In this document: in pieces, positions 1 to 64,000 of the stretch
Layout: the number at the start of each line of letters is the position of its first letter
Position numbering within the stretch: position 1 is the stretch's first letter
DNA from: a virus
IMG/VR virus record: IMGVR_UViG_3300027816_000069
Location: 1 to 64,000 of that record
Direction: 5' to 3' (one strand)
DNA length: 64,000 nt
Program-made: the position numbers and the translations under genes
Notes under the pieces: model-generated
Databases searched by the model: none
What the model saw: only the letters and a program-made list of their open reading frames with translations
Told to the model about the DNA's origin: nothing

Positions 1-3000
1 CTGGCACACCAAGCGAGCATGATGGCGATGCTGAAGGCGCTACGGATGGAGACGCTGAAGGTACTACGGATGGAGATACCGAAGGAGATGCGCATATTGA
101 TGAGGAACCTATTGAACCTATAAATGTACCATATCCTGTGGCCCCCTTGCTTTTCCAATCAGCATAATTTTCAAACTTAGCAAAGGATGGACCAAATTTA
201 CCAGCATTATCATTAATCTTAATTAGCCAATTTTCGGCATTATCTATTAAAAATTGTTGAGTAATGCTTTGTGTGGCCTTATCACCATTTTTATCTATAG
301 CTTCCCCATCACAATCAATTCTCACACCATAAAGATGATAATTATAATATTTATCGCCATACCCAGCATATGACCCCCACGTATTATTTCCATAATATGA
401 TTCTGGCTGATTACAAAATTTAATAGCTCTGAATCTAACCACATCTCCTTTGGATGGTGATGATGATACCGCTTGTAATACAATATATCTATTATCATCA
501 TAATAAACATAAACTTTAGAGCATGCTGGTATACTCTCACCAATAAAATCATACACAGTAATTTCAGTACGATCCATGCTCAAATTAACATTTTCACCAC
601 CAGGTCCTGAGATAAAATATTTATGATAAAATTTAATGCCATTAGATTCTGGATTTAATAGTTGAGCTGTTGCACTACCATTGGGACACAAATGCGTTTT
701 AAGTCTAGCCACAACAATTTTATTGGGAGATGGACAGGTCCAAACGCCACGCTCTCTATCAAAACGTAAATCAATAGGACCAACCGGCCATGTTCTAGGA
801 TTTTCTAACCAATTATATAAAAACTTATCTGTTAACTTATCTTGACGAAACTGCCCATACAATGCATTGTGTTCGTTATCATTACTATTAGGAATAGGCT
901 TACCAGATGTATCATATCCCCACCCCTGCAATACAAGTGGACCTCTTAATGCTGGCACTCTAAAGTTTGTCTGTGCTTGTCTTAGATCCTCATCGCTATC
1001 TGTATCGCTATTAATTGTTGGTCCAGTAGTATTGTGTGAAATTTGATAGTCATCGAATTTAGATCCAAAAACTATACTAGAAATAACAAATCCAGCATCA
1101 CTACCATTTTTACGACCATCCCATGCATTTATGATAGCTTTAGTAGTATAAGGATTTAAATAGTATTGATGAATAGGCAATAAATAAGCACCAACAGAAT
1201 TATCAGTAGCATCTAACAGTCGAAATGGTGGCATTTCGTCTCTAGTTTTGGTGGGTATAGGTGAACCAGGATTTCCAGCATCCAAAGCTCTATGTGTTTC
1301 AAAGTCATCAAATGATCCATCGATCTTAGGTACCACTGAGAATCTTGGTAGGCGAGCTTTATTTGTCCAGAGTGGGTTGGTTTCAGATTTGGTAGCGTCG
1401 TCGGTAGCTCCGCGTAACGAAACTGGCATATAAAATCCATCCATGCTCATGCCAGCCATTTGAGAATATAATTCTTGCATATGCTCAAATGCATATGCCT
1501 TATCAGATTCTGACCACACATATGATCTTAATCCACTAGCAGATGGTATTGGGAGATCATTACTAGATGGGAATGGTAGTGGACTAGATAAGCACGATAC
1601 GTCAGGTAAAAATCCACTAGCAGATGGATATGGATCTGGTAAAGTATCAGGTAGCATACCGCTAGGATTTATATAGTAACCAGATAATATAATTTTATTA
1701 GGGGTACTTTTTTTATGTATAGGTTTGGGCGACCAAAATAAACCCTTTTCTATCCGCCGTTTGGTATAGTCTTTTTTAATAGTATCAACCTTGGTCTTTT
1801 CGCTTCTCAAATATGCGCTAACTTCTTGATTTTTTTTCAGATTATCTGACCACTCATCTAATAAATATTTTTCGCTTTTACCTAATCTTGGAGAATATGT
1901 AGAAAAATTATATAAGGTAGTAAATCCACCAGATCCAAATTCTACTGACATATCTGTTAAAAGTGTTGGGCCTCGACCCAATCCAGTAGGATATACTCCT
2001 GTACTATTCACTGAATATCCTAGATTATAGCATGGTAATCCGACTACTGTGGCTCTACCTTTTTCTAATTTTTGTAAGCCTTTCTGTGCTCCTCTAGCTA
2101 TATCTCTACCAAAATTATCCATAGCGCAATATGGGTACGATCCTGGTAATCCAGTAGTGTTAGAGGGTATAAAATTCCACGGCACAATATCCTGATTGAT
2201 AACCACCTCAACACCACCACCATCATCCGGATTAGTCACATAATAATATGGACCATATCTATATACATTACTCTTAAAAGGAATCGCAGCGCCTTCAGGC
2301 ATCAAACACGGAGGGAAAGCTGACATCAAATTAAATTGTGTAGTATTGCCTTTTGCTCCGATTAGAGGATTACCGATCTTGTCCTTTGTTTGCTCCAAAT
2401 TATTTTGTATAGCAATTTTAAATTTATTACTATTTATAAGAGACAATAAAAATAAAAAGAGTTTAGCTCCAACAGTATTATCAATGCTGTCTAGCATTAG
2501 TGGTACTTTTTCTGCTAAAGTAAGCCTAACCCAAGTTCCTTTATTATCAATATAGAATCTATTTTCTATCTCGCTTTTAATAAATAATTTATTATTATTT
2601 GTCTCATCTATATAATAATTACTAATATCTAGCTTACTTAAATCAACTCCCCACTCAGCACAAATTTGAGTAGGTGGACTGGTTGGATCTATACCACTTG
2701 GATTATATGGATACATTTCAAATTTGCGATAAAGCTGTCTATCATTTAATGCGCTACATTGTGGATGTTGTACACCACTAGCAGAAATCATACCCATACT
2801 AACAAACGATTGTATTTTACCACTATTATCTTTTATCCAATCTATAGTTTTTAAACCTAAGATATCTACTGTATTTTTCTTAGGAAATCCACCATCGCTG
2901 GCAATTTCATCACTTACATATAAGCCCTGTGATGAACCATCTCCATCAACATAAAACGGCACAGATAGTCCTAGTCCTGATGGCGCGCTGCCAGATTCAT

Positions 3001-3652
3001 CTCTAATACATATGCCACCAGCAATACCAGATGGGCCAGCCACCTTTACTAAAAATTCACGACCATAATATGTATCATATATATTTTTAATCCAATCATA
3101 GCATATTCTTAATTTTTCTATTTTTAATTGTTGATCTAACTTATCACAATTCTGCTCTTTGGATGGATCAGGAAATATGAGTTTTTGTATCTCTGTATAT
3201 AAAGGCGCTGAATCAAAGCCTTGTAGTGCATGAAAAGTGGTACCAGCCGTGTTTTGTAGTTTTACTAAATCTATACCCACAGACTGCATACACTTTAAAC
3301 CAAAAGTCTGAGCTGATTGGATACCGTCTCTTAAAGTATTATATAAAACCCAGCTCTCAAATGATCCGGTGGATAATAATTCTGTTTCAAATAATGTAAA
3401 ATCATCAAAATCTACAATGCCTGACTTTTTTAAAATTGAGCAAGAGTAGTTTTGTATTTCGAATCCTTTTTTAATAGAATAATCAGTAGCAGGGTCCGTA
3501 TAAAATAATTTATCTAATTTGCCTAGAGGTCCTGATGGTGGTGCGTCATAGCCAAAGAACATACGAATACTACCGCACTCAGGCGACGGTGACGGAATTG
3601 GTACGCATGGCGGTGATGGCGATGGTAGTGGAGAACAAAAACAATCTGACAT
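1..3652 (-). CDS. large tail/virion structural protein (runs off the window edge, >1200 aa)
   Basis: Not in the ORF track. ATG at 3652 gives MSDCFCSPLPSPSPPCVPIPSPSPECGSIRMFFG; the same frame reads SASPSVAPSASPSCSLGVP at the window edge. Lies downstream of the tape measure gene. Interior frame spot-checked only. Confidence 0.7.
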   Translation of the reverse strand, partial: MSDCFCSPLPSPSPPCVPIPSPSPECGSIRMFFGYDAPPSGPLGKLDKLFYTDPATDYSIKKGFEIQNYSCSILKKSGIVDFDDFTLFETELLSTGSFESWVLYNTLRDGIQSAQTFGLKCMQSVGIDLVKLQNTAGTTFHALQGFDSAPLYTEIQKLIFPDPSKEQNCDKLDQQLKIEKLRICYDWIKNIYDTYYGREFLVKVAGPSGIAGGICIRDESGSAPSGLGLSVPFYVDGDGSSQGLYVSDEIASDGGFPKKNTVDILGLKTIDWIKDNSGKIQSFVSMGMISASGVQHPQCSALNDRQLYRKFEMYPYNPSGIDPTSPPTQICAEWGVDLSKLDISNYYIDETNNNKLFIKSEIENRFYIDNKGTWVRLTLAEKVPLMLDSIDNTVGAKLFLFLLSLINSNKFKIAIQNNLEQTKDKIGNPLIGAKGNTTQFNLMSAFPPCLMPEGAAIPFKSNVYRYGPYYYVTNPDDGGGVEVVINQDIVPWNFIPSNTTGLPGSYPYCAMDNFGRDIARGAQKGLQKLEKGRATVVGLPCYNLGYSVNSTGVYPTGLGRGPTLLTDMSVEFGSGGFTTLYNFSTYSPRLGKSEKYLLDEWSDNLKKNQEVSAYLRSEKTKVDTIKKDYTKRRIEKGLFWSPKPIHKKSTPNKIILSGYYINPSGMLPDTLPDPYPSASGFLPDVSCLSSPLPFPSSNDLPIPSASGLRSYVWSESDKAYAFEHMQELYSQMAGMSMDGFYMPVSLRGATDDATKSETNPLWTNKARLPRFSVVPKIDGSFDDFETHRALDAGNPGSPIPTKTRDEMPPFRLLDATDNSVGAYLLPIHQYYLNPYTTKAIINAWDGRKNGSDAGFVISSIVFGSKFDDYQISHNTTGPTINSDTDSDEDLRQAQTNFRVPALRGPLVLQGWGYDTSGKPIPNSNDNEHNALYGQFRQDKLTDKFLYNWLENPRTWPVGPIDLRFDRERGVWTCPSPNKIVVARLKTHLCPNGSATAQLLNPESNGIKFYHKYFISGPGGENVNLSMDRTEITVYDFIGESIPACSKVYVYYDDNRYIVLQAVSSSPSKGDVVRFRAIKFCNQPESYYGNNTWGSYAGYGDKYYNYHLYGVRIDCDGEAIDKNGDKATQSITQQFLIDNAENWLIKINDNAGKFGPSFAKFENYADWKSKGATGYGTFIGSIGSSSICASPSVSPSVVPSASPSVAPSASPSCSLGVP

Positions 3653-3662
3653 AATTAACCTT

Positions 3663-4838
3663 TTATGGAGTACATGATGGTTCGGGACTACTACTAGCTA
3701 GTATTGGCTCATCCGTATTTCTAGTAACCAATTTAGAAGATGGCGGATTAACAATGGCGCATTTAGCATCATTTAGTTGTGGTGGAACATATGGACATAC
3801 TGAAGCATTAACAACATCAGATATGGTAGTAATATATTGATAATTACCGCCAAATACCAATCTCTTATTTTTCTCAAATGTCATCTCTTCGCCATATTCT
3901 TTACTAATAACATTATTTTGAATAGATAAATTATTAATTAAATTTAATAGCGGAGTGCCAGATATTGTTTTAGTATAATCTATAGGAATAATATCTAATT
4001 TATTATCTTGTGTAATTTCTACTAAAAAGTCATAGCCGCACTCATCACAAACTAAAGATACCAGATCTAACAAACTCATTTCTGTATTAGTAGTCCTATA
4101 ATTTTCTGGCACTATATTAATAAGTTTTGTTAGTTCTAGAGTTAAACACACTTTTGAAATCGGTATTTTAATTTGTTTCTTGTTTAATTCTTTTAAGGCT
4201 CTTTTAAAGAAAATACCTTTGGTATTGGCACCAGATTTCATAAAATCAGCACACTTATTTGCGCCATCACAATCGTCTACAGACTTTTCTAAAAAGTATA
4301 CAGCATTTAATACATTATGTTCTAATTCTGGTGGTGGTCTATCATAGATTGTATTTAATATAACAACAATATTAGATAAAATACTTCTACCATCTGATAG
4401 TGTTAATCTATATTTATATCCACTACTATCTTCAGAGTAGGTATGATTACTTAATATTCCTCTAAAACAAAACTGTCCCATACTAAATGTATACAAATAA
4501 CCCAATCGACCATCATAACCACTACCAGCAGGACAAGGAGAACAAGATACTCCTGTTGGCGCACACTCATTATTTTGTACAACCAAATCAATATTCACAT
4601 TAGATTCTGAGCCGCCCAATCCTAATTTACCACTAAAACCAGTAACATATCCATTCAAAAACTGTGTTGTAATATTTTGTTGCTTAAAATAATCTACGCA
4701 ATTGCCACTTGGAGGACAAGATAATACAAGATCATATCCACATACTAAGCATCCTGTTGCTGGAGAACATGAGCTGCTAACACAAGGATTTGCAGATGTT
4801 GATGGAAATGGTAAAGTAAAGGTGTTTGTGTTTGGCAT
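3663..4838 (-). CDS. putative tail tip/hub protein, Cys-rich termini
   Basis: 391-aa ORF in tail module downstream of tape measure. Confidence 0.55.
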   Translation of the reverse strand: MPNTNTFTLPFPSTSANPCVSSSCSPATGCLVCGYDLVLSCPPSGNCVDYFKQQNITTQFLNGYVTGFSGKLGLGGSESNVNIDLVVQNNECAPTGVSCSPCPAGSGYDGRLGYLYTFSMGQFCFRGILSNHTYSEDSSGYKYRLTLSDGRSILSNIVVILNTIYDRPPPELEHNVLNAVYFLEKSVDDCDGANKCADFMKSGANTKGIFFKRALKELNKKQIKIPISKVCLTLELTKLINIVPENYRTTNTEMSLLDLVSLVCDECGYDFLVEITQDNKLDIIPIDYTKTISGTPLLNLINNLSIQNNVISKEYGEEMTFEKNKRLVFGGNYQYITTISDVVNASVCPYVPPQLNDAKCAIVNPPSSKLVTRNTDEPILASSSPEPSCTP

Positions 4839-5941
4839 TATAGATTGCCCACGTATGCTGTATTATTGGGATGTGCTTTAACTGTATATATAACACTATT
4901 TTGAATCACTCGATATAATCCTGGAATTACATTATACAGTTGTAGTATGCCGATATCAGACTGAGAATAAAAATTATTGCCATATATTTCTATAGGCAAA
5001 GATGAATCTAAATTAATCATTATATTACTTAGTCCTTTATTTGGTTTAGTCTTATTTAATGGTAATAATAAAGATCCAGTTGCTGATGTCCTGTTGTCTT
5101 GTGAGTGAATATCTATCGTAAAGATATCACTATCTAATATGTTATTATTTACTTTGTATACTTGTAATGGTCCATTCCTATCTATTATTTTAATAGAATA
5201 TGTTCCTGATACCAAATTTTTGATCTCAATAGTATTACTATTAACTAAATAACTCTTATTATTGAGCATTAATTGATATGATATCTCACTATTCGATACA
5301 CCATTTTCTGGTTTGAGTACTAATGATATCGAACCCAATGGAAAATAAGTATTAAATAATGGCCTAATATAAGATTGTGATAAATCAATATCATTCAGTT
5401 TTTGTAGCGTATCTAGATTGTCATTGTGCAAAACTTGGAGGGTTGAGGTTGTGGTATTGGCCACATAATGATTGTATCTATTAAAAATATCATAAATCTT
5501 AATTTTTAAATTATTATTCGATATATTAATTATACCATCACTATATCTAGTAAATATAGATGAATAATCATCTGGTAATATTATACTACCCATAATCAAC
5601 TTGGGACTATGAGCTGAATATAACGAGGTTGACAGTGGCGTTTTAGTGTCGCCTATGAGTATACTATATTTGGTATTATAGGTTCTTTTGATACCATTGA
5701 CTATATAATAGTAATAGTATTCGGTGTCTGCTAAAATAATTTTATCAGTGTCAATACCAATAATCTGCTCAATTATTTGACCAGTAGTTTCATTAATTAT
5801 TTTAACAGAATCTGAAATATTATATAGATTACTAGATAATAATAGAGTATTATAAATATTTAAGCTTGGTATAAATTGTGGTGGATGATTAATACTATAA
5901 TCCTTAGTGGTTGTATATTCCACACTAATCCTATTACTCAT
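4838..5941 (-). CDS. hypothetical virion protein (beta-rich)
   Basis: 367-aa ORF, stop/start coupled to neighbour. Confidence 0.55.
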   Translation of the reverse strand: MSNRISVEYTTTKDYSINHPPQFIPSLNIYNTLLLSSNLYNISDSVKIINETTGQIIEQIIGIDTDKIILADTEYYYYYIVNGIKRTYNTKYSILIGDTKTPLSTSLYSAHSPKLIMGSIILPDDYSSIFTRYSDGIINISNNNLKIKIYDIFNRYNHYVANTTTSTLQVLHNDNLDTLQKLNDIDLSQSYIRPLFNTYFPLGSISLVLKPENGVSNSEISYQLMLNNKSYLVNSNTIEIKNLVSGTYSIKIIDRNGPLQVYKVNNNILDSDIFTIDIHSQDNRTSATGSLLLPLNKTKPNKGLSNIMINLDSSLPIEIYGNNFYSQSDIGILQLYNVIPGLYRVIQNSVIYTVKAHPNNTAYVGNL

Positions 5942-5948
5942 AATTATC

Positions 5949-7724
5949 CTATGAACATGATGGTTTAGTATATGATTGATTTAATTTATATGTATTACTA
6001 CCTATTGTTTCTTGATCATTAGTTTTAAACCAACAACTAAAATCTATACCAGCATCAGTTTTTAATTGTTCAAGAGTTTGGTAAGCACATGCTCTTAATC
6101 CACTGATAGATCCTGATGTCATATCAAAATTACAATTATTTCTATTTTTGCTTACATTAATAGATAAATCATACTTTTCAGCAGAATCACAGCATAAGCT
6201 TTGTATAATAGAACTACCTCTACCTGGGATAATAAATTCAACAATATTGTTATGTGGTTTGTCATGGGTGATTTCGACATCAATTTTAGTAGTGCCAATA
6301 GTATTACAACTAGGCTTATTAGAGAGAGTCCATATTGCATTAATTTCGCCCTGAGATAAATTTCTACTAATTTGTTTACTAATCATTCTCATCTCGCATA
6401 ATAAGCTAGATGGAGGCGCAGATGGAGATGGTGAACTACATACTCCTGTTGATGTACTCAAAGGACAATCATCAATCAAATTAGATTGAGTAAAATATTT
6501 ATTTGCTAATAGTGTTATATATCTATCACTAGTTAAATTTAAAAATGCTTGAGCGTGATCTAGTTTTTGTGTAAAATTACAACCATGGAATGTTGGATTA
6601 CTCATTTTAATAATTTGATCATATTGATTATTAAATAAACCCTGAATATTAGCTGTTAATGTTATAGTATTTCCTTCTGTATCTACATTTTCTTCTACTG
6701 TCATTGTTGTAAATACTCTATCTTCAATAGATCCTGATGGTACTGATATGCCAGAACCGCATCCAGATGGCCTATAAATAACTTCACCAGTTAAATTAAT
6801 ACTATTTTCTAATGGATTAATATCTATACTTCTCAAATCAAGAAATTTATAACCTGTGCGATATGATGCGAAGGTTGGGGTAAGTTCAGTATTTGGTGCA
6901 TCAAATAATCCATCAATATTCATATCGACTAAATTATTAATTCTTTGTCGTATATAATCTTCGGCAGCATTTAAACCAAACTTTAGATGGGTAATAGGAT
7001 TACCAGATCCAACACCGCTACATTCATTTAGCCCTCTAATACCGGCAGCACTAATATTAAAAGATGTTTTAAGATGTTTATTACCCCAATATTTGGGACC
7101 AATCTGTGTGCTTGTTTGAGGATCTATTATTGATAAATTATAGTAATTAAAAGTATCGTCATTAATATTAACTGAAAATTGTTCACTAATGCTATTTAGC
7201 ATAAGGTCTGCTAATTCGTGTACTCTGGGAGAGGACGAGGGAGATATAATATCAGGGGTTGTAACTCTTACGCCACTAGCTAAACTAATATCATTAGTAT
7301 ATAAATCAATCTCAATAGTATAGGGTGCTATATTAACCCATGTGGGCATATTGCCTTGATCAATATTTATGGATGTAATTCTTCCATATCCGCTCACAAT
7401 CTTATCCACGCACTTAATTTCTACAAATACACATTCTCTATATTGACCCAACTGTAAAATATCCTTTAAGCCAGTAACACCACCAGCTCCTGTTGTAACA
7501 ACCTCATTAAAACTACTACCAGTAACTGTACCACTTAAAGTGAGTTTTAGTATACCACCAATAGTAAGATCACCCACCTTATATTTTTCTAAAACAAGAG
7601 AGATAAAAGGCGACGGTATTAATTGTTTACCACCAACTACCACCGAGGCGCCAGCATTAGCCGGACCACCACCATTGAATATGGTTGACACATCACAGGT
7701 AGAGTTATTATTTATTGTTGGCAT
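5949..7724 (-). CDS. putative distal tail/hub protein
   Basis: 591-aa ORF immediately after tape measure gene; positional inference. Confidence 0.55.
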   Translation of the reverse strand: MPTINNNSTCDVSTIFNGGGPANAGASVVVGGKQLIPSPFISLVLEKYKVGDLTIGGILKLTLSGTVTGSSFNEVVTTGAGGVTGLKDILQLGQYRECVFVEIKCVDKIVSGYGRITSINIDQGNMPTWVNIAPYTIEIDLYTNDISLASGVRVTTPDIISPSSSPRVHELADLMLNSISEQFSVNINDDTFNYYNLSIIDPQTSTQIGPKYWGNKHLKTSFNISAAGIRGLNECSGVGSGNPITHLKFGLNAAEDYIRQRINNLVDMNIDGLFDAPNTELTPTFASYRTGYKFLDLRSIDINPLENSINLTGEVIYRPSGCGSGISVPSGSIEDRVFTTMTVEENVDTEGNTITLTANIQGLFNNQYDQIIKMSNPTFHGCNFTQKLDHAQAFLNLTSDRYITLLANKYFTQSNLIDDCPLSTSTGVCSSPSPSAPPSSLLCEMRMISKQISRNLSQGEINAIWTLSNKPSCNTIGTTKIDVEITHDKPHNNIVEFIIPGRGSSIIQSLCCDSAEKYDLSINVSKNRNNCNFDMTSGSISGLRACAYQTLEQLKTDAGIDFSCWFKTNDQETIGSNTYKLNQSYTKPSCS

Positions 7725-7733
7725 CTTACATCC

Positions 7734-10700
7734 TTATGCTAATTTTATTTTATTCATTTCTTCTTTAATATATGGTTTTAATTTATCCACAATAGCTAGT
7801 ATCATTTTATTATCTTTATTAGTGGTATCAGGAGTACTAACTGATAAAGTATCATTAAAAGTAATACCCACACTACCATTATAGGTGTGATTAATGCTAG
7901 CCTGTAGTTCTTTATTAAATTCATTCATAAATCTATCTAATGAAGAGCTCAAAGTATTAGCAGTATTAGAGAATGATATTAAGTTAGTAGATAAATTATT
8001 CATTGGTTCGCTCAATAATTTGGCTGATGTGCTAAATGTGGCCACACCAGTTTCAAATGCTCTAGTATCTAACTGACTACTGGTGTTGAGTGGCGGCGCT
8101 GGTTGAGAAGGTGGAGCGGTTTGTGTTGGATTATTATTAGGTTGTGGCGCTAAATTTTGTGGTAATAACCATGATGGAATCTTGAATGATGGAGTAGCAG
8201 AAAAGCGTTTTTTAGGCAAGAAATCTGGTACTATGGCCTCTTTTCTTTGTTCTAAAATACTATCTATTTGCTTAATAGCTGCTTTTATAGCTGTAAGAGC
8301 TTGGCCCTTGGGATCAGATCCTCGTCCTCCCCCAACAATAGAACCTAATTTTGTGATATCTGAAGCTGTCTGTTCAAGAATTCGTTTTTGTTCAAGTAAG
8401 TCTCTGGATGCTCCCAAATTCTTACTAATTGAACTTACTTTTTCTTGACCTAAAGCCTTTCCCAAAGGACCATATCTACCTGCGCTTGCAAACATACCAC
8501 TTTCTTGAAATGGACCTAATATTCTATCCAAAAATTTTGTATAGTCTAATTGACCGGTAGTTGATAACCTACTGGTGGGCTGTGCTATCTTTTGATTTAA
8601 ATTAGTAAGACTAGTTAATTTAGCAATTATATCTGGTAATAATCTACCAAGCTCTTGATTAAACTTATCTAATATATTAATGCTCTCTGTAGTTGTTACG
8701 TCCATACTTTGTGCTAATCTCTGTTCAATATCTTGTCCAGCAGCGGCTCTTTGTGCTTGAGCATTAGCCAAAGCAGATCTTGGATTTTTATCTGGAAACA
8801 AAGCTCCTAATAATGATTTGGCAGTACCTTGTAGTATTGATGGTATATATTTTTCTACCATTAATTCTTGTGTACTGATGCCTCTCATCCCAGCCTCAAG
8901 AAAAGCGTTTATTTCATTTAATGATTGAGGATCTAATATAGATTCTAAGCCATCAGTGATGCCAGTCCTAAACAATTTATTAAAGAGTTGAGGATCTATT
9001 TCAAATGATTCTAGTGTTGGAACCACTTGTTGTAAAAATAAATTGCGTTCACTAATATTCCTAAAACTACCTCTAGTTGCCGCTTCTATTGATTCTAAAA
9101 TATTTTGTAATTCTAGTGCGCCCTCTGGTGTGCTGCTTTTAACTATCAGATCAGCTAATATTTGTCTACGATTTCTAAATTGATTTTGAGCTTCTGCTAT
9201 TTTATCCAATGCATTTTTAGTTTTATCAGAACTACTAGCAATCTTTGCTAGTGCCTCATTTAATCTCTTTACTATAGTAATTTCATTTGTAAGTGCTATA
9301 TTTAATTTTGTTTTGTTAGCTTGATCGAGCGCAGTATTTTTAGAAGCTTTCTCTAGTTCTGTTACATTATTTTGTCTAGCTTGTAATTCAGCCCTTATAG
9401 TTGCTACATCAGAGGTTCCAGATAGTAATGGTCTGGTTAAACTATCTCGTAAATTTTGTGGTAATAATTGGGTATCAATCTTGGGTTGTGGCAAATCAGA
9501 AAAATCTGTTAATCTTCTAATACTAAGATCAAATACATCATTGAGTTCACCCAATGTAACATTTAGTCCCATTGCTCTTTTTAATTCTATAGCTTCTTGT
9601 GCTTCGTTTTGTAGTCTATTGGTTTGACTTTCTATTAATCTTTGATTGAGTTCTATATATTTTTTAGTTTGTTCTGCTAATTTATCTTGTACTTTAGCAG
9701 ATGCTTCTATAACAGTTTTGAAGGCTTCTTGAGCTTTCTCAGAAGATTTTAGCATCGTACTAAATGCTGATCCTTCTGATGTTAATTGATCTAGAATTTC
9801 GGCTATATTTTTATCTGGATTATCAGTTAAAGATGATAATTGCTGAGTGATTTGTCCAATAATTTGTGCACTTAGTTCTTCTGCATTTGGACCACCAATA
9901 GCTTTGGTCAGAGGTCCTTTAAATCTATCTTTTATTATTTGATCTAGTCCTCCTGTAGTAGTTCTAAGACTAGGATTGTCTCGTATATCTCTTAGTATTA
10001 GAGGAAGCTCTTGTTGTATCAATCTGCCAGATTCTATCTGGGCCTGCATTTCCTGTAGTTGTTCGGCAGATTTAGTATTTGGTGCAATATTTAAAAGACC
10101 ACCTACTGTTTGAGTAATATTTTGAATATCAATAGCGCTGGCACCCTTCAAATTATCTAATACATCAATTTGTCTTCTTAAGAATTCTCCGCCAACAGGT
10201 TGTGGTTCACCAGTTAATAAAGCTATCTTTCTATCTAAATCATCAAAACTATTAATAGCTGTTTGTGCCGAACGATTAAGATTAGTAGCAAATCTTATTA
10301 AGACATTATCTAGCGTAACAAAACTACTTTTAAGTTGACTGTTAATTACTAATGCTTGTTTAGCTATAAATATTTCTTTATTTTTAACGCCAACATACTC
10401 TATTGTTGCAAAAATTTCTGCGTCTGTGGCTTTGGCAAATGCTTTTTCTGCGGACTCCCTATCCGACCCTTGTCCCATTTTCATTTGAATAAATTGCGCT
10501 TTAATAAATTCTCGCCTAGCTGCTTCAACAGTAGCATCAAATACTTTTTGACTTTCTGGTGATAATTTTGCTCTGGCTTGAGCTGAGGTCTCTTCAACTC
10601 CAATACCTAATGCTTGTGCGCCTAATCTTTCTTGTAATAATTTTCTAAATTCAAGATTTAATTCATTTACGCCTCCCATAATATTTTTGGTACTACCCAA

Positions 10701-13700
10701 ACTTTGATTCACTTCTTCAGTAGTAAGACTACGATCTAAGTTAAGCTTATTAAATGTTGGTAAAAGAACATCGGTAAAATTACGATTAGTTATACTAAAA
10801 TCTTTAGCATTTTTAGTTATTTGTGTTAAGTTTTGATAGAACCGTGTGAGTTGTTCACCACTTTTTTGTAGATTGGTATTAAAAAATGACCATAAACTAG
10901 CCCCTATTTCTACTGCTGCTAAAGCAGTACCCAAGAATGGTATAGCCTTAGCAAAACTACCTAATACTTTAGTTGTGGCTCCAACGGCAGGACCAGCATA
11001 TCCTGCCATTTGTGATCTTCTAACAGTTCTAGCAGCATCTCTGGCTATATTAGAAAATGCTGATACCGCAGTAACAGTTGTTGCTAAGTTTGTTGTTAAA
11101 TTAGTTACTTCTTGACCCAGTATTTCAAAGTTTTCAAACATCATTATATTCTTGATGCTGGTTTGTATAGCAGTATCTAGTGACGAAAAGGTTTTTTGTA
11201 ATCGTTCAGCCGCTTCCATTCTTAATTGTTCTGAAGTAGCATTAGTTAAATCTTGCAAGTTCTTATCAAATAGTCCTAAAGCATCAGTATTCTTTAGTAG
11301 TGCCTTTTCTAGACTCTTAGCTCCTAGAGCAGATAATCCACCTCCTATAGCTCCACCAATACCCACACCTACTTGAGTATTTCTAATAGTCTTTTTACTA
11401 GCACCAACAGCTTGTCCAGCAATACCAGCACTAAGCACTAAACTACTAGCCTGTTGTGCTGCTTCACCAATAGTAGCACCAAAAGTTCCTATTGAACCAT
11501 TTAAGTTTTTAAATGATGATGCCATGCGCTCTATTTGCGGGATTAGTACACTGACCACAGCAGCAATAGCACCAGCGTTGCCACCAATGTTTTCTACTAT
11601 TCCACCACGACGATATCCAACAACACCACCCTTATTAAATCCTTGAACTTTATCAGCTTTATTTAATCTATTAAGATTACCATATCCAATTCTTTGTGCT
11701 GAGTTTTTATTAATAACAAATTCACCAGGAGTTAATAGTGCTGGCACGGTATCTTTACCGGATATTGATCCGCCACCAGCTCTTCTTGTTACTGCTGAAA
11801 CATTGGATACTCCTAATGCGTCAGCAACAGCACTTAATAAATTAATTTTAGTGCTTTCTTCTAATTTACCACTATTAATAAAGTTCTGAAAAGTGCCTTT
11901 ATTTGATAAAAATGCCCTAGGTGCTCCGACTGATGTTTTTAAATAACCAAATGTTTGATTAACGTCTGATAATTTTTGTGCTACGCCTTGACCTTGCCAC
12001 GCCGCCATCACAGAATCTAGTAATTGACCAGTTGATGATTTTCTCATAGCTCGATTTTGCGCTTTAAGAGCAGCTTTATTTTCAGCTTTAGTAAATGATC
12101 CTTTATTAATAGCTTTTAAAAATCTTTGAATCTGTCCTTTAAAATCTGATAAGTTTTTACCAGATCCGCCCACTGTTCTAGTGGCATCTGTGGGTATATT
12201 TGATGGTATATTAAATTTTTCACCAAGTGATCCAATACCAAAAGGAAAATCTATAGATTTAATACTTTCTGCTTTGTCTATATATGGAGCACCCAATAGT
12301 CCTAATGATGCTTCAAAAATACTTCCTATTGCACTTGCTAATGTTGACCCTTGTAGTACTTGTTTTTGTGTTGCTTGATTGACTATGGGCACATTTAATT
12401 GTTTTCCTATAGTATTAGCAGTATTCATAATACTGTTCTGTAATGATGTATTAATATTTTTTTCTATATTTTTACTAAATGTTTTACTCGTAACATCACT
12501 TAATGTTCCTATAAACACATCAAACGCTTTATTTCCGATAGGAAAACTTTCTTTTCTTGTTCCTTTTTGATTGCCAGACTTTAATGATACTAACCCAAAT
12601 TGATATCGTTTTTTATCTCCACTAGAATTAAGCATATTTTGTAATATCTTTTCTTCTGTGGTTAATGGTGTAACGATTCCAGCCCCAGCATACTTTCTAA
12701 TCATACCACCATTAGCAAATCTTTTTGCTGCCATACCACTAACTAATTTATCAATATTAATTGGCGAGTAATCAAAATCATCATAAGAATCTAATGCTTT
12801 ATTAACTGCTTGACGCAATCTTGTATTATGGAAAGTTTTAGCTAATGACCCTCCTCCTCTAACTGTTTTATAGTCAGCAAGTATAGGTTCTTGTAAACTA
12901 GACAATAAATAATTATCTATTGCTGAACCTCCACGAATCGCAGTCCAATTTTGATCTCTTGCAGCTACCTCATCAGTCTGTTTACTCATTTGTGCTGCTA
13001 GTGCCGATGCTCTAGTGCCAATAGAACTATTCTTAGTAAGTTGTTTGGCCGGAGTTCCAAATGGAGCAATTTTTTCTCTCCAAAATCCACGTTTACCCAT
13101 ATGAGTTACTAAATCAGATTCTAATTCTGGTATAATTCTTGATGATGGCACTTCTATAAATTCACTACCAATTGCCATACCAGATCCACCAGTAGTAAAT
13201 ATATTATAGGCTTGCTTTTTAGCATAAGAGATTAGTTGTGACGTTGTGAGCTGAGCCAATTCTGTATCGTCCAATTCTTTAAATTTGCTTCTGGCTCCTC
13301 TGGCTCCTGTTTTACCCCTTCCCTTGGGCATTCTTACGCCACCGGGCGAACCGCCCTCATACTTTTGAACATATCCACCCATGTTCATTTGAGCTAAATT
13401 ACTAGCGCCAATAGTTTCAACAGCTTTTTTACGAATAACAAATTCACCAGGAGTAAGCATTGCAGGATAAGTATCTCTATTGCCAGTGCCTGGAACTAAA
13501 CCTCCACTAGCAAATCGTCCAGCCGGTCTATTTATTAGTAAACTATTATTATTAACAATATTTTGATTAAGAGCTAAAACAGATTGATTAAGAATATTTA
13601 AGGTTTGTGCAAGAGAGGTGAGGGCATTGGTGTTGGCTGATAAAACTGCTCCAGTGACGCCTCCGCTGGGACCGCTACCACCAGTTGGCGACGGAGTTGC

Positions 13701-15257
13701 TGTTCCACCACCCGTATTTCCACCGCCGCCACGACCAAAGGCTTTACCAAAACCACTAACATATTCTGTTACTGCTCCACCAACCTTAATAGCTGCAAAT
13801 GTAGCTAGCAATGGTAGCAATGGCTTAAGGGCTCTAGCCAAATTGATAAATGTATCTGCTAATAATAGAGATACTGTTACGAAAGATTTAAATGTTGCGC
13901 TTTCTCCCAACTCTCTAACTAGCGCTAGAAAAGATTCTCTGGTTTTAGTAAACTGAACAGCTAATGATTGTTGCGCCGTTAGAGCATCTTTAGCCGTTGA
14001 TCCCACTCCTTTCTGTGCAACTATCAATGCTTTTTCTGCGGTGCCAAACTGCTGAATAAGAGGAATAACTTTACCAATTTGTCTGAAACCACCAAGTTCT
14101 TCAGATATAGTAGCAAATTGTGCTGATCGTGGATCAATACGGCTGAGCCCTTCGCTTAATCTTCTGGCCGCTTCATATACTCCAACGAATTTTTTCTCAG
14201 AGTCTTGTAATTCAATACCAAATTCTCTAAGCTGCTCTATAGTTTGTGTTCTTTGAATACGTGTAAAAATAGTTCTTAAGCCAGTAGCAATAGTTTCTGC
14301 GCTTTCACGAGTAGTTGCTCTTACACTAGTAAAAATAGCAATAAACTCATTTAGAGCATCGGTACCTTCGCTAACTCCACGACTAGCAGCAGAGAAAACA
14401 CCACCAGTTCTTTGAATAGCAGTAATAATATCACCAGCTTCAACAGCAAATGCGGCAGCCACAGCGTTGATACTACCTAGTGCGCCATCTAATTCTTTAG
14501 CCTGCAATCCAAACTGTCGTATAGCGGCAATAGCGCCTTCTGTTGTATCTGTTAAACTATCAAATGATGGTGCTAGAGCGGACTTTGCTAATGCTTCTAG
14601 AGCTATCTTAGTATCTTCTGCTGATAAGCCAGCTTGTGCTAGTGTGGTTGCTACAGTTAATAGATCACTAGATGCCACGCCCAATGATGTGGATAGTCTT
14701 GTAATTTCTTTACTAACCGCACCTAATTGTCCAACTGATTGTCCTGTAACTTGTGATAGTCTTACTATTTCTTTATTAAAACTTAAAAATTCTTTAAATG
14801 CTCCACTAAAAGCATTCGTTAATCCAAATACTATGGATGTTACTGTACTAAACGCAGCAAAACGCTTAATTGCTAATCCAGACTGTTTACCAAATTCCTC
14901 AATTTGGGTGCTAGTATCTGCCAAAGCTTTACCCGCACTAGACGCTGCTTTGGAGGTTTTTGCTAGTGTCGCAGCATTACTGACAGACGAAGTATTTAAA
15001 CTACTAAGAGCTGACCCCAAATTAGCCACAGTTTGACCTAGTGTGGCAACACTACTATTAGCTTTGGTTGCTGCTCGTGATAGGCTATTAAGTCGTGTCG
15101 TAATAGATGTTATATTTTTACCAGCAGTATTGCCCACATCTAAATTTAACTTAAATTTATTGCTACTTAGATCTCTTTGTATTTTAGAGACTATGGGCTT
15201 AATATTACTTGGGCCTTGTAGATTGATTTGTGCAGTTAAGTTAAAAGCTGTTGCCAT
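7734..15257 (-). CDS. tail tape measure protein (~2507 aa)
   Basis: Very long Ala/Leu-rich helical ORF with TP901-like core near the N-terminus and two LTPGEFV motifs. Start moved to ATG 15257 (MATAFNL) behind GGAGG. Confidence 0.9.
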   Translation of the reverse strand: MATAFNLTAQINLQGPSNIKPIVSKIQRDLSSNKFKLNLDVGNTAGKNITSITTRLNSLSRAATKANSSVATLGQTVANLGSALSSLNTSSVSNAATLAKTSKAASSAGKALADTSTQIEEFGKQSGLAIKRFAAFSTVTSIVFGLTNAFSGAFKEFLSFNKEIVRLSQVTGQSVGQLGAVSKEITRLSTSLGVASSDLLTVATTLAQAGLSAEDTKIALEALAKSALAPSFDSLTDTTEGAIAAIRQFGLQAKELDGALGSINAVAAAFAVEAGDIITAIQRTGGVFSAASRGVSEGTDALNEFIAIFTSVRATTRESAETIATGLRTIFTRIQRTQTIEQLREFGIELQDSEKKFVGVYEAARRLSEGLSRIDPRSAQFATISEELGGFRQIGKVIPLIQQFGTAEKALIVAQKGVGSTAKDALTAQQSLAVQFTKTRESFLALVRELGESATFKSFVTVSLLLADTFINLARALKPLLPLLATFAAIKVGGAVTEYVSGFGKAFGRGGGGNTGGGTATPSPTGGSGPSGGVTGAVLSANTNALTSLAQTLNILNQSVLALNQNIVNNNSLLINRPAGRFASGGLVPGTGNRDTYPAMLTPGEFVIRKKAVETIGASNLAQMNMGGYVQKYEGGSPGGVRMPKGRGKTGARGARSKFKELDDTELAQLTTSQLISYAKKQAYNIFTTGGSGMAIGSEFIEVPSSRIIPELESDLVTHMGKRGFWREKIAPFGTPAKQLTKNSSIGTRASALAAQMSKQTDEVAARDQNWTAIRGGSAIDNYLLSSLQEPILADYKTVRGGGSLAKTFHNTRLRQAVNKALDSYDDFDYSPINIDKLVSGMAAKRFANGGMIRKYAGAGIVTPLTTEEKILQNMLNSSGDKKRYQFGLVSLKSGNQKGTRKESFPIGNKAFDVFIGTLSDVTSKTFSKNIEKNINTSLQNSIMNTANTIGKQLNVPIVNQATQKQVLQGSTLASAIGSIFEASLGLLGAPYIDKAESIKSIDFPFGIGSLGEKFNIPSNIPTDATRTVGGSGKNLSDFKGQIQRFLKAINKGSFTKAENKAALKAQNRAMRKSSTGQLLDSVMAAWQGQGVAQKLSDVNQTFGYLKTSVGAPRAFLSNKGTFQNFINSGKLEESTKINLLSAVADALGVSNVSAVTRRAGGGSISGKDTVPALLTPGEFVINKNSAQRIGYGNLNRLNKADKVQGFNKGGVVGYRRGGIVENIGGNAGAIAAVVSVLIPQIERMASSFKNLNGSIGTFGATIGEAAQQASSLVLSAGIAGQAVGASKKTIRNTQVGVGIGGAIGGGLSALGAKSLEKALLKNTDALGLFDKNLQDLTNATSEQLRMEAAERLQKTFSSLDTAIQTSIKNIMMFENFEILGQEVTNLTTNLATTVTAVSAFSNIARDAARTVRRSQMAGYAGPAVGATTKVLGSFAKAIPFLGTALAAVEIGASLWSFFNTNLQKSGEQLTRFYQNLTQITKNAKDFSITNRNFTDVLLPTFNKLNLDRSLTTEEVNQSLGSTKNIMGGVNELNLEFRKLLQERLGAQALGIGVEETSAQARAKLSPESQKVFDATVEAARREFIKAQFIQMKMGQGSDRESAEKAFAKATDAEIFATIEYVGVKNKEIFIAKQALVINSQLKSSFVTLDNVLIRFATNLNRSAQTAINSFDDLDRKIALLTGEPQPVGGEFLRRQIDVLDNLKGASAIDIQNITQTVGGLLNIAPNTKSAEQLQEMQAQIESGRLIQQELPLILRDIRDNPSLRTTTGGLDQIIKDRFKGPLTKAIGGPNAEELSAQIIGQITQQLSSLTDNPDKNIAEILDQLTSEGSAFSTMLKSSEKAQEAFKTVIEASAKVQDKLAEQTKKYIELNQRLIESQTNRLQNEAQEAIELKRAMGLNVTLGELNDVFDLSIRRLTDFSDLPQPKIDTQLLPQNLRDSLTRPLLSGTSDVATIRAELQARQNNVTELEKASKNTALDQANKTKLNIALTNEITIVKRLNEALAKIASSSDKTKNALDKIAEAQNQFRNRRQILADLIVKSSTPEGALELQNILESIEAATRGSFRNISERNLFLQQVVPTLESFEIDPQLFNKLFRTGITDGLESILDPQSLNEINAFLEAGMRGISTQELMVEKYIPSILQGTAKSLLGALFPDKNPRSALANAQAQRAAAGQDIEQRLAQSMDVTTTESINILDKFNQELGRLLPDIIAKLTSLTNLNQKIAQPTSRLSTTGQLDYTKFLDRILGPFQESGMFASAGRYGPLGKALGQEKVSSISKNLGASRDLLEQKRILEQTASDITKLGSIVGGGRGSDPKGQALTAIKAAIKQIDSILEQRKEAIVPDFLPKKRFSATPSFKIPSWLLPQNLAPQPNNNPTQTAPPSQPAPPLNTSSQLDTRAFETGVATFSTSAKLLSEPMNNLSTNLISFSNTANTLSSSLDRFMNEFNKELQASINHTYNGSVGITFNDTLSVSTPDTTNKDNKMILAIVDKLKPYIKEEMNKIKLA

Positions 15258-15344
15258 TATATACCTCCAAATACACAACTATCCACAGCAGTCACTAGGA
15301 CAGGTGTGGATAATTGCAATTGATAAAATAATTGTAAGAGAAAT

Positions 15345-16193
15345 TTATGATGCTTCTGCTGAAGATTCCTGTGTTGATTGTGTAGTCTCAGCATTATTAG
15401 TTTCCACTATAGGATTACCATTATCATCTAAAAATGGTTGAAAATCAACTATGTACTCACCACTATCATCAACCAAATTTCCATCCTTATCAACGAATTT
15501 TCCTTCTTCGTTAATATATCTCCCAAATTTATCAACTAATCTACCATCAGCGTCAACTAATCTACCCTTATCGTCTATGAGTTCCAAATTATCATTTACC
15601 AATTTATATTTGAGTAAAAATTTATTTTCTGGTAATTTTTTCTCATAGTCACTATCTAAACCATACATTAAAGAGGCTAATTTTTGAGCACCCAATAAAG
15701 CAACGGGGTCTGTTGACCTATTGAGGTAGTCGTCATAACTCTTAAAATATGGCTTCTTAGTATCATTATACACCACACATACCGAAACTAGATAATTAAA
15801 TCGGGCATTATCAGCTTGACCTTCGGCCGTATGAGTATCCAGATTAGTTTTAACAGAGATTAGTTCTCTTAGTTCATCTCTTAGGGTTTTAATCTCAAGG
15901 GCCATACCTTTGGCCTGTTTTAACGATATGCCACCCTTTGATAGCGCCTTATCCTTATCTGCTATTTGTTTTTGAATAGTAACAAATTGCACTTCTTTTT
16001 TCTCGTCCCATAGTCCTTGTTCTTTTAGTAAATCGTCTAGTCTGGCTCGGACTATAGAACCAGATTTTACAGCATCTGAAAAAGCCTGATTATAAATCTT
16101 TTGGGCCTCTCTTTGATCATGTAGATTAGTAGCTTTGATTTCAAACTCTTTATCATTACCATCTATATTTACAGTAAAAATAGTACTAAACAT
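15345..16193 (-). CDS. putative tail assembly chaperone with DxxGxLV repeats
   Basis: 282 aa, between tail tube and tape measure. Confidence 0.5.
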   Translation of the reverse strand: MFSTIFTVNIDGNDKEFEIKATNLHDQREAQKIYNQAFSDAVKSGSIVRARLDDLLKEQGLWDEKKEVQFVTIQKQIADKDKALSKGGISLKQAKGMALEIKTLRDELRELISVKTNLDTHTAEGQADNARFNYLVSVCVVYNDTKKPYFKSYDDYLNRSTDPVALLGAQKLASLMYGLDSDYEKKLPENKFLLKYKLVNDNLELIDDKGRLVDADGRLVDKFGRYINEEGKFVDKDGNLVDDSGEYIVDFQPFLDDNGNPIVETNNAETTQSTQESSAEAS

Positions 16194-16194
16194 C

Positions 16195-16494
16195 TTATTT
16201 CTCCTTATTCTTTGGTTTGATTACAAAATTATAACTATAATTATATTTATTTTGATTATTTACATATGATCGTAATTCATTAACAGCAGATCTAATCTGA
16301 TGATTACCATGGTTTAATAATTCATATCTTAAATCCTCCCATTTATCCCTAAATAAATTTTCTTGTTTGGTTGATGGTTCATCACCATGCTTCCATAAAT
16401 ATCCAAAAGACTCCTCAAATCTTGCAATAGATCCTATCATTAGTGTTCTCATTCTTTTTTCTATATCATTAATTAATTTATTATCTATATTCAT
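16195..16494 (-). CDS. hypothetical protein
   Basis: 99-aa ORF tightly packed in operon. Confidence 0.65.
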   Translation of the reverse strand: MNIDNKLINDIEKRMRTLMIGSIARFEESFGYLWKHGDEPSTKQENLFRDKWEDLRYELLNHGNHQIRSAVNELRSYVNNQNKYNYSYNFVIKPKNKEK

Positions 16495-16495
16495 A

Positions 16496-17524
16496 TTATC
16501 TCCTACTGTTTAGTTGATTTCTAAGTTCTCTTTGTACATGAGGTATTTCATATTCCTGAAGGGTGCCTTTTTGATCTAATAGTTTATTAGCGACTTTTAG
16601 GTCTCGTCGAGTTTGAGGATCATTTAATGCAAAAATTTCTTTCTGTGCTTGTTTATTAGATTCTAAAATAAATACCTCTTGACCTGCTTTATCCTTAAGA
16701 TTATATTTTTCTGTAATGTGTTGTGTTTTCTTTTCTTTAGTTATTTTTTCGTGCTGATGCAACATCCAACCATCTAATGCATCATCATCTTCAATAATAT
16801 CATTATCAGGAGCTTCCATATGTTCTCTAATTGCGTCTAGCGTTCTAGTAAAATTTACTAGTGATCTTTGCTCATCTGTCCAATTAATTACCGGTCCACT
16901 AAATACATTATCTTTATTAGATGTCCAATAGCTTCTCCAAATTTCACTACGAGCTAATTTTTTAAGTTCGTATTGTCCTATGGTATTCTTGTATATTTCT
17001 GGAATAATTTTCCCTAAAAGATCAAAGTCCAAATCTTCTATATTAGAGCTAAAAATCCTAGTACCATTCCTATACACCATGGTTGAACACAGATATTGAT
17101 TTTTAATATTTTGTGCATATGCTTCTAAAGTCAGATAATCAAAATAGTGTTTTTTAGATTGTAATTCTATAATATTCTGATTAATACTACTAATGGCTTT
17201 TTTTAGTTCAGCTTTAATATCGTGAGTAAAAAAATTTAAATAATACTGTATTTTAGTATTATCTAAAGACTTTTGGATATCCTCTAGTTTACTTTCTTGT
17301 TCACTATTCCATAAATTATTAACAGATAATAATTTTTCAATAGTTTTAGATGATAACCATAAATTATCATACTTATCATTATTAATAATATCTATATAAA
17401 TAGTATGAGCCAGATACTTACTAGAAATATCTGGCGCTACTATTTTATAATCTATATTATCTACTTTTATATAGTAATATCCATTGCATATCCTATAAAG
17501 GATATATTCATTATCAAAGTCCAC
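16496..17524 (-). CDS. hypothetical protein (possible tail chaperone)
   Basis: 342-aa ORF in tail operon. Confidence 0.6.
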   Translation of the reverse strand: MDFDNEYILYRICNGYYYIKVDNIDYKIVAPDISSKYLAHTIYIDIINNDKYDNLWLSSKTIEKLLSVNNLWNSEQESKLEDIQKSLDNTKIQYYLNFFTHDIKAELKKAISSINQNIIELQSKKHYFDYLTLEAYAQNIKNQYLCSTMVYRNGTRIFSSNIEDLDFDLLGKIIPEIYKNTIGQYELKKLARSEIWRSYWTSNKDNVFSGPVINWTDEQRSLVNFTRTLDAIREHMEAPDNDIIEDDDALDGWMLHQHEKITKEKKTQHITEKYNLKDKAGQEVFILESNKQAQKEIFALNDPQTRRDLKVANKLLDQKGTLQEYEIPHVQRELRNQLNSRR

Positions 17525-17544
17525 ATTAGTCCTATTTTAATTGC

Positions 17545-18528
17545 TTACTGAATATTATTATCTCCATTTTCATCATAAATACACAATGTGTTATAGCCAA
17601 TATAGGTGAATGTTTCAGTAACATTTCCACCACCAGTATCTCCACCACTATAACTAATGCTTTGTAGAGCATTTCCACTACCAAGATTAAATGCATATAT
17701 TATATTACCAGAAACATCGCAAATTGGAATATAGATATTCTGTTTCTGATATCCACGACCACTACAATTTGTAGTAATTTCATCAAATAGAGCATTGCCA
17801 CCATCAGCAACGTCTTCAGCAATTACATCAAAAGTTGTGGTAATTTCAATAGGAAAGTTTACAAAGCGATGAAATGGCGAAAACTGTCCAAGAGCAAACA
17901 TTTTTTCTCTATTAAAACTAGTGCTAATAGTTACATTACTCAATTTGCGATTCTGAACTTCTACTGGTAGCTTTAAAGTATTACCTAGATTAAAGTTTTG
18001 TCTACGAAGAACGCCACCAATACCACCCAACAAGACTTGTGGATTTGCACTTGCTGGTCCATCAGTAGCGGATGTATGAGCCTTATGACTTCCAACAAAT
18101 GTAACTTCTTCAGTAAAATTACCCTCAACAGGGAAAGTATATGTTAAAGAATCTACGAAACATCCTGTCATATTAATGTATGAAGTAGCAAAAGCGTCAT
18201 CTACCACAGAGTCTTCTTCTCTACCAACAGTAAGACTAACACTGGATTTATCATTAGCATGAACAACAATACATCCATCAGTAGCTGGTGGAGCAACGTG
18301 ATTCGCTAAACTAAGCGTCCAAATAAGCTTATGTCCGTCTAGTGCCTTATTAATGGTAACTTGAACTTCAGGATCTGTTTGAATATTATCATAAACCTCT
18401 AGACGACCTAGCTGGAAAACCTGTTCCAGATTAAAATTAGTATCTACTGATACGCTTTGGGCGCCCTGAACTACGCCACTATTAACGGCAACGGCGTGAC
18501 TAGCATAAAAAATTCTTTTATTTGCCAT
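17545..18528 (-). CDS. major tail (tube) protein
   Basis: 327 aa, beta-rich (VQGAQSVSVDTNFNLEQVFQLG), GGAG RBS, own upstream late motif, position after neck genes. Confidence 0.7.
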   Translation of the reverse strand: MANKRIFYASHAVAVNSGVVQGAQSVSVDTNFNLEQVFQLGRLEVYDNIQTDPEVQVTINKALDGHKLIWTLSLANHVAPPATDGCIVVHANDKSSVSLTVGREEDSVVDDAFATSYINMTGCFVDSLTYTFPVEGNFTEEVTFVGSHKAHTSATDGPASANPQVLLGGIGGVLRRQNFNLGNTLKLPVEVQNRKLSNVTISTSFNREKMFALGQFSPFHRFVNFPIEITTTFDVIAEDVADGGNALFDEITTNCSGRGYQKQNIYIPICDVSGNIIYAFNLGSGNALQSISYSGGDTGGGNVTETFTYIGYNTLCIYDENGDNNIQ

Positions 18529-18571
18529 GGGAACTCTCCATTAATAAAAATAAGATTGTACTGTAATCAAA

Positions 18572-18579
18572 TATACACC
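18572..18579 (-). promoter_or_regulatory. putative late promoter motif GGTGTATA
   Basis: Upstream of tail tube gene; same 8-mer before four other late units. Confidence 0.6.
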
Positions 18580-18580
18580 A

Positions 18581-19621
18581 CTAATTATTAATTTGTGAAA
18601 TTATCTCAACTGTGAGTTTCACATTAGCCTCTGATAAAAATGGACTAAAAGATTCTACGCCAGAAGCAAAAATATCGGTCAATCTACTATTTAACCAATA
18701 ATAATTACTATTAGTTAAAAGTTCACTATAATTTAAACGATCATTATTAAGTGTTCCATCAATATTAAATGGCTGAACATTATCTCTAATAACAAGATTA
18801 GTATCATACATACGTATAAATTTATCTTGTTGTAGTCTTAGTATATCAATAATAGTATTTCTACTAGACATATTTTCGGCCACAATATGTAACATAACTT
18901 CTTGTTTCATAATTAAAGATTTATCACCTAATTGAAAAGGCTTAGACAATCCGCGAGCAATAGACTCAATAATAATAGCTGGTAATTGAATTCTATTATT
19001 ACTAAATATACTAAAATCGCCCTTGCTAATTTGATTAAAGTGAGCCGCGTTTTCATCAGTTTTATACTGTAATTGCTGCCACCATCTCGCACTATCATAG
19101 TTATATACTTGTATCCATCTATAAGAATATTCCATCTCTATATTTAAGCTAGTGGATACTGGACTATTGAATATAATTCTACTATTAATATAGTCTACTT
19201 TATAAGCATAAGATCCCGAAGTATTTAATGGATAAAAAATATTATTAATATAAATACCAGTAATTAATGTTGGTGATGATGTTTGGTGATACTCTGGAGG
19301 ACACGGACTAGAATTAGGTATTTCCTGTCCCACAGGAGGAACACACTTACTAAATGTTATATCCTGTTCCCATATCCAATCTTTTCTCATAGTTTGCCAT
19401 ACTTGACCATTCTGATAATTAGGATCAGTGGTAGGCTTTAATTTGGCTAGTGGATTACCATAAATATTATTCTGTGATCTTTCTACATTAATAAAACCAC
19501 CAATATTCAAAAATCCCCAATCTAAAAAGGACTTAATATTATTCTCTATCTGAGCTAACATTAGCTTTTCACCAATGCTGCTTACTCCACTAAATTTTTC
19601 ATTGTTATATTGAAATGACAT
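18581..19621 (-). CDS. putative tail terminator/neck protein
   Basis: 346 aa, position before tail tube. Confidence 0.5.
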   Translation of the reverse strand: MSFQYNNEKFSGVSSIGEKLMLAQIENNIKSFLDWGFLNIGGFINVERSQNNIYGNPLAKLKPTTDPNYQNGQVWQTMRKDWIWEQDITFSKCVPPVGQEIPNSSPCPPEYHQTSSPTLITGIYINNIFYPLNTSGSYAYKVDYINSRIIFNSPVSTSLNIEMEYSYRWIQVYNYDSARWWQQLQYKTDENAAHFNQISKGDFSIFSNNRIQLPAIIIESIARGLSKPFQLGDKSLIMKQEVMLHIVAENMSSRNTIIDILRLQQDKFIRMYDTNLVIRDNVQPFNIDGTLNNDRLNYSELLTNSNYYWLNSRLTDIFASGVESFSPFLSEANVKLTVEIISQINN

Positions 19622-19624
19622 TGA

Positions 19625-20287
19625 TTAATCCTTAAATGCCTTTAGTAGTATATTTTGAATCTCGCCTTCTATACTATCTATAGAACGAGTAATCCAATTA
19701 TTATTAATAGTGCCAGAATATTCAGCAGGAACAGACCACTTACCTGATATTACACCTTTCATGACTGCCATGCCTGTGCGAGATCGTGGATTTGGTCCTA
19801 ATTCTACATTATAGTCTTTAATAATGGTTTGATTACCAAACAGCAATAGCCATTCCAACCAATTAAGATCGGTGCCTTTCTCTGTGGTAAGTATTGCTAC
19901 TGAGCTATTAATTATATCACTAAAATCTCGCTTAATCATATTAATAACAAAGCCACCCTTTAATACCGATCTACCAACAGTAATGGTCTTGTATTCCACG
20001 TTAATATTTTGCCAAAAACCCATAATACTGTTTAGTCTAGTGTCGCTATCCGGTAAACCAAATTCAGCCTTTAACTGTCCTGAGAGTAATGATTGATATT
20101 CTGGTGCAGCCTTAATAGCATCTATAACAACAGCTTGAATCTTTGGTGATACTGCCTTCAGTGTTTTTTTAAAGTACTTATCAACCTGCGGAACCAATGC
20201 TTGTAATATATTATTAATTATTTGAGCCTGAGTATCTACCAAATCTAATGAAGCTGGTATGTATACCATTATTGTACATTCTGCCAA
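19625..20287 (-). CDS. putative neck/tail completion protein
   Basis: 220 aa in head-tail joining block. Confidence 0.5.
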   Translation of the reverse strand: MAECTIMVYIPASLDLVDTQAQIINNILQALVPQVDKYFKKTLKAVSPKIQAVVIDAIKAAPEYQSLLSGQLKAEFGLPDSDTRLNSIMGFWQNINVEYKTITVGRSVLKGGFVINMIKRDFSDIINSSVAILTTEKGTDLNWLEWLLLFGNQTIIKDYNVELGPNPRSRTGMAVMKGVISGKWSVPAEYSGTINNNWITRSIDSIEGEIQNILLKAFKD

Positions 20288-20799
20288 GTAGTTATAACAA
20301 ATGAATTATCACCAAAACCCACAGGAATAGGATCTCTATATCGTATAAATTTAGTGTTAGTGATATCAACAATATTAGTATCCACAATAATATATGATGC
20401 ATTTTTAAGTTTAGGATATAAACTAATAGAACACAATGACTGTATCATGCCATCAACAAAATTAACATTATTTAATTCTAATTGATCCATACCAAAAAAT
20501 ACTGGTTTAATAATACCCAAGTAAACTGTTTCATCAGCAGAAAAGCTCAAACTACCAGCCCCAGTACAATATGGACAAATCTGACCATTGACAAATGGTA
20601 ATGGTCCACCGGTTTGATAAATATTACTGGATCTTTGACTAATAGGATCATAAACACAGTTTGGACAATCACTCAATTTAGTATTCTCAAAATATAATTT
20701 ACATGGTACAGTTAAAGCTGTATTTTCCAATAGTGCCGATATAGCATCTTTAAAAGTTTGTTTAAACTGTGATGTGATAATACCAGCAAAAGGATTCAT
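20269..20799 (-). CDS. putative head closure protein with CxxC pairs
   Basis: 176 aa, CPNC and CPYC motifs, neck position. Confidence 0.5.
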   Translation of the reverse strand: MNPFAGIITSQFKQTFKDAISALLENTALTVPCKLYFENTKLSDCPNCVYDPISQRSSNIYQTGGPLPFVNGQICPYCTGAGSLSFSADETVYLGIIKPVFFGMDQLELNNVNFVDGMIQSLCSISLYPKLKNASYIIVDTNIVDITNTKFIRYRDPIPVGFGDNSFVITTWQNVQ

Positions 20800-20809
20800 A
20801 TGTTACCTA

Positions 20810-21337
20810 TTAATAAAATTGATTATTTTTAAATCTACTATGATTATAGTCAGGATTATTAAGATTCTGAGGATCAAAATTATTCCCAATAAATGGACTA
20901 AATATGGCTCTAACAGCACTAGCATTGGCCACATCCCAGTGTTCAACCAGATCGTCATATAGAGCGCACGGACCATGCTCAATAATATGTTTCCAACCAG
21001 TAATATTACCACCAACAGATAAACTAGCTGGTCCTAAAGCAGCCCTAATGCCTTCTAGTGCGGCCTTGGTTCTAAAATTGCTCTGATCAATAATACAGGC
21101 AGCTTTGAGACTAACTAAACTAATAAAAATATCATCATTATCTAGTGTAGGATCTGGACTAATACTAAGATTAACCACATCCACAGCATAACTATGATCT
21201 AAAACCACATCAAATTGAACATATTTTGCTGCAACCACTAGGCATTGTTCTATTCTAGAATCATCATAAGTATATGTTGGGCCTAGATCATTAATGAGGG
21301 TGCGTACTATAATGGTTAATTGTTCTTGCCATGCCAT
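20810..21337 (-). CDS. putative head-tail adaptor
   Basis: 175 aa, first gene after capsid; VRTLIND...YTYDD-type N-terminus. Confidence 0.55.
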   Translation of the reverse strand: MAWQEQLTIIVRTLINDLGPTYTYDDSRIEQCLVVAAKYVQFDVVLDHSYAVDVVNLSISPDPTLDNDDIFISLVSLKAACIIDQSNFRTKAALEGIRAALGPASLSVGGNITGWKHIIEHGPCALYDDLVEHWDVANASAVRAIFSPFIGNNFDPQNLNNPDYNHSRFKNNQFY

Positions 21338-21377
21338 AAGTCTGTCCCCGTGTGAGTAATATGATTTCTATTATAGA

Positions 21378-21385
21378 TATACACC
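21378..21385 (-). promoter_or_regulatory. putative late promoter motif GGTGTATA
   Basis: Immediately after capsid terminator, upstream of neck genes. Confidence 0.6.
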
Positions 21386-21387
21386 TA

Positions 21388-21418
21388 TAAAATAAGAAAG
21401 GCTGGCACAAGGCCAGCC
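21388..21418 (-). terminator. intrinsic terminator after major capsid gene
   Basis: GGCTGGC/GCCAGCC stem followed by U-rich tract on minus strand. Confidence 0.75.
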
Positions 21419-21451
21419 CATCTTACTTTTTGAGTATTAATCTCAATGAGA

Positions 21452-22462
21452 TTAGAGAGATCCGAGTAGAACTCTACGATTGTCTAGAACAGCAAAGCCC
21501 TGTTCGCCCCAACCATAGAAACCAGCTCTCTTCTGACGATGAAGAGTATCGTCTTCGAAGATTTGAACTTCTTGACGAACTGGCATTATGAAACTATCTC
21601 TCTTGCGTAGATCAAGACCAACTACTAGTTCAACGTCACCTTCTGGTAGTGTGCTAGTGAGCACATTGTCGAAGAATAGTTGATACTCTTGACCTTCGCC
21701 AAGCTCATCACGATCATGTAGATTGACGCCGAATACACGATTAAGTGTACCATCAGCAGCAACATAAATCTCACGACGAGTAATTTCGTCTACCTGATCT
21801 AGACCCCAGTTGCGAATGTCTTCCATTGCTTCTGGAGAAACATAAAGGTCAGTTAGCATACCACGGTTATTACTGGCACTGTTGCCACCACCGTTTCTAC
21901 GCATAACTGTCTTCATAAGAGAAACTAATCTCTTGGTAAACTGACCACTATCAGCATCGCTATCAAATACTACGATATTGCGATCAACACCAGCAGCAAG
22001 TAGCGTATGCCAGCCGTCGTCGTTCATCTTCTTAACAAATTGAGCTTCCATAACTTCCATAGCACGACCAACAACGTCCCAACGAGCGTCACGAGCATAC
22101 TTTAGAAGATAATCAATGCTGGCACCAATATCATATGTTGGCACCATAACATAATCACCCTCAACATGGCGCTCTGGAATATAGCCATGATTAGGAATTG
22201 TGTAAGCCACAAAATCCTTCTCAGTGCCTGGAGCAATGAAATCTAATGGAAATTCTGGAGTGGCACTTTGAGCAAGAACGATTGGCTCAAAAATGTTATC
22301 TAGAATATTACCATTTAGGATACCCTGACGGAGTGGAAGTTCTAGGGCTTTTGCAAACTCCGAATTTGCGGCTAAAGCCTCCTCTTTATTCAGTGAACCA
22401 GAGCGAACTAAGAGGTCAGTTAGTTCTGGAGTGGGTTGAAATGACTTAGTATTAGCTGACAT
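21452..22462 (-). CDS. major capsid protein
   Basis: 336 aa after protease/scaffold and decoration genes, strong RBS, followed by terminator, HK97-like C-terminus (GFYGWGEQGFAVLD). Confidence 0.8.
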   Translation of the reverse strand: MSANTKSFQPTPELTDLLVRSGSLNKEEALAANSEFAKALELPLRQGILNGNILDNIFEPIVLAQSATPEFPLDFIAPGTEKDFVAYTIPNHGYIPERHVEGDYVMVPTYDIGASIDYLLKYARDARWDVVGRAMEVMEAQFVKKMNDDGWHTLLAAGVDRNIVVFDSDADSGQFTKRLVSLMKTVMRRNGGGNSASNNRGMLTDLYVSPEAMEDIRNWGLDQVDEITRREIYVAADGTLNRVFGVNLHDRDELGEGQEYQLFFDNVLTSTLPEGDVELVVGLDLRKRDSFIMPVRQEVQIFEDDTLHRQKRAGFYGWGEQGFAVLDNRRVLLGSL

Positions 22463-22484
22463 TGTTTATTTCTCCGTTTCTTAA

Positions 22485-22934
22485 TTACTGAATGTTGACT
22501 GCGACTTTAGCATAACCATCAGCATCCTTACCGCTAAGGAATGTACCGATTTTAACAGCATTTGTTGATGTTGTGGAAACTGCACCACTAACTCCAACAT
22601 AAGCAGCATCACCAGCAGATGGATTTCCAGTTACTTTATCTGTTGTGACCTGACCAACTCTTAGAAGAGTGACCTTGCCACCAACCTGAACTTCATCTTT
22701 GTGCCAGTTGATATGCTGTCTTGTTAGATCAAGATCAACAACATCATTGAGTAGAATACCGGCTGGTACGCTACCAGATACAGCAGCAGCATAAGCTACA
22801 ACAGCATCAGCATCGTCCATAGAGACACCAACACCACCAGTAACAAAACTGGCAACGCCGCCTCTTTCTGCTGTTGTGTTCATGAAAAATGAAATATCAG
22901 TTAAATGTTCGATACGATCTGGTTTAAGAGCCAT
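22485..22934 (-). CDS. head decoration/cement protein
   Basis: 149 aa, Gly/Ala/Val-rich, directly upstream of capsid gene. Confidence 0.65.
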   Translation of the reverse strand: MALKPDRIEHLTDISFFMNTTAERGGVASFVTGGVGVSMDDADAVVAYAAAVSGSVPAGILLNDVVDLDLTRQHINWHKDEVQVGGKVTLLRVGQVTTDKVTGNPSAGDAAYVGVSGAVSTTSTNAVKIGTFLSGKDADGYAKVAVNIQ

Positions 22935-22936
22935 TG

Positions 22937-24394
22937 TTATTCTCCCTTATTAAGTTTTTTACCGAGTCTAGTGCAAACAAAATCTACTAGTGCAGCGCGT
23001 GTGTTTTGAACACTATCGTCTTCACTACCAACAGTAATAGTAACATCTGTTGGTTCTTCAACATTTTCAAGAGCCTGAGTTAGATCTTCACTCTTGGTTT
23101 CTGTTGTTTCTTCAGCCATAGCGTTTTTATCTTCTTTCTTCTTTTTCATCTTCAACACTTCTGTCATAGCAGCAAATGTTTCGTCGTCTACGGCATCAAA
23201 TCTTTCTACGATAGCTTCTACTTCACTACTATCCATACCACTCTCAATTAGAGCGGCCTTGCGTACCATTTTCTTTTCTTTCTTCATGTAAGCGGCTAAA
23301 GATGTTGAAGTTTCTGATAGCTTTGTTTCTAGTTCAGAAATAGAAGCCATCATCTTTTTCTTCTCTTCTTCCATGTCTTTCATCTTCTTGGCGGCCTCTT
23401 CATGCTCAACTGATAGTGCCTCTTTTTCTGACTGTAAAGAAGCAACAACCTCAGCATGAGATGCTGTTAAAGATTCTAGTTGTGTTCTGAGTTCAGCAAT
23501 AGTTGTTTCTGCGGCCTGAGTAGCCTCGGCACAATCAGCAACAACTTGTGTATTTTCTTCGCTCATAGTTATATTCTCCGAATTAATATTGGACTGTGAA
23601 ACTATTACACCTGATTTTGAAATATCTTCATTTTTTGGTAAATTCATATTATTAACAAACTTAAATGAGTCTTTACTAAATATTATACTATCTGGATTTG
23701 CTGGCCTGTCAACATATCCTTTACCAGAAAAAGTAATATTTCTTAGCACTCTACCAATACGATAATTTTCATGTTCACCCATACCACCATAGGCTCTTAA
23801 GTACTTACTCAAATATGCTGTATTATTATCTCTAGCTAATACTTTATATTCTCCGGTACCTTTATTAATTAGGCCATAATCAAAACCCTTGAAAAAACAT
23901 TCCATACTAACATATTTTGTGCCATTTTCTATTTCTTCTATTAATGCATTGGTTCTTTTTTGTAATTCAGGTTTTGTATAAGATTTATAAATTACAGCGC
24001 CGGTTAAAATATGATATTTATCAGGCAGATTTTCTATGGGCGTATTTTCATCAATTAAAATACCATCTTCTGTAATTGGATAATTAGATACAATATGACC
24101 AATTATTAAACCTTCATCATGTTCTAAGTTTGTGGGTTTGTGTTCGGGACTGTGTCTAGCTGCCCATACCTCATTTTTATCAAAAATATCATCATTTTTA
24201 TTCCAACTACTGCTGACTAAAATAGATTGTGTATAGTATAAATCGCTGTCGTCCATTGAAGCTAATGCTTTAAAAAAGCCCATAGACTGTGAGCCTTTAT
24301 CACATGGTTCAAGAGCAGCTGCATAAGATATGCTAGCAGAAGCGCTAATTAATTCGCCAATATTATCATCAAGTTCTGATTGAAAAATTTGCAT
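22937..24394 (-). CDS. prohead protease-scaffold fusion
   Basis: N-terminal protease-like region (NLEH, VSMEC, FSGKGYVDRPANPDS) plus Glu/Lys-rich coiled-coil C-terminus. Confidence 0.7.
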   Translation of the reverse strand: MQIFQSELDDNIGELISASASISYAAALEPCDKGSQSMGFFKALASMDDSDLYYTQSILVSSSWNKNDDIFDKNEVWAARHSPEHKPTNLEHDEGLIIGHIVSNYPITEDGILIDENTPIENLPDKYHILTGAVIYKSYTKPELQKRTNALIEEIENGTKYVSMECFFKGFDYGLINKGTGEYKVLARDNNTAYLSKYLRAYGGMGEHENYRIGRVLRNITFSGKGYVDRPANPDSIIFSKDSFKFVNNMNLPKNEDISKSGVIVSQSNINSENITMSEENTQVVADCAEATQAAETTIAELRTQLESLTASHAEVVASLQSEKEALSVEHEEAAKKMKDMEEEKKKMMASISELETKLSETSTSLAAYMKKEKKMVRKAALIESGMDSSEVEAIVERFDAVDDETFAAMTEVLKMKKKKEDKNAMAEETTETKSEDLTQALENVEEPTDVTITVGSEDDSVQNTRAALVDFVCTRLGKKLNKGE

Positions 24395-24412
24395 AAATAT
24401 TCCCTTAATTAA

Positions 24413-26596
24413 TTAGGTATACACCGTTGCATAAAAAGATGACTTCAGGCTTTTAATCTCGTCTATGTTTAATATTTTATCAAGTTCACCACTAATTTGT
24501 TTAATCCAATAATTTAAACTATTAAATTGAATCATAATATTTTGATCATCAATATTACTAATAGCTTTATTTACACTATGTTCATCAATTTTGGAGTAGG
24601 CTTGTATATTTAAAAGAATTTTAGTCTTAAAATCATCTAATTCTTTACTTTCTTTAGCAGACAGTTTTCTAAGATTATCTTTTTGATAAAATTCTAATAA
24701 CATTGGATTAACAATTTCACTTATTTTATCTTGAGCTTCATTTGCCCACAATGCTAATGATGCTCCTGTTCTTGGCGAAAAATCTTTTTCTTTTCTTTGT
24801 TTAGAGTCTTTACTATTTTTGGGGCGGCCTTGACCAGATACTCCTATGGGTCCACTACTGGAATTAGGACTATTACCAATCTTTGGCGCTGCTGGAAACT
24901 GCGCTTTCATTTCTAATCCAGTGATCTCTCCTCTCTTTTTAGGCTCTAATTCCAAACCAACCTGACTTGGTGTGACAATACCTAATTGTAAAGCAATCTT
25001 TTTAAGACCATTTTCAAAATTGGCATCATAATATGGACCGGCTTTTTGCACCATGCGATTAGCATTTCTGTCTCTATCTTCTCTATTAATTCTAAACTTT
25101 TCCATAACAGGATCTATGCCGAATTTCATTTGCAATAATTCATCACTAATTACGCTTCTATCTGCAAGCTGTATAAGTAAAGCTTTTTCTGCGTCTTCAT
25201 TGCTTAAATCCATTCTATCAAATTCTATTTTAGCAGCATACTTAAAGCCCATAGCTTTTTGTACAATCTCGATTTCTTTATCCCAAAAATTCACTAATAC
25301 ATCCCTACCATACTGTAATCTTTGTGTAAGAGTTTTTAAGCTAATAAAATTATTAGTAGTTCCAGATGCTCCGAAAGTACCAGTAAGTGTTGGAGGAATA
25401 CCTAATCCAGCATATACAGAGTTAAGATGTGGTATATATTTACCTTCACCCAAAAACTGATGAACATTAGTATTGCTCTCTATTAGTTCAATATCTGGAC
25501 CCCATACCAGATCCATTGTTCCACCTCCCACATTATTGCTTAATATTGCCGATAATTTAGCGGCTGCTGCTTTAGTGGGTGCAATTTTATGTTCTAGACT
25601 GCCTAATTTAAAAATTCTTAAATTTGAAACCGCTCCATCTAGAGCGCACATATCTGCTAATTTTAGCTTTTCTATTACTGTAATATCATCCATAATGGCA
25701 TAAATCATAGGATATGCCCAGGCTTGCCAATCGTCTTTTTTATAGTGATATACTATCGTCTTGTCGGCATTTAATAGATAGGGCTTACGTGTCTTTGCGG
25801 CCTCTATAATGTCTGCCGGTAATTGATTAATAATTTCTTTTTCTATCTCATTTTTAGGACTATTAATAATCTTGCGTAATGGAGATGGTAATATAACTCC
25901 ATATAGTTTTTTATTAGTGAATGACGCTAATGATCCACCCATAACTTCCACATAAGCAGGATCAATAAAGGTATATTTCCATGGAATTTCTTTTTTATTA
26001 ATTGTAATATCTTCATCTTCAGGATCAGGGATATCTGCTGCTGCCGTAGCTCGATACATTTTATCGGTAATTTTATTATTTAGTTTAGCAGTTTGTCTGT
26101 TCAGAACAACATTACCTGTACGATATAAATTATTTAAAAATCTTTCACTACGATCTTTACCATTAATTTTTTTGAACCATGCCTTATAAAATCGTTCTAT
26201 TCTTTTATTTGGGTGAACTATGCGAATACCTTGGCTAGCAAAATCACCCATCAAATCTATAACATTTCGAACTAGACCAACTCTTTGATATATATCATCA
26301 GCATGGTATATGATTCCCTTGATTTTGGTGGGAACAGCTTCTTCTGGTCTAAAAGCATAATAATCATTACGAGTTAATCCCGGACGACCACCAACATTAG
26401 TATCTAAGTTAGAAAAATCTAATCTGGTGCGTCTGGCTGTGGTTCTTTCTACAACATTATATTCTGATAAAGATTCTGATGAGGCTTTTAGAGCTTTTTC
26501 TTTACTATCAAGATCATCACCCCATGTAACATAAGCAGACTCATCAACAATTTGAGCATTCTGAATAATCTGATTTTTTGAGTGTTGTTTAGCCAT
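24413..26596 (-). CDS. portal protein
   Basis: 727 aa between terminase and protease; AGLGIPPTL motif. Confidence 0.75.
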   Translation of the reverse strand: MAKQHSKNQIIQNAQIVDESAYVTWGDDLDSKEKALKASSESLSEYNVVERTTARRTRLDFSNLDTNVGGRPGLTRNDYYAFRPEEAVPTKIKGIIYHADDIYQRVGLVRNVIDLMGDFASQGIRIVHPNKRIERFYKAWFKKINGKDRSERFLNNLYRTGNVVLNRQTAKLNNKITDKMYRATAAADIPDPEDEDITINKKEIPWKYTFIDPAYVEVMGGSLASFTNKKLYGVILPSPLRKIINSPKNEIEKEIINQLPADIIEAAKTRKPYLLNADKTIVYHYKKDDWQAWAYPMIYAIMDDITVIEKLKLADMCALDGAVSNLRIFKLGSLEHKIAPTKAAAAKLSAILSNNVGGGTMDLVWGPDIELIESNTNVHQFLGEGKYIPHLNSVYAGLGIPPTLTGTFGASGTTNNFISLKTLTQRLQYGRDVLVNFWDKEIEIVQKAMGFKYAAKIEFDRMDLSNEDAEKALLIQLADRSVISDELLQMKFGIDPVMEKFRINREDRDRNANRMVQKAGPYYDANFENGLKKIALQLGIVTPSQVGLELEPKKRGEITGLEMKAQFPAAPKIGNSPNSSSGPIGVSGQGRPKNSKDSKQRKEKDFSPRTGASLALWANEAQDKISEIVNPMLLEFYQKDNLRKLSAKESKELDDFKTKILLNIQAYSKIDEHSVNKAISNIDDQNIMIQFNSLNYWIKQISGELDKILNIDEIKSLKSSFYATVYT
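24418..24425 (-). promoter_or_regulatory. putative late promoter motif GGTGTATA
   Basis: Upstream of protease/capsid genes. Confidence 0.55.
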
Positions 26597-26638
26597 ATTT
26601 TTTAATATCTTTGTAATTGTATTATATTAGTATTAACT

Positions 26639-26646
26639 TATACACC
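26639..26646 (-). promoter_or_regulatory. putative late promoter motif GGTGTATA
   Basis: Intergenic, upstream of portal. Confidence 0.6.
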
Positions 26647-26650
26647 ATAA

Positions 26651-28690
26651 TTATCTATATATGCCACCATAAATACCTTCTTCATTGGCGGCTGATGTAA
26701 ACCACTCAGGCCCTTTGTATAATTGGCCGCTTATCTTGCCACCATCCTTAGTGGATCCTCCTATAACATTATATTCTGGACCAGATAAAACCCTATTCAT
26801 TTGTCTTGCTAACATATTAGCAATTACCAAGGAGCTATATCGGTCTTTTCTTAATCTGCCTTTTCTGCCATTTGCCGTCTTTACTTCAGGAGTATCCCAC
26901 CGATCTCTTGATCCAGAAGCTCCACTAGTATGTGTCATTACAATCGTAGTTAATTCATTCTTTAATTCTTCTATTTCTAGAATACACTCACTTAAACTAT
27001 CATACAAGGGACTGCTGAGATCTGTAGCTAATATGTCCTTGCCTTCATTTTCTAGCGCTAAACCTAGTGTAAGATTATCAAATCGTGGAAACAATAAAGC
27101 TTTATCTTCCAAGTCTTTGCGTAATCCATGATTAGCCTGTGCTGTCCAATCTGCTCGTGCAAATTGTACCAGTTCTAAAATATGTAAACCAACCTGATTA
27201 TCTGTGTCCTTAGATTTATCATAATCAATAACTGGCCATATTAATTGTTCGCCATCATTTAAATTTTGAGGATCGTGTAAAGCTTCTTCAATAGCAACTC
27301 CACCACCTTGAGCGTCCATACCTATTCGCACAGGAGGAAAAGTATGCATTAAACTACGAATCTTTTTAGCACAAAAACTATAAAAATCGTGTTCTGCAAC
27401 TAATCCTGTTTTTTGTCTTTCTTTAAAATTACTTCTATTAGTAGTCCAACAATAGACAATGCGACTATGATCTTTATATAATTCTAGAATAACTATACTA
27501 AAATTGTCCTGTTCAGAGGCGGGATCAATACCATAAATATATTGTTTATTAATATCTCCTTTTATAGTAGCATCGAATACTACTTTACCACTCATGGGTA
27601 AGATTATATCCTTTTTATTGTCTGTAACACAACTTTCTATAAGGCTACGCTTAAAAAATCCATCGCTATCTGCTGTAAAACAAGCAGCATATTCCATATT
27701 ATATATACCAGTATGAATAGTTGCTTTGGCTCGTGCAACCTGTTTATCATCCATAAATCCTGTAGGTATTAATTCATATGGAATGCGGATAATACTATAA
27801 TCTTTCCAGTTAAAATTATTAGGAACTTCACCCTTAAAAATCTCCTCTAGTTTATGTTGATCTCCTTGGCTTTCTATAATAGCTTTATATCTTCTCCAAT
27901 AGCTAGCAAAATGTTTGAATGCATAATCAGCAGTGCCACTAATAATAGCCTGATTACCCATTTTATATTCTAGTGCTTCTAATTCATTATTCCATAATCC
28001 TGCTGCTTTCATCGCTTTCTTTTTCGCTTCTTCTTTAACATTCTGTATAGGACTAGCACTAACAGCAGCGAATCCTGAGACTACTGTTTCATAAATATCA
28101 GGACTAATACTAGCAAATTCGTCTGCAATAATAATATGTGCTCTAAGACCTCTAATCTTACTACCGTCGCCCATTGGGATAGCCACAGCCCAACTATCAC
28201 CAAGTCTGATAGTGCATCTGTCAACATCTCGTCGTGGACCATCATCATTACCATTAAAAATACTACGCAATATGGAACTAGTTCTCCATATATTTTCCAT
28301 ATATTCAAAGATAATTTTACTTTGACGAAAAGCCGCGCCCACAATAACTATTTTAGTTCCAGGATAAAATATGCATTTTAATACAGCATATAAGGCTAAT
28401 AAAAAACTTTTTCCCCAACCACGACTAGCAATATACATAGGAAATGGACGTATCCAAAATTCTTGCAGTATGGCTATTTGAATGGGGTGCAGTTCTATGC
28501 CAAATAATAATTTAACCGTCATACCAAAATATTCTGGATTTTTCATTAATCTTAATAGATGCAAATCGGGATTTTCTATATCATTCTTGGACCTATAGAT
28601 CATAGGGTTTTTAGGAATGATAATTTTTGATAAATCGCCAAGGCCAAGCCATGCGTCATCAAATATGTGTTTATCCTTGATTAAGCCCAT
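26651..28690 (-). CDS. terL: terminase large subunit
   Basis: Walker A ASRGWGKS, Walker B IIIADE, nuclease YGIDPASEQD, C-terminal KDRYSSL. Confidence 0.9.
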   Translation of the reverse strand: MGLIKDKHIFDDAWLGLGDLSKIIIPKNPMIYRSKNDIENPDLHLLRLMKNPEYFGMTVKLLFGIELHPIQIAILQEFWIRPFPMYIASRGWGKSFLLALYAVLKCIFYPGTKIVIVGAAFRQSKIIFEYMENIWRTSSILRSIFNGNDDGPRRDVDRCTIRLGDSWAVAIPMGDGSKIRGLRAHIIIADEFASISPDIYETVVSGFAAVSASPIQNVKEEAKKKAMKAAGLWNNELEALEYKMGNQAIISGTADYAFKHFASYWRRYKAIIESQGDQHKLEEIFKGEVPNNFNWKDYSIIRIPYELIPTGFMDDKQVARAKATIHTGIYNMEYAACFTADSDGFFKRSLIESCVTDNKKDIILPMSGKVVFDATIKGDINKQYIYGIDPASEQDNFSIVILELYKDHSRIVYCWTTNRSNFKERQKTGLVAEHDFYSFCAKKIRSLMHTFPPVRIGMDAQGGGVAIEEALHDPQNLNDGEQLIWPVIDYDKSKDTDNQVGLHILELVQFARADWTAQANHGLRKDLEDKALLFPRFDNLTLGLALENEGKDILATDLSSPLYDSLSECILEIEELKNELTTIVMTHTSGASGSRDRWDTPEVKTANGRKGRLRKDRYSSLVIANMLARQMNRVLSGPEYNVIGGSTKDGGKISGQLYKGPEWFTSAANEEGIYGGIYR

Positions 28691-29141
28691 ATAGATTATA
28701 AACTCTTTTCATGATGGAAAGTGCTGTTTTTTCTGCCCATTCTGGAGAACCACAAAAAACAACATGAATATTATGATGCACAGATAGTTCTGTTAGGAAC
28801 TTTAGTATGAATGCTGGACTAATTTTGATTTTTGACCATGTTTTTTTTGGAACGTCTGAGCCTATTGGATAGTTCATCATTTGATCGTAGTGGCATTCTA
28901 TGAGAATATATGCGTGTTTATACTGTTTCATACGTTCTATTACATCTTTAAATCTTGGTTCTGTCATATTATTAGCTATTTCAGCTATGCCATTTTTACG
29001 CTCTATACATAGAATATTTTCTAAGCCTTCTATACTATAATCGCCAGTATCTAATTTTTTATTGGCTTTAGCATTGTATGGAAATTTCCACGGATGTTGC
29101 TCTCTGGTATCAATAATAATAGTAAAATCATCTGTATTCAT
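28671..29141 (-). CDS. ERCC4/XPF-family nuclease
   Basis: IIIDTREQ...LDTGDYS...CIERK motifs. Confidence 0.85.
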   Translation of the reverse strand: MNTDDFTIIIDTREQHPWKFPYNAKANKKLDTGDYSIEGLENILCIERKNGIAEIANNMTEPRFKDVIERMKQYKHAYILIECHYDQMMNYPIGSDVPKKTWSKIKISPAFILKFLTELSVHHNIHVVFCGSPEWAEKTALSIMKRVYNLYGLNQG

Positions 29142-29401
29142 TTTTTGCTCGCTATTATTCTCATAAAAGTAGACGCATATGACTCTTCCATACCTTTTAT
29201 AGAATCATGATGTTGTCTACATAGTGTAATACCATTATCTATTACAAATCGTAATCCTGGAAATTGAGCCCAATTTTTAATATGGTGGGCGTTTAATTGT
29301 CGTTTTTTTTGACACCCAGGCCATTGACATTGATGATTATCTCTTGTATAAACTTTCTTTCTCCATTCTTTATATATGGGATCTTGAAAATTTCTAAACA
29401 T
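29138..29401 (-). CDS. HNH endonuclease
   Basis: CQWPGC...AHHI...NGITLCRQHH; start at ATG 29401. Confidence 0.85.
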   Translation of the reverse strand: MFRNFQDPIYKEWRKKVYTRDNHQCQWPGCQKKRQLNAHHIKNWAQFPGLRFVIDNGITLCRQHHDSIKGMEESYASTFMRIIASKK

Positions 29402-30383
29402 TTGCACACTTAATATCATGATGTACCATTTCTTCTACTAAATCATCAAATGAATATTCTGGTTTCCAACCCAGTAGATTTCGAATCTTAGAACTATCGC
29501 CATTCAAATATTCTACTTCTGCTGGTCTATATAAAGTAGGATCTATAGACACATAATCTTCCCAATTTAAATTAACAATTTTAAATGCTTTAACTAAAAA
29601 TTCTTGGACCGAATGCGTAGATCCTGTGGAGACAACATAATCGTCGCCCTGATCTGTTTGTAACATCATATGCATAGCCCTAACATAATCCTTCGCGTGT
29701 CCCCAATCTCTTTTAGCCATTAAATTACCAAGATTTAATCTAGTATGTATTTTATGATTTACTAATTGTCCAATATATTTTGTAATTTTGCGTGTAACAA
29801 AATTCTCACCTCTTCTTGGACTTTCATGATTAAATAATATGCCAGATGATGCATGGATGTTGTATGAGGATCGGTAAATGCGTAGAAGGTTATGGGAAGC
29901 TAACTTAGCAACTCCATAGGGGCTTTGTGGTATCATGGGCGTTTGTTCGTTTTGAAATTTGATATCATCCTGAGCACTAAAACTACAACCAAACATTTCG
30001 CTAGTACTAGCTTGATAAAGACGTGTTGCAGGTGATGAAACTCTAATACTTTCTAGTATATTAATTACTCCTAAAGTATTTATGCTTAGCGTTGTAGTAG
30101 GCTGACTAAAAGATGTTCCAACATGACTCTGAGCAGCTAAATTATAGAACTCATCAGGCTGATATTTTTGTAGTATACCTGAACAAGAAGCACTATCAGT
30201 TAAGTCAAATTCTTCTAATTTGAGCTGTGGCCTATTTAAAATATGTTCAATTCTAGATAAGTTTGGATTACTACATCTTCTCACCAACCCGATCACCCTA
30301 TAATCTAAATTTAATAAAAACTCTGCTAAGTAGGAACCATCTTGTCCTGATATTCCTGATACTATTGCTACTTTATTGCTCAT
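29394..30383 (-). CDS. gmd: GDP-mannose 4,6-dehydratase
   Basis: GISGQDGSYLAE, YNLAAQSHV, YQASTSEMFG, SPYGVAK, LFNHESPRRGENFVTRKIT, RDWGHAKDYV. Confidence 0.95.
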   Translation of the reverse strand: MSNKVAIVSGISGQDGSYLAEFLLNLDYRVIGLVRRCSNPNLSRIEHILNRPQLKLEEFDLTDSASCSGILQKYQPDEFYNLAAQSHVGTSFSQPTTTLSINTLGVINILESIRVSSPATRLYQASTSEMFGCSFSAQDDIKFQNEQTPMIPQSPYGVAKLASHNLLRIYRSSYNIHASSGILFNHESPRRGENFVTRKITKYIGQLVNHKIHTRLNLGNLMAKRDWGHAKDYVRAMHMMLQTDQGDDYVVSTGSTHSVQEFLVKAFKIVNLNWEDYVSIDPTLYRPAEVEYLNGDSSKIRNLLGWKPEYSFDDLVEEMVHHDIKCANV

Positions 30384-31188
30384 TAGTAATGACACTTTCT
30401 GGCGTTAGGAATGGTCGATCCACAGTTTGGTCTGCAAACTCGTGATACGAATGTAAATCTGATACTGCCTTTTCTGTGGCTAAACGAATAATTTCCATCT
30501 CGCGTCCTTCTTTTTCACGAATTTCTTCGTCCTCCAACATGCGTATTAAACCAACCCAGCTACTTTTACCGTCTTCTATTCTTTTGATTCTTTGTTCACG
30601 TGTGGCCTTGAGATCTTTGCTAATTTTTTGCTGTTCGTTTAATAGCTTGGTATATTCATTAGTATAGTTAGCAATGCTATTACGAGCAAATCCTAATTGA
30701 GTTTCAAGATTAGTTAGTCTGGGAATATCTCTTTGAGTTTCTGGTAAAGCATAAATTTTATCTACTTCAACTTGTAGTTTTTCTGTTTCGGCAATATGTC
30801 GTTTGCGCTCTTTCATGCTTCGATTAATCAAAATATCTATTGTGATAAATTGCTTAATTTGTAGTTCTTCTGCTGGTAAAACGTCTTCTCTGAATTGTCT
30901 AATAAGATTAATCCATACGCTTTCAAAATATTCTAATTCGCCGCTCTCATTATCAAATTGCTTTTTAATTTCATTCCAAAAAGTTTTACTGTGTAATTTG
31001 TGCTTTAAATATTCCTCATCATTCAAAATATCATTATCTTCTAATAGCCTATTTTCCACAATGTATCTTTTAACAGGAGCAGCATTACGATTAAGTTGGG
31101 ATGCTATATCATCTATGGATAATTTTTTCACATTATCTCGTATAAACTTTTCTTCATCTAAGCTTAATTGGCCACGTTTTTTAGTCAT
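30373..31188 (-). CDS. HTH/coiled-coil protein (possible terminase small subunit)
   Basis: N-terminal HTH-like SIDDIASQLNR plus long coiled coil; upstream of packaging genes. Confidence 0.45.
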   Translation of the reverse strand: MTKKRGQLSLDEEKFIRDNVKKLSIDDIASQLNRNAAPVKRYIVENRLLEDNDILNDEEYLKHKLHSKTFWNEIKKQFDNESGELEYFESVWINLIRQFREDVLPAEELQIKQFITIDILINRSMKERKRHIAETEKLQVEVDKIYALPETQRDIPRLTNLETQLGFARNSIANYTNEYTKLLNEQQKISKDLKATREQRIKRIEDGKSSWVGLIRMLEDEEIREKEGREMEIIRLATEKAVSDLHSYHEFADQTVDRPFLTPESVITNEQ

Positions 31189-31826
31189 AGAGTATCCGTG
31201 TTAATATTATTATTTTGCAAGATGTGAGAAATATGGTCCTGTAATTTGAGTAAATCTGATTTGCTCACTTTTCCACCCCCCTTGAGCCTCAAATATGTTT
31301 CACGATACTTAAGCTCTAGGTTGTTTTCTATGAATGATAGTAGTTCATTATTGGATATGTGGTAAAGAATATCTTGTGGGTCGGCCGATTTATTTTGATC
31401 GTTTTCTATAGTGGTGGTTTTCATTAGGTTTTTTTTAGTATTGTTACGATTTTCCCACTGAGAATATATTGAACAATCATTTTTATTTTTGTATTTGGAA
31501 CACTGATTAGTCGATTTTAAATTTTTAGGATCATGAAATGGACATCCCACACAAACATTATCTGGGCGAAAATAATTATCTCTTTTAAAGTTAAAGAGCC
31601 GATTTCGCACATGGGTCCACAGAAAGTTTTCTAGTGGGCGCTTATTATCGTAATTTTCTAATCCTTCAAGAGCAAATATTGCTGCTTGTTGCTTCATATC
31701 CTCAATTTCATGATAACCAAATTTAAATTTATAGATTAATTTTTTACTAATAACGTCTAAAGCTTGTAGAAAATCACTTTCTGAAATATGTTTGCGCTTA
31801 AAAATATCATTCTTTTTGTTTGTCAT
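31185..31826 (-). CDS. phage sigma70-family factor (region 2) with Cys cluster
   Basis: EIEDMKQQAAIFALEGLENYD...LENFLWTHVRNRLFNFKRD resembles sigma region 2. Confidence 0.7.
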   Translation of the reverse strand: MTNKKNDIFKRKHISESDFLQALDVISKKLIYKFKFGYHEIEDMKQQAAIFALEGLENYDNKRPLENFLWTHVRNRLFNFKRDNYFRPDNVCVGCPFHDPKNLKSTNQCSKYKNKNDCSIYSQWENRNNTKKNLMKTTTIENDQNKSADPQDILYHISNNELLSFIENNLELKYRETYLRLKGGGKVSKSDLLKLQDHISHILQNNNINTDTL

Positions 31827-31962
31827 CTTGTTTTTGTAATAAATCCTCTATAGAAATAGAACTATCAGCAGCATTAGCTTCTTCTAGAACGTCGTTATCT
31901 AATTTGGCTATTACTTTCAAAGTAGAGTCTACAAAAACTGGCTGATTTTCTGAAGTATTCAT
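31807..31962 (-). CDS. small acidic hypothetical protein (51 aa)
   Basis: Hand-translated MNTSENQPVFVDSTLKVIAKLD...; below ORF-track cutoff. Confidence 0.5.
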   Translation of the reverse strand: MNTSENQPVFVDSTLKVIAKLDNDVLEEANAADSSISIEDLLQKQDDKQKE

Positions 31963-32061
31963 ATTTTAACCCATATATTTAATATTGTGGCCTACCTATA
32001 CTCTATAGTAGTTAATAATTACACTATACAAACATATAAAATGATATTATTTTTTCTGTCC

Positions 32062-32089
32062 TTGCCTTGATCGAATTGTGGTCTATAAT
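32062..32089 (+). promoter_or_regulatory. sigma70-type promoter
   Basis: TTGCCT-N16-TATAAT upstream of 32129 ORF. Confidence 0.55.
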
Positions 32090-32128
32090 ATAAATGTGTT
32101 GATTTTGAACTTTAACAAGGAATTACTT

Positions 32129-32338
32129 ATGAGCAGAACATATAAAAAGTGGAATCAGAGCGATCTTCAATTTATTATGGACAATCAAAATATGCTAGAT
32201 AAAGATGTGGCCTCTAAGCTGAGCGAACTGAGCGGATCGCTAGTTACTCCCAGCATGGTTAGGCGTCAACGACGCAAGAGTGGAATCTCTAAGAAAAGAG
32301 GTCGCCCAAGCAAACAGGTATTATCTGTGCAACCATAA
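32129..32338 (+). CDS. small HTH-like DNA-binding protein
   Basis: MSRTYKKW...DVASKLS...VRRQRRKSGISKKRGRP; AAGGA RBS. Confidence 0.6.
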   Translation: MSRTYKKWNQSDLQFIMDNQNMLDKDVASKLSELSGSLVTPSMVRRQRRKSGISKKRGRPSKQVLSVQP

Positions 32339-32363
32339 TTTAAAACCAAAGGAACAGCTAATG

Positions 32364-32401
32364 ATAAGCTACTATAAGAAATTGTAGTAGCTTATTTTTT
32401 T
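32364..32401 (+). terminator. hairpin plus T-tract
   Basis: ATAAGCTACTATAA/TTGTAGTAGCTTAT followed by T run. Confidence 0.6.
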
Positions 32402-33664
32402 ATGAATAGTATATTTGTACAAATAGCCAGTTATCGAGATAAAGAATTATTGCCTACCTTAAGGGACTTGTTCTCTAAAAGCAGTGGAGAAAATCATATC
32501 ACTGTGGGGCTGGTGTGGCAAAAAGATGATACTGAAACCATAGAAGAATTCAGTAATGATAGTCGTGTAAGAATCATTAGTTGTGATTGGGCAGAAAGTA
32601 AAGGATTAGGGTGGGCTCGTAGTTTAACTCAAAGTTTATATCAAGATGAAGACTTTACACTACAGCTAGATAGTCACCATAGATTCATACCCAATTGGGA
32701 TAAACTGTTAATAGAATGCTATAATTCTTTATTAGGCCAATCGTCCAAACCGTTTTTGACCTCGTATGCTGCTGGTTATGATCCAAATAATGACCAACAC
32801 TTATTACAATATGCTTGTAAGGTTTTGCCCATAGACTTTAAAAGTAGTGGCACCATTTGGTTTAATCCTGTAAGATTAGATGCTTCTGAAACTAACAGAC
32901 CCATCAGAGCACGATTAGTTAGTGGCCATTACTTTTTTACTGGTGGATCTCATTGTAAGGAGTATCTTTATGATCCTGATCTATATTTTGCAGGAGATGA
33001 GATATGTTTGAGTGCTAGAAGTTACACACTGGGCTATGATTTGTATCATCCTAATGTGAATTTTGTGTGGCATCATTATGGGAGATATGATAGAAATAAA
33101 CATTGGGGCGATCATACTGATAGTGTTAAAAATAAAGGAGTGGTGGAAAAAACGTGGAATGAGCGTGATGATTATAGCAAGCGTAGAATTAGACAGCTGC
33201 TGGGGGAGGAAGACTATGGTATAGATTTGGGAAAATATGGGTTAGGTAATGTGAGAACATTAAAAGATTATGAAACTTATTGTGGCTTTGATTTTAAGAA
33301 CAGAAGAATACACAAATGTGCTATTAGGGGGCTTGAGCCACCAATAACTTTTAGTGATCCTGTAACATACTCTAATGAATTTAAAAAATATATTAATGTC
33401 AATATTACTAGTTTAAATAAAGAAAAGTTTCTAGAATATTCATCTCGTATTTCTTCTATGAGCATAGAATTTTTTAATTTGCAAAGAAATATGATTCATA
33501 CTCAGCATATTAATCCTGTGAATTTTTTACAACAAAATACTTTTAGTACCATAGTGGTTAGCGATAACGAACCTATGAGATATCGCATTACCGCTATGGA
33601 CAAAATGCTAAATACTATTTATAGTTATGAAAATGATATGAGACCTAATATACACTGGAATTAG
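32402..33664 (+). CDS. GT60-like polypeptide GlcNAc-transferase
   Basis: IFVQIASYRD, GLGWAR, LQLDSHHRF, YFAGDEI, WHHY motifs typical of the GT60/PF11397 family. Confidence 0.8.
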   Translation: MNSIFVQIASYRDKELLPTLRDLFSKSSGENHITVGLVWQKDDTETIEEFSNDSRVRIISCDWAESKGLGWARSLTQSLYQDEDFTLQLDSHHRFIPNWDKLLIECYNSLLGQSSKPFLTSYAAGYDPNNDQHLLQYACKVLPIDFKSSGTIWFNPVRLDASETNRPIRARLVSGHYFFTGGSHCKEYLYDPDLYFAGDEICLSARSYTLGYDLYHPNVNFVWHHYGRYDRNKHWGDHTDSVKNKGVVEKTWNERDDYSKRRIRQLLGEEDYGIDLGKYGLGNVRTLKDYETYCGFDFKNRRIHKCAIRGLEPPITFSDPVTYSNEFKKYINVNITSLNKEKFLEYSSRISSMSIEFFNLQRNMIHTQHINPVNFLQQNTFSTIVVSDNEPMRYRITAMDKMLNTIYSYENDMRPNIHWN

Positions 33665-34407
33665 GTTGCTTCTGAAAAACATATTGCTAAAAATCCATGA
33701 CAACATGCTCCAAAACTATCCACAGCACCCAACATGAATCCTGATTGAGAGGCGTTCAATATCGTAGAAGTATTAATGTATCCAGGCTGTTTGCAAGATC
33801 CAAATACAACACCATCGATTGATATACTATCATCAAACTGGCCTATAATATTTACGTTTGTAGATGATGTTAATAATGATGATGGTTTTGGTATAAAAAT
33901 TTCTGTTGCAATAGTATTGCATCCATACCAGCCAATGAAACTATTCCAACAATTACTACTTATATATGGAACATTACCTGTTGTCCATACTGGATGTTCA
34001 TATTTTGCATATATACAATTTTCACAATTTTCTATCCAAACAGACTCCCCACTAAGACTAGTACAAGTTCCAAAATATGGATCACATTCACTACAATCGT
34101 CTACTATTCTAATAGATTGACATTCTGGAGGATAACCAGGATAGGTTTGATATGTATATCCTGATGGACAGGTGATAGTTCCAGGACCAAAGAAATCAAT
34201 TGGAATCAGTTCTTCACAGAGCAGATAATTTAGACCACTGTTGCATGCTGCTTCAGAAGTTATATTAGGATTTAATACTCCTCCTATAAAACAACATCCA
34301 GAAGAACCAATATCTGGACAAGGTTCTAATGAACAAGTTTGTTGAGATAATAGATTATTATAATTTAATCTTTTAGTGTTTAAAATATTTGGTATATATA
34401 TTGCCAT
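33661..34407 (-). CDS. Cys-rich hypothetical (possible virion appendage)
   Basis: 248 aa with ~20 Cys. Confidence 0.6.
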   Translation of the reverse strand: MAIYIPNILNTKRLNYNNLLSQQTCSLEPCPDIGSSGCCFIGGVLNPNITSEAACNSGLNYLLCEELIPIDFFGPGTITCPSGYTYQTYPGYPPECQSIRIVDDCSECDPYFGTCTSLSGESVWIENCENCIYAKYEHPVWTTGNVPYISSNCWNSFIGWYGCNTIATEIFIPKPSSLLTSSTNVNIIGQFDDSISIDGVVFGSCKQPGYINTSTILNASQSGFMLGAVDSFGACCHGFLAICFSEAT

Positions 34408-34421
34408 AATTATTTTGAATG

Positions 34422-36101
34422 CTATTTGGGGAAACTGTTACTATAAATTGATTGTTGAAATTGTGCATCTGTATTCTCAATAATATTAACTATAAAAATT
34501 TGTTTACTTTTGTTGATTTCTGGTTTAGGATAGCCATTGTTCTGTAAAACTATCGAATTGTCATTATTTTTTTCCACATTAATTTTATACTTAAATTGCA
34601 AAATAATATTATTGGTATCACCCAAAAATATAGATTTTGGAAAATCATTACTATATTCATACTGAGATAATGTAAATGCTCTATTATCATTATCTGTTTC
34701 AGTAGTTTCATTAGTCTCAGGATTAACCGTAAATGTTGTAAATGCTCTTTTGATACCTGTAACTTTTATGCTTGTTTTACAATTACCACCATCTAAAATA
34801 TCCGATGCTTTTTTTAAGGCTTTACCCTCGTTAGAATTTACGCCATAGAGCGACAGCATAAGCTCAATTTCTTTTTTTAAGTTATTTCCTCTGTTTAAAT
34901 AATGTATTCTGTCCTTAATGCATTTGTTAAAAGCTGCATTTAATGGTTTTTCATATAGGTTAACATTATCTAAATTTGGTATTGTGGTTGAGTCATAAGT
35001 GTATCTTTTTATGAGACCGTTGTTTAAGCCTGGAGATCCATCGTATGGTCCTAATATAACGGTTGTTGTATCAACTTGATTATTGTCTTCTCGATGATCA
35101 ATACTCCACACCGCATTAGCTGCTGATACAGAATGGCCCTCTATTCTTATTCTTTCCCACGCATTTGGAATATCTGATTGGGCAGTAACGTGCAAATATT
35201 GTTTATTATTAGGTCCCCACGGTCTTTTTTCACTACTAGCTATTCTTATTGGATCATCAGCATCTTCCATAAAATCAAATATATCTGAATATATAAAATC
35301 CCACTTAGTATAATAATTAGCGTCTCTATCATTTACTCTGACTCTATTATCTTCTAGTTTAGCAGTATTATTAGCATCAATACCATAGAGTCTATATTCT
35401 CGTGTGTTGGGTATGGGTTTGCTTTGTGCTTCTGGTAATTTGTTATTTAATTTTTGATCTTTTAATACTGATTTTGCTTTTATGGTAACAATATCATTAG
35501 ATGTTAATTTTTTAGGTTTTTTAACAAATAATATTTGACTAAATGGGGAGCCATCTGGTCTAATAAATGCTGGTACTTCAATAATAGCATTCTGACCACC
35601 ACAACTAATTGTTAATTCAATATTAGCAGTTACTGGATAGTATATTAAAAAGTCTTGTTGTAGATTGTTACTAAAATTGATATATACGTGTGGTTTCTTT
35701 GCGGGATTTACTTGATTGAAAAAATCTCTCTGAGGAACTGTTCCATTCGATTGTAAAGACCATCTTATATTATAATAAAATAAACTATTAGAATTATAGT
35801 ATGTATGCAGACCATTAATAGTATTTAGTCCTTTTAGACCTAAAGAATCTAAAGAATCGCCAGGAACTGCACCAGGCACATCCTTTAGAATAATATCAAA
35901 AAATTTGAAATTATCTTTATCGTTTTTATACAGATCAGACGTAAATTTATATTCTGATGTTGGTCCCAAATCATTTATGGAAAATCCTTTAAATCCTAAT
36001 CCATTTGATTCATATAGTGACGTGATATATGGTGAAAGATTAGCATATGGGGCTGATAAACTTAAGCCCGGAGTATTATTTAGTAGAATAATATCTGGCA
36101 T
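34422..36101 (-). CDS. hypothetical protein
   Basis: 559-aa ORF. Confidence 0.65.
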   Translation of the reverse strand: MPDIILLNNTPGLSLSAPYANLSPYITSLYESNGLGFKGFSINDLGPTSEYKFTSDLYKNDKDNFKFFDIILKDVPGAVPGDSLDSLGLKGLNTINGLHTYYNSNSLFYYNIRWSLQSNGTVPQRDFFNQVNPAKKPHVYINFSNNLQQDFLIYYPVTANIELTISCGGQNAIIEVPAFIRPDGSPFSQILFVKKPKKLTSNDIVTIKAKSVLKDQKLNNKLPEAQSKPIPNTREYRLYGIDANNTAKLEDNRVRVNDRDANYYTKWDFIYSDIFDFMEDADDPIRIASSEKRPWGPNNKQYLHVTAQSDIPNAWERIRIEGHSVSAANAVWSIDHREDNNQVDTTTVILGPYDGSPGLNNGLIKRYTYDSTTIPNLDNVNLYEKPLNAAFNKCIKDRIHYLNRGNNLKKEIELMLSLYGVNSNEGKALKKASDILDGGNCKTSIKVTGIKRAFTTFTVNPETNETTETDNDNRAFTLSQYEYSNDFPKSIFLGDTNNIILQFKYKINVEKNNDNSIVLQNNGYPKPEINKSKQIFIVNIIENTDAQFQQSIYSNSFPK

Positions 36102-36103
36102 AA

Positions 36104-36232
36104 TTATCTACCATATATGATATAAGATGGAGCGATAACTAGCTGTGGTTTATTGGGAACCAAAACTTTGGTAGTGGTGGCATTATTAATCTTAGTATTA
36201 TTTGATGTTTTAATTAGTTTGCTATTAAACAT
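36104..36232 (-). CDS. small hypothetical protein (42 aa)
   Basis: Hand-translated MFNSKLIKTSNNTK...IIYGR, between a late motif and the 36101 gene. Confidence 0.4.
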   Translation of the reverse strand: MFNSKLIKTSNNTKINNATTTKVLVPNKPQLVIAPSYIIYGR

Positions 36233-36272
36233 TATGATCATAAGAGCCTTTCAATAAAAGAATGTATCTGAT

Positions 36273-36280
36273 TATACACC
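36273..36280 (-). promoter_or_regulatory. putative late promoter motif GGTGTATA
   Basis: Upstream of the first minus-strand genes. Confidence 0.55.
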
Positions 36281-36480
36281 ACAACTGGACGCTATGAAAC
36301 TCTGATTCTGTATAAAAATTATTTTGATAAAAAAAGAAAAGGATGGTGGATTGTGGCTGATAAACTGGCCAATTATTTGGTGAGGGTGCTTATTTTTTTT
36401 AGACCACCGCCACCTTTTTGGATATCCCCCTTCATTGTGGGGGAAATGAAAAAACCCCCCGTTGGTAGGGAAAGCATCTA

Positions 36481-36496
36481 TGCAAAATCTGTGCCA
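36481..36496 (-). promoter_or_regulatory. sigma54-type -24/-12 site
   Basis: Minus strand TGGCAC-AGATT-TTGCA. Confidence 0.55.
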
Positions 36497-36540
36497 AATG
36501 CTCGAGAAAAATTCCAGAAAGATTCTCTGATTTTTTTTTC

Positions 36541-36598
36541 TTGCAATTGCCGATAACTAAGGTAGAATCAGGGAAACGAAAGGGAAAGAAAATGCAAA
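36541..36598 (+). repeat. 58-bp promoter-RBS-start module, copy 1
   Basis: TTGCAA-N16-TAGAAT...ATGCAAA; 2 mismatches to 36922-36979. Confidence 0.9.
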
Positions 36599-36846
36599 AC
36601 TGGACTCCTATCAACAAACAACTTCCCCCCGTGGCAGAATGTCGCAAAGAATACTATGTTACTATTCTTAGCCATGAAGGGCGTCGATGCGTAAAGGAAG
36701 GTACATATTGTTATAAAAACTACAATCATCCTTCCGATAACTGGCAGTTTCATTCTTATGATGGAGAAGAATGCGATATAGAAGATTATGGTACAATCAT
36801 AGCATGGATGCCAGTACCAGAAACACCCGCACCATTTCAAGGCTAA
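36592..36846 (+). CDS. DUF551-like small protein
   Basis: WTPINKQLPP...IIAWMPVPETP signature. Confidence 0.65.
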   Translation: MQNWTPINKQLPPVAECRKEYYVTILSHEGRRCVKEGTYCYKNYNHPSDNWQFHSYDGEECDIEDYGTIIAWMPVPETPAPFQG

Positions 36847-36855
36847 GTATTTGTT

Positions 36856-36889
36856 TGGCACAGTTTTTGCATATGCAACTATCATGCCA
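36856..36889. promoter_or_regulatory. face-to-face pair of sigma54-type sites
   Basis: Plus TGGCAC-AGTTT-TTGCA (36856-71); minus TGGCAT-GATAG-TTGCA (36874-89). Confidence 0.55.
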
Positions 36890-36921
36890 AACCAAAATAT
36901 TTTTCCTCTAATTTTTTCCGT

Positions 36922-36979
36922 TTGCAATTGTCGATAACTAAGGTAGAATCAGGGAAACGAAAGGGAAATAAAATGCAAA
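36922..36979 (+). repeat. 58-bp promoter-RBS-start module, copy 2
   Basis: Near-identical to 36541-36598. Confidence 0.9.
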
Positions 36980-37203
36980 TGACAATCAAGCCGGTTAAGG
37001 GTATGTATTTCTCTGCTATTCGCAATCGTGACGATAAGGTTTTCGTCGGGACTATTGTCAACGTCAAGTCTATGGGCATGAAGGGTAAGATGATTACCGT
37101 TCTTACCGGCCATGCAAAGTATGCAAACGTCTATCTAGACGAGTGCTACGATTACGCTTGGAGCGACTTTCCCCTTCCTCCCCTCCCCGGCCGGGGGGAG
37201 TGA
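36973..37203 (+). CDS. hypothetical early protein
   Basis: ATG within duplicated module. Confidence 0.7.
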   Translation: MQMTIKPVKGMYFSAIRNRDDKVFVGTIVNVKSMGMKGKMITVLTGHAKYANVYLDECYDYAWSDFPLPPLPGRGE

Positions 37204-37275
37204 ACGGGTATAGACGGGCCGTTATCGGGGTACTTTGAATCCTCCCCCATAGTGGGGGCTAACCTAGGAAAAATC

Positions 37276-37476
37276 ATGAGCGTATCAGAAATGATCGTGC
37301 GACTGCAATCGGAAGGTATGATCGTGTCGCGTATTCCGAATGATAGTCGGACATTACACGTTGACGGCTATCATCCCCCCCATGCGAAGGGGTTGCCCGA
37401 TTGGATTTATGGATGCCCCGGATGGGGGGTATCGTCCTGCGGATTCGCTCGCGTGTTTATATTCAAGGTGGGTTGA
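37276..37476 (+). CDS. hypothetical early protein
   Basis: AGGA RBS, MSVSEM... Confidence 0.55.
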   Translation: MSVSEMIVRLQSEGMIVSRIPNDSRTLHVDGYHPPHAKGLPDWIYGCPGWGVSSCGFARVFIFKVG

Positions 37477-37541
37477 CCCCCTACTAGGGGGGTTGATTGT
37501 AGTCGGAACTTTGCTAGAATCTTTTGAACAGGAGAAACAAC

Positions 37542-37913
37542 ATGGCTAAGTATGCTATCATCGAAAACGCAAAGCGTACCGTTCGCATGGCCTTCAAGGG
37601 TATCGCTATCCCTCACCTTGTGAAGATTTCCGATAGTCAGGTGGTGGAGGGTGTCGAATATGTTTACGGCGTCAACGATCACGACCGCTATCTTGTGACC
37701 GAAAAGGTTATCAAGTTCAACCGCTCGGCTCTGCGGAATACCAGCAAAAGCAAGGCTGACAAGGTTAACCCCCGCGTGTTAGGGGATGACGACTCCATGA
37801 TCGTGAAGGTGGGCAAGCCGGGTAGTCGGGAGCGTGTAGAGGCTTTGGCATCCCAGTATGCTGCCGTCGAGGCGACCGGCGAGGAACTCTCCCCCTTTGG
37901 GTGGGATAAGTGA
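37542..37913 (+). CDS. hypothetical early protein
   Basis: AGGAG RBS, MAKYAII... Confidence 0.75.
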   Translation: MAKYAIIENAKRTVRMAFKGIAIPHLVKISDSQVVEGVEYVYGVNDHDRYLVTEKVIKFNRSALRNTSKSKADKVNPRVLGDDDSMIVKVGKPGSRERVEALASQYAAVEATGEELSPFGWDK

Positions 37914-37944
37914 ACACCGGTATACCCCCACTACGGTAGGGGAA

Positions 37945-37988
37945 CTGCCAAAATGGCAGGCCGGCCGGCCCATCTGCCAAAATGGCAG
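37945..37988. repeat. 44-bp double-palindrome element 1
   Basis: CTGCCAAAATGGCAG-N14-CTGCCAAAATGGCAG. Confidence 0.95.
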
Positions 37989-37991
37989 TCG

Positions 37992-38007
37992 AGCAAACCG
38001 TGTGCCA
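37992..38007 (-). promoter_or_regulatory. sigma54-type -24/-12 site
   Basis: Minus strand TGGCAC-ACGGT-TTGCT. Confidence 0.55.
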
Positions 38008-38092
38008 AATAAAAATATTTTTTCCGTTGATTTTTTTTGATTGACAAGCCGATAATTCTGGTATAATCAAGGCATCACAAGGGAGAAAAGTT

Positions 38093-38287
38093 ATGCTTCA
38101 CGATTTTGATGATGTGAATCGGATTCTGGCTGAGATGACGAGCGAGAACATGATCGAACCCATCGACGAGAGCGATTGTCACCCGATGGACTGGGCCGAA
38201 GTGACCGGGGTGCTGGACGATGTGCAGGATGAAATTTATCCCGAGCCCATGCTTGACGAAAACGGTGTTCTGTGGTATGTTAGTTGA
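38093..38287 (+). CDS. small acidic protein
   Basis: GGGAG RBS after promoter at 38041. Confidence 0.7.
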   Translation: MLHDFDDVNRILAEMTSENMIEPIDESDCHPMDWAEVTGVLDDVQDEIYPEPMLDENGVLWYVS

Positions 38288-38300
38288 AAAGGAAAAAATA

Positions 38301-38552
38301 ATGAGCAAAGGTCATGATGAATTGGCCGAATATCTTTACAATAATAAAGAGGATACTGATATGTACTATCATGATGACACTACCGACCCTAACTATGATG
38401 ATCATGAGGATTTTTACAGTGATTCATTTGATGATGATATGGATGGCGATGTGGAAACTGGCCTCGCTTCCGCCGGATGGGGAACCGATGAGGACTACGG
38501 GTATTATGGTGATGATACCCCGATGAGCGACGATTACTATGGTGGAGAATAA
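38301..38552 (+). CDS. extremely acidic protein
   Basis: Asp/Tyr-rich, LASAGWGTDEDYG motif. Confidence 0.7.
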   Translation: MSKGHDELAEYLYNNKEDTDMYYHDDTTDPNYDDHEDFYSDSFDDDMDGDVETGLASAGWGTDEDYGYYGDDTPMSDDYYGGE

Positions 38553-38619
38553 TAACATGCCAAAGATTAGTGTTAAGGATTGGATTAAGTCTTATATGTC
38601 ACAACCAGAGGAAAAGAAA

Positions 38620-38853
38620 ATGATGAACGTTATCGTAACTCACACGGATACTTTTGGTGGAGAGGCTAATTATGGATGGGTGAAGCGTCACGAGTTTACT
38701 ATTCACAAGCATGCGTCACAGCGTAATATTACTCGAAAGGTTAAGGCTTTGGCCGGAATGACCGGTGTTAAGAGTGATACGTTTGATTATGATGTTGGTC
38801 TTACTATTAAGCCTAGGGGTTATAATCAAGTTATTTTCGTAGATTTTGAATAG
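38620..38853 (+). CDS. hypothetical early protein
   Basis: TDTFGGEANYGWV; GAGG RBS. Confidence 0.7.
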   Translation: MMNVIVTHTDTFGGEANYGWVKRHEFTIHKHASQRNITRKVKALAGMTGVKSDTFDYDVGLTIKPRGYNQVIFVDFE

Positions 38854-38865
38854 GAGGAACCCGAT

Positions 38866-38909
38866 CTGCCAAAATGGCAGGCGGGCCGGCCGATCTGCCA
38901 AAATGACAC
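38866..38909. repeat. 44-bp double-palindrome element 2
   Basis: Same layout, second arm CTGCCAAAATGACAC. Confidence 0.9.
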
Positions 38910-38980
38910 CCTAATTTTTTCTCTTGACTATTCAAGTTCGGCCTGTAGAATACCGATAACACTAGTAGGAGAAAAAGAAA

Positions 38981-39205
38981 ATGGTTGACGGATACCAGAA
39001 AATCTATAAGTTTGACAATGGTTTTGGGGCCAGTGTGGTTTCTCATAGTGGCTCATATGGAGGAAAAGAGGGTTTGTTTGAGATTGCTATTCTTGATAAG
39101 AATGATCAAATTAGTTATGATACCTTTATTACTGGTGATGTAATTGGATGGCTTGATTTTGCTGGCGTGGCCGATATTCTGGAAAGAATTAAGAATCTTG
39201 CTTGA
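38981..39205 (+). CDS. phage hypothetical protein
   Basis: YKFDNGFGASVV...GLFEIAIL; AGGAG RBS. Confidence 0.75.
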   Translation: MVDGYQKIYKFDNGFGASVVSHSGSYGGKEGLFEIAILDKNDQISYDTFITGDVIGWLDFAGVADILERIKNLA

Positions 39206-39257
39206 CAAGTGTCGATAAGTAGAGTAGACTTACACTATACCACTAAGGGAAAAGACA

Positions 39258-39575
39258 ATGAATCACGCCGAAGCAATTAAGATGGTTCGTGGCAAGAGGA
39301 ACGCTGATCGTCGCAAGGTTGGCAACAATACCTATGCTGAAATTCTGCCGAATGGTAGTGTGGGAATTATGCTTCACAGTACCTATGTTGTACAGATTCA
39401 TCCTGACAATACCTACACCCTCAATAGTGGGGGCTGGCAAACGCTAACCACTAAGGATAGAATTAACCAGTATAGCCCGCGTCGAGTGTACCAGCGGAAT
39501 TTTGAATGGTTCGTGAAGATTAACGATAAGGAATATCCTTTTATGGATGGGATGGTGGTGGGTTGTCCCACCTAA
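39258..39575 (+). CDS. phage hypothetical protein
   Basis: GGWQTLTTKDRIN; own promoter at 39202. Confidence 0.75.
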   Translation: MNHAEAIKMVRGKRNADRRKVGNNTYAEILPNGSVGIMLHSTYVVQIHPDNTYTLNSGGWQTLTTKDRINQYSPRRVYQRNFEWFVKINDKEYPFMDGMVVGCPT

Positions 39576-39610
39576 CCCTTCGGGTTCGGCTGGGGTGGCT
39601 GTAGTCAGCC
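39564..39610 (+). repeat. 47-bp motif copy 1
   Basis: TGT...GTAGTCAGC, gapless alignment to five other copies. Confidence 0.75.
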
Positions 39611-39892
39611 AAAAATACTAAAGTTTGAAACGTTGACAAGCCGATAGATAAAGGTAGAATGGTGCAGAAATGGAGGTTGTTATGGGTCATCTTGCTGGGC
39701 TTTTGATCTTGGTCATTTTTTGTGGGTTTATTGTGGGTATTATTGGGGTGGCTGCTGATCTTAATGATTGAATAAATAAAAGGAATTCAAGGATGAATTT
39801 TGACCCCTATAATTTTGTGTGTGGTTTTATTGTAGCCTTATTGTTGTGCTATAGTGTGGCCGATCTGGTTTTTTCCACTAAGGATAATAGTA

Positions 39893-40180
39893 ATGAAATT
39901 GACGACTAAGGAAATCGTTTTTCTTGCTTGCGTGTTTGTGGTTGGTTGTTTTTGTGCTTTTTATGCTAATACCAGCATTAAGCATGATACTCCCGCAGAG
40001 TTTTTGAACGAAAAGCCAATGGAGCCGCCGAAGGTAGAATTTGAACAGGAACCTAGTGGGGTTTCATATAATGATCCCGAATTGAAAATTGTTGAAGTTA
40101 TGTATACTAGTGAACAGGAAGGAATTCATACTGTTAAGGTGGCCTCATGCCGAGGATGTCACTGGAAATGCTGCCAATAA
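39893..40180 (+). CDS. membrane-anchored hypothetical protein
   Basis: Hydrophobic N-terminus; AAGGA RBS. Confidence 0.55.
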   Translation: MKLTTKEIVFLACVFVVGCFCAFYANTSIKHDTPAEFLNEKPMEPPKVEFEQEPSGVSYNDPELKIVEVMYTSEQEGIHTVKVASCRGCHWKCCQ

Positions 40181-40214
40181 GGCAGCTCGGCCGGCCAACA
40201 TGCCAAAATGGCAG
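40171..40214. repeat. 44-bp double-palindrome element 3
   Basis: CTGCCAATAAGGCAG-N14-ATGCCAAAATGGCAG. Confidence 0.9.
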
Positions 40215-40290
40215 TCAAAAAAATTTTTAAGTATTGCTTGACAACTGCCGATATCTAGTGTAGAATCAGCAAACACGAAAGGAAAAGAAC

Positions 40291-40530
40291 ATGACCTACA
40301 ACGGCTTCAAGAATTACGAAACGTGGAATGTTGTGCTGTGGATCAATAACGATGAGGGTCTGTATAATCTGGCTCGCCAGTGCGTATCCTATGATGAGTT
40401 TGTGGATTGTATGAAAGATTTGGGTGGTGAGATTGGATATCAAACGCCCGATGGTGTGGCTTGGAATGATTCTGGCATCGACCGTGAAAGCGTGAATCGG
40501 GATTGGGTTCAGGATTTTGTTGAAGTGTAG
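40291..40530 (+). CDS. phage hypothetical protein
   Basis: YNGFKNYETWNVVLWINNDE; promoter at 40238. Confidence 0.75.
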   Translation: MTYNGFKNYETWNVVLWINNDEGLYNLARQCVSYDEFVDCMKDLGGEIGYQTPDGVAWNDSGIDRESVNRDWVQDFVEV

Positions 40531-40592
40531 GCTTGACTTTTGACGATCATGGGTTAGACTATGGAAAAGGTTTTTCAAAACGAAAGGGTTTC

Positions 40593-41003
40593 ATGATGAA
40601 TGAAGTGATTATTGGTGCTATTGCTGCTGTGGTATTGGTTGCTGGTCTTCTGTCGTTTGCTGGTTTTCATGTGTATGGTGGCGTTAAGGATAGTCTGACC
40701 AATGCACGGGTTGGTCGAGTATACAACTTTGAGTATATTCAGCCCGTGACGGGTGATCCTGAGCGATTTATGGCTAAGGTGCTGGATGTTCATGAGTTTT
40801 CCGCTGATTATCTGGCTAGACTGAATGCGGTGAGTAGGTATCGTAGGTATGATCCTAACTTTGAGCGTAGCCGCCATATGGTGACGGCCCAAACGCCAGA
40901 TGGTAAGATTAGGAACTTTTACGCTGAACGCACCCGCAATGTTCGTCGGCCACTCCTTGGTGGGGTAGCCTTCCGAACAGGGCTGGCTGAACTGCTGTCC
41001 TGA
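40593..41003 (+). CDS. membrane-anchored hypothetical protein
   Basis: N-terminal TM segment; promoter at 40533. Confidence 0.7.
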   Translation: MMNEVIIGAIAAVVLVAGLLSFAGFHVYGGVKDSLTNARVGRVYNFEYIQPVTGDPERFMAKVLDVHEFSADYLARLNAVSRYRRYDPNFERSRHMVTAQTPDGKIRNFYAERTRNVRRPLLGGVAFRTGLAELLS

Positions 41004-41019
41004 AAAGATGTTCCATCGC

Positions 41020-41051
41020 AAGCCCGTCCTAGGAAACCCCTAGGGCGGGCT
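41020..41051 (+). terminator. strong hairpin after 40593 gene
   Basis: AGCCCGTCCTAGG/CCTAGGGCGGGCT; no clear U-tract. Confidence 0.5.
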
Positions 41052-41061
41052 GATGGAGTTT

Positions 41062-41105
41062 CTGCCAAAACGGCAGGCGGGCCGGCCGATCTGCCATAAT
41101 GGCAG
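41062..41105. repeat. 44-bp double-palindrome element 4
   Basis: CTGCCAAAACGGCAG-N14-CTGCCATAATGGCAG. Confidence 0.95.
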
Positions 41106-41235
41106 GAAATTTCTTGTGGATTTTGTCTCTTGACAAGCCGATACTAGAGTGTAGAATGATAGAGTCACCAACAAAAATCCGATTCATTCGGTGTTATACG
41201 CTTGACAAGTCGAGAACGTATGCTATATTGGTGAC

Positions 41236-41828
41236 ACAAACTTTCGTGGGTCCATGCGGCGGGACTAGATTGGGATAACCTATTTCGATAAACTTTCTCT
41301 GAAAGACTGGGGGAGTTGCCAACGGGGTTATACGTTGGATAGAAGTACCAATCTATGGGGGATGGCGTCCTCACCACGACCAATACTTTATGGGTGACGG
41401 TTTTCCGTATGACGAGGCAAAGCACAGCGGAGCGAAGGGGAGTTACCGGTGACGAACCTTCCACGCGGCCTCCCAAACTGCGAAAGCAGGAGTAGAAATA
41501 GGTGACACCCATAAACAATATTATGGTTCCTAGATAATAGGTTAGGATTAAAAACGTTCGCCCTTCCCATCCTTTGTGATAGGCTAAAAACGTTGCCATA
41601 TACAATACAACCAGTAACCGTTTCTAAGAGCCAGACCAAATAGGGTTATATGCGCAATACCACCTTATTTGCAGGGAGGATTTCCGTGGACGGTTTTCAT
41701 AGAATCGGGGCGTAAAAGATTCGCTGGTTACAAATCTGCTGATAGTTTCCCTTAGATAAGGTAAAACCTTGAGGTTGAACGGATCAGTACCGAGAGGCTG
41801 TTCGTAAAACTATCGGCGGTCGGTACTT
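41236..41828 (+). ncRNA. candidate large structured non-coding RNA (~590 nt)
   Basis: No plus-strand ORF; promoter TTGACA-N16-TATATT at 41202; several 8-13 bp long-range helices, GAAA tetraloop, two pseudoknots. Confidence 0.7.
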
Positions 41829-41860
41829 GACTTGATGATAAAGAATGGTAGAATAGTTTT

Positions 41861-42061
41861 ATGAAAATCATACCAAAACAAAACGCACGAAAGTGGACAA
41901 AAGAACGGCTGAAACGTCATCCGGGTCTTTGGAAGGTTGAGCAGGATGCTAAGAGTGTTCCTTGCTGGCCGGGCGAAGATGCTATTTTGATGAAAAATTT
42001 GACTGATGGTTGGAGTGGCTGGTTTCCGATAAAAGATATTGACATAGCCGGTCAGGAATGA
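41861..42061 (+). CDS. hypothetical protein
   Basis: ATG right after promoter 41827-54 (near-leaderless). Confidence 0.6.
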   Translation: MKIIPKQNARKWTKERLKRHPGLWKVEQDAKSVPCWPGEDAILMKNLTDGWSGWFPIKDIDIAGQE

Positions 42062-42277
42062 TAGAATACTGAAATGACACTGCAAGAGTTTCTGGATGAG
42101 TTTCTTGATCCAAAGTTTCAAGAGATGATGAAGATTGTGGAAAAAGTCTTAGAGAAAAAAAATGAGAGTATTTCGTAAAATAATTCTGTTTTTCCCATCT
42201 TTAACCATGTTCTTTTTGGCATACTTTACTTTTATTTGTGATAACGAGGCTACTAAATTTAGTTTTAGGTGGAAATA

Positions 42278-42505
42278 ATGACCGTTAATGAACTTATTGA
42301 GATGTTGAAGAATTATCCGGGCGATATGAGGGTATTGACTCTTGGGTATGAGGGTGGGTATAATGATATTAGATTGGACAATAATGATATTGTATTTGAT
42401 GTCCAACGCGGTGAAGGGGCTTGGTATTATGGGCCTCATGAGTGCGTGGAGTTTACAGATGAGAAAACTGGTACAAAGTGCTTAATTATTGCTAGGACGA
42501 AATGA
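42278..42505 (+). CDS. phage hypothetical protein
   Basis: MTVNELIEMLKNYPGDMRV...GYEGG. Confidence 0.7.
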   Translation: MTVNELIEMLKNYPGDMRVLTLGYEGGYNDIRLDNNDIVFDVQRGEGAWYYGPHECVEFTDEKTGTKCLIIARTK

Positions 42506-42565
42506 ACTGGCATTATGGACAACCTAATGTAATGAGATTGGTCTAAATCCTTATAAGAAATAACA

Positions 42566-42748
42566 ATGAAAACTGAAACTCTTGAACTGACTAAGACTGA
42601 ACTTGATTATCTTCTGAGTGTTGTTCATGAACATATTGACTCTGGTGTTTCATGGGGTAATTGGGGGGGTAGTCATGCTCAGTTTGTAAAGATGCAAAAT
42701 AGAGTTTTGGAAAAGATTGAGGAAGCCAAAACTGGTAGTGTGTCCTAA
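42566..42748 (+). CDS. hypothetical protein
   Basis: 60-aa ORF co-oriented with neighbours. Confidence 0.6.
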   Translation: MKTETLELTKTELDYLLSVVHEHIDSGVSWGNWGGSHAQFVKMQNRVLEKIEEAKTGSVS

Positions 42749-42793
42749 AAATGGTTCTATTATGCCAGAGTATTATCTGCAAAAGGAATAGGT

Positions 42794-43033
42794 ATGGAAT
42801 GGATTAGTTTTTTTGATCGTCAACCAGAAGACGGGCAAAAGATTTGGTATTATGGAAAATATATTGGTGTGTGGGTTGGTATATACCATTATTCTCCAAA
42901 TGATCCTGTAAGTCCTCATATTATTTTATGCGACGAGGCTCCCGGCGTTGTGGATCGTATGGATGCCCCGTATTGGCAACCTTACAGACCAGCAAAACCA
43001 GAGAAAGATTACCCAAAGGATTATCCATCATGA
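42794..43033 (+). CDS. DUF551-like small protein
   Basis: MEWISFFDRQPEDGQ...PYWQP. Confidence 0.65.
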   Translation: MEWISFFDRQPEDGQKIWYYGKYIGVWVGIYHYSPNDPVSPHIILCDEAPGVVDRMDAPYWQPYRPAKPEKDYPKDYPS

Positions 43034-43203
43034 TTGACAATAAAGATAAGGCGTTGATTTATGTGATTAACTTTTTTAACTCTCGTATGAGTGCCATGAA
43101 TAAGAATAATATAGAGAGAACTAAAGAATTAATCTCTACTCATAAAATTAGTGCTAGTGAACTTGTGGATAAGTATGTGAAATTAGTATATGAAAACTCT
43201 TAG
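43030..43203 (+). CDS. hypothetical protein
   Basis: ATGA overlap with previous stop. Confidence 0.55.
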   Translation: MIDNKDKALIYVINFFNSRMSAMNKNNIERTKELISTHKISASELVDKYVKLVYENS

Positions 43204-43315
43204 TGATATTTGTCCATGTGGCGCTTGTGATGTGCTAGTATGGAAATATGATGATAATGGTTTAATCTGGTTATTTTGCCAGCAATGCCACTGGTGGTAT
43301 ATCGGAAACGATTAA

Positions 43316-43359
43316 CCGCCAAAATGGCAGGCTGGCCGGCCGATCTGCCAAAATGGCAT
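43316..43359. repeat. 44-bp double-palindrome element 5
   Basis: CCGCCAAAATGGCAG-N14-CTGCCAAAATGGCAT. Confidence 0.9.
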
Positions 43360-43424
43360 TCTTTTTTTCTTAAGAATACTCTTGACAGACGCCGATCATA
43401 GGAGTATACTTAATACACAACCAT

Positions 43425-43507
43425 GCCGCTGTGGTGGAATTGGCATACACATGACACTTAAAATGTCACGCCTTATAGGCTTGCGAGTTCAAGTCTCGCC
43501 AGCGGTA
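43425..43507 (+). tRNA. tRNA-Leu(TAA)
   Basis: GCCGCTG/CAGCGGT acceptor, TGACA-CTTAAAA-TGTCA anticodon arm, long variable arm. Confidence 0.9.
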
Positions 43508-43567
43508 TTCTTTTTAGTCCGAATTGTAAACGCTCTATATAGTAGACACCAAAGCGTTTGAAATATT

Positions 43568-43614
43568 TGTTTTTCCCAATCCTTCGGATTTGGCTGGTGT
43601 GGCTGTAGTCAGCG
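43568..43614 (+). repeat. 47-bp motif copy 2
   Basis: Gapless match. Confidence 0.75.
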
Positions 43615-43690
43615 AAAGTTTAAAGGTCTTGACAAGGTTTGGTCGATAAGGTATAATAGAAACAACAAGACGCATAACTAAAGCGAAATA

Positions 43691-43775
43691 CCCCGATGTT
43701 CCACACGACTGACTGTAAATCAGTTGACATATTATGTGTGGCGGCTGTCAAGTGGTTCAACTCCTCCATCGGGGA
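43691..43775 (+). tRNA. non-canonical tRNA-Tyr(GTA)-like RNA
   Basis: CCCCGATG/CATCGGGG acceptor, ACTGA-CTGTAAA-TCAGT anticodon arm, no D stem, weak T stem. Confidence 0.55.
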
Positions 43776-43819
43776 TTAAAGGTCTTGACAAGCACTAGCC
43801 GATAAGATATACTACAAGC

Positions 43820-44233
43820 ATGAAACAGAAACCACTACATGCCGAAGTTCGATTCCATCTTGGTAAAGGTCAGTTTTTTAAGCATTGGCAAATCAAGATT
43901 GTACAAGGAAAAGAGAAGGTTGATGTTTACTATTGTGATCCTGCCTATTATCAATTAGAGATGATTGGGTGCAAATTAATCAATAAGGTTAATCAGGCTA
44001 AAAAGGTTCATGAGGCTGGCGTTAAGGATGTTACGGGGTGGGTTGAGTGTAGGGATGTTAGAATAAATAATGAAGTAGGGGTTGACAATCTTGAGAAATT
44101 ATACTACAATCCGTTGAGAGATCCGCACTGGCGTCGTGAAAGCGACAATAACGAGTTCATTTGGGATAATAGTGAATACGCTACTCTACTAACTAACGGC
44201 AAACAAGTTTATATTTTGGAAGAAAGGGTTTGA
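43820..44233 (+). CDS. hypothetical protein
   Basis: 137 aa, ATG just after promoter ~43784. Confidence 0.7.
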   Translation: MKQKPLHAEVRFHLGKGQFFKHWQIKIVQGKEKVDVYYCDPAYYQLEMIGCKLINKVNQAKKVHEAGVKDVTGWVECRDVRINNEVGVDNLEKLYYNPLRDPHWRRESDNNEFIWDNSEYATLLTNGKQVYILEERV

Positions 44234-44235
44234 AT

Positions 44236-44607
44236 ATGATCAAGTTGGAACTGACGGTTCGTGAGGCTATGAATCTGGCGACGAACTGCCACCTCGATAT
44301 CTATGAGCGGATTGTGGCCGCTTTTGAGGTTGCGTTGGGTGTGAACCAGCACAGGATGGTTACTATCACCGCTGGCATGACTCTTGATAACCGTGTTCCT
44401 TGTATCAAGGCTATCCGACTCCACGCCGGCTGGGGTTTTAAGGAGGCAAAGGAGTGGACGGATTTTCTGGTTGGCGGCTGGAAGTACGACAAGTGGCATC
44501 CTGCTTCTCCCAACGCCAAGCAGAGCATCACCCTCAAGACTCCGGAAGCGGCCGAGAATCTGCTGCGTGATCTGACCACTTTGGGTTGTGAGGGTTTTCT
44601 CTCATGA
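44236..44607 (+). CDS. ribosomal protein bL12 C-terminal-domain-like protein
   Basis: RVPCIKAIRLHAGWGFKEAKEWTD resembles the L7/L12 KxxxIKxVRxxTGLGLKEAKxxV motif. Confidence 0.65.
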   Translation: MIKLELTVREAMNLATNCHLDIYERIVAAFEVALGVNQHRMVTITAGMTLDNRVPCIKAIRLHAGWGFKEAKEWTDFLVGGWKYDKWHPASPNAKQSITLKTPEAAENLLRDLTTLGCEGFLS

Positions 44608-44619
44608 TCCAAACCCTGT

Positions 44620-44663
44620 CTGCCAAAATGGCAGCGGGGCCGGGCGATCTGCCAAAATGACAG
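44620..44663. repeat. 44-bp double-palindrome element 6
   Basis: CTGCCAAAATGGCAG-N14-CTGCCAAAATGACAG. Confidence 0.95.
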
Positions 44664-44846
44664 CATAAAAAATTCATGTATGATACTTGACAATGCCGAT
44701 GCTTAGTGTAGAATGATGTTATCACGAGACAAGACGCTGGTTGACTGCAACACAAAAAAGTTCAACCCAGCACTTGACAAGTGACGATAAGTGATGTATG
44801 ATTCGTTTATTGGTGGTTGATAACTCTTTTGGGAAAGGTTTTTACT

Positions 44847-45104
44847 ATGCGTACTTATGATTTTGCGGTTGCTGTTGCGTCGGACACTCTTGATACGGAA
44901 GTGGTTGAGGATACGATTCGTCAGGCTCTTGCCGATGGTCTGCCCGATGGTACTCTTGTGGTGGTCAAGGCCCAGGGTATCAAGGACTATAGCGAGCAGG
45001 GCTGGAAGGTTGCCCGTAATCGCAAGTTCGGTGTGAGTGTCAAGGAAGCCGGTGACGGTCACAAGGCTAAGACTACTAAGGTTGAGGCGGAGACTGTTGG
45101 CTGA
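44847..45104 (+). CDS. hypothetical protein
   Basis: MRTYDFAVAV..., two tandem upstream promoters. Confidence 0.7.
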   Translation: MRTYDFAVAVASDTLDTEVVEDTIRQALADGLPDGTLVVVKAQGIKDYSEQGWKVARNRKFGVSVKEAGDGHKAKTTKVEAETVG

Positions 45105-45170
45105 ACACGGTTCGGGAGTTATAATGTCCGATAGACCGCTGGTGGACGCACTGGCGGCTATCGGTATTTC

Positions 45171-45242
45171 GGCCCCATAGTTAAAAGGATATAACACGGG
45201 ATTTCTAATCCTGTATTAGAGGTTCGATTCCTCTTGGGGCTA
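45171..45242 (+). tRNA. tRNA-Arg(TCT)
   Basis: Cloverleaf, CGGGA-TTTCTAA-TCCTG. Confidence 0.9.
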
Positions 45243-45246
45243 TTTA

Positions 45247-45320
45247 GGGAGCGTAGATCAATCGGTTAGATCGCCAGCCTGTCACGCTGGAGGTTGCGGG
45301 TTCGAGTCCCGTCGCTCTCG
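45247..45320 (+). tRNA. tRNA-Asp(GTC)
   Basis: Cloverleaf, CCAGC-CTGTCAC-GCTGG. Confidence 0.92.
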
Positions 45321-45323
45321 CTT

Positions 45324-45367
45324 CTGCCAAAATGGCAGGCTCCGCGGCCGAACTGCCAAAATGGCAG
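45324..45367. repeat. 44-bp double-palindrome element 7
   Basis: Two perfect 15-mers, 14-nt spacer. Confidence 0.95.
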
Positions 45368-45441
45368 TTAAAATTTTGTGGATTCTTTCTCTTGACAAGC
45401 CGATAACGTAGTGTAGAATCACTAGCACAAGGGAGATAACC

Positions 45442-46146
45442 ATGAAAACTGCTGATGGTAACGACAAGTTGGGTAAGGGTTGCATTGTGGTTTCGCGTCC
45501 TGTTGGCGACACTTGCCCGTCAACGTGCGACTTTCTCAATAATGGCTGCTATGCCGAAGCCACCGAGAATCAGTATAAGAACGCTCGCACCGCGGGCTTT
45601 GCTAATGTTATTACCGAAAAGCATAAGATTCGTGCTATGATTCTTGATGCTATCAAGCGTAATAAAAGCATCCGCTGGCATGAGCGTGGCGATTGGTTTC
45701 TCAACGGCGAACTTGATACCAACTATGTTGAGAATGTAACGTGGGCGTGTGAGAGTGTTCTGGCCGATGGTATTAGTCTGCCTAATATGTGGTTTTATAC
45801 TCATATCTACGATAGTCGGCTTGTTGTACTGGAAAAGTATATGGCCGTCTATGCTAGTATTCATAATGCAGAAGATAGGGCTGCTGCGGTGTCTGCCGGT
45901 TTTAAGTTGTTTGCGTGGTGCGATAGTGATACTAAGATTGCTCCCAAGCGTCCAAAGAGTAAGGCCAAGGCCGATGCGTGGCGTAAGGCTTTGCCTAAAC
46001 TGGTAATTATCGAAGATGTCAAGTATGTTGTTTGCCCCGAGATTCGTCGTGGTCGATCAGTTATTACTTGTACTGGTACTAAGGATAGTATTAGTTGTGA
46101 TATGTGCGTCAAGGGTTTGGCTAACGTACTATTTCCTGCCCACTAA
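45442..46146 (+). CDS. Cys-motif protein, gp88-like
   Basis: TCPSTC...GCYA, IRWHERGDW, WFYTH, C-terminal CPE...C...CDMC. Confidence 0.55.
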   Translation: MKTADGNDKLGKGCIVVSRPVGDTCPSTCDFLNNGCYAEATENQYKNARTAGFANVITEKHKIRAMILDAIKRNKSIRWHERGDWFLNGELDTNYVENVTWACESVLADGISLPNMWFYTHIYDSRLVVLEKYMAVYASIHNAEDRAAAVSAGFKLFAWCDSDTKIAPKRPKSKAKADAWRKALPKLVIIEDVKYVVCPEIRRGRSVITCTGTKDSISCDMCVKGLANVLFPAH

Positions 46147-46158
46147 AAGGATATAACA

Positions 46159-46401
46159 ATGGCTAAGTATTATGTTAATAGTGGTACGCTTCAAGTGATT
46201 ATGGACCATAGTGATCCTCTTGAGGCTGGAGTGGCCGGATTCCTAATGACTAACAAGATGGATACAATAGATGAGTATTTTTATATTGATGAGCGTGGTT
46301 TTCGTGATTATGTCAGTGCTGATAATGGTACTAACGTAATTCCTACTTCTAGCATTATTCGTGCCGCCGAATCCGAATTGACGGATGACACTCTGCCATA
46401 A
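46159..46401 (+). CDS. hypothetical protein
   Basis: AAGGA RBS. Confidence 0.7.
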   Translation: MAKYYVNSGTLQVIMDHSDPLEAGVAGFLMTNKMDTIDEYFYIDERGFRDYVSADNGTNVIPTSSIIRAAESELTDDTLP

Positions 46402-46436
46402 TGGCAGGGCGGCCGGGCGATCTGCCAAAACGGCAG
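46393..46436. repeat. 44-bp double-palindrome element 8
   Basis: CTGCCATAATGGCAG-N14-CTGCCAAAACGGCAG. Confidence 0.95.
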
Positions 46437-46501
46437 TTAAGTTTCTGGTACGATTGGCCGATAATTCTTTCATGGACAAGGGTTTGACAAGGAGGGTTAA
46501 T

Positions 46502-46864
46502 ATGCTACAATGGATTGGCGTTGCGTTGACTGCTGCTGCTTTGGTGTATACGGGTGTTAAGGATTATCAAAAAGGGGATATAAAAATTCCTCCCCTAAAT
46601 AAAAATTTGACAACTCCTAAGTATCCTGTACAATATTGTTTAATGGCGTATGACCCTAACCTAGATAGGATTTTTTACCTTCACGAAAACGGACAATGGT
46701 ATGATCATCCCCCACAACAACGACGATATGCGGCCACGTCGCAAGTACAACAGTATCAAAATCAAAACCAAGCAGCGGTGGGAACTTCCTACGGGTCACA
46801 GGGAGGAGCGGTATACGGTTATGGACAATCGGCCCAAGCGTCAACGTACCCGCAGCGATATTGA
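46502..46864 (+). CDS. membrane-anchored hypothetical protein with Gln/Tyr-rich tail
   Basis: AGGAGG RBS, N-terminal hydrophobic helix. Confidence 0.5.
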   Translation: MLQWIGVALTAAALVYTGVKDYQKGDIKIPPLNKNLTTPKYPVQYCLMAYDPNLDRIFYLHENGQWYDHPPQQRRYAATSQVQQYQNQNQAAVGTSYGSQGGAVYGYGQSAQASTYPQRY

Positions 46865-46895
46865 CAGGAAGTGGCGTAAGGAGTATGATATATAG
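46728..46895 (+). CDS. small Arg/Lys-rich protein
   Basis: MRPRRKY...DNRPKRQRTR; overlaps previous ORF in another frame. Confidence 0.5.
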   Translation: MRPRRKYNSIKIKTKQRWELPTGHREERYTVMDNRPKRQRTRSDIDRKWRKEYDI

Positions 46896-46976
46896 GTTAT
46901 TCTTGGTTTGAGTCATGACAAATCGAGAAGATAGTTTATGAGGGTATTCTATCTTTAAATAAAAACTATCCTCTTT

Positions 46977-47049
46977 GCCGGTATAACTCAGTTAGCAGAG
47001 TGTCAAATTTGTAATTTGAATGTCGTGGGTGCAAATCCTACTACCGGCT
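46977..47049 (+). tRNA. tRNA-Thr(TGT)
   Basis: Cloverleaf; atypical T-loop TGCAAAT. Confidence 0.85.
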
Positions 47050-47082
47050 CTAGGAATTGAAATAAAAAACGGTGAATAATGC

Positions 47083-47155
47083 TGCCCGGTAGCTTAACTG
47101 GTAAAGCTGTTGACTTTGGATCAACTGAGTCTAGGTTCGAATCCTAGCCGGGCAT
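47083..47155 (+). tRNA. tRNA-Gln(TTG)
   Basis: Cloverleaf, GTTGA-CTTTGGA-TCAAC. Confidence 0.92.
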
Positions 47156-47164
47156 ATGATTTAT

Positions 47165-47236
47165 ACACGGGTAGCATAATGGTAATGCCCCAAACTGTTA
47201 ATTTGTCAGATGTAGGTTCGAATCCTACCCCGTGTG
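47165..47236 (+). tRNA. tRNA-Asn(GTT)
   Basis: Cloverleaf, one anticodon-stem mismatch. Confidence 0.85.
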
Positions 47237-47245
47237 CTTAGTTTG

Positions 47246-47316
47246 ATTGGCGTAGTTCAACGGTAGAACGACGGTCTCCAAAACCGTAGATGGGGGTTCG
47301 ATTCCCTCCGCCTTTG
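47246..47316 (+). tRNA. tRNA-Trp(CCA)
   Basis: ACGGT-CTCCAAA-ACCGT; two T-T mismatches in acceptor stem. Confidence 0.75.
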
Positions 47317-47318
47317 TT

Positions 47319-47405
47319 GGAATCTTGGCCGAGTGGTTTAAGGCAGCGGTTTACTAAGCCGCCGAGGGTTAAAATCCTCCACAGGTTCGAATCCTGTAGA
47401 TTCCG
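47319..47405 (+). tRNA. tRNA-Ser(ACT)
   Basis: GGAATCT/AGATTCC, GCGGT-TTACTAA-GCCGC, long variable arm, G73. Confidence 0.88.
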
Positions 47406-47407
47406 TT

Positions 47408-47487
47408 GGTGGATTTCCAGAGCGGCAAATGGGCCTGACTGTAGATCAGGTGCTTCGGCTTCGGGGGTTCGAGTCCCTCATCCACCA
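47408..47487 (+). tRNA. tRNA-Tyr(GTA)
   Basis: Canonical cloverleaf, CCTGA-CTGTAGA-TCAGG. Confidence 0.92.
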
Positions 47488-47537
47488 CTAAACTTTTACT
47501 TGACAACGGTCGATAACAAGGTATAATCCCACAACAC

Positions 47538-47613
47538 GGGGCGTAAGGTAAGCCGGTTGCATCCGTCACTCTTATAAGGTGATCTTAGGTACGTTCGACT
47601 CGTACACGCCCTA
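47538..47613 (+). tRNA. tRNA-Ile(TAT)
   Basis: GGGGCGT/ACGCCCT, TCACT-CTTATAA-GGTGA, A73. Confidence 0.8.
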
Positions 47614-47652
47614 CTTATATGTTTCGGAGGCTGACGTTTGAGTTGCGAGTGT

Positions 47653-47725
47653 GGCCCTATCGTCTAACGGTTTAGGACTTCGGATTTTCGTTCCGAATAT
47701 CGGGGTTCGAATCCCCGTAGGGTCA
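47653..47725 (+). tRNA. tRNA-Glu(TTC)
   Basis: Cloverleaf, TCGGA-TTTTCGT-TCCGA. Confidence 0.9.
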
Positions 47726-47766
47726 CTTGACAAAACAATCTGGCGAGGTACAATAAGGCTAAATAC

Positions 47767-47839
47767 GGGTCATTAGCTCAATTGGCAGAGCAGCATCCTT
47801 TTAAGTTGTAGGTTGTAGGTTCGAGTCCTACATGACCCA
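47767..47839 (+). tRNA. tRNA-Lys(TTT)
   Basis: Cloverleaf, one anticodon-stem mismatch. Confidence 0.87.
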
Positions 47840-47887
47840 TTGACAGCGGACGGTGTTTGGTGTATAATGCGATTAAAGGAGAGTTTT

Positions 47888-48046
47888 ATGTTTCATGGCG
47901 AGTATGAGAATTATGAAGATATTGTAAAAGACTCAGACGAACTCTTTTCGTATGATGATGACCACAGTTATGAAACTAATCTCTACGATGAAAGAGAATG
48001 GGACAATTACTATCATATTTTGGCCGATGAAATAGTGGAAGAATAA
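47888..48046 (+). CDS. small acidic protein
   Basis: AAGGAG RBS, promoter at 47840; stop TAA overlaps the cassette-array junction. Confidence 0.7.
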   Translation: MFHGEYENYEDIVKDSDELFSYDDDHSYETNLYDEREWDNYYHILADEIVEE

Positions 48047-48134
48047 CACTCAGGACCAGGAGCGGCTCGCAGCCGCAGGAGGACGACATGATTTCAGACG
48101 TTGACGCGAGTCCGCTGCATCGTCTTGGTTCGCA
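48041..48134 (-). repeat. attC site A (degenerate)
   Basis: Plus strand GAATAAC...GAGCGGCTCGC...GCGAGTCCGCTGCATCGTCTTGGTTCGCA. Confidence 0.65.
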
Positions 48135-48459
48135 GAAGCAAAGGGGTAGCGAAATGCCGGTGTCTTGGAAGTTGGTAGAGAACTGCTCTGGTAAGGTTTT
48201 GCGGCGGTCAAAGAACCGCGTATTTGTTGCGGGCTGGCGTCGCGTCATTGGGGCAACGGTTGTGCCGGCGTGCATTCTCCCGTCAGTGGGCCAGCACGTG
48301 CGGTTCGGTTCTTTCGATTGGGAGGTAGTGCGTGTTGAGCAAGTTGAGTGCGACTACGACCCTTCTTATCTGTACCGCGTCGATCTTGTGATCCGCGACG
48401 AGAGCGGAAAGCCAGTAAACTTCGCGAGCGGAATATCAAACCTCTGCCTTGACGGCTGA
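48088..48459 (+). CDS. cassette 1 hypothetical protein
   Basis: AGGAGG+ATG inside attC A (alternative ATG 48154); TGA inside the TGAGAAC core. Confidence 0.65.
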   Translation: MISDVDASPLHRLGSQKQRGSEMPVSWKLVENCSGKVLRRSKNRVFVAGWRRVIGATVVPACILPSVGQHVRFGSFDWEVVRVEQVECDYDPSYLYRVDLVIRDESGKPVNFASGISNLCLDG

Positions 48460-48505
48460 GAACGCCAGCGATCAGCGGCTCGTCCGCTGCGTCGCGTGGT
48501 TATGG
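48457..48505 (-). repeat. attC site B (49 bp)
   Basis: Minus strand AAC-CACGC-GAC(G)CAGCGG(A)CGAG-CCGCTGATC-GCTGGC-GTT. Confidence 0.8.
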
Positions 48506-48515
48506 AGACACACAC

Positions 48516-48683
48516 ATGACAATCACTCAAATAATCGGCGTTGCACTGACCTCATCCCCATTTGCGGGCGTTGCGGTGTTGTGCCACATGCACGGCGGCT
48601 GGCCCGCCGTTGCTGTAGTGTTTGGGGCGACCGGAGCCGTTGTTGCTGTTATCGCACTTGGGTGCCGACTTCTGGTTACATAA
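48516..48683 (+). CDS. cassette 2 small membrane protein (55 aa)
   Basis: GGAG RBS; MTITQIIGVALTSSPFAGVAVL...GAVVAVIALGCRLLVT; TAA inside the ACATAAC core; not in ORF track. Confidence 0.7.
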   Translation: MTITQIIGVALTSSPFAGVAVLCHMHGGWPAVAVVFGATGAVVAVIALGCRLLVT

Positions 48684-48766
48684 CGGCTGCGATCAGCGGC
48701 ATCGAACACAGGAGCGACCATGACGAAAGAGGTAGATGAGATGTCCGCTGCATCGCGTGGTTCTGC
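48678..48766 (-). repeat. attC site C (89 bp)
   Basis: Same arms as B with a longer central loop containing AGGAG...ATG. Confidence 0.8.
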
Positions 48767-49019
48767 GGTGATGGCCTACGCCGTGATTGACGACGAGGGC
48801 GTGCAGCACTCGCTGTGGTTTCTGGAAAAGGACGCGACGAGCGAGGCCGCGATGGTCGGTGGGACTGTGGTGCGGCTTGGCCACCCCACGCTCACCGACG
48901 AGGAGCGGGAGGCGTTGGAGTACGGCATTAGGCAAGCCGACGAATACGACAGAGTAGGGCTTGAAGACGCAAAGCGCGCCGCAATTGTGTTTCGCGGCCT
49001 GCTGGAACGACTAGGCTGA
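48720..49019 (+). CDS. cassette 3 protein (LTDEEREA family)
   Basis: Starts in attC C loop, stop in TGAGAAC. Confidence 0.7.
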   Translation: MTKEVDEMSAASRGSAVMAYAVIDDEGVQHSLWFLEKDATSEAAMVGGTVVRLGHPTLTDEEREALEYGIRQADEYDRVGLEDAKRAAIVFRGLLERLG

Positions 49020-49066
49020 GAACGCTTGCGATCTGCGGCGCAGTCCGCAGCATCGCGTGGTTCTCA
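49017..49066 (-). repeat. attC site D (50 bp)
   Basis: Compensatory change CTGCGG/CCGCAG versus CAGCGG/CCGCTG in B and C. Confidence 0.8.
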
Positions 49067-49083
49067 CAGGCATGGAGACAGAC

Positions 49084-49311
49084 ATGAGGCCGACACCAAT
49101 CGGACGGTTTGCTGACACGCCCTCATACGAGGAGTTGCAGCGAGAGGTTGCCCGCCTGCGGCTCACCGACGAGGAGCGGGAGGCGATTGAGCGGCTGTGC
49201 GAGGCCGCCAATGACATAATCTACGATGACAGGACGGCCGGTGGAAGCCACTGGCAAGAGGACGAGGCGGCGGTTGCTGTGGCTCGCGGCCTGCTGGAGC
49301 GGACGAAGTGA
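49084..49311 (+). CDS. cassette 4 protein (LTDEEREA family)
   Basis: GGAG RBS; stop in GTGAGAAC. Confidence 0.7.
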   Translation: MRPTPIGRFADTPSYEELQREVARLRLTDEEREAIERLCEAANDIIYDDRTAGGSHWQEDEAAVAVARGLLERTK

Positions 49312-49416
49312 GAACTCTTCTTCACGGATGCAACTTGGTGGGACAAGTATCTATTATAGGCAACTAGCCTTTCTTATTCCTTTCTTATACGTTCGAATCG
49401 TATCATCCGTGCTGTT

Positions 49417-49908
49417 ATGAATATACTACATCAGAAACTAGAAGATCATCGAGTTACTCCAGACGGCCAATATATTAAGGGTTGTAGCCATACTACAAAA
49501 GTGCTAAATCATAAGCACAGAAATTCTATAATCATAAAGGCCATTTGTGATTTGCGTAAGATAACTGATGAGTTTGATAGTATAGCCTGCTGTGGTATTA
49601 GTGGTTTGATGGTTGTTCCACAAATTGCTGAACTGCTGAATAAACATATTATTGTTATTCGTAAGAAAAACGAGGAATGTTATTCAAATTTTTTTATGGA
49701 AGGTGTTACTCCTTGGAGGTACATAATAATTGACGACCTTATTTGTTCTGGCAATACTTTTAGGCATATCACAAGCACTATCTCAAATGACTACCGCAAG
49801 GCTCAGTGTGTAGGACTCTATTGCTATATGCCAGAAGAATGTTCATATAATAAAGATAATATTAAAGAATTTGAACGAAGATTCCGTACTCAACTATTAA
49901 ACGTCTAA
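49417..49908 (+). CDS. type I phosphoribosyltransferase-like protein
   Basis: PRPP-binding loop YIIIDDLICSGNT. Confidence 0.75.
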   Translation: MNILHQKLEDHRVTPDGQYIKGCSHTTKVLNHKHRNSIIIKAICDLRKITDEFDSIACCGISGLMVVPQIAELLNKHIIVIRKKNEECYSNFFMEGVTPWRYIIIDDLICSGNTFRHITSTISNDYRKAQCVGLYCYMPEECSYNKDNIKEFERRFRTQLLNV

Positions 49909-49925
49909 AAGGGGGTCCGCATATC

Positions 49926-49969
49926 CTGCCAAAACGGCAGGGCGGCCGGCCGATCTGCCAAAATGGCAG
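49926..49969. repeat. 44-bp double-palindrome element 9
   Basis: CTGCCAAAACGGCAG-N14-CTGCCAAAATGGCAG. Confidence 0.95.
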
Positions 49970-50063
49970 AAAAAATTTCCTCAATTCTGGCTGTTGACAA
50001 GACGATATCATAGTGTAGAATCAGTGCATCGGAACGAAGAACGCTATCACGAAAGGGTTGACA

Positions 50064-51011
50064 ATGCCTGCTGCTGTTGAAAAGATGATGTTTGTTGGTG
50101 CTACGCCTTGGCACGGTCTGGGCAATCAGTTGGATGAGGCTCCGTCGATTGGCGAGGCGATTACCGCTGCTGGTTTGGATTGGGAAGTTGGATTGAAGGA
50201 CTTGCAGACTGTGGACGGTGTGCCGGTGTCGCATCGTGCAACGTACCGCAAGACTGATGGTAGCATCCTTGGAGTTGTGGGTCCGCGATATACTCCGCTC
50301 CAGAATCAGGATGCGTTTGATTGGTTCCAGCCTTTTCTGGATGCTGGCGAGTGCAATCTGCATACCGCCGGTTCGCTCCATAGTGGTCAAAAGGTTTGGG
50401 TGCTTGCTCAACTCAACCGCGACAATAGCGAAATTGTCAAGGGTGATGAGGTCTGCAAGTTTATTCTGCTGAGTAATAGTCACGATGGAACAACGGCTAT
50501 TCGTGTCGGATATACCCCGATCCGCGTGGTCTGCGTGAATACGCTGGCTGCTGCTCATCACAACAAGGCTAGCAAACTGATTCGGATTCGTCACACTCGC
50601 TCCAGCAAAAATAATCTGGATAATGTGCGTGATATTATGGACAATATCAACGCTGAGTTTGAGGCTACTGCCGATCAGTTCCGGTTTCTTGCTAGCAAGA
50701 GTTTCAACCAGAATGATGTTCGTCGATATGTCAAGACGGTGCTGGGCATCGAAGGTACGCCGGATGGCGATATCAAGACTCGCACCCGGAATATCATGGA
50801 CGAAATTCTTGCACTAATCGAAGGTCCGAAGCAGAGTGCTGCTGGGGTTCGTGGAACTTACTGGGCCGCTTATAACGGTTACAATGAGTACCTGAATTAT
50901 AACAAGGGTCGCACGACCGATAATCGGCTCGACTCTCTCTGGTTCGGTCAAAATGCTAATGATAATCTCAAGGCACTGAATGTGGCTATGGAGTTTGCTA
51001 ACGCGGTCTGA
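50064..51011 (+). CDS. DUF932/TIGR03299-family phage-plasmid protein
   Basis: TPWHGLG, AGLDWEV, TAGSL, NSHDG, TPIRVVCVNTL, GTYWAAYN motifs. Confidence 0.85.
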   Translation: MPAAVEKMMFVGATPWHGLGNQLDEAPSIGEAITAAGLDWEVGLKDLQTVDGVPVSHRATYRKTDGSILGVVGPRYTPLQNQDAFDWFQPFLDAGECNLHTAGSLHSGQKVWVLAQLNRDNSEIVKGDEVCKFILLSNSHDGTTAIRVGYTPIRVVCVNTLAAAHHNKASKLIRIRHTRSSKNNLDNVRDIMDNINAEFEATADQFRFLASKSFNQNDVRRYVKTVLGIEGTPDGDIKTRTRNIMDEILALIEGPKQSAAGVRGTYWAAYNGYNEYLNYNKGRTTDNRLDSLWFGQNANDNLKALNVAMEFANAV

Positions 51012-51036
51012 TTCTTCCTTTCGTGGCGTGATCGAA

Positions 51037-51069
51037 GCCGCCGTAGGGGCAACCCTGCGGCGGTTTTTT
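51037..51069 (+). terminator. intrinsic terminator
   Basis: GCCGCCGTAGGG-GCAA-CCCTGCGGCGG followed by T7. Confidence 0.85.
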
Positions 51070-51078
51070 GTCAATAGG

Positions 51079-51122
51079 CTGCCAAAATGGCAGGGCGGCC
51101 GGCCGGAATGCCAAAATGGCAG
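51079..51122. repeat. 44-bp double-palindrome element 10
   Basis: CTGCCAAAATGGCAG-N14-ATGCCAAAATGGCAG. Confidence 0.92.
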
Positions 51123-51272
51123 TCGATAGAGCATAAGATAGTATCATATTGCCTACTATTGTGGCACACCCCCATGAGCCGATATAATGGGTACGATGGT
51201 GATGGATAGGGTGGATGGGAGGAATATGTAGGATAATATAAATATTAAACCTTATAGAGAATACAGTAAAAC

Positions 51273-51319
51273 TGTCTCACCTTATCTAGCCGATTTGCTG
51301 CCGTTGCTGGTAGTCAGCG
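51273..51319 (+). repeat. 47-bp motif copy 3
   Basis: Gapless match. Confidence 0.75.
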
Positions 51320-51411
51320 GAAAAGTGGTGGTCTTTACTATAGAGATTGACTGTGATAGTCAGGTGTGATATACTGCAAGGTGCGTCTTGTTATGCAGGA
51401 AAGGAAAGAAT

Positions 51412-51582
51412 ATGAAACTGGTCAAAGTATCTATTGAATTGGCAATTACTGATGATGTTTTTACTCCTAGGTTTGATAATGAGAAGATTGCTGATTATCT
51501 GAATAATAAATTGTATAATGAACCTGAATTCTTTGGGGGATTTGAGCCAGAAAACATTGTGGAAGTGAGGGAACTCCAATGA
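51412..51582 (+). CDS. hypothetical protein
   Basis: AAGGA RBS; promoter ~51347. Confidence 0.6.
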   Translation: MKLVKVSIELAITDDVFTPRFDNEKIADYLNNKLYNEPEFFGGFEPENIVEVRELQ

Positions 51583-51776
51583 TTACTGTTACTGATAAAA
51601 ATCGTGAAGATATTATTCGATCATATGCCCATAGACTATTAGATGATATGGATTGGGACTCTTTATACTCTTTTGCTTATGAGCAATTGGTTGAGAGTAA
51701 AAGTCTTATGGATAATATTCCTTTGGAAGATGAGATTAAAGATTACTATCCTGAATTGTTGGAGGAGATTAAATGA
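51579..51776 (+). CDS. acidic hypothetical protein
   Basis: ATGA coupling. Confidence 0.65.
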   Translation: MITVTDKNREDIIRSYAHRLLDDMDWDSLYSFAYEQLVESKSLMDNIPLEDEIKDYYPELLEEIK

Positions 51777-51964
51777 GATATATTGGGTGGCTAGGATGTT
51801 TGGGTTTTGCTCTAGTAGGATTATATCAACAGAGTGTTATAAACTCTATGGAACATAATACTGTGATTAGTGCTAAATTAAATGAACCCATTATACTCCA
51901 AGAGGGCGAGAAACTTATTAGGGTCAAAGCATCTACTGATACTAAAAAAGAAATAGTTAAGTAA
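51773..51964 (+). CDS. membrane-anchored hypothetical protein
   Basis: GGAGG RBS, ATGA coupling. Confidence 0.6.
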   Translation: MRYIGWLGCLGFALVGLYQQSVINSMEHNTVISAKLNEPIILQEGEKLIRVKASTDTKKEIVK

Positions 51965-52453
51965 ATCTGATCATTTTGTATAAACTGGAGCGTATAGTAA
52001 AAACCTTGAGTCTGCCGATACCTGTGGTATGATGAGAGCAGTCACCACCACAGTTTATCTTATCTTGTGGCCGTTTTTTGTCAAGTTTCACAACAGGAGA
52101 ATTTTCTTAATGGCAATATTAATTGTTTGTGGATTCATTGTGGGAGTTATTCAAAGTGTGGATGACTAAGTAGTATATATTGTATTTATACTCTTATATA
52201 TATATATAACTGACCGGCCTGCATAATATATAATACCTATTCGGTGGTTTGTCAAGTGGTAAATTTTTTATCTTAACTAAAGGAGTAAGTTGATGAGATA
52301 TTTAGTAGCACTGATACTAGTGTTTGGAATGGCTCAGTTTAGTTTCGGTGGTAACTGTGCCAATGGGATTTGTAAAAAGCCTTCTGTGGTCAAACCTGTG
52401 CGTCCCAAGACCATAGTCAGACCATTCTCAGGAGTCAGGAAGTAACAATTCAG

Positions 52454-52492
52454 AAGGGTGGTGGATGAAAGTCTGCCACCCTTTTGTTTTTT
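52454..52492 (+). terminator. intrinsic terminator
   Basis: AAGGGTGGTGGAT-GAAA-GTCTGCCACCCTT plus T-tract. Confidence 0.8.
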
Positions 52493-52531
52493 CTAAACTA
52501 TCCCGTTTGCCCAAGGTGACCGTAGTTAGCG
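52485..52531 (+). repeat. 47-bp motif copy 4
   Basis: Gapless match ending GTAGTTAGCG. Confidence 0.65.
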
Positions 52532-52623
52532 ACATTAAGAAAAATATTTTTTGGTCTGATGGTGGTATCACCTAGTATATGTTGTACTGAGCAGAGTACA
52601 AAAATTTTAGTAAATAATGAGAC

Positions 52624-52670
52624 TGTCTCGCCCAATCTTTGCCATTTGGTTTTGTTGGTTGTAGTCAGCG
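52624..52670 (+). repeat. 47-bp motif copy 5
   Basis: Gapless match. Confidence 0.75.
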
Positions 52671-52677
52671 AAAAATT

Positions 52678-52866
52678 ATGATCTATTGTAAAATTAATCA
52701 GGAGGATATTAATAATAATAACTACTGGAATAAATTAGTAAATAGTCTACGGGCGAAATTATCTCAACAAAAAGATTTAACTAATAAAATTATAGTTATT
52801 AGGCTGCAAGAAATAAACAGAGACGACGATGCTATGATTCCTAAGTTGGAATTCAAAAATTCATAA
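52678..52866 (+). CDS. hypothetical protein
   Basis: ATG 52678. Confidence 0.5.
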   Translation: MIYCKINQEDINNNNYWNKLVNSLRAKLSQQKDLTNKIIVIRLQEINRDDDAMIPKLEFKNS

Positions 52867-52915
52867 GTTGTAATTATCTTTAATATCTCATATTATATAT
52901 TATAATGATGGGATT

Positions 52916-52962
52916 TGTCTGACCCGATCCTGTCTGTTTGTTCAGGATGTTCACAGTCAGTC
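52916..52962 (+). repeat. 47-bp motif copy 6
   Basis: Gapless, more divergent 3' end ACAGTCAGTC. Confidence 0.6.
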
Positions 52963-52977
52963 AAAAAGATACTTCTT

Positions 52978-53571
52978 ATGCCACCTCTCATAACTTTAGA
53001 TAATAAATTATTAGTCAAAGATAATAAATTAGCCAACAGTTTAGATTGTTGTTGTGGTTGTGATGGACCAGTAAGATTATATCAGTGTGGGGGATTATAT
53101 TATTTAGGAAGTAGTCAGGGTAGATTAGGCACCTATGTTTCAATGGAACTAGTGGCCTATGATTGTAATGATAAAAGAGTTTTTTCTTGGAAAAAATGTA
53201 ATAATGATGTTCCTGGGGGTGGGATTGAAGCGGGTTCAACACGTTATCAGAATTACCCAGCAGGACCAGGATGTGGATTTATTCTCAAAGGAACTTTTAG
53301 TCAAAAAGAAAATTCTCCACCTATTACTGTTTATTATGGTGGTCAATATGGACAAGGTAATACAACAGGAGCAAATGGTCCCTTTCCAGGAAATATTGGT
53401 TGGCATATGATCAGAACAGTTACATGGGCTGATCTTAACTTTAATGGAGTAGATTTTTGTAGTGTTAATAATCCTCCCATCTGTCCCAACACTGGTTTAC
53501 CTTTCGTTAGTTTTAAAACCGACTGTGTAGTGGATTGGTGTTCTGAAGCACTAAAACCCCCAAAACCATAA
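52978..53571 (+). CDS. Cys/Gly-rich hypothetical protein
   Basis: MPPLITLDNKLLVKDNKLANSLDCCCGC. Confidence 0.65.
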   Translation: MPPLITLDNKLLVKDNKLANSLDCCCGCDGPVRLYQCGGLYYLGSSQGRLGTYVSMELVAYDCNDKRVFSWKKCNNDVPGGGIEAGSTRYQNYPAGPGCGFILKGTFSQKENSPPITVYYGGQYGQGNTTGANGPFPGNIGWHMIRTVTWADLNFNGVDFCSVNNPPICPNTGLPFVSFKTDCVVDWCSEALKPPKP

Positions 53572-53844
53572 TTATGTTATTAGTAATTTTATTGGGTCAA
53601 TATGCCAACAAAATAAATAAGCCACTTTTCCCACCATTAGTAACTGATCCCACAAGTCGATCAATAATAATTATAGCAGGATTAATAATCTCACTCATAG
53701 TTTTATACAAAATCTTAAGAAAATTCAATGAACCATGATGATTCTTTGTTGTTGTGTTTGGCCCTTTATGCTATCATTTTCGCTTTTGTGGAATATGATT
53801 TATATAACTATTAACTTTCCCCTGCATAATTAAGAGAAATAGAA

Positions 53845-54033
53845 ATGAACGAATTTCATAAGCCTTTTATCAAAAGTCTAGTAACAATTGCTGCTGTGGC
53901 ACTAGTTTCATGGTATTTTAGTGGCTATTTTGTTCAAAAATTCTATTTTCACTACTATAAAACCCCCTCTTTTACATCTTCTGAATTTCCAAAATCACAT
54001 AATATAACCTCTGAAGCAGCATATAACGAATAA
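53845..54033 (+). CDS. small membrane protein
   Basis: Hydrophobic segment. Confidence 0.5.
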   Translation: MNEFHKPFIKSLVTIAAVALVSWYFSGYFVQKFYFHYYKTPSFTSSEFPKSHNITSEAAYNE

Positions 54034-54416
54034 TTCACGGTAATATCAAGATATTTTTACTTATTGAATATACCGGTGGTAAAAAGTGGGGAAAATTAGC
54101 CATAAAGTCTGAATCTTTACCCCTCCCCTTGACGATACTCTTTCTTGTGGTATACTGGATCATGGTAGTAGGAGGAAGAAGTTTAATAATATGCGGGGAA
54201 AATGAGATTTTATGTATAAGAATGTGTTGCTAACTGATAGAGAAATTGCTCTACTCAAAAGGGTTGTTGGTGATTATCTTCATAAAAAATTAACTCCAGA
54301 ACGTCAAAATTTGACCATTATTCTGAATCGTCTCAGGGGTATTAAACCCACCAAAACTTATAATCAAACTATCAATTAGTGGAAATGAACCCACAAATCA
54401 AAAGAAATCAAATCTA

Positions 54417-54605
54417 ATGAATATTAATCTAAATAAGCATGAAGTTGGCCTAATTCTTGACTCTCTTGAAAGTTATCAACTTAATATTGAGCATGGGAAT
54501 GAGAATGGCCATGAATATGTTTGGACTGAAGATGAAGTGGGGAATTTGGTCGATTATTTGAATGATACTCTGGAGAAAACAAATGAACAGAATAAAAATG
54601 ATTAA
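54417..54605 (+). CDS. hypothetical protein
   Basis: ORF in tandem small-gene array. Confidence 0.6.
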   Translation: MNINLNKHEVGLILDSLESYQLNIEHGNENGHEYVWTEDEVGNLVDYLNDTLEKTNEQNKND

Positions 54606-54825
54606 ATGGAAACGTATTTGTGAATCCCGTTGTGCGATAGATTCTTGTTATGATTGGATTAACAACAATCTAACGGACAATAAACTTATTAAGGTTATTT
54701 CGGGCTTAGGTTGTAAAGAAGATGCAGAAGAAATAAGAAAGCACACCATCAGATACAATCATCAAAAACTAAAAGAACTGATGCGTCGTGGATTGAAAAG
54801 AAATTATTGTTAAAAACTATCATTT

Positions 54826-54945
54826 ATGCACGTTAGCATTTATAATGACCGAAATTATACTTGTGTGGGATATACTTGTAGTAGGGAAGAACTTAGGGGT
54901 TTAGCCGATTTTATCAATAACTGTCTAGAGAAAAATAATGAGTAA
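54826..54945 (+). CDS. truncated paralog of the 57518 protein
   Basis: MHVSIYNDRNYTCVGYTCSREELRGLADFINNCLEKN versus VVSIYNDRNDNCVTYICNKKELKGLADFINNYLEKN. Confidence 0.5.
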   Translation: MHVSIYNDRNYTCVGYTCSREELRGLADFINNCLEKNNE

Positions 54946-55228
54946 TGATAAAACTATCAAAATCAGTAAAAATGCGATGGAAGAAGATATTACAATTATT
55001 CTGCCCGATAAAAGTGAAATCATTATACAATATCGTTGTTATGATGATGATGAAAACGAGGCAACTCTAGATATTTGTTTTGAAAATCATATGAATATCG
55101 TTAATTGGGAGGATGACGATATGACTCCAGCAAAAGCATCTAAAGATATTCCAGAATTAATGCAAAATGTTAAACAATTAAGTATAACAAAATCTCAGAA
55201 TAGTTTATGGGAGAAAAATAATGAATAA
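54938..55228 (+). CDS. acidic hypothetical protein
   Basis: Overlapping start/stop with neighbours. Confidence 0.6.
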   Translation: MSNDKTIKISKNAMEEDITIILPDKSEIIIQYRCYDDDENEATLDICFENHMNIVNWEDDDMTPAKASKDIPELMQNVKQLSITKSQNSLWEKNNE

Positions 55229-55448
55229 ATTAGTATTGTATTTTGATCCTATTGATATTGCTAATCTTGGGTTCAATTTTACACCATTTCCAGAATGTTT
55301 AATCTTTAACAATTGGGCTGATGCTGCTGATTGGTTTAAGCGTCATGATTTTATTTATAAAGAAGATTTTAAGTTGACAATTTTTACTATTGAAAGATTT
55401 GGAAAAACTCTTAATGGTAAATATATGTGGGGAAAGGCTTTTATATGA
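55221..55448 (+). CDS. hypothetical protein
   Basis: GGGAG RBS. Confidence 0.6.
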   Translation: MNKLVLYFDPIDIANLGFNFTPFPECLIFNNWADAADWFKRHDFIYKEDFKLTIFTIERFGKTLNGKYMWGKAFI

Positions 55449-55648
55449 AAGTTTATGCTATAGTTTGTGAATATGGTGCTGCTAGTATTTATGAAGGAAT
55501 TGAAATGATTTGTAAAACCAAAGAGATTGCAGAGTCTTACTATAATAATTACGATTTTACTGGGCGACCATACTATATTGAAGAAATGGAAATTGTTAAT
55601 AAAATGTGGGAAAAGCCTAAGCCTAAGAAGAAAAAGGTTAAGAAATGA
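55445..55648 (+). CDS. hypothetical protein
   Basis: ATGA coupling, MKVYAIV. Confidence 0.6.
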   Translation: MKVYAIVCEYGAASIYEGIEMICKTKEIAESYYNNYDFTGRPYYIEEMEIVNKMWEKPKPKKKKVKK

Positions 55649-55771
55649 TAACTATTCCACGCTGGGAATATTATCTACTTTATTTTATTGCGATTATGCA
55701 ATGTCTATTATTTATAGATAGAATATTTGGAACATAAAATGTGGCATTATAATTTAATTCAAGAAATCATA

Positions 55772-56020
55772 ATGAACAATAAGTGGATAGAGGAAAATGG
55801 AGATAATTGGGCGGCTGGGCGAGTAGAGTGTGGTTATTCTGAAAGAGAATATTGGCTAACAAAAACAGAATATTGGCTAATAATAGATAAAAAAGATTGG
55901 AATAAGTTTGATGATTATCTTATAGGCTTAAATACAGACTCTTTACAAAGTTTAGATCAACTGATACAATCCAGTAGGTTGCCAATAATTCAATTTGGAA
56001 TAAAAGGAGAAAAGAAATGA
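55772..56020 (+). CDS. hypothetical protein
   Basis: MNNKWIEENGDNW. Confidence 0.55.
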   Translation: MNNKWIEENGDNWAAGRVECGYSEREYWLTKTEYWLIIDKKDWNKFDDYLIGLNTDSLQSLDQLIQSSRLPIIQFGIKGEKK

Positions 56021-56097
56021 ACAAAAACGAAATCACCATCCAGAGTGACTCGTTTGATCTGTGCGACTGATGAGCAAAAGACTTTGGAGCATAAATA

Positions 56098-56334
56098 ATG
56101 ATACTAGACGTTAATATCTCTGACCATTATAATTATGAACTATTTGATGCAAATGGTAACAGATTAGATTATGTTGTTAGGGCGGATACGGAAACTGGTC
56201 AAATAGAAAGATATGTATTAGATGAGTCTGGTAAACCACCTCGCACTATAGAGGAAAAACTTCTAACAGAAATAGTATTTGTTCCTTATCCTTTAAAGAC
56301 TATTAAACGTGATAACTATTTGGAGAATAACTAA
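56098..56334 (+). CDS. hypothetical protein
   Basis: GGAG RBS. Confidence 0.6.
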   Translation: MILDVNISDHYNYELFDANGNRLDYVVRADTETGQIERYVLDESGKPPRTIEEKLLTEIVFVPYPLKTIKRDNYLENN

Positions 56335-56783
56335 TGAAGTGGAATTTCCAAATTGTCAAGGCCCAACATTATCGTGAGATAGGTAATATTCCCGGTGTTG
56401 AACACGTCAGAAATAATTATAGAAAGAATGGGTGGAGATAATGAATAAATATGAAGAAGTCTTGAAAAGACTAAATAACTCAGTATACCTTACCGATATA
56501 ATCAACTCTATGAGTCTTGCTCGTAAGTGGTATGATAGTGGCGAAATTAGTTATGATGATTTTGCTAATCTACAAAATATTGGCGAAACAATGAAAAATA
56601 AGTGGCCTAACTAATGGACGATTTTTTTGTAACAGTTGGGTGTTTTATAGTAGAATGAATGTGATTGTAAATAGTGGGCTAGACATAGCAAATAAAATTA
56701 AAGAGGCCGCTGGTATTGATGTTGATTTATCAGAGTGGAAACTTAGGTATGGAGAAAAGAAATGAACAAAAACGAAATCACTG

Positions 56784-57071
56784 ATGATAAAAAGGCTTCT
56801 TTGGAGTATAAATGTTAGATCAATGACTAATAAAATGTTTACTTATTCAAGTGATAATATCATAGAGATACAATCTTTGCCTGTTTTAAATCAACAAATC
56901 AAAACAGATGTAGAAAATCTCAAAAAACTTATAGAAGAAGGCGAAAAGGCTAAAAGAAAATTAGAAGTTTTGCAAAATGCCTGTAAGCATGAATATTTTT
57001 ATGACGAATCAGGATATCCCTATTATTATAGATATTGTTTAAGTTGTGGCAAATTTATGTATGCTATATAA
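56784..57071 (+). CDS. coiled-coil/Zn-ribbon-like hypothetical protein
   Basis: CKHE...CLSCG; start uncertain. Confidence 0.55.
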   Translation: MIKRLLWSINVRSMTNKMFTYSSDNIIEIQSLPVLNQQIKTDVENLKKLIEEGEKAKRKLEVLQNACKHEYFYDESGYPYYYRYCLSCGKFMYAI

Positions 57072-57278
57072 ACACTCAAACTACTAAATAAAATTGAAAA
57101 TGTTTTTAATTGGATTACTTACTGGCTGTTATATAACCGTGAGTTTATTTACTTTTTTATATGTAACATCTAACTGTATACTGGCAGGACGAGGCACTGA
57201 TTTGTTGTGGCGACCTTTTATTTATGGTCTATTATGGCCCATATTTCTGTTATTATTTTTTTTATTAAAAGGAAAGAA

Positions 57279-57515
57279 ATGAAAGTTTATATTGTTATTG
57301 GTACAAGAGAAAATGTTTATCAGGATGAAATTGGTGGGCCTTTTGTATCTCATCCAGATAAAGAAATTGTAAGAGTATTTTTAAATGATGATAATGCAAG
57401 AAAGTTTGTGGCCGATAATAAATTATCTAAAGGTAAAAGAGAACGCTATGGTGATACTTCATACTATCGTAATGGATATTATGATCTTGAAGTTGAAGGT
57501 TGGGAAGTAGAATAA
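57279..57515 (+). CDS. hypothetical protein
   Basis: AAGGA RBS, MKVYIVIG. Confidence 0.6.
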   Translation: MKVYIVIGTRENVYQDEIGGPFVSHPDKEIVRVFLNDDNARKFVADNKLSKGKRERYGDTSYYRNGYYDLEVEGWEVE

Positions 57516-57517
57516 CT

Positions 57518-57721
57518 ATGGATTCAAAACCAGCACAATATTATCTTGATAAAGATAAACTGATTGATATTCAGATTGAAAATTGGAGTAATGGCAACAT
57601 AGTTGTTAGTATTTATAATGATCGAAATGATAATTGTGTGACCTATATTTGTAATAAAAAAGAACTAAAAGGTTTGGCCGATTTTATTAACAACTATTTG
57701 GAGAAAAATATGGAGAAGTAA
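57518..57721 (+). CDS. hypothetical protein (ELKGLADFI family)
   Basis: Paralog of 54826 and 58782. Confidence 0.6.
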   Translation: MDSKPAQYYLDKDKLIDIQIENWSNGNIVVSIYNDRNDNCVTYICNKKELKGLADFINNYLEKNMEK

Positions 57722-57873
57722 AATGAATGAACTATACGATTATCTGATCTTATTAACCAAAACAGAAAATTGTCCTATTCAATCTGTTCATTACATTTTT
57801 CAATTTGGACCATTTGGCGAAAACTTTATGCTAATTACTATGAAAAGTGGCGAAGAAATTAAGTGTGATTTTT

Positions 57874-58137
57874 ATGAATAAAGAAGATATTGACGATATT
57901 AAAACTGTATTAAATGAACAACTTGCTCTTATTCAAAGGCTTGGTAAGATGCCTATGTCTAGTTTGGTTAATCAGACTATTTATAATGAGATTCTAGACT
58001 GTAACAAGGTAATGATGGAGATAGTTTGTGGCCCGATTGGCGGAATTGAGAAATTAGTGGAAAGAACAAACGAAATGAAATTTACATACGTTGATGGAAA
58101 TAGAATAAAGCCAATACCTTACGATTTTGATGAATAA
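57874..58137 (+). CDS. hypothetical protein
   Basis: MNKEDIDDIK. Confidence 0.55.
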   Translation: MNKEDIDDIKTVLNEQLALIQRLGKMPMSSLVNQTIYNEILDCNKVMMEIVCGPIGGIEKLVERTNEMKFTYVDGNRIKPIPYDFDE

Positions 58138-58443
58138 TAATTCCAACGAAGAGACAAACTAACTAGAGAATATCCAGAATTGTACGATCAATGAGTCATC
58201 AAAACTAGTGGATATTAAAAAAGGAACCACACCAATGTTAGCACCTATTGCAAAAGTGAATAAGATTTTTTCTTTGAATTACAAAGACCAAGTTTTTGAT
58301 GTAATGTACAGAACGGGAAAACTTATAGATGGTGGTGAACGTAAATTTACAAAGATAACCCTAAACAGAATGCCTTTTCCGTCTATTTATAAAGATGGTC
58401 ATCTTGATGAAAAAGAAATAACACTAGTTTGTGAGGAGTTTAA

Positions 58444-58785
58444 ATGAATCTTTTAAGTGAAACAATTGATGTTCTTAATAATAGTGGTAAAACCCGATCT
58501 GACGTTAGATGGATCGGTTCTACTCATTATGGTTATTTTGATTGGGAGCATTTTGTTAAAATTGCTAATGTTGAATATGATGATGATGGTTATGGAGCAG
58601 CAAAAGTTGCTAGTCATTTGGTTATTGTTGGAGATGATTGGTGGCTTGAAAGACAAGAATATGATGGTAGTGAATGGTGGAGTTATAAAAGTTTACCAAC
58701 GAAACCACTAAATAAAATAGAACCAAATCGAGTTACTTATGGATATGATAGAACTCTTAGAGAGATGAACGAAAAACGAGAATGA
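58444..58785 (+). CDS. phage hypothetical protein
   Basis: GAGGAG RBS; WWLERQEYDGSEWW motif. Confidence 0.75.
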   Translation: MNLLSETIDVLNNSGKTRSDVRWIGSTHYGYFDWEHFVKIANVEYDDDGYGAAKVASHLVIVGDDWWLERQEYDGSEWWSYKSLPTKPLNKIEPNRVTYGYDRTLREMNEKRE

Positions 58786-58964
58786 AAGAACACCAAAAAT
58801 ATACTGGTCAACATTTTATATTTCATCTGATGAAAGACGATAATCTGACCACAATATCTCTTAGTAGTAATTATGTTAATGCTCCTGCGGATAAATTTGA
58901 ACTAAAGGAGTTGGCAGATTTTATCTATGCCTCATTAGAAAATGACCAGAATCAGAGTAATTGA
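58782..58964 (+). CDS. hypothetical protein (ELKELADFI family)
   Basis: ATGA coupling. Confidence 0.6.
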   Translation: MKEHQKYTGQHFIFHLMKDDNLTTISLSSNYVNAPADKFELKELADFIYASLENDQNQSN

Positions 58965-59130
58965 ACTAGAGTATGATCTAATAGAAATTCATTATAATCC
59001 TATTCTAAAAAACAATCCTTATTTAGTGAGAATTTTTAGTTATAATAGTGACGAGCCGCAGGAAATTAGGATAGGCCAAAAACAATTCGGTGATCTATAC
59101 AAGTTTCTCAAGGAGAATAAATACATATGA
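58942..59130 (+). CDS. hypothetical protein
   Basis: Tandem array. Confidence 0.55.
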   Translation: MTRIRVIELEYDLIEIHYNPILKNNPYLVRIFSYNSDEPQEIRIGQKQFGDLYKFLKENKYI

Positions 59131-59354
59131 ATCTTATTCAGTGTTTTAGTAGTGTTGTTGGTCATAAAGAGGCTCAAGAACTTATAACCGATCTTAATCA
59201 AATGAAGTCGTCAAAGTCTGAAGATTTTTACATTAAATATGATGAATATCAAGATTATTCTACTGACGACAATTATTTAGTGATAGGGAATGTTACAAAA
59301 GAAGATTGGGATGAACTTGATTTGGAGAGTGATTTTATTGAAGGATTTGTTTAA
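59127..59354 (+). CDS. acidic hypothetical protein
   Basis: AAGGAG RBS. Confidence 0.6.
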   Translation: MNLIQCFSSVVGHKEAQELITDLNQMKSSKSEDFYIKYDEYQDYSTDDNYLVIGNVTKEDWDELDLESDFIEGFV

Positions 59355-59414
59355 TGATTGATTTTATTCTAAATGAGTCAAAATAGGTCAGACTAACCCT
59401 TTTACGGAGATTTT

Positions 59415-59663
59415 ATGAAGAAATTGATTTTTTTGCTGTGTTTGATTTTTATCGGTTGTGATTCGCCCACTACATCTAACTCTCAGATTGATAAGATTCT
59501 GAGGGCTAAGAGTATTGTTAAAAGCATGGTTAAACATCCTGATACTTTGGTTTTTAAGGAATTTGAAACCAATGTTGTGGGAGATAATGTTAGTCTTACT
59601 TTTTCTTGTAAGAATGGTTTTGGTGTTCCAGAAACCCATACTGTGAATGTGTTGGTGGATTGA
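59415..59663 (+). CDS. putative lipoprotein
   Basis: MKKLIFLLCLIFIGC signal peptide with lipobox-like end; KNGFG motif. Confidence 0.65.
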   Translation: MKKLIFLLCLIFIGCDSPTTSNSQIDKILRAKSIVKSMVKHPDTLVFKEFETNVVGDNVSLTFSCKNGFGVPETHTVNVLVD

Positions 59664-59749
59664 TTTTTTGTGAACTGAGGTATTGACAACTGCCGATAGA
59701 GTGATATACTACCGTTATGAGTTCTAAGCCTTGGAGATTGGAGACAAAC

Positions 59750-60043
59750 ATGAACGATGTTAATATTCCAGAAAATACTCTGATTAGTTACTACCGTGAC
59801 AAGCATGGTAATCCCCGTGGAGTTTTGGTGGCTGTTAAAAAGGGTCGTCATGGGAATTTTAATGTGGGATATGCTCAGTGCCGTAAGGGCGATAAGTTTA
59901 GCAAAAAGATGGGGCTAAAGATTGCTCTTGGGCGATCTTATTATGAGCATATGGATGCTTTGGATAATATGCCTCATAACTTGCGTAAGATGCTTCCATC
60001 CTTTATTAAGAGATGTGAACGATATTATAAGGTGTTTGTATGA
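59750..60043 (+). CDS. phage protein with GxAxCxxxDxFxKxxGxxIAxxR motif
   Basis: GYAQCRKGDKFSKKMGLKIALGR; GGAG RBS; promoter at 59683. Confidence 0.6.
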   Translation: MNDVNIPENTLISYYRDKHGNPRGVLVAVKKGRHGNFNVGYAQCRKGDKFSKKMGLKIALGRSYYEHMDALDNMPHNLRKMLPSFIKRCERYYKVFV

Positions 60044-60246
60044 AAACTATAGACTATCCTTCTGCTGCTATGGAGTGTGCCAGATATATTTTTGATAGTG
60101 ATTGTGAGCAGATTAGTTATCAAGAATATGTAAGAGATGGAAATGATCCAAGAGAACATATTCTATACTGTGCTGCTGTGGTTCTTGGCGAAACTGATGA
60201 TTTTCAACCCGATATTGACGATTACCTTCATATGGAGAATGATTGA
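60040..60246 (+). CDS. acidic hypothetical protein
   Basis: ATGA coupling. Confidence 0.6.
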   Translation: MKTIDYPSAAMECARYIFDSDCEQISYQEYVRDGNDPREHILYCAAVVLGETDDFQPDIDDYLHMEND

Positions 60247-60434
60247 TGACTAAGGTTTATGATGTTAAGCAATATAATGGTAAGTTTGTTGTGACCAAGA
60301 ACGACGAACCCATTTTGCTGCCTAAAACCGATGGACAGTTTATTGTCACAGAGTTTGATAGTAAAGAAGATGCTGAGAAGTATTTAACTATTCTTGAAAG
60401 TCTTTTAAAGAAGCGAAAGGTTAGTCATGCCTAA
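60243..60434 (+). CDS. hypothetical protein
   Basis: Coupled small ORF. Confidence 0.6.
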   Translation: MMTKVYDVKQYNGKFVVTKNDEPILLPKTDGQFIVTEFDSKEDAEKYLTILESLLKKRKVSHA

Positions 60435-60708
60435 ATTTTTAGTTACTATGAATCTTGTTGAAGCAAAGACCACAACCTTTGTTATTGAAGCAAAGTCTAG
60501 TGATGATGTACATGATGCTTTGGGCGAACTAGAGGCTGATTATTTTGAGGAAAACTGTGAGTGGGTAACGGTAGATTATGAATCTCCCATTATTGAAAGT
60601 GTGGAAGTGACCAACAAGGGTCTTGGAGTTTGTGACGCTAAAGAGAATAAAAAGATTCAGACCAAATTTAATAAGATTATCAAAGAACTAGATAAAACAC
60701 AACAATGA
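60427..60708 (+). CDS. hypothetical protein
   Basis: Coupled ORF. Confidence 0.65.
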   Translation: MPKFLVTMNLVEAKTTTFVIEAKSSDDVHDALGELEADYFEENCEWVTVDYESPIIESVEVTNKGLGVCDAKENKKIQTKFNKIIKELDKTQQ

Positions 60709-61463
60709 TTCGCTCAAGATTACATCGCTGGACTTGTGGCAAAGTTGCTGACTTTATTCGTGGAGAAGAAAAGCCATTTCCTTTAGAGGGGGACGAATGG
60801 GATGATTGGCATAAGAATGCTAGGAAAAATCGTCCATTTAGATACTGGCTTGCAGAAAAGGGTTTAAAGAAACTGCAAAATATTTGCTACTTTCCATATG
60901 ATGTTTATCGTACAGTCTGGATTTATGTTCGTAACAGATGGATAGATCAAACTCATAAGATAGATACTGGATTAAAACCCGGTGGCTATTATGAATTTGA
61001 TACTAAACTATTGCATGGTCTTTTTAATGAATTGTGTGACTATGTTGAAGTAGAATTGGCCCACCTTAATTCTTATGACAATACAGCACAATATGTCTTT
61101 AAAAAGGGTCGCTGTCCACAAGCAGGACTAGACCATTTAGATTGGGCAGCAGAATTAACTATGGGCGAAAGTTTTAAGTTGGATAATGATGATCCCGACT
61201 ATAATAAGCCCACACCCCAAGCAGAATCGGCCGAAATTATTATAACATTATATTTGTGGTGGAAAAATATTCGACCACTACGATTTGACCCTCACCTATT
61301 ATATGACGCTGTAGATGATAATCAGATTTTTGGCCCAAATATTTTGCCAGCATCCACTAAGGAAATCTTTGACAAAGTTGAGGAAATGGAGCAGCAATAT
61401 AAGGAAGAAGATACGGATATGTTAATCTCTCTGGTTAAAGTTAGAGGCAGCGTATGGAGTTAA
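60705..61463 (+). CDS. phage hypothetical protein
   Basis: 252 aa, Trp-rich. Confidence 0.75.
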   Translation: MIRSRLHRWTCGKVADFIRGEEKPFPLEGDEWDDWHKNARKNRPFRYWLAEKGLKKLQNICYFPYDVYRTVWIYVRNRWIDQTHKIDTGLKPGGYYEFDTKLLHGLFNELCDYVEVELAHLNSYDNTAQYVFKKGRCPQAGLDHLDWAAELTMGESFKLDNDDPDYNKPTPQAESAEIIITLYLWWKNIRPLRFDPHLLYDAVDDNQIFGPNILPASTKEIFDKVEEMEQQYKEEDTDMLISLVKVRGSVWS

Positions 61464-61618
61464 CTATGAAGGACAATTACTCATCTGCATCAGAAGCAGC
61501 ATCAGAAGGATACTCTGAACTAATTTATCACAATAAAAATAAAAACCTTAACCAATCACCCCCTAAAAAACTAAAGTGGTATGATTGGCTTTTACTATTA
61601 GTCTTTAGGAGATAACCA

Positions 61619-61852
61619 ATGTCTAAACAAATTTTTAATAGTTACGACGAAGCCCACAAGTATAGAATGAGTCACCCCATCCAGCAAGATTTGGATAACA
61701 TAAAGAGTATTGCTACGGCAATTAAAGATATGACTATTATGTTTGATCTTAGTTATAGCCAATCAGCAGTAAAGGAATTACTTGCTGATATTGATATGGG
61801 CATGAGAGCAATATTAGAGATTATTAATGGGTCTAGCGGAAAGAATAAATAA
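61619..61852 (+). CDS. hypothetical protein
   Basis: AGGAG RBS; N-terminus shared with 62350. Confidence 0.6.
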   Translation: MSKQIFNSYDEAHKYRMSHPIQQDLDNIKSIATAIKDMTIMFDLSYSQSAVKELLADIDMGMRAILEIINGSSGKNK

Positions 61853-62141
61853 TATGACAACGCAAAATATTCCAAATTGGAAAAAAGGAGACATAGTTGC
61901 TCTGCTACAGAATAGCGATAGAGTTATCCATATTTTTGAAGCAGAACATGATCCTTGGTATGGAAAATCCTTTTTTAGTTCAAAGGAAGATTGGTATTAT
62001 GGTTGCAGAAACTGCGAAGAATTAAGATTAGCCACTATGGAAGATATAGACCACAAAATAAAATACCAAAAAGAAAATGTAGAACGAGAAAAAGCAGTCT
62101 TAGATCAGTTACTTAATTTTAGGGGGCGTTTGTCACAATGA
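61827..62141 (+). CDS. hypothetical protein
   Basis: Tandem array; start may be 61854. Confidence 0.6.
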   Translation: MGLAERINNMTTQNIPNWKKGDIVALLQNSDRVIHIFEAEHDPWYGKSFFSSKEDWYYGCRNCEELRLATMEDIDHKIKYQKENVEREKAVLDQLLNFRGRLSQ

Positions 62142-62353
62142 AAATACAAAATAAAACAGAGATAGACCTATCCGTAGAAGATGTGAAAGTCGCTATTGCC
62201 AAGTATCTTCAAGAGTCGCAAAATCTATCACTAAATAGTGAACTAATTATGCACTTTCATGTAATTAATAAACCAACTCAACACCCAATGTATATTTCTG
62301 ATACATTAGATAAGTTTGTTTTTGATGGTGCTACTGTTATAGCGTCAAAATGA
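62138..62353 (+). CDS. hypothetical protein
   Basis: ATGA coupling. Confidence 0.6.
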   Translation: MKIQNKTEIDLSVEDVKVAIAKYLQESQNLSLNSELIMHFHVINKPTQHPMYISDTLDKFVFDGATVIASK

Positions 62354-62676
62354 ATAAGATTTTTGACAATTATGACGAAGCCCACAAGTATAGTTTAACA
62401 ATACCTTGGAAACTAGAAACTTGTAATGTTGGAGAAGGTTGTTGGTGCAGAATTATTCTGCCGACAGAAAAGATACTTTATAAAAATAAGGTGGGAGATA
62501 CTGAAAGAGTTGATGAACTTGATTATATTATTCCAGATGGAAGCGTAGATAAAGAAACGGCTGAATATATGGTTACTATACATAATCAGTTAATAAACAT
62601 TTATAAGAATCAAAAGAAAAGATTAGAGACACTACAAAAATTGAATGATTTAGATCAAGAACTAGGAATAAAATAA
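62350..62676 (+). CDS. hypothetical protein
   Basis: ATGA coupling. Confidence 0.65.
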   Translation: MNKIFDNYDEAHKYSLTIPWKLETCNVGEGCWCRIILPTEKILYKNKVGDTERVDELDYIIPDGSVDKETAEYMVTIHNQLINIYKNQKKRLETLQKLNDLDQELGIK

Positions 62677-62918
62677 TGAGTTGGCAATATAGAGTAGTTA
62701 AAAAAACAACCAAGATTCCTCTTGGAGAAACTGATATTACTTATGAAATTCATGATGTATATCTTGATGAAAGTCTAGATATTGTGAGTATTGGTAGACT
62801 ATCATTTCCTATGGGTGATGATGTTGAGTCATTACAATGGAGCCTAGAAAGAATGATTGAGGCTTGTAAAAAGCCCGTCATCGACTATAATACTGGAGAA
62901 GAACAAGATCGGAATTAA
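62676..62918 (+). CDS. phage hypothetical protein
   Basis: MSWQYRVV...YEIHDVY. Confidence 0.7.
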   Translation: MSWQYRVVKKTTKIPLGETDITYEIHDVYLDESLDIVSIGRLSFPMGDDVESLQWSLERMIEACKKPVIDYNTGEEQDRN

Positions 62919-63049
62919 CCGACGCCACTGGGTTGATCGCCAGAGGGCAACGTCCTGTGCCTCTAGTTCCCGTATGATCCTGCTATATGCTGGTTCGCTA
63001 GGGTTCTAACGCACGATAATGGGGGCGTTTTCAATACAAAGGAAAAAAT

Positions 63050-63340
63050 ATGGAAAATTTTGATTGGGATGCTTTTGTAGAGGAAAGTAAAAAATATAAA
63101 GCGTGTGCTTGTCTATGGATAGACGAAGAAAATGATAGAATAGAACTATTGTTGGATAGTTCTGCTGCTACTTATAGTCAATGGATACCGGGAGAAGGAG
63201 CAGATATTTGTTTGCTAAGATGCGATAAAAGTAGAAAAGTTATTGGAGTTAATCTTCCATTATATCAAACCGACTTTAGCGTATTTCATACTGATCGTAT
63301 AAGAGTTAAAATAAACGAAGGTTTCTTAAAAGAAGAATAA
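63050..63340 (+). CDS. hypothetical protein
   Basis: AAGGA RBS. Confidence 0.65.
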   Translation: MENFDWDAFVEESKKYKACACLWIDEENDRIELLLDSSAATYSQWIPGEGADICLLRCDKSRKVIGVNLPLYQTDFSVFHTDRIRVKINEGFLKEE

Positions 63341-63342
63341 TT

Positions 63343-63555
63343 ATGATAGTTAACATACCAAAAGAATTAGAGAACCTAAACAGAAATGATATCGACAAAG
63401 TTTGTGAACTAGTAGATAAACTGGTCGATCATATTATGACAACTTATTATTTTACAGAAAAAGATGAGGAGGTTCTAGCCGCCCTAATTACAGACTATAT
63501 GATAGATTTGATTAATCCAGACTTACTAGATTTTGACAAGGAAAAAATAAAATGA
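63343..63555 (+). CDS. acidic hypothetical protein
   Basis: Tandem array. Confidence 0.6.
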   Translation: MIVNIPKELENLNRNDIDKVCELVDKLVDHIMTTYYFTEKDEEVLAALITDYMIDLINPDLLDFDKEKIK

Positions 63556-63974
63556 AAAAAGAAGTTGCTAAAAAGTGGGTTAAGGCTTTGCGTAGCGGAA
63601 AATATAAGCAAGGTAAAGGTTATCTAAAACAATTTAATAGTAAGAATCAACCAAGACATTGTTGTTTGGGTGTTCTTTGTGAGTTGTATAATGATACTAT
63701 GAAGAAAAATCATAAAAAAACATTGTTTGCTGAAGAAATGGAAGATAATGTATCAGGTACAAGTTTTGTTAGATTCGATCTAAAAGATGGGGGTCTACCA
63801 AAAGTGGTGAAAAAATGGGCTGGTATTAATGATGAGACAGGAGAATTTATTTGTAAGGTAAAGTATAAAAATTATGAATATGACGATAGTCAAAATCTGT
63901 CAGTCATGAATGATGATGGTAAAAAGTTTTCAACTATCGCTGATATTATAGAAAAAAATATAGAGAATCTATGA
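63552..63974 (+). CDS. phage hypothetical protein
   Basis: KWVKALRSGKYKQG...CCLGVLCE...IADIIE. Confidence 0.75.
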   Translation: MKKEVAKKWVKALRSGKYKQGKGYLKQFNSKNQPRHCCLGVLCELYNDTMKKNHKKTLFAEEMEDNVSGTSFVRFDLKDGGLPKVVKKWAGINDETGEFICKVKYKNYEYDDSQNLSVMNDDGKKFSTIADIIEKNIENL

Positions 63975-64000
63975 AAGGTCCGTTAATTTACTACGAACTT

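What the first reader, a model, noticed from the sequence alone, without database searches (positions are those of the whole stretch)
41236..41828. ~590-nt candidate large structured ncRNA with two pseudoknots
Seen: no plus-strand ORF, two tandem promoters upstream (41130, 41202) and the next promoter at 41827. Helices: TTTATGGGTG 41387-96/CACCCATAAA 41506-15; ACCTATTTC 41278-86/GAAATAGGT 41495-503, which crosses the first; GGGACTA 41261/TGGTTCC 41524; CTGC-GAAA-GCAG 41478-89; CAAATAGGG/CCTTATTTG; CTGCTGATAGTTT 41736-48/AAACTATCGGCGG 41807-19; loop AGTACCGA 41786-93 pairing with terminal TCGGTACT 41820-27. Several G-U pairs favour the plus strand. Established: large ornate RNAs such as GOLLD and ROOL occur in phages near tRNAs. 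I cannot assign a family, so it may be new.
Basis: partly seen in the sequence, partly recalled or inferred. Interest (0 to 1): 0.8.

Follow-up and report, generated by a model that had tools for sequence, protein, structure and literature searches.

The report
Modular folded RNAs of lake phages
This gene-free 600 bases of an uncultured lake phage encodes a chain of five separately folded, conserved RNA units that match no catalogued RNA family, and one unit carries a self-complementary loop that probably lets it pair with a copy of itself.

Summary
The stretch is real structured non-coding RNA on the + strand, but it is not one 590-nt fold. It is a promoter-driven string of five modules: M1 41244-41379, M2 41387-41515, M3 41522-41602, M4 41609-41729 and M5 41736-41827. 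Short conserved CAAUAC/ACAAAC linkers join them.

- **Spread:** M1 and M4 recur in well over 100 lake-phage contigs (93 and 136 distinct sequences).
- **Covariation:** M1 is 95.0% paired against 31-46% for slid controls, with 29 of 46 pairs showing double changes. M4 is 84.8% against 31-50%, with 23 of 34.
- **Modularity:** M2, M3 and M5 are optional cassettes. M1, M4 and M5 each also occur alone.
five of seven are supported, including the M5 pseudoknot. The two long-range M1-M2 and M1-M3 helices are not. M1 has a different, strongly supported pseudoknot.
- **New here:** the apical loop of M4 holds a perfect palindrome of 6 nt or more in 48 of 62 distinct hairpins (shuffles: mean 13.9, maximum 24). 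This points to symmetric kissing-loop dimers, as reported for OLE and GOLLD.
- **Databases:** no match in Rfam 15, in 50,697 GenBank phages, or to T4 rnaC/rnaD.

Expression and processing could not be tested, and the function is unknown. This scan met the same RNA families before on other phage DNA.

The parts
41130..41157 (+). Promoter-like site P1 (TTGACA-16-TAGAAT). It is part of a terminator-plus-promoter cassette repeated through the early region.
   Evidence: 11 of 12 matches. One search finds 41061-41158 repeated at five other places in the genome.
41202..41229 (+). Promoter-like site P2 (TTGACA-16-TATATT, with TG before the -10 hexamer). The predicted start lies about 41236.
   Evidence: 11 of 12 matches. 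Sequence.
41236..41243 (+). 5' leader ACAAACTT. ACAAAC is the same A-rich motif that serves as the linker in front of the modules.
   Evidence: 76 of 98 distinct M1 upstream contexts begin with ACAAAC. In many of them it is preceded by CAAT.
41244..41379 (+). Module M1, cloverleaf-like. It has a closing stem TCGTGG/CCACGA and a hairpin GTCC/GGAC. A long arm TAGATTGG/CCAATCTA encloses the helices TATTTC/GAAGTA, AACT.../...AGTT and CCAACG/CGTTGG. A pseudoknot joins ATAACC (41275-80) with GGTTAT (41326-31). A last hairpin GGGGAT/GTCCTC lies beside the 3' strand of the closing stem.
   Evidence: (alignment A3, 61 sequences): 95.0% of cells paired against 31-46% when slid, 29 of 46 pairs with changes on both sides, 0 of 500 shuffles as high. 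The pseudoknot helix is 99.2% paired, with CG:31 GC:30 at one pair.
41380..41386 (+). Linker C-CAATAC.
   Evidence: CAATAC follows M1 in most of the 61 rows. One search gives the position.
41387..41515 (+). Module M2, an optional cassette. It is closed by TTTATGGGTG/CACCCATAAA, holds the CTGC-GAAA-GCAG hairpin, and has a hairpin loop with the self-complementary TTACCGGTGA (41443-52).
   Evidence: found in 12 of 229 loci, 10 of them at >=70% of its length; in 8 of the 10 loci whose module order I listed it lies between M1 and M4 or after M1; 8 distinct sequences with compensatory changes in the closing stem (L030), in an inner helix (GCG/CGC to ACA/TGT) and in the GAAA hairpin.
41516..41521 (+). 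Linker CAATAT.
41522..41602 (+). Module M3, a rare optional cassette closed by TATGGTTCC.../...GCCATA. The evidence for it is thin.
   Evidence: full length only in L176 and L107 (one distinct second sequence). One inner helix changes AACGTT/AACGTT to AGAGTT/AACTCT.
41603..41608 (+). Linker CAATAC.
   Evidence: 63 of 108 distinct M4 contexts have CAATAC here. Most others differ by one base (TAATAC 10, AAATAC 8, CCATAC 7).
41609..41729 (+). Module M4, the most widespread unit. It has a closing stem AACCAG/CTGGTT, an arm AACCGTT/GGACGGTT that carries a variable hairpin (41637-41671), and a hairpin GAATC/GATTC with the 11-nt loop GGGGCGTAAAA (41707-17). Many homologs have a fourth hairpin that this copy lacks.
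   Evidence: (alignment A2, 133 distinct sequences): closing stem 96.7% paired, arm 99.8% (fully swapped to GTTG/CAAC in L130 and L150), GAATC hairpin 99.8%, and all 6 tested pairs of the variable hairpin covary. The helix AGAGCC/GGATTT is weak at 73%.
41651..41656 (+). Palindrome TGCGCA in the apical loop of the M4 variable hairpin. It is a candidate symmetric kissing-loop contact.
   Evidence: 48 of 62 distinct hairpins carry a perfect palindrome of 6 nt or more here, of at least seven different sequences (shuffles: mean 13.9, maximum 24). Other hairpins of the same RNAs give 5 of 80, 3 of 43 and 0 of 19.
41730..41735 (+). Linker ACAAAT.
   Evidence: In other loci M5 is preceded by CAATACAACTC or ACAATTC.
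41736..41827 (+). Module M5, an optional terminal cassette. It has the closing stem CTGCTGATAGTTT/AAACTATCGGCGG and two inner hairpins. A pseudoknot joins loop AGTACCGA (41786-93) to tail TCGGTACT (41820-27). The tail overlaps the -35 hexamer of the next promoter.
   Evidence: The pseudoknot is kept as AGTACCAC/GTGGTACT in L160 (two compensatory pairs) and as GCCGA/TCGGC in L011 and L232 (one). In L011 and L232 M5 stands alone directly after a promoter.
41827..41854 (+). Promoter-like site of the next unit (ORF 41861-42061). It marks the end of the RNA string.
   Evidence: 10 of 12 matches..

Best explanation
Window 41236-41827 (+) is an early-region transcription unit of an uncultured freshwater phage. 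It encodes no protein. It encodes a string of five independently folding, conserved RNA modules joined by short A-rich linkers (CAAUAC / ACAAAC).

M1 and M4 are the core pair. M2, M3 and M5 are cassettes that related phages add, drop or use alone.

**Shown**
- Conservation of the modules, and base-pair covariation within each of M1, M2, M4 and M5 (thin for M3).
- Plus-strand G.U bias.
- Independent occurrence of M1, M4 and M5.
- Conserved linkers.
- Palindromic apical loops in M4.

**Inferred mechanism**
1. Host RNA polymerase transcribes the string from P1/P2.
2. The string is probably cut at the linkers into stable small RNAs, about 55% likely. The reason is that the same linker flanks every module type and that true or odd tRNAs sit in such strings in related phages. 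This would resemble T4's tRNA-cluster RNAs.
3. M4, and perhaps M2, pairs with a second copy of itself through its palindromic loop and forms a symmetric dimer or larger assembly, about 50% likely.

**Function.** What the assembly does is unknown. My best guess, about 25%, is a scaffold or decoy that engages a host or phage factor of translation or tRNA metabolism.
For: **Conservation**
- blastn and nhmmer find the M1 block in 180 and the M4 block in 208 of 229 fetched loci. There are 93 distinct M1 and 136 distinct M4 sequences.
- The M4 loop 19-mer occurs in 48 IMG/VR contigs.

**Structure**
- M1: 95.0% paired, 29 of 46 pairs with double changes, 0 of 500 shuffles as high, slid controls 31-46%.
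- M4: 84.8% paired, 23 of 34 pairs with double changes, slid controls 31-50%.
- M2, M3 and M5 show compensatory changes.

**Strand:** G.U against A.C cells are 215 to 40 in M1 and 382 to 52 in M4.

**Modularity**
- Full units range from 232 to 767 nt in 44 distinct forms.
- M4 stands alone behind its own promoter in L114 and L143.
- M1 is followed by an ORF in L017, by a different module plus terminator in L030, and by an M5-like module and then a tRNA-shaped sequence that ARAGORN does not call in L053.
- M5 stands alone behind a promoter in L011 and L232.
- A second 5'-domain type with the same architecture occurs in L082, L086, L101, L106 and L091.

**Linkers:** ACAAAC begins 76 of 98 M1 contexts, and CAATAC precedes 63 of 108 M4 contexts.

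**Palindromic loops:** 48 of 62 distinct hairpins against a shuffle mean of 13.9. GCTAGC switches to GCATGC on an otherwise unchanged hairpin in L221 and L209. Kretsch et al. used the same logic for OLE L9.3 and GOLLD L21a (passages).

**tRNA neighbours:** the tRNA-Glu and tRNA-Met genes follow M4 by 13 nt in L093. Odd tRNA-shaped genes follow the strings in L042, L091 and L069.
Against: - **No expression data.** No transcript, end or processing site was observed, so 'cut at the linkers' and even the transcription start are inference.
- **M1 and M4 are tightly linked.** Of 121 distinct M4 contexts, 110 have M1 upstream in the same order: 51 directly and 59 with an insert. This would also fit a single two-domain RNA.
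- **Ascertainment.** Most M4 copies were fetched with a pattern taken from M4's own loop, so the invariance of that loop is partly built in. Loci found through the flanking protein do show variants (L056, L028, L060).
- **The shuffle controls ignore phylogeny.** 29 of the 48 palindromic hairpins share the GCTAGC core. The 14 hairpins without a 6-nt palindrome include L175, L234 and L180.
- **Folding energy** of the whole stretch is not exceptional (z = -0.87).
- **The linker is not enriched in the window as a whole.** CAATAC occurs 51 times against 40.7 expected, and 4 of 100 shuffles reach 51. The phage's own tRNA array does not use it.
- **M3** rests on two distinct sequences.
Confidence: 0.7

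Rival explanations
1. The stretch is one large multi-domain 'ornate' RNA that works unprocessed. M1 would be a variable 5' domain, M4 the conserved 3' domain, and the linker would tolerate inserts. This is a miniature GOLLD-like architecture.
For: - M1 lies upstream of M4 in the same order in 110 of 121 distinct contexts.
- No terminator-like site lies inside the string.
- GOLLD is described as having a universally conserved 3' region, a less conserved 5' region and sometimes tRNAs in its linker (Kretsch et al., passages). Here a tRNA-shaped insert lies in the linker of L008, L025 and L101.
Against: - No covarying M1-M4 helix appears in 98 distinct pairs.
- M1, M4 and M5 occur alone with their own promoters or next to ORFs.
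- The same linker motif flanks unrelated modules and also opens the transcripts.
- No GOLLD or ROOL match at E <= 10.
Confidence: 0.3
2. The modules are cis-acting leader elements, riboswitch- or attenuator-like, that control the downstream ORF 41861-42061.
For: No terminator lies between M5 and the ORF. In L017 M1 lies directly before a ribosome-binding site and ORF, and in L053 a CAATACAA linker does.
Against: - The ORF has its own promoter at 41827.
- What lies downstream differs between loci: ORFs, tRNAs, terminator palindromes or a run of T.
- M4 usually ends the unit with a T-rich tail.
- No expression platform overlaps a ribosome-binding site in the window.
Confidence: 0.07
3. The conserved thing is the minus-strand ORF 41165-41605 (146 aa) or another small protein, and the helices are incidental.
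For: The ORF is open in the window. tblastn gives 104 HSPs in 78 loci.
Against: - Among the 12 commonest HSP ranges that one search printed, all start at residue 50 or later, i.e. they cover the part that overlies M1 DNA; I did not list every HSP, so I did not check that none reaches full length.
- The N-terminal half lies in M2 and M3, which most loci lack.
- The median longest stop-free frame in 45 distinct units is 67 aa, and the minimum is 42 aa in a 234-nt unit.
- No Pfam or PHROG hit.
- Substitutions are compensatory in helices.
Confidence: 0.01
4. These are DNA-level elements such as mobile miniature inverted-repeat cassettes or protein-binding palindromes, or decayed tRNA genes with no RNA function.
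For: - M2 has 10-bp terminal inverted repeats and is flanked by repeats of the linker.
- The M4 loop palindromes look like protein sites or restriction sites.
- Some M1 variants have a hairpin shaped like a tRNA T arm, and odd tRNA-like genes lie nearby.
Against: - G.U greatly exceeds A.C in the helices, which only makes sense for + strand RNA.
- The pseudoknots covary.
- The palindromes differ in sequence between variants while keeping self-complementarity, which a sequence-specific DNA-binding protein would not explain.
- Junction nucleotides are strongly conserved across 93 to 136 distinct sequences.
Confidence: 0.05

Closest known systems
Phage T4 small stable RNAs RNAC and RNAD (species 1 and 2), in AF158101 at 70908-71171
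   Same: Both are phage-encoded non-coding RNAs of unknown role that lie with tRNA genes and are separated from them by a few A/U-rich bases. Two papers say their function is unknown (passages of PMC3014915 and PMC9697503). By my reading, rnaC ends in a tRNA-type T arm. Some M1 variants carry a hairpin of that shape at the same position.
   Different: There is no sequence similarity. nhmmer with the M1, type-2 and M4 profiles gives 0 hits at E <= 10 in the 4-kb T4 locus, and blastn-short gives only 9-10-nt chance words outside rnaC/rnaD. Here the units form strings with a repeated CAAUAC linker, are shuffled between phages, and sit behind early-type sigma-70-like promoters. The T4 RNAs were classed as late (PMC9697503 passage).
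GOLLD RNA (Rfam) and ROOL RNA
   Same: Both are phage or prophage RNAs, often near tRNA genes. GOLLD was named partly for lake metagenomes. GOLLD has a conserved 3' region, a less conserved 5' region, and tRNAs sometimes in its linker. Its homo-oligomers are held by kissing loops, and loop palindromes that switch sequence are taken as evidence (Kretsch et al., bioRxiv 10.1101/2024.12.08.627333, passages). Here M4 is the conserved 3' unit, M1 comes in two types, the linker takes inserts, and M4's loop palindromes switch.
   Different: There is no match to any Rfam model at E <= 10 or at gathering score. Units are 232-767 nt, whereas GOLLD members often exceed 800 nt. The parts occur alone with their own promoters. 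No structure or oligomer has been observed.
Symmetric kissing-loop dimers (OLE L9.3, GOLLD L21a; retroviral dimerisation loops, recalled)
   Same: Each has a self-complementary run of 6-8 nt in an apical loop that cannot pair within one chain. The run changes between different palindromes across homologs (passage).
   Different: Here this is only inferred from sequence. About a quarter of the distinct M4 hairpins lack a 6-nt palindrome, and the stand-alone M4 copies (L114, L143) have a GCAA tetraloop instead.
tRNA and tRNA-like RNAs
   Same: M1 is a four-way junction. It has a 6-bp closing stem, a 4-bp hairpin with an 8-nt loop, one long arm, and a last hairpin that abuts the 3' strand of the closing stem. 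M4 has a 6-bp closing stem, a 2-nt joint, and a 5-bp hairpin just before the 3' strand.
   Different: ARAGORN and Rfam call no tRNA or tmRNA here. There is no anticodon loop. The loop of the last hairpin is not T-loop-like in most copies. No CCA end is consistently encoded.

Membership tests
GOLLD (Rfam RF01998) / ROOL (Rfam RF03087) | Match to the family covariance model | tested here: not met
   cmscan of all 4227 Rfam 15 families gave nothing in this region. At gathering score over the window there are only 11 tRNAs. At E <= 10 over 40900-42000 there are only two noise hits of 12.3 and 11.4 bits to other families. Five homologous loci gave nothing either.
GOLLD (Rfam RF01998) / ROOL (Rfam RF03087) | Conserved 3' region, less conserved 5' region, and an insert-tolerant linker that sometimes holds a tRNA (as worded in Kretsch et al.) | tested here: inconclusive
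   The analogous layout is seen: M4 is universal, M1 comes in two types, and inserts of 16-900 nt occur in 59 of 121 contexts. However, the tRNA-shaped insert of L008, L025 and L101 is not called by ARAGORN, and layout alone does not define the family.
GOLLD (Rfam RF01998) / ROOL (Rfam RF03087) | Assembly into RNA-only multimeric cages | not testable with these tools
   Only the palindromic loop of M4 hints at self-association.
T4 RNAC / RNAD | Sequence or profile similarity to rnaC or rnaD | tested here: not met
   0 nhmmer hits at E <= 10. The blastn-short words fall outside rnaC/rnaD.
T4 RNAC / RNAD | Location within or beside the phage tRNA gene cluster, co-oriented with it | tested here: inconclusive
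   In the window the string ends 1.6 kb before the first tRNA (43424) and about 5 kb before the main array. In L093 tRNA genes follow M4 by 13 nt, and in L042, L091 and L069 odd tRNA-like genes follow.
T4 RNAC / RNAD | Stable RNAs processed out of a longer transcript | not testable with these tools
   No RNA run was listed as holding this DNA.
tRNA / tmRNA | Recognised by ARAGORN or the Rfam tRNA/tmRNA models | tested here: not met
   The 12 tRNAs all lie at 43424-47839, with none at 41000-42000.
Group I/II introns, RNase P RNA, riboswitches, small ribozymes | Match to the Rfam models | tested here: not met
   (E <= 10, permissive filters). There is also no exon context: the promoter -10 hexamer ends 6 nt before the RNA.
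Symmetric kissing-loop dimer RNAs (mechanistic class, not a family) | A self-complementary loop sequence that changes between different palindromes across homologs | tested here: met
   48 of 62 distinct hairpins, against a shuffle mean of 13.9 and a maximum of 24. The cores are GCTAGC, TCATGA, TGATCA, GCATGC, GGTACC, TGCGCA and TTCCGGAA. Control hairpins give 5 of 80, 3 of 43 and 0 of 19.
Symmetric kissing-loop dimer RNAs (mechanistic class, not a family) | Physical dimer formation | not testable with these tools
   This needs native gels, SEC-MALS or cryo-EM.

The most novel reading that the evidence does not exclude
M1-M4 strings are a miniature, modular counterpart of the giant phage RNAs GOLLD and ROOL. 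On this reading they are self-assembling RNAs whose palindromic loops (M4 41651-56, and M2 41443-52 in this phage) weld copies into symmetric dimers or larger RNA-only lattices early in infection. Cassettes would be exchanged between phages at the CAAUAC linkers to tune the assembly.
Probability: 0.25. Interest if true: 0.85.

Novelty: new variant of a known kind. Interest (0 to 1): 0.66.

Why it matters
Phage-encoded structured RNAs beside tRNA genes (T4 RNAC/RNAD, GOLLD, ROOL) have had no known function for decades. This locus adds at least two well-supported new RNA families, M1 and M4, each with dozens of covarying base pairs. They are abundant in lake phages and absent from Rfam and from cultured-phage records.

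The units are small (about 120-135 nt), modular, and carry a testable self-pairing loop. That makes them far easier to study by native gels, SHAPE or cryo-EM than the 600-800-nt ornate RNAs.

If they do self-assemble or are released by tRNA-processing enzymes, they would link the old T4 puzzle to the new RNA-nanocage findings.

Tried and rejected
- **Rfam.** Nothing at gathering score or at E <= 10.
- **GenBank phages.** No blastn or megablast match with 871 nt, with 10 kb, or with M1 or M4 alone at E <= 1.
- **Bacterial and archaeal species genomes.** A degenerate M4 pattern gave 2 contigs. Both are chance matches inside GC-rich coding DNA and have no nhmmer hit.
- **RNA evidence.** No RNA holder was listed. 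All 20 DNA holders are freshwater or lake metagenomes flagged as possible sources of this DNA, so I draw no expression or distribution claim from them. I did not use read laying, because contigs of DNA runs cannot show RNA ends.
- **Inter-module helices.** A scan of 98 M1/M4 pairs gave only short, wobble-rich complementarities without real covariation.
- **A trans target for the M4 loop.** Its complement occurs 8 times in the window with up to 2 mismatches, against 11.5 expected.
- **Ro60/TROVE and CCA-adding enzyme genes in the phage.** None found. The record is 88% complete.
- **Flanking proteins.** No informative family for the two immediate neighbours.
- **Resemblances I considered from memory** (RNase P P4-like pairing, group I intron core, tmRNA, Y RNA, an rRNA-like loop). 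I rejected them for lack of any model match and because the helix order differs. None was tested beyond Rfam.
- **Alternative register for the last M1 hairpin.** My script built that structure string wrongly (second string), so I did not use it. The register is therefore not settled.
- **M4 helices.** Helix 5 of the M4 structure (the fourth hairpin) is misaligned in A2 (33.7% paired) and I draw nothing from it. Helix AGAGCC/GGATTT is weak at 73%.
- **Context count.** The type-2 classifier mislabelled L106, L082 and L086 as 'none'. I corrected these by eye. Of the seven remaining 'none' contexts I inspected only L093, L114 and L143.
- **Covariance models.** I built none, because a full-length model would exceed the size that can be calibrated.
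- **Literature.** Four searches listed no paper describing these RNAs, judged from titles and abstracts only.
Full report
**Setting.** The window is the first 64 kb of a 122,350-nt IMG/VR virus record, 88% complete by CheckV.
- It carries a large terminase, a protein with the Kyano_Gp96 domain of T4-like cyanophages, and 12 tRNA genes at 43424-47839.
- The early region is a run of very short units. Each has a near-consensus TTGACA/TAGAAT promoter: 23 sites in 5 kb against 11.7 +/- 3.4 in shuffles.
- The units are punctuated by a repeated terminator-plus-promoter cassette, of which 41061-41158 is one copy.
- Between the end of a 156-aa ORF (41003) and the next ORF (41861) lie about 850 nt with no convincing ORF.

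**Checking the observation.**
- Folding energy does not separate the stretch from shuffles: z = -0.87 on the + strand and +0.44 on the - strand. Stability alone proves nothing.
- Rfam 15 has no match at gathering score or at E <= 10.
- 50,697 GenBank phage records have no blastn match.

**Homologs.**
- The 156-aa flank protein finds 49 related viral loci, and the 66-aa downstream ORF finds 12.
- blastn of 41159-41860 against these loci shows two strongly conserved DNA blocks, 41236-41386 and 41603-41734. They are separated by 41387-41602, which most relatives lack.
- A 19-mer from the 3' block occurs in 48 IMG/VR contigs.
- Only two hits came from 185,579 species genomes, and both are chance matches in coding DNA.
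- Over 229 loci, nhmmer finds the 5' block in 180 and the 3' block in 208. There are 93 and 136 distinct sequences.
- Caveat: most loci were fetched through the 3' block itself, so counts of its presence and the invariance of its loop are partly built in.

**Anatomy.** After I had seen the two blocks and the insert, earlier notes of this scan on other genomes suggested that such stretches are strings of separate modules joined by AAUACAA-type spacers. I tested that reading here. The window divides as follows:

| Part | Coordinates |
|---|---|
| Leader ACAAACTT | 41236-43 |
| M1 | 41244-41379 |
| Linker CCAATAC | 41380-41386 |
| M2 | 41387-41515 |
| Linker CAATAT | 41516-41521 |
| M3 | 41522-41602 |
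| Linker CAATAC | 41603-41608 |
| M4 | 41609-41729 |
| Linker ACAAAT | 41730-41735 |
| M5 | 41736-41827 |

- The tail of M5 overlaps the -35 hexamer of the next promoter.
- ACAAAC begins 76 of 98 distinct M1 contexts, often preceded by CAAT. CAATAC precedes M4 in 63 of 108 contexts, and most of the rest differ by one base.
- The hexamer is not enriched in the window as a whole: 51 against 40.7 expected. It does not separate the phage's tRNA genes.

**M1.** On 61 sequences no more than 95% alike, the structure I derived is 95.0% paired, against 31-46% when the 3' partners are slid.
- 29 of 46 pairs show changes on both sides, and 0 of 500 shuffles reach any of the five measures.
- M1 is a four-way junction:
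  - a 6-bp closing stem;
  - a 4-bp hairpin with an 8-nt loop;
  - a long arm, TAGATTGG/CCAATCTA, holding three helices;
  - a pseudoknot, ATAACC/GGTTAT (99.2% paired, CG:31 GC:30 at one pair);
  - a final hairpin next to the 3' strand of the closing stem.
- In some variants the final hairpin has a 5-bp stem and a 7-nt loop like a tRNA T arm (rows L205 and L018).
- A second 5'-domain type in L082, L086, L101, L106 and L091 also has a hairpin of that shape (TCGGG-TTGGATT-CCCGA). It keeps the M1 helix order with different sequences.

**M4.** On 133 distinct sequences:
- The closing stem is 96.7% paired.
- The AACCGTT/GGACGGTT arm is 99.8% paired and is fully swapped to GTTG/CAAC in L130 and L150.
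- The GAATC/GATTC hairpin is 99.8% paired.
- All six tested pairs of the variable hairpin covary.
- Overall, 84.8% of cells are paired against 31-50% when slid, and 23 of 34 pairs show double changes.
- One inner helix is weak (73%). The optional fourth hairpin is misaligned in my alignment and is not interpreted.

**M2, M3 and M5**.
It also shows them in an inner helix and in the CTGC-GAAA-GCAG hairpin.
- M3 has only one other distinct sequence, with one compensated helix.
The M2 side stays fixed, and the M1 side changes together with its local partners.

**Strand and coding.**
- G.U cells outnumber A.C cells 215 to 40 in M1 and 382 to 52 in M4, so the helices belong to + strand RNA.
- The minus-strand ORF 41165-41605 matches other loci mainly where it overlies M1 DNA. 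In the ranges that one search printed, the HSPs begin at residue 50 or later.
- The median longest stop-free frame in 45 distinct units is 67 aa.

**One RNA or several?**
- For separate units:
  - M4 stands alone directly behind its own promoter in L114 and L143.
  - M1 is followed by an ORF in L017, and by a different module plus a terminator in L030.
  - In L053 M1 is followed by an M5-like module and then a tRNA-shaped sequence that ARAGORN does not call.
  - M5 stands alone behind a promoter in L011 and L232.
  - The same linker flanks unrelated modules and also opens the transcripts.
  - tRNA-Glu and tRNA-Met follow M4 by 13 nt in L093, and odd tRNA-shaped genes follow strings in L042, L091 and L069.
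  - No M1-M4 helix covaries.
- For one RNA:
  - Of 121 distinct M4 contexts with enough upstream DNA, 51 have M1 directly upstream and 59 have it upstream with a 16-900-nt insert.
  - About 4 have the type-2 domain, and 7 have neither (corrected by eye). A further 28 had too little upstream DNA.
- That linkage resembles GOLLD. GOLLD is described as having a conserved 3' region, a less conserved 5' region and sometimes tRNAs in its linker (Kretsch et al., passages).
- No RNA run was listed as holding this DNA, so the question stays open. I put processing at about 55%.

**A new feature: palindromic loops.**
- The apical loop of the M4 variable hairpin holds a perfect palindrome of at least 6 nt in 48 of 62 distinct hairpins. 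In 300 shuffles the mean is 13.9 and the maximum 24 (similar figures).
- At least seven different cores occur: GCTAGC (29), TCATGA, TGATCA, GCATGC, GGTACC, TGCGCA (this window, 41651-56) and TTCCGGAA.
- L221 and L209 differ from the commonest form only by CTAG to CATG, two changes that keep self-complementarity. L175 has a single change that breaks it.
- Three other hairpin regions of the same RNAs have fewer palindromes than shuffles: 5 of 80, 3 of 43 and 0 of 19.
- Adjacent bases of such a run cannot pair within one chain. Kretsch et al. used the same pattern as evidence for symmetric intermolecular kissing loops in OLE and GOLLD.
- M2's loop also holds a self-complementary TTACCGGTGA in 6 of 8 sequences.
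- The stand-alone M4 copies have a GCAA tetraloop instead.
- I read this as probable homodimerisation, about 50%. It is an inference from sequence, and the shuffle control ignores shared ancestry.

**Comparison with known RNAs.**
- T4 RNAC and RNAD are the nearest in setting and are still of unknown role (passages in PMC3014915 and PMC9697503).
- They share no sequence with M1-M5.
- GOLLD and ROOL are nearest in layout and in the self-pairing signal. They fail the model test and are several times larger.
- I file the RNAs under none of these families.
- Four literature searches listed no description of these RNAs, judged from titles and abstracts only.

**Verdict.** This is a real, conserved, uncatalogued set of structured phage RNAs.
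- The same families were noted earlier in this scan on other phage genomes, so the find is not unique to this window.
- The function is unknown.
- The palindromic loop and the small size make a direct bench test of self-assembly straightforward.

Noticed in passing
window 41061-41158; also 45322-45419, 49926-50021, 38865-38908, 44619-44717, 43318-43358: A cassette of about 100 nt is repeated at least six times in the early region at 75-93% identity. It consists of a double CTGCC/GGCAG palindrome followed by a TTGACA/TAGAAT promoter. It closes one short unit and opens the next.
   Followed up: partly
L008 about 6405-6555; L025 about 5200-5350; L101 (minus strand), between the type-2 domain and M4: The M1-M4 linker holds an insert of about 150 nt. 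It has a 7-bp acceptor-like stem (GGGGTTA/TAACCTC), a T-arm-like GGCGGGTTTGAATCCCG, and TCCA at its 3' end. ARAGORN does not call it a tRNA. It looks like a tRNA-shaped RNA with a large internal expansion.
   Followed up: partly
L042 6992-7069; L091 5329-5408 (minus strand); L069 6894-6968 (minus strand): ARAGORN calls 'tRNA-???' genes with 2-nt or 4-nt anticodons directly after an M4 + M5-like string. These may be odd or decayed tRNAs that are part of the same operons.
   Followed up: no
L082, L086, L101, L106 and L091, upstream of M4: A second type of 5' domain (ACAAACTTACGTGTGGTAGTTGC...GAGAGATAGCCCAGCAAACAGCG...TCGGGTTGGATTCCCGACACAC) replaces M1. It keeps the same order of helices but has different sequences, including a T-arm-shaped last hairpin.
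   Followed up: partly
L134, L042, L091, L145, L069, L053, L028 and L180: A relative of M5 (ACAAACAGGGGTCGGATAG...GTGCGTGATACCGGACAC...GTAAAACTATCGGTG) follows M4 or M1 and is followed directly by tRNA-like genes. It shares only the GTAAAACTATC closing strand with the window's M5.
   Followed up: no
window 47538-47548: The tRNA-Ile(tat) gene called by ARAGORN starts GGGGCGTAAGG. This is nearly the same as the conserved M4 loop GGGGCGTAAAAG (41707-18). It may be coincidence.
   Followed up: no
window 41164-41201: Between P1 and P2 lies a small hairpin CCGA-TTCAT-TCGG (about 41181-41193). The segment 41163-41238 is itself conserved in several related loci, so there may be a further short unit or a regulated tandem promoter.
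   Followed up: no
L156 3040-3313 and 4437-4747: One metagenome contig carries two M1-M4 pairs 1.1 kb apart with different variable hairpins. Some phages therefore hold more than one copy.
   Followed up: no
window 39258-39575: This 105-aa ORF matches Pfam Kyano_Gp96 (6.6e-11). It is a hint that the phage is related to T4-like cyanophages. Its capsid-region proteins otherwise have no PHROG hits.
   Followed up: no

Follow-up and report, generated by a model that had tools for sequence, protein, structure and literature searches.

How did a GC-rich block of hairpins and small ORFs come to stand in an early region of a lake-water phage whose surrounding DNA is AT-rich, and which machinery could have put it there? 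We addressed this question in a 64-kb window, the whole stretch of DNA analysed (64,000 nt), which forms part of a 122-kb phage record. We conclude that the island represents four integron-type gene cassettes, most likely inserted once, via a circular molecule, at a secondary site of the phage, and we put the probability of this reading at roughly three in four. The initial annotation of the locus had interpreted the block as attC-type cassettes, and three independent lines of evidence support that interpretation: arrays of the same hairpin family adjoin genuine integron integrase genes (intI) with canonical polarity at four of four loci; unit ends are complementary beyond the GTT/AAC triplets in 50 units from other phages; and relatives of this phage have an empty site while both boundaries of the island fall on AAC.

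The island and its limits

The island is a 1268-nt insert (48047-49314) with a GC content of about 0.6, against about 0.4 around it. In 200-nt windows, GC ranged from 0.51 to 0.655 across 48000-49299 and from 0.32 to 0.46 on either side, bearing out the earlier description of a GC-rich island in AT-rich DNA. The insert is composed of four units, each consisting of a hairpin and an ORF (Table 1). Both junctions sit on AAC triplets, by direct reading as well as by alignment. At the left limit, homology to the hairpin family begins at the AAC itself (alignment A2). At the right limit, the AAC closes the motif GTGAGAAC (49308-49315), which is complementary at 8/8 positions to GTTCTCAC (49060-67). 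TCTT stands behind this AAC, and it is likewise found after the same gene end in L107 (labels beginning with L or G are our handles for other sequences) and in a loose contig end; the crossover can therefore be placed no finer than AACTCTT, and microhomology is possible there. A megablast of 47000-50400 against the phage collection gave no match.

Table 1. Features of the island and its flanks, with positions in the window. Scores in bits are from covariance model R1; z is the fold score as ssDNA.
Feature	Position	Strand	Remarks
Promoter-like site TTGACA-17-TATAAT	47840..47868	+	12/12 consensus matches
Small acidic phage ORF	47888..48046	+	Kept in relatives; TAA stop at 48044-46 overlaps the left AAC
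Left junction AAC	48045-47	+	Overlaps TAA stop (48044-46) of the upstream phage ORF
Site A, degenerate attC-like	48045..48130	+	'CAGGAG'-subtype left arm, standard right arm; AAC 48045-47, GTT 48128-30; z -0.48
Cassette 1 (C...AA; site A + ORF1)	48047..48462	+	5' part of ORF1 92% identical to L094 from 48147
Site B, 49-nt attC-like hairpin	48457..48505	+	AAC 48461-63, GTT 48499-501; 70.9 bits; z -1.83
Cassette 2 (site B + ORF2)	48463..48683	+	ORF2 48516-48683, 55 aa, hydrophobic
Site C, long-loop attC-like hairpin	48678..48766	+	AAC 48682-84, GTT 48760-62; 52.7 bits; z -1.13
Cassette 3 (site C + ORF3)	48684..49022	+	48679-48908 86.7% identical to L090
Site D, 50-nt attC-like hairpin	49017..49066	+	AAC 49021-23, GTT 49060-62; 66.7 bits; z -4.16
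Cassette 4 (site D + ORF4)	49023..49314	+	ORF4 49084-49311, 75 aa
Right junction GTGAGAAC	49308..49315	+	AAC 49313-15; phage sequence resumes, with no hairpin behind
Phosphoribosyltransferase-like phage gene	49417..49908	+	phrog_2068, E 7e-14

Hairpins B, C, and D belong to one site family

Two repeat families run through the island, one for the right arm (n=4, at 48110, 48482, 48743, and 49043) and one for the left arm (n=3, at 48454, 48675, and 49014). Read directly on the plus strand, sites B, C, and D consist of AAC, 6 nt, an arm, a loop, an arm with one extra C, 5 nt, and GTT, which matches the layout that had been described for the minus strand (AAC, 5 nt, the stem, 6 nt, GTT). We built a covariance model, R1, from 72 sites in other phage contigs; it contains no sequence from the window and is a model of this family, not a general attC model. 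When we searched the 64-kb window with R1, it recovered B (E 7e-20), D, and C, together with a weak partial match inside the island at 48593-48609 (10.9 bits, E 0.85). Outside the island, it gave no match in the window and none at E <= 1 in the other 58 kb of the genome. Site A was not matched by R1, even with the filters off. When folded as ssDNA, D was equalled by 0/200 shuffles, B by 7/200, C by 25/200, and A by 64/200, and the minimum-energy fold of A was not an attC-like hairpin; its right-arm repeat is 70% identical. The initial annotation had counted four related hairpins, and this stands for B, C, and D as members of the R1 family, while A fails both the fold and the model. A compensatory base change that it had pointed out in D proved real at the level of the family: of the 72 sites, 57 have A-T at this pair, 11 have T-A, and 4 leave it unpaired. 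Standard pairing holds for the three triplet pairs in 64-70 of the 72. A search of 47800-49600 with Rfam gave no relevant match.

In its passages on attC structure, Nivina 2016 (PMC5027507) describes the triplet as the only stretch conserved in all attC sites, places the cut within the bottom-strand AAC, just before the C, and the extrahelical bases on the arm facing the triplet, and gives 57 bp as the lower limit of attC length. B, C, and D are imperfect hairpins with AAC and GTT as their outer triplets, and on the plus strand they have an extrahelical base opposite AAC and 5-6-nt spacers. Given this cut position, the island ends where its strand geometry predicts. Several details depart from the usual form. 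The recombining strand has C as its extra base, where G or T is usual, and the stem has 5 bp, not 6, between its two unpaired bases. The R-box consensus RYYYAAC/GTTRRRY is fitted by the triplets alone, the family consensus being ..GAGAAC and GTTCTG... B and D are 49 and 50 nt long, as had been noted earlier, and so lie below the published range of 57-141 bp, inside which A and C fall at about 90 nt. With three R1 matches within 612 nt and no recombinase in the record, the locus has the composition of a CALIN; a complete integron would have intI and attI on one replicon, and no intI was found in this record.

The family as a whole is varied in its loops, which measured 5-7 nt in 134 of 220 detected sites (a set in which some are chance pairings) and can reach 44-47 nt and longer. 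Sites A and C carry a ribosome-binding site and a start codon within the hairpin loop: in A these are AGGAGG (48077-82) and ATG 48088, and in C, whose loop is of the type we call L1, they are AGGAG and ATG 48720, followed by a conserved leader. Among 14 distinct copies of L1, the loop ATG opens a frame of at least 60 codons in 13, leading into varied proteins, which indicates that the hairpin goes with the downstream ORF.

The exact hairpin pattern was present in 101 viral contigs, nearly all of them GC-rich, and in 3/185,579 species genomes. The cassettes of the island come from a pool that GC-rich lake phages carry very commonly. One carrier, G005, was identified as a phage in PHROG scans by a terminase (phrog_9, E 2e-116), a portal, and a head protease. 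Between carriers, the spacer next to AAC tended to follow the upstream unit, being shared by 28/55 pairs having the same upstream unit and by 22/69 pairs having the same downstream unit (baseline 0.23), and loop type was linked variously to the upstream or the downstream unit; the pairs are not independent, and they mark no single crossover point. This mixed linkage of variants inside the hairpin indicates that homologous exchange within hairpins also occurs.

Unit ends are complementary across the family

A further property of attC cassettes found here is complementarity between the R boxes at the two ends of a unit, the mark left when a circular form has been cut at the triplet. By direct reading, the ends of the four island units pair at 7/8, 6/6, 5/5, and 8/8 positions. 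From the window alone this evidence is modest; its weight comes from a family-wide test, in which 50 distinct units from other phages had a mean complementary run beyond the triplet of 3.08, compared with 1.72 +/- 0.21 for shuffled units, and 0/2000 shuffles reached the observed value. Among units shorter than 400 nt, 23/28 had a run of at least 4. The two flanks of a single hairpin gave a mean run of 1.65 and are not complementary beyond GTT/AAC. Complementary unit ends, which had been claimed earlier for this locus, therefore hold both for its four units and in the 50-unit test.

Arrays of the family adjoin integron integrase genes in bacteria

We found arrays of the same family beside integron integrase genes in a Cyanobium-labelled genome and in genomes of a Pirellulales-labelled MAG's order. 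On contig G055:C39, the IntI gene at 10050-10982 (+) scored 457 bits against TIGR02249 (cut-off 265) and matched PDB 2a3v at E 6e-89, a family hairpin at 13781-13831 (-) scored 75 bits, and three more hairpins lie on that strand; in the same array, a duplicated cassette has a canonical attC of roughly 100 nt, with plus as its top strand. At all four linked loci (G055:C39; G055:C13, which has an IntI fragment; G183:C155; and G183:C230), the 'top' strand, as marked by the unpaired bases, points away from intI, which is the canonical polarity of attC arrays. Three genomes of the Pirellulales-labelled MAG's order had 8-15 matches each, and 3/3 encode IntI above the cut-off; genomes of this order are the richest bacterial reservoir we found. 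In the native array L231, plausible ORFs lie in both orientations.

The phages themselves present a different picture, with integron integrases above the cut-off in 0/47 carrier viral records. For the phage under study, the initial annotation had reported no integrase nearby, and this extends to the rest of the record: the tyrosine recombinase family PF00589 gave 0 matches across all 122 kb. As the record is 88% complete, such a gene may lie in the missing part.

Related phages have an empty site

We used the phosphoribosyltransferase-like gene downstream of the island as bait to collect relatives, and we kept 80 of the 91 related stretches found. Any part of 48060-49300 was matched in 0/80 of these loci. 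Both flanks were present in 52/80, and in 43 of those 52 the interval between them was shorter by 1223-1267 nt. In the relatives, the stop codon is directly followed by the sequence found here after 49315, and the alignment resumes from 49313-49326; the ancestral target is read from relatives only 66-75% identical. For the same phage lineage, two flank-pattern scans of viral contigs gave no empty-site copy, and the sole match in a metagenome scan was a contig that likewise carries the island. No empty-site contig was seen among the read-run contigs, which drop rare variants, and the block was identical in 4 runs with no sign of turnover. A comparison with related phages had been proposed as a check for variable cassettes: the boundaries do lie at AAC, but the block is fixed here, not variable.

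Contig 'joints' at hairpins (e.g., 48479 to 48743) have sides of at most 30 nt and/or a gap of unstated content; we rejected them as excision in this phage and read them as hairpins of other organisms. The island of L125, a jumbo phage with a GC content of 0.53, was considered as a second junction test and set aside, being without clean limits.

A proposed route of entry and the alternatives

We propose that a circular molecule of four cassettes was inserted, most likely in a single step. The target would be a secondary site of the phage, G|TT on the minus strand and AA|C on the plus strand, just past the stop of the small early gene. With no recombinase encoded in the phage record, this reading requires an integrase supplied in trans, most plausibly by a chromosomal integron of the host. 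The gene psbA (PF00124), which could have marked a cyanobacterial host, is absent from the phage record.

A block of this kind could also have been copied from a co-infecting GC-rich phage or prophage by microhomology-guided illegitimate recombination, without an integron integrase, the hairpins being merely places of DNA breaks or of replication template switches. The overwhelming preponderance of phages among the carriers would fit such copying, AAC(TCTT) may be common to donor and target, and both the hybrid hairpins with their mixed linkage and site A, a mismatched hybrid, speak for non-site-specific exchange within the family. However, the two ends of the island fall on the same triplet of two sites, so it holds a whole number of units, which random breaks would be unlikely to produce with units of about 300 nt. 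The microhomology at the left end is just AAC, and the integron polarity beside intI at four of four loci also argues against illegitimate copying, which we consider unlikely.

It is less probable still that the hairpins are sites of another recombinase, either the ~290-aa Xer-like enzyme of GC-rich phages or host XerCD, and that their likeness to attC is convergent. Tyrosine recombinases do occur in 16/23 carrier records (13 above the Pfam cut-off) and in 5/6 carrier records with at least 90% completeness, and the short form of the site, with a loop of 5-7 nt between arms of 11 nt and 12-13 nt, looks like a double-stranded core site. In the two records mapped, however, the enzymes are encoded 13 kb (G004) and 44 kb (G005) away from the arrays, and the best PDB match of the one queried was lambda integrase (E 4e-4), so that these recombinases look like ordinary lysogeny integrases. 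Loops of at least 44-47 nt fit folded single strands, not a fixed double-stranded spacer; the island ends at AAC and not in a loop; and the same sites adjoin true IntI genes.

We regard as very improbable the view that the hairpins are primarily RNA-level or regulatory elements (processing sites, mRNA 5'-3' panhandles, or translation modules) and the cassette pattern a by-product. The L1 loop does provide the signals for translation and a conserved leader, complementary unit ends would let processed mRNA ends pair, and the hairpins have no T-run behind them; but this leaves unexplained the insertion into a phage with no such site, the limits at AAC, and the arrays beside intI. An RNA-level role could instead be an added function of the cassettes.

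Finally, we give practically no weight to an assembly chimera: although repeats break short-read assemblies, Logan contigs stop at hairpins, and L201 begins within site C, the island and both of its junctions are bridged by contigs from 4 runs of 4 studies with 0 differing letters, which shows that it is not an assembly artefact, and at least 93% of the sampled words are present in 20 runs of 11 studies. One more metagenome contig has the identical right junction.

Relation to known systems

The PeSL of T4-type phages are mobile cassettes bounded by promoter and stem-loop, thought to move by homologous recombination between repeats, and they resemble the present units in having a conserved stem-loop ahead of each small early-region gene, shuffled among phages. 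They are not known to have AAC/GTT boxes, complementary unit ends, or any connection with an integrase.

Phages with parts of integrons have been described earlier, and the closest published precedent, as presented in the sections of Qi 2023 (Front Microbiol, PMC9892861) that concern phages, is the set of 17 CALINs (clusters of attC sites lacking an integron integrase) detected in phage genomes with IntegronFinder; GTT-type boundary motifs are proposed to have aided incorporation. Carriage by phages has been reported only as rare, with 21 phages in that paper. Those loci and ours share at least two attC-type sites with cassettes in an intI-less phage, virulent phages included in that survey. 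Compared with what is described there, the present case has one site family in at least 101 viral contigs, sites down to 49 nt, ORFs lying on the strand that recombines, and relatives with an exact empty site.

Insertion of cassettes at secondary sites is treated in the work on attG, where the target has only a short GWT consensus cut after G (bioRxiv 10.1101/2022.09.11.507474). The inferred phage target is similar in its G|TT on the minus strand; that work concerns E. coli chromosomes with IntI1, IntI2, and IntI3, whereas here the target is a phage and the insert has four cassettes. By direct reading, the hotspot motif given there (CRGM at positions 6-9) is absent from the phage target. Sedentary chromosomal integrons, as outlined in the attC passages of Nivina 2016 (PMC5027507), likewise have similar sites within one pool, complementary R boxes, and variable terminal structures, some of a few nt and others long, branched loops; the pool found here differs from that outline in being common to bacterial arrays and many phages.

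Integrons are regarded as devices of bacteria, yet the one site family described here is common among lake phages and also forms arrays beside intI, so that phages appear to draw on a gene-exchange system of bacteria, and in one case the insertion can be compared with its empty site nucleotide by nucleotide. This makes three matters testable: whether a host integron integrase acts on phage DNA during infection, whether 49-nt sites are functional attC, and why the orientation of phage-borne cassettes turns attC into the gene's 5' leader.

A broader picture can be sketched which, taken with all its parts at once, strikes us as possible but somewhat doubtful. Lake phages and integron-bearing hosts, probably planctomycetes of the Pirellulales-labelled MAG's order, would share one pool of cassettes. 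Its minimal attC, at ~49 nt shorter than any described, would stand at the 5' end of an inverted gene, and the long-loop attC would double as ribosome-binding site, start codon, and leader. Temperate GC-rich phages would stockpile cassettes in arrays of nine or more, from which unrelated, AT-rich, recombinase-less phages might gain blocks at a bare GTT via the host integrase during infection. If this is true, the integron would be a means of two-way gene exchange between phage and host, and the cassettes that are kept could be infection or counter-defence genes.

The cassette genes and their expression

The plus strand has the geometry of a 'bottom strand' (AAC in the 5' arm, extra base opposite), which places the island ORFs on the recombining strand and makes the cassettes 'inverted'. 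Inverted cassettes occur in chromosomal integrons. ORF1 spans 48088-48459 (123 aa) or 48154-48459 (101 aa), and ORF3 spans 48720-49019 (99 aa), with the motif TLTDEERE...RGLLERL; ORF3 is paralogous to ORF4 (repeat families D3 and D7). The stretch 48457-48700 is 90.7% identical to L095, L125, and L149, all of which have a different next hairpin and downstream neighbour, and 48996-49315 is 79% identical to L142. None of the four ORFs had a significant match in Pfam or PHROGs, and in the ESM Atlas they fall in unnamed, mostly viral clusters with scores of at most 0.81. ORF4 has 89 homologues, none of them named, and Pfam gave no match for two homologues and an integron-borne relative. The wide spread of the site family also marks about a hundred small unnamed phage gene families as mobile and, being mobile, as probably adaptive.

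On the plus strand within 48047-49314, we found no promoter-like site. All four ORFs are oriented with early transcription from the promoter-like site at 47840, the nearest one upstream, which could drive them via read-through.

Structure of the island and its genes

The initial annotation had described a sharply GC-rich island in AT-rich DNA with four related hairpins (sites A–D). The contrast in composition was borne out, GC content being 0.51–0.655 across 48000–49299 and 0.32–0.46 on either side. A repeat finder recovered a right-arm family of four copies and a left-arm family of three. For sites B, C, and D, direct reading of the plus strand agrees with the AAC/GTT layout described initially: after four or five bases that differ from unit to unit comes AAC, separated by 6 nt (by the count used in that annotation) from the first arm; the loop follows, then the second, complementary arm, which bears an additional C, and, after a further 5 nt, GTT, with unit-specific bases again behind it. 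A covariance model built from 72 family sites of other phage contigs, with the window sequence excluded, scored B, D, and C at 70.9, 66.7, and 52.7 bits; it missed site A and found nothing in the 122-kb genome outside the island. Site A combines a left arm of a CAGGAG subtype with a standard-type right arm; it therefore cannot fold and did not stand as a fourth hairpin. Being the terminal site, A may have decayed, and such decay would lock the block in place. Single-strand folding (z of −4.16 for D, −1.83 for B, −1.13 for C, and −0.48 for A) is only partly convincing as evidence for the hairpins.

The island splits into four C...AA units of 416, 221, 339, and 292 nt. Four ORFs, all on the plus strand, occupy the intervals between hairpins, each with its stop codon in or beside an AAC box. 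The ribosome-binding sites of ORF2 and ORF4 lie immediately past GTT, and the loops of A and C themselves hold a ribosome-binding site and an ATG. ORF2 encodes a 55-aa hydrophobic peptide, and ORF3 and ORF4 are paralogues within a widespread small family with TLTDEERE and RGLLER motifs (89 homologues, none named). In sequencing runs X1–X16, summed contig depth was severalfold higher over the TLTDEERE motif regions than over the flanks, with dozens of contig ends left loose and running into other sequences; the lakes of these runs contain many further cassettes of this gene family. A 205-kb phage with GC 0.53 (L125) has TLTDEERE-family genes without hairpins, so the family has members outside cassettes too; between them, at 2540–2570 and 4520–4550, sits an intergenic motif of its own, TGTCAAGTT...GCAAA...AAAC.

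The viral record, whose first 64 kb make up the window, is linear, 122,350 bp long, and estimated to be 88% complete. A promoter-motif scan found no promoter-like site inside the island; all four ORFs could be read from the perfect-consensus site at 47840. The uptake of DNA of at least 60% GC by a phage that is itself AT-rich and encodes tRNAs suggests a host far GC-richer than the phage.

Features of the phage record around and within the island (window positions)
Feature	Position	Strand	Remarks
Large terminase	26651–28687		Together with the tRNA genes and promoter-like sites, marks the record as a phage
Twelve tRNA genes	43424–47839	+	Just 5′ of the island; include tRNA-Ser(ACT) and tRNA-Ile(TAT)
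Sigma-70 consensus promoter-like site	47727–47754	+	11/12 matches; between tRNA genes and small acidic ORF
Sigma-70 consensus promoter-like site	47840–47868	+	12/12 matches; between tRNA genes and small acidic ORF
Insert	48047–49314		1268 nt, ± shared triplet
ATG in loop of site A	48088	+	Follows AGGAGG
L1-type leader	48700–48765
ATG in loop of site C	48720	+	Follows AGGAG
TLTDEERE motif regions	48839–49240

The island is an insertion with ends at AAC

With the phosphoribosyltransferase-like gene downstream of the island serving as bait, we gathered 80 related phage loci, none of which had a match within 48060–49300. Both flanks were present in 52, and in 43 of these the flank-to-flank interval was 1223–1267 nt shorter than in the window; in the other nine, either another tRNA is paired or the small ORF is not the same. 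In the relatives, the sequence found 3′ of 49315 in the window comes immediately after the stop codon of the small acidic ORF. Alignment with three long-loop family members showed family homology beginning exactly at the AAC of site A, and homology to a donor-type cassette (L142) ends at 49315; together these edges define the insert. The TCTT behind the right AAC recurs as the spacer behind the same gene end in locus L107 and in one loose contig end, which limits the resolution of the crossover to AACTCTT. At least 93% of sampled words of 47700–49700 were present in 20 runs from 11 studies (2017–2025; lake and freshwater metagenomes), and contigs bridged both junctions in four runs of four studies with no differing letters. 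We conclude that the island is not an assembly artefact and is fixed in the window phage. The comparison with related phages raised initially yielded an empty site. No variant of the array was seen in the window phage among contigs of these runs.

The hairpins belong to a probable attC family

A strict pattern derived from B, C, and D found 117 sites in 101 viral contigs, all but five in loci with GC of at least 0.60; it occurred in just three of the 185,579 species genomes scanned. In carriers the sites are clustered as arrays of single orientation, with at least eight in 4.2 kb in G004 and at least nine in 6.8 kb in G005, which is a genuine phage, encoding a terminase, a portal protein, and a head protease. 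The compensatory change noted in D recurs across the family, one stem pair being A-T in 57 of the 72 model sites, T-A in 11, and unpaired in four. Hairpin-internal variants show mixed linkage and there are a few mismatched hybrid hairpins, indicating that homologous exchange within hairpins also reshuffles the pool. Loops fall into two classes, 5–7 nt (134 sites) and 44–47 nt (31 sites), the long ones sorting into conserved types. In 13 of 14 distinct loops of one long type, L1, the loop ATG starts a reading frame of 62–129 codons that crosses the right arm and continues into unrelated proteins, so the hairpin goes with the downstream ORF. The L1 leader, roughly M-T/A-x-E-V-D/N-E-M-S-A-A-S-R-G-S, is conserved and fused in frame to these proteins (L090, L094, L097, L108, L109, L111, L114, L121, L133, L148, L160, and the window); judged from sequence, the L1 loop appears to be a portable translation-start module within a recombination site.

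Linkage to intI, complementary unit ends, and the cut position support the identification of this family as attC and, with it, the initial reading of an integron-type cassette array. The complementarity of unit ends proposed for the island was recovered in 50 distinct units of other phages, in which bases past GTT are complementary to those preceding the following AAC (run length averaging 3.08, with shuffles at 1.72 ± 0.21 and 0 of 2000 reaching the observed value); flanks taken from one and the same hairpin are not complementary (mean run 1.65). Runs of 4–7 occurred in 23 of 28 units shorter than 400 nt and in 4 of 22 longer intervals; the latter probably conceal undetected sites. The cut predicted from geometry, between A and C of the plus-strand AAC, is the position of both island ends.

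In a Cyanobium-labelled genome, the one pattern match shares a 15.8-kb contig (G055:C39) with an integron integrase (TIGR02249, 457 bits, cut-off 265; PDB 2a3v IntI4, E 6e-89), and four family hairpins, all on the minus strand, lie 2.1–3.2 kb past intI. Its array also has a duplicated cassette with a canonical ~100-nt attC whose unpaired bases mark the plus strand as top strand, in agreement with the layout that Nivina 2016 (PMC5027507) gives for top strands. In all four contigs that have both hairpins and intI (G055:C39, G055:C13, G183:C155, and G183:C230), the strand inferred to be the top one runs away from intI. Family matches occurred in 7 of 141 genomes in the order of a Pirellulales-labelled MAG, three with 8–15 matches in arrays and all three with IntI above cut-off, and in only 2 of 141 genomes from the taxonomic family to which the Cyanobium-labelled genome belongs.

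On G055:C39, intI and array run in the same direction. The motif GGTGGTTCACGGAC occurs twice just past the intI 3′ end (10995–11130), once within a palindrome, making this a candidate attI with integrase-binding repeats. The first cassettes (11190–12700) are AT-rich (GC ~0.40) within a 66% GC contig, so the array mixes cassettes of very unlike composition. The duplicated cassette (14200–15720) is 762 nt long, in tandem, each copy with its own attC, and may encode a MazF/PemK-type toxin.

A host integrase acting in trans is the simplest reading

The absence of an integrase near the array extends to the whole record, which has no match to the Pfam tyrosine recombinase domain, and none of 47 carrier phage records has an integron integrase above cut-off. 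Ordinary-looking tyrosine recombinases are encoded by 16 of 23 carrier records searched, GC-rich ones; none was found in G018 and G045, two lower-GC large carriers among the 23. In the two records with both mapped, recombinase and array are 13 kb (G004) and 44 kb (G005) apart, and the one GC-rich carrier recombinase queried weakly matched lambda-integrase sequences. A common family of ~290–340 aa with conserved GERIG, KFH.IRK, and LDH/LGH...Y motifs occurs in GC-rich carriers (L182, L183, L184, L203–L211); the best NCBIfam matches of this family are XerD/XerA, far under cut-offs.

The simplest reading is a host integron integrase acting in trans. It would recombine attC × attC on prophage-borne arrays and attC × a bare G↓TT site on the window phage; attC × bare-site insertion has been shown experimentally for bacterial chromosomes (bioRxiv 10.1101/2022.09.11.507474).

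Departures from textbook attC sites

Published attC sites span 57–141 bp, whereas B and D have only 49–50 nt, below the minimum as the initial annotation had pointed out. Unlike the consensus RYYYAAC/GTTRRRY, the family boxes agree in the triplet only. The extra base on the recombining strand of the island sites is C, and the two unpaired bases are five base pairs apart instead of six. Integron components have been described in phages before: Qi 2023 (PMC9892861) reports 17 CALINs (clusters of attC sites lacking integron integrase) in phages and recombination by IntI1 of five of six phage attC sites tested. Relative to the literature searched, the new points are how large the family is in phages, sites of sub-minimal length, attC apparently serving also as translation leader, and the base-by-base legibility of a multi-cassette insertion in a phage lacking a recombinase. 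In contrast to textbook cassettes, all four island ORFs lie on the recombining strand (inverted); one native bacterial array has plausible ORFs in either orientation, so the inversion belongs to the island cassettes and not to the whole pool.

Follow-up and report, generated by a model that had tools for sequence, protein, structure and literature searches.

Integron-type gene cassettes, apparently inverted relative to their attC sites, in a lytic-looking freshwater phage

The locus described here raised the question of whether a row of small genes in a freshwater phage, each preceded by an attC-like hairpin, could be integron-type cassettes, and, if so, in which direction the genes are read relative to attC and where their translation begins. 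Integrons have been studied as bacterial devices, and orientation toward Pc has been treated as the point of strand selection. The window, the whole stretch of 64,000 nucleotides that was analyzed, contained a foreign island with a four-cassette array at 48047-49314 (1268 nt). We consider it probable that this island consists of integron-type cassettes (a CALIN) in a lytic-looking phage, with attC sites of a Planctomycetota type, inverted genes, starts within the attC loops, and insertion by a host IntI.

The island and its four cassettes

The island was made up of four attC-like hairpins, each followed by a plus-strand ORF whose stop lay inside the next AAC-ending core. Its GC content was 0.57-0.64 (about 60%), versus 0.33-0.43 in the flanks and about 35-45% in the phage, and a megablast search of 46900-50600 against GenBank phages returned no match. 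On the left, the island adjoined a small acidic ORF of the phage backbone (47888..48046, plus strand, 52 aa), whose TAA stop overlapped the AAC of the junction; this ORF matched no Pfam or PHROG family, and a homologous ORF was present in the relatives L257, L258, and L265. On the right, a terminal bare AAC core (49313..49315, plus strand, within TGAGAAC 49309-15) formed the junction with the backbone, which continued with a phosphoribosyltransferase-like gene (49417..49908, plus strand, 163 aa; phrog_2068, E 7e-14). Searches against PHROGs supplied names for only 3 of the 7 backbone proteins tried. When the phosphoribosyltransferase-like gene was used as bait for island-free relatives, 80 related loci were recovered, and hairpin arms occurred in 0/80. 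The site was empty in L257, L258, and L265, the stop of the small ORF being joined straight to ..TTCTTC..ACGGATGCNACTTGGTGGGACAAGT; by this comparison, the island and its target site had only AAC in common. Just 5' of the island, a sigma-70-type promoter (TTGACA-17-TATAAT, 47840-47868, plus strand) was predicted from a consensus match at 12/12 positions; on that match, transcription from it would pass through both the small ORF and the island.

The four sites lay on the plus strand and differed in length. Site A (long, 86 nt) ran from AAC 48045-47 to GTT 48128-30 and had a decayed left arm and a loop with AGGAGG and ATG 48088. Site B was a short attC-like hairpin of 41 nt (AAC 48461-63 to GTT 48499-501). 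Site C, a long type-I hairpin of 81 nt (AAC 48682-84 to GTT 48760-62), carried AGGAGCGACC and ATG 48720 in its loop. Site D (short, 42 nt; AAC 49021-23 to GTT 49060-62) was the best folder, at -17.3 kcal/mol (z -3.08), with 1/200 shuffles as good; its fold comprised an AAC/GTT stem, an internal loop (4 nt facing 3 nt), and a single C left unpaired on the 3' arm. The usual extrahelical base of attC is G; here it was C. Sites B and C shared the architecture of site D, folding energy being significant for site D only (z -0.3 to -1.5 for B and C). Divergence of its left arm kept site A from folding as a single hairpin; L046 carried an intact version of it, with 88% identity over 77 nt. Loop length across the hairpin family ranged from 5 to about 45 nt. 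The defining features of attC (PMC5371416) are an imperfect hairpin between an inverse core (..AAC) and a core (GTT..), a spacer that stays unpaired, one additional unpaired base, and a loop of variable size. The sites of the window had this architecture, with the left arm decayed in A and a significant folding energy at D only.

A repeat search of the window found four copies of the right arm and three of the left. The 18-mer pattern had 3 matches in the window versus 0.04 expected in shuffles, and 4 matches at 3 mismatches or fewer in the whole 122-kb record, with 0 for the reversed-pattern control; the right arm of site A matched with 3 mismatches. The terminal inverted repeats of cassettes 1 to 4 agreed at 7/8, 7/8, 6/8, and 8/8 positions, and the terminal core GTGAGAAC was the exact complement of GTTCTCAC at site D.

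All four ORFs were on the plus strand. Cassette 1 (48088 or 48154 to 48459) encodes 123 aa from the in-loop ATG or 101 aa from 48154, and ends with TGA 48457-59. Cassette 2 (48516-48683; stop TAA 48681-83) encodes a hydrophobic protein of 55 aa and has its own GGAGA RBS. Cassette 3 (48720-49019; 99 aa; stop TGA 49017-19) has its predicted start in the loop of site C, and cassette 4 (49072 or 49084 to 49311; stop TGA 49309-11) encodes 79 aa, or 75 aa from ATG 49084. Each stop lay within an AAC-ending heptamer, in agreement with the first-pass annotation. None of the four proteins matched a Pfam or PHROGs family above cut-off. Relatives of cassette 1 lay behind short hairpins in L029 (92% over 125 nt) and L034 (80% over 184 nt), those of cassette 2 in the large phage contigs L033 and L085 (90.7% identity over 247 nt), and one of cassette 4 in L117 (79% over 348 nt). 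Cassette 4 is a paralog of cassette 3, with the common motifs LTDEEREA.. and ..RGLLER (repeat families D3 and D7). The four small genes should be treated as acquired, presumably expressed accessory genes, and not as phage core.

The hairpin family in viruses and Planctomycetota

Matches to the 18-mer were found in at least 119 viral stretches. These loci held 293 sites, co-oriented within every locus; the sites were found by regex, and for 65/293 right arms no left arm could be detected, these being excluded from the left-arm analyses. The 5 nt 3' of GTT and the 5 nt 5' of the next AAC were complementary at a mean of 4.15/5, and the 8-nt terminal inverted repeat, private to each ORF, was perfect in 72/130 cases (near-identical phages included). 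The same flank test within one hairpin gave a mean of 2.42, and random pairs gave 2.46. According to Hall and co-workers, the crossover logic reportedly makes the bases past the cores complementary across a cassette and not within an array hairpin. The viral arrays thus showed the across-cassette complementarity of integron cassettes. A MITE or IS200-type hairpin transposon was rejected, as the within-hairpin flanks were complementary only at chance level.

A stop triplet lay within 12 nt of AAC in 123/129 intervals. Neither stop-free length (0.88 vs 0.81) nor GC3-GC1 distinguished the coding strand of the phage arrays, and a Pfam search of both strands was used in their place. It gave matches in 3/10 plus-strand ORFs versus 0/10 minus-strand ORFs, namely a C5 methylase (2e-45), an N6_N4 methylase (2e-21), and DUF551.

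The same pattern was found in 42/401 Planctomycetota genomes, with 0 for the reversed-pattern control. A scan of genome contigs with the 18-mer gave at least 120 matches; among the matches listed, only L168, L197, and L225 had a real hairpin. The locus L203 was rejected, having several right-arm-like matches and no left arm, and the remaining matches listed were set aside as chance matches in GC-rich genomes. Integrons are known from the phylum Planctomycetota (PMC8618304). In L225, a Planctomycetaceae MAG, an IntI (TIGR02249, 443.7 bits; cut-off 265) stood beside a hairpin, an ORF, a second hairpin, a DUF551 ORF, AAC, and an attI-like sequence, with about 230 nt between IntI and the bare AAC that ends the array. 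G447 had two IntI genes (426.9 and 419.1 bits) with the same hairpin layout, as well as a DUF6883 cassette in that layout that reads in the ordinary way. The site family adjoined both a TIGR02249 IntI and an attI-like end in these two genomes. The facing of intI toward the array in the Planctomycetota integrons presumably fits the "inverted integrase group."

The Planctomycetota chromosomal integrons resembled the phage sites in their attC family (AAC-spacer-GCGATCAGCGG..CCGCTG-C-ATCGC-spacer-GTT) and the phage arrays in the cassette-specific complementarity of the cores, and attI and intI were placed alike relative to hairpin orientation. They differed in that their sites were 50-59 nt long, had a GGCCGAAGGCC loop, and lacked both RBS and ATG, and in that the genes were mostly on the other strand (stop-free cover 0.91 vs 0.59; intervals 12/14 vs 3/14), on which Rce1-like and DUF6883 matches were found. 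Unlike these integrons, the phage window had neither intI nor attI. An anchor, the sequence next to the last core of an array, was compared by eye between L225 and L029, and 19/26 nt were alike.

Gene orientation and in-loop start codons

The proposal that attC polarity is opposite to the gene strand was borne out by five independent tests. The island itself began with a full hairpin at its left end and finished with AAC alone at its right end. Among the 119 viral loci analyzed, a bare complementary core was found at the 3' array end in 40/74 cases and at the 5' end in 6/59, near-identical phages being included in the counts; all six 5'-side cases sat in diverged arms missed by the regex. The 40 terminal cores were followed by diverged hairpins in 6 cases and by non-hairpin anchors in 34, and a narrow repeat motif (at least 2 copies) occurred in 2/34 of these anchors versus 0/200 controls, too weak a signal for attI-like direct repeats. 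In a de-duplicated test, hairpin class tracked the downstream ORF in 44/55 pairs and the upstream ORF in 11/24, with 0.33 expected by chance. In L225, beside a true IntI and with the same hairpin family, the DUF551 ORF read toward attI and intI. Lastly, the unpaired extra base was on the 3' arm of the gene-sense strand. Where typical cassette genes run from the attI side toward their own attC, these genes read away from their own attC and toward attI. Given the one-sided array ends, the inverted repeats of each ORF, and the class linkage, the crossover therefore falls at AA|C on the gene-sense strand. IntI acts on attC folded from single-stranded DNA and prefers the bottom strand. That the gene-sense strand would be the attC bottom strand, with genes inverted relative to ordinary cassettes, is supported by these comparisons of sequence.

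The link between hairpin and gene was not strict. The same gene stood behind another hairpin class in 11/55 pairs, cassette 1 being a case of such a swap. When at least 90% interior identity was required, the hairpin interior differed in 37/66 pairs with a common downstream gene and in 21/28 with a common upstream gene. Because the same gene can stand behind different hairpins, some exchange would also take place in or near the right arm.

The first-pass annotation had also placed an RBS and an ATG in the loops of both long sites, and both were seen, with ATG 48088 in AGGAGGACGACATG (site A) and ATG 48720 in AGGAGCGACCATG (site C). As it had stated, the core was crossed in the same frame, GGT-TCN (..HRLGSQK.. 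in A, ..SRGSAVM.. in C), despite the right arm of site A being 1 base longer (GCATCGTCTTGGTT vs GCATCGCGTGGTT). The GGT-TNN frame was open for at least 50 codons in 39/41 type-I sites and 22/25 other long sites, and in 35/99 short sites and 17/39 type-II sites; after removal of duplicates, the counts were 30/32, 21/24, 28/75, and 13/32, respectively. In 57 sites, an RBS-like GGA preceded an ATG that lay at exactly -45 nt. The ATG of the long sites stood at a constant distance, 45 nt, from the codon that follows GGT; the resulting leader of about 15 residues was barely constrained (47 different peptides among 50 sequences; position entropies 0.85/0.77/1.04). A check proposed earlier, on the homologs of cassette 3, also favored an in-loop start, the gene being found behind type-I hairpins in all four other contexts (L015, L092, L095, and L096). 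From ATG 48720, the predicted peptide begins MTKEVDEMSAASR. In-loop ATGs as true gene starts are supported by this comparison, and we infer that they are used. The broader claim that attC serves as translation start and N-terminal coding sequence was supported by the frame comparison, with an exception for cassette 1, which has its own RBS (AAGGGG) and ATG 48154. The L029 and L034 relatives, preceded by short hairpins, begin at this ATG, so that 48088 is an optional start for cassette 1.

Two other readings of these genes were weighed. One is that polarity is ordinary, the plus strand being the attC top strand and each gene belonging to the hairpin 3' of it. Ordinary cassettes typically have their stops inside RYYYAAC-like cores, as in the island; palindromic cores give no strand information, and 11/24 pairs with a common upstream gene retained the hairpin class. 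Against these points stood the hairpin on the left and the bare AAC on the right of the island, the unequal array ends (40/74 vs 6/59), the linkage of class to the downstream gene in 44/55 pairs, and the attI-proximal cassette of L225, where a DUF551 ORF reading toward attI separates attI from the hairpin, and we regard ordinary polarity as highly improbable. The other reading accepts the inverted cassettes as real and takes the loop ATGs as idle, with starts at 48154 and at 48768/48771 and the open upstream frame as a by-product. It agreed with the start of cassette 1 at 48154 in its relatives, with the poor conservation of the leader, and with a gene (MNWMMPELP..) that stood behind a type-I hairpin in L002, L067, and L116 and behind a type-II hairpin in L096 and L103; a start codon in a stable hairpin may also be hardly accessible. 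It was opposed by the open frame in 30/32 distinct type-I genes versus 28/75 behind short sites, by the GGA and ATG at exactly -45 nt in 57 sites, and by cassette 3, which had no Shine-Dalgarno-like sequence before 48768/48771 and lay behind type-I hairpins wherever else it was found. Idle loop ATGs are, in our estimate, unlikely.

Recombinase, mechanism, and known systems

No IntI or tyrosine recombinase (PF00589, TIGR02249) was found in the 122-kb record of the phage, which is 88% complete; the missing part could still contain an integrase. The array was not adjoined by intI, attI, and Pc as in a complete integron, and lay between phage genes at a non-att site. A CALIN is a cluster of two or more attC sites, as called by IntegronFinder's attC model, with no integron integrase nearby; having four sites by pattern and no integrase in the record, the array is a probable CALIN. 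Tyrosine recombinases of about 300 aa were present in 32/47 hairpin-bearing virus records and in 13/14 of those at least 90% complete, in a census that left out loci L006, L057, and L074. They were mostly 6-44 kb from the array, at about 1.5 kb or less only in G004, G011, and G016, and had no tblastn match to the IntI of L225. A phage-encoded cassette recombinase, being mostly far from the array and unlike that IntI by tblastn, was set aside as a less favored candidate.

The presence of the island in the phage could have other causes than site-specific insertion. An assembly chimera, with GC-rich DNA misjoined into an AT-rich phage contig, would suit the sharp GC step at the island edges and the hairpins being break points of Logan contigs. 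Its probability is close to nil, and in practice it has been refuted: runs X2, X3, X8, and X9, from 4 independent studies, had contigs that bridged both junctions, spanning 47850-48490 and 49159-49450 with 0 other letters, and at least 92% of the sampled words of the stretch were present in 20 runs from 12 studies. None of the runs listed as containing the stretch was from RNA. The hairpins could instead be conserved regulatory stem-loops (terminators or processing sites), with genes shuffled between phages by homology in the arms of about 20 nt, as has been proposed for the PeSL cassettes of T4-type phages, and no site-specific recombinase. Breakpoints in both arms, the differing interiors (37/66 and 21/28 pairs), a phage without an integrase, and the 6-44 kb between tyrosine recombinase and array in most hairpin-bearing phages spoke in favor of such shuffling. 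It left unexplained the gene-specific 8-nt inverted repeats (72/130 perfect), the one-sided array ends, the insertion at a site with only AAC in common, and the occurrence of the same hairpins beside bona fide IntI genes with an attI-like end; no T run followed hairpins A to D on their 3' side, which argued against a regulatory role. We consider homology shuffling quite unlikely.

Under the integron-type reading that we prefer, a cassette of the phage pool would have the form C-hairpin-GTTnnnnn-ORF-nnnnnAA, the recombination site heading the gene and not trailing it, and the stop codon would fall in the core of the next junction. At short sites the gene's own RBS would come next, and at long sites translation would begin inside the hairpin. 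The four-cassette block would have been inserted by a host IntI acting in trans, access of the AT-rich phage to such an IntI being assumed, and the target would be a non-att GTT (minus strand) at the stop codon of the small phage ORF, in an attG-type event. Transcription of the array would then come by read-through from the putative promoter at 47840. Placed in a bacterial integron with this layout, such cassettes would point toward attI and intI, opposite to the ordinary cassettes of the host, and might well escape transcription together with these; a promoter could not be located in those bacterial loci.

Phage CALINs have already been published, and IntI1 recombined phage-borne attC sites (Qi et al. 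2023, PMC9892861). Those CALINs resembled the present arrays in being rows of attC-bounded single-gene cassettes in phages, virulent ones included, with no intI nearby, and in having DNA methylase cargo (here in the wider pool) and GTT-like boundary motifs. Section 3.4 of that article described cassettes [quoted passage not shown] and that section made no mention of attC-inverted genes or of start codons inside attC. With more than 119 viral contigs for one attC family, the viral pool is far larger than in Qi et al. 2023. Full-text searches found no published description of gene inversion relative to attC or of a start codon inside attC.

A recombination site with a Shine-Dalgarno sequence and an ATG is also found in ORF-11, ORF-17, and ORF-18 of class 1 attI1, where the short frame so created extends over the point of crossover and aids translation of the cassette next to it (PMC8876359). 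There, the signal is in attI, serves the first cassette only, and acts by translational coupling, whereas in the phage sites it would be in attC, travel with each cassette, and form an in-frame fusion with the protein. IntI has likewise been reported to insert cassettes at genomic attG sites (bioRxiv 10.1101/2022.09.11.507474), and there too cassette DNA and attC were put in a non-att site; the island junctions match this, with only the GTT/AAC core in common. The attG work concerned IntI1 and E. coli chromosomes, whereas here the target was a phage genome, the insert was a four-cassette block, and the enzyme would be a host IntI.

The island also resembled another kind of phage locus, in which small genes of large phages stand between repeated stem-loops. 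In the PeSL (promoter-early stem-loop) cassettes of T4-type phages, such stem-loops flank small accessory genes that are exchanged among genomes; the stem-loops work by homology and also contain promoters. To our knowledge, PeSLs lack AAC/GTT cores and gene-specific inverted ends and are not associated with an integrase.

A wider reading, possible though still tentative, is that of a freshwater-phage pool of back-to-front cassettes, in which attC would be a portable gene head and host IntI a gene-exchange service. In the same tentative reading, the attC bottom strand would be the mRNA sense, and the long forms would carry an RBS, an ATG, and a leader of 15 codons, set at a constant spacing to the crossover. 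If so, a host IntI could insert a cassette either at an anchor resembling attI or at a plain GTT within a phage operon, with translation following at once, and the same cassette would be antisense, and probably silent, in the host integron; anti-restriction methylases and small proteins of no known function would make up most of the cargo. A large inverted phage pool would put the same recombination chemistry to a second use, in which the recombination site is also a translation start. It would let integrase-less phages gain or swap accessory genes, anti-defense genes such as orphan methylases being candidates, and would connect phage and host cassette pools; as natural substrates, these cassettes would make the role of attC strand choice directly testable.

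Logan contigs broke at the hairpins of this locus. Contig joints such as 48481 to 48743 had short sides of about 20 nt; they were interpreted as further hairpins present in those metagenomes rather than as products of excision.

An inserted array of four cassettes

The window makes up the initial 64 kb of an IMG/VR virus record of 122,350 nt with a completeness of 88% (CheckV). The stretch 48047-49314 (1268 nt), here called the island, had a GC content of 0.57-0.64 between flanks of 0.33-0.43 on both sides. It contained four repeated inverted-repeat sites (A to D) and four plus-strand ORFs (cassettes 1 to 4), the layout described in the first-pass annotation, and the further claim that every ORF stops in the core was borne out, with all four stops inside a heptamer ending in AAC. 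Site A (86 nt) and site C (81 nt) were long, holding in their loops AGGAGGACGACATG with ATG 48088 and AGGAGCGACCATG with ATG 48720, respectively; sites B (41 nt) and D (42 nt) were short. At the end of the last ORF stood a bare GTGAGAAC that no hairpin followed. The arm motif was matched three times in the window against 0.04 expected, and four times in the whole record, where the reversed control gave no match. Folding energy was convincing by itself for site D only (z -3.1), and site A could no longer be folded as a single hairpin. Upstream of the island, after 12 tRNA genes, lay a perfect match to the promoter consensus TTGACA-17-TATAAT (47840-47868), with an acidic ORF of 52 codons between this match and the island.

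Relatives were fetched through the downstream phosphoribosyltransferase-like gene (phrog_2068), and none of the 80 related viral loci carrying this gene had hairpin arms. In viral loci L257, L258 and L265, the stop of the acidic ORF was joined directly to the sequence that follows 49315 in the window (..TTCTTC..ACGGATGCNACTTGGTGGGACAAGT..); this uninterrupted site places the island between TAA|C and TCTTCTTC, and AAC was all that the two junctions had in common. The island is a genuine insertion. An assembly chimera was rejected, as contigs of four runs, each belonging to a different study, spanned both junctions without difference and the stretch 47850-49450 was present (at least 92% of sampled words) in 20 runs from 12 studies dated 2017-2025, all labeled freshwater or lake metagenomes except two fungus metagenomes.

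The twelve tRNA genes occupied 43424-47839 on the plus strand, with perfect or near-perfect TTGACA/TATAAT promoters at 47500, 47727 and 47840 between the last of them, and the tRNA block was kept in the relatives, directly upstream of the empty site. A palindrome, CTGCCAAAATGGCAG, occurred on the plus strand as eleven pairs spaced 29 nt apart in intergenic gaps of 37945-51122 (22 matches with up to two mismatches vs. 0.29 expected), one pair (49926-49969) lying directly 3' of the gene neighboring the island.

Hairpin family and polarity of the cassettes

The right-arm 18-mer was found exactly in at least 119 IMG/VR stretches. The viral sample consisted of stretches matching this one 18-mer, in which a looser regex then located 293 sites among the listed matches, up to 11 per locus and always co-oriented within a locus. 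Most hairpin-bearing contigs among the matches listed had a GC content of 60-68%. Sites were short, type I long (loop ..CAGGAGCNACCATG..) or type II long (additional stem CCCGCGA..TCGCGGG). Relatives of the four cassettes sat in different arrays, those of cassette 1 in L029 and L034, of cassette 2 in L033 and L085 (90.7% identity), of cassette 3 in L015, L092, L095 and L096 (87-98%) and of cassette 4 in L117, indicating that cassettes move as separate units. Classically, a circular cassette carries one site, and after insertion its two cores flank the gene. In the listed viral arrays, near-identical phages included, the 5 nt after GTT and the 5 nt before the next AAC, which flank one ORF, were complementary (mean 4.15 of 5, perfect in 72 of 130), and the two flanks of the same hairpin scored 2.42 vs. 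2.46 in random pairs. Core complementarity for the four cassettes of the window was 7/8, 7/8, 6/8 and 8/8.

The first-pass annotation had held the genes to be inverted relative to their attC sites, and this call proved right, as five results agreed on it. The island began with a whole hairpin and ended with AAC alone. Of 74 viral arrays, 40 had, no more than 1.5 kb downstream of the last hairpin, a bare 8-mer that was the exact complement of its GTTnnnnn (chance ca. 2%; listed matches, near-identical phages included). Behind six of these terminal cores lay diverged hairpins, and behind the remainder a small set of recurring "anchor" sequences without hairpins. Applied in mirror image to the region preceding the first hairpin, the test was positive in 6 of 59, all six in diverged right arms missed by the regex. 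After de-duplication, 44 of 55 pairs with a common downstream and different upstream ORF agreed in hairpin class, as did 11 of 24 with a common upstream and different downstream ORF (chance 0.33 for each). The single unpaired stem base, on the gene-sense strand, lay in the 3' arm and was C, unlike the G usually unpaired in attC sites.

Arrays linked to an integron integrase (IntI) supplied the fifth result. A 7.6-kb contig from a Planctomycetaceae MAG (L225) read hairpin-ORF-hairpin-ORF-CCACAGAAC, followed by ca. 230 nt without hairpins and then by an IntI gene of the opposite strand, 3' end first (TIGR02249, 443.7 bits, cut-off 265). Its attI-proximal ORF, encoding a DUF551 protein (E 6e-12), lay on the hairpin plus strand and so reads towards attI. 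Genome G447 had two IntI genes with plus-strand hairpins in the same relative position, and its attI-proximal cassette had the ordinary orientation, with the gene for a full-length DUF6883 protein (E 2.5e-31) on the opposite strand. Over 14 bacterial intervals, the minus strand was open for 0.91 of the length vs. 0.59 for the plus strand, and an Rce1-like match lay on the minus strand; with 14 intervals and two family matches, the evidence on gene orientation in bacterial arrays was modest. The arm-gap-arm pattern occurred in 42 of 401 Planctomycetota genomes (control 0). One Planctomycetota contig (G357:C21:30000-40730) carried at least 12 co-oriented hairpins of the same family in 8 kb, up to the contig end, and the IntI of that genome was on a different contig (C76).

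Pfam families were matched in 3 of the 10 longest plus-strand ORFs of distinct phage loci (C5 methylase, N6/N4 methylase, DUF551) and in 0 of 10 minus-strand ORFs of phage arrays, and 123 of 129 phage-array intervals had a stop triplet no more than 12 nt from AAC; these matches and stops placed the phage-array genes on the plus strand. Together with the five polarity results, this indicated that the cassette unit is the hairpin plus its downstream gene. Judged from sequence, the gene-sense strand crosses over at AA|C. The link was not absolute, as hairpin class differed in 11 of 55 pairs sharing the downstream ORF. Under a strict identity test, the hairpin interior differed in 37 of 66 pairs sharing the downstream gene, breakpoints were seen in both arms, and cassette 1 was itself an exception, with short hairpins preceding its relatives in L029 and L034. 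Either occasional recombination of the other strand or homologous recombination of near-identical arms would produce such exceptions.

Cassettes 3 and 4 were paralogues with common motifs ..LTDEEREA.. and C-terminal ..RGLLER... In metagenome contigs, summed depth over the motif bins (48877-48920 and 49148-49191) reached up to 2630 in one run (X9), with flanks at ca. 45, indicating that this family of small proteins is very common in those waters. Among the viral arrays, many of the upstream ORFs ended in LLERLG or LLERTK.

Putative translation starts within the long sites

A frame was scored as open when GGT-TNN continued for at least 50 codons in the sites of the listed viral matches; distinct downstream genes were counted after de-duplication by downstream sequence. 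It was open in 39 of 41 type I sites (30 of 32 distinct downstream genes) and 22 of 25 other long sites (21 of 24). For short sites (35 of 99; 28 of 75) and type II sites (17 of 39; 13 of 32), the shares were close to the third that chance would give. The proteins behind the sites were diverse, some methylase-like and one HNH-like by motif. At 57 sites there was an RBS-like GGA with an ATG, located precisely 45 nt upstream of where the codon following GGT ends. The leader peptide was barely conserved (47 peptides among 50 sequences), with third-position changes in weak excess; what these comparisons point to as kept is the signal and the frame, not the peptide.

The start proposed within the attC loop fared differently in the two long sites of the island. 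Cassette 3 had a Shine-Dalgarno sequence only at its in-loop start, and each of the four other contexts in which it was found also had a type I hairpin upstream of it. For cassette 1, ATG 48088 was in frame as claimed, but the gene's native start, preceded by an AAGGGG of its own, was 48154. Relative to the related hairpin in L046, site A had one extra right-arm base that placed ATG 48088 in frame with cassette 1, which is suggestive, though a single case. Compared with its relatives in L029 and L034, cassette 1 lacked 33 nt (window 48126-48160) between two TAG(T/C)GA(G/A)ATGCC repeats, or 11 codons including a CxxC-like PCPKCG; the 5' leader of those relatives was likewise open in the GGT-TCT frame.

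A proposed route into the phage

In our reading, the hairpins are attC sites of Planctomycetota type and the island is a cluster of attC sites without integron integrase (CALIN). The four-cassette block would have been inserted at the minus-strand GTT overlapping the acidic ORF stop, by an IntI that the host supplied in trans. Read-through from the promoter at 47840 could then transcribe all four genes, with translation left to each gene's own RBS at short sites and supplied by the long ones. No integrase genes were found in the 122,350-nt record (88% complete). Insertion by IntI1 at non-att genomic "attG" sites has been documented (bioRxiv 10.1101/2022.09.11.507474), phage CALINs have been published and phage-borne attC sites recombined by IntI1 (Qi et al. 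2023, PMC9892861), and integrons are described in Planctomycetota (PMC8618304). With ORF-11, ORF-17 and ORF-18, attI1 offers a known case of a recombination site providing a translation start (PMC8876359). In full-text searches of the literature, we found no report of a cassette pool with genes systematically inverted relative to attC, or of attC sites with an RBS, start codon and in-frame leader.

A family of small tyrosine recombinases (ca. 290-310 aa) recurred in hairpin-bearing GC-rich phages (L242, L244, L246, L247 and L249, from records G015, G044, G012, G011 and G021), with members within ca. 1.5 kb of an array in G004, G011 and G016 only; tblastn of the small phage enzymes against the L225 IntI gave no match. 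These enzymes may be either phage integrases or cassette recombinases. The anchors following the terminal AAC of phage arrays (e.g., in L018, L029, L041, L026 and L003) were AT-richer and of the types CAGTGTTTMT..CGCATAA.., CATGTAATTGACCCCG.., AAGTATTCGGCGGCATCTTCGCCGCC.. and TTGT.ATT.TC..GTATAGC. They may be attI-like capture sites retained by integrase-less phages. The last type resembled, by eye, the attI-side sequence beside the L225 IntI (19 of 26 nt with L029).
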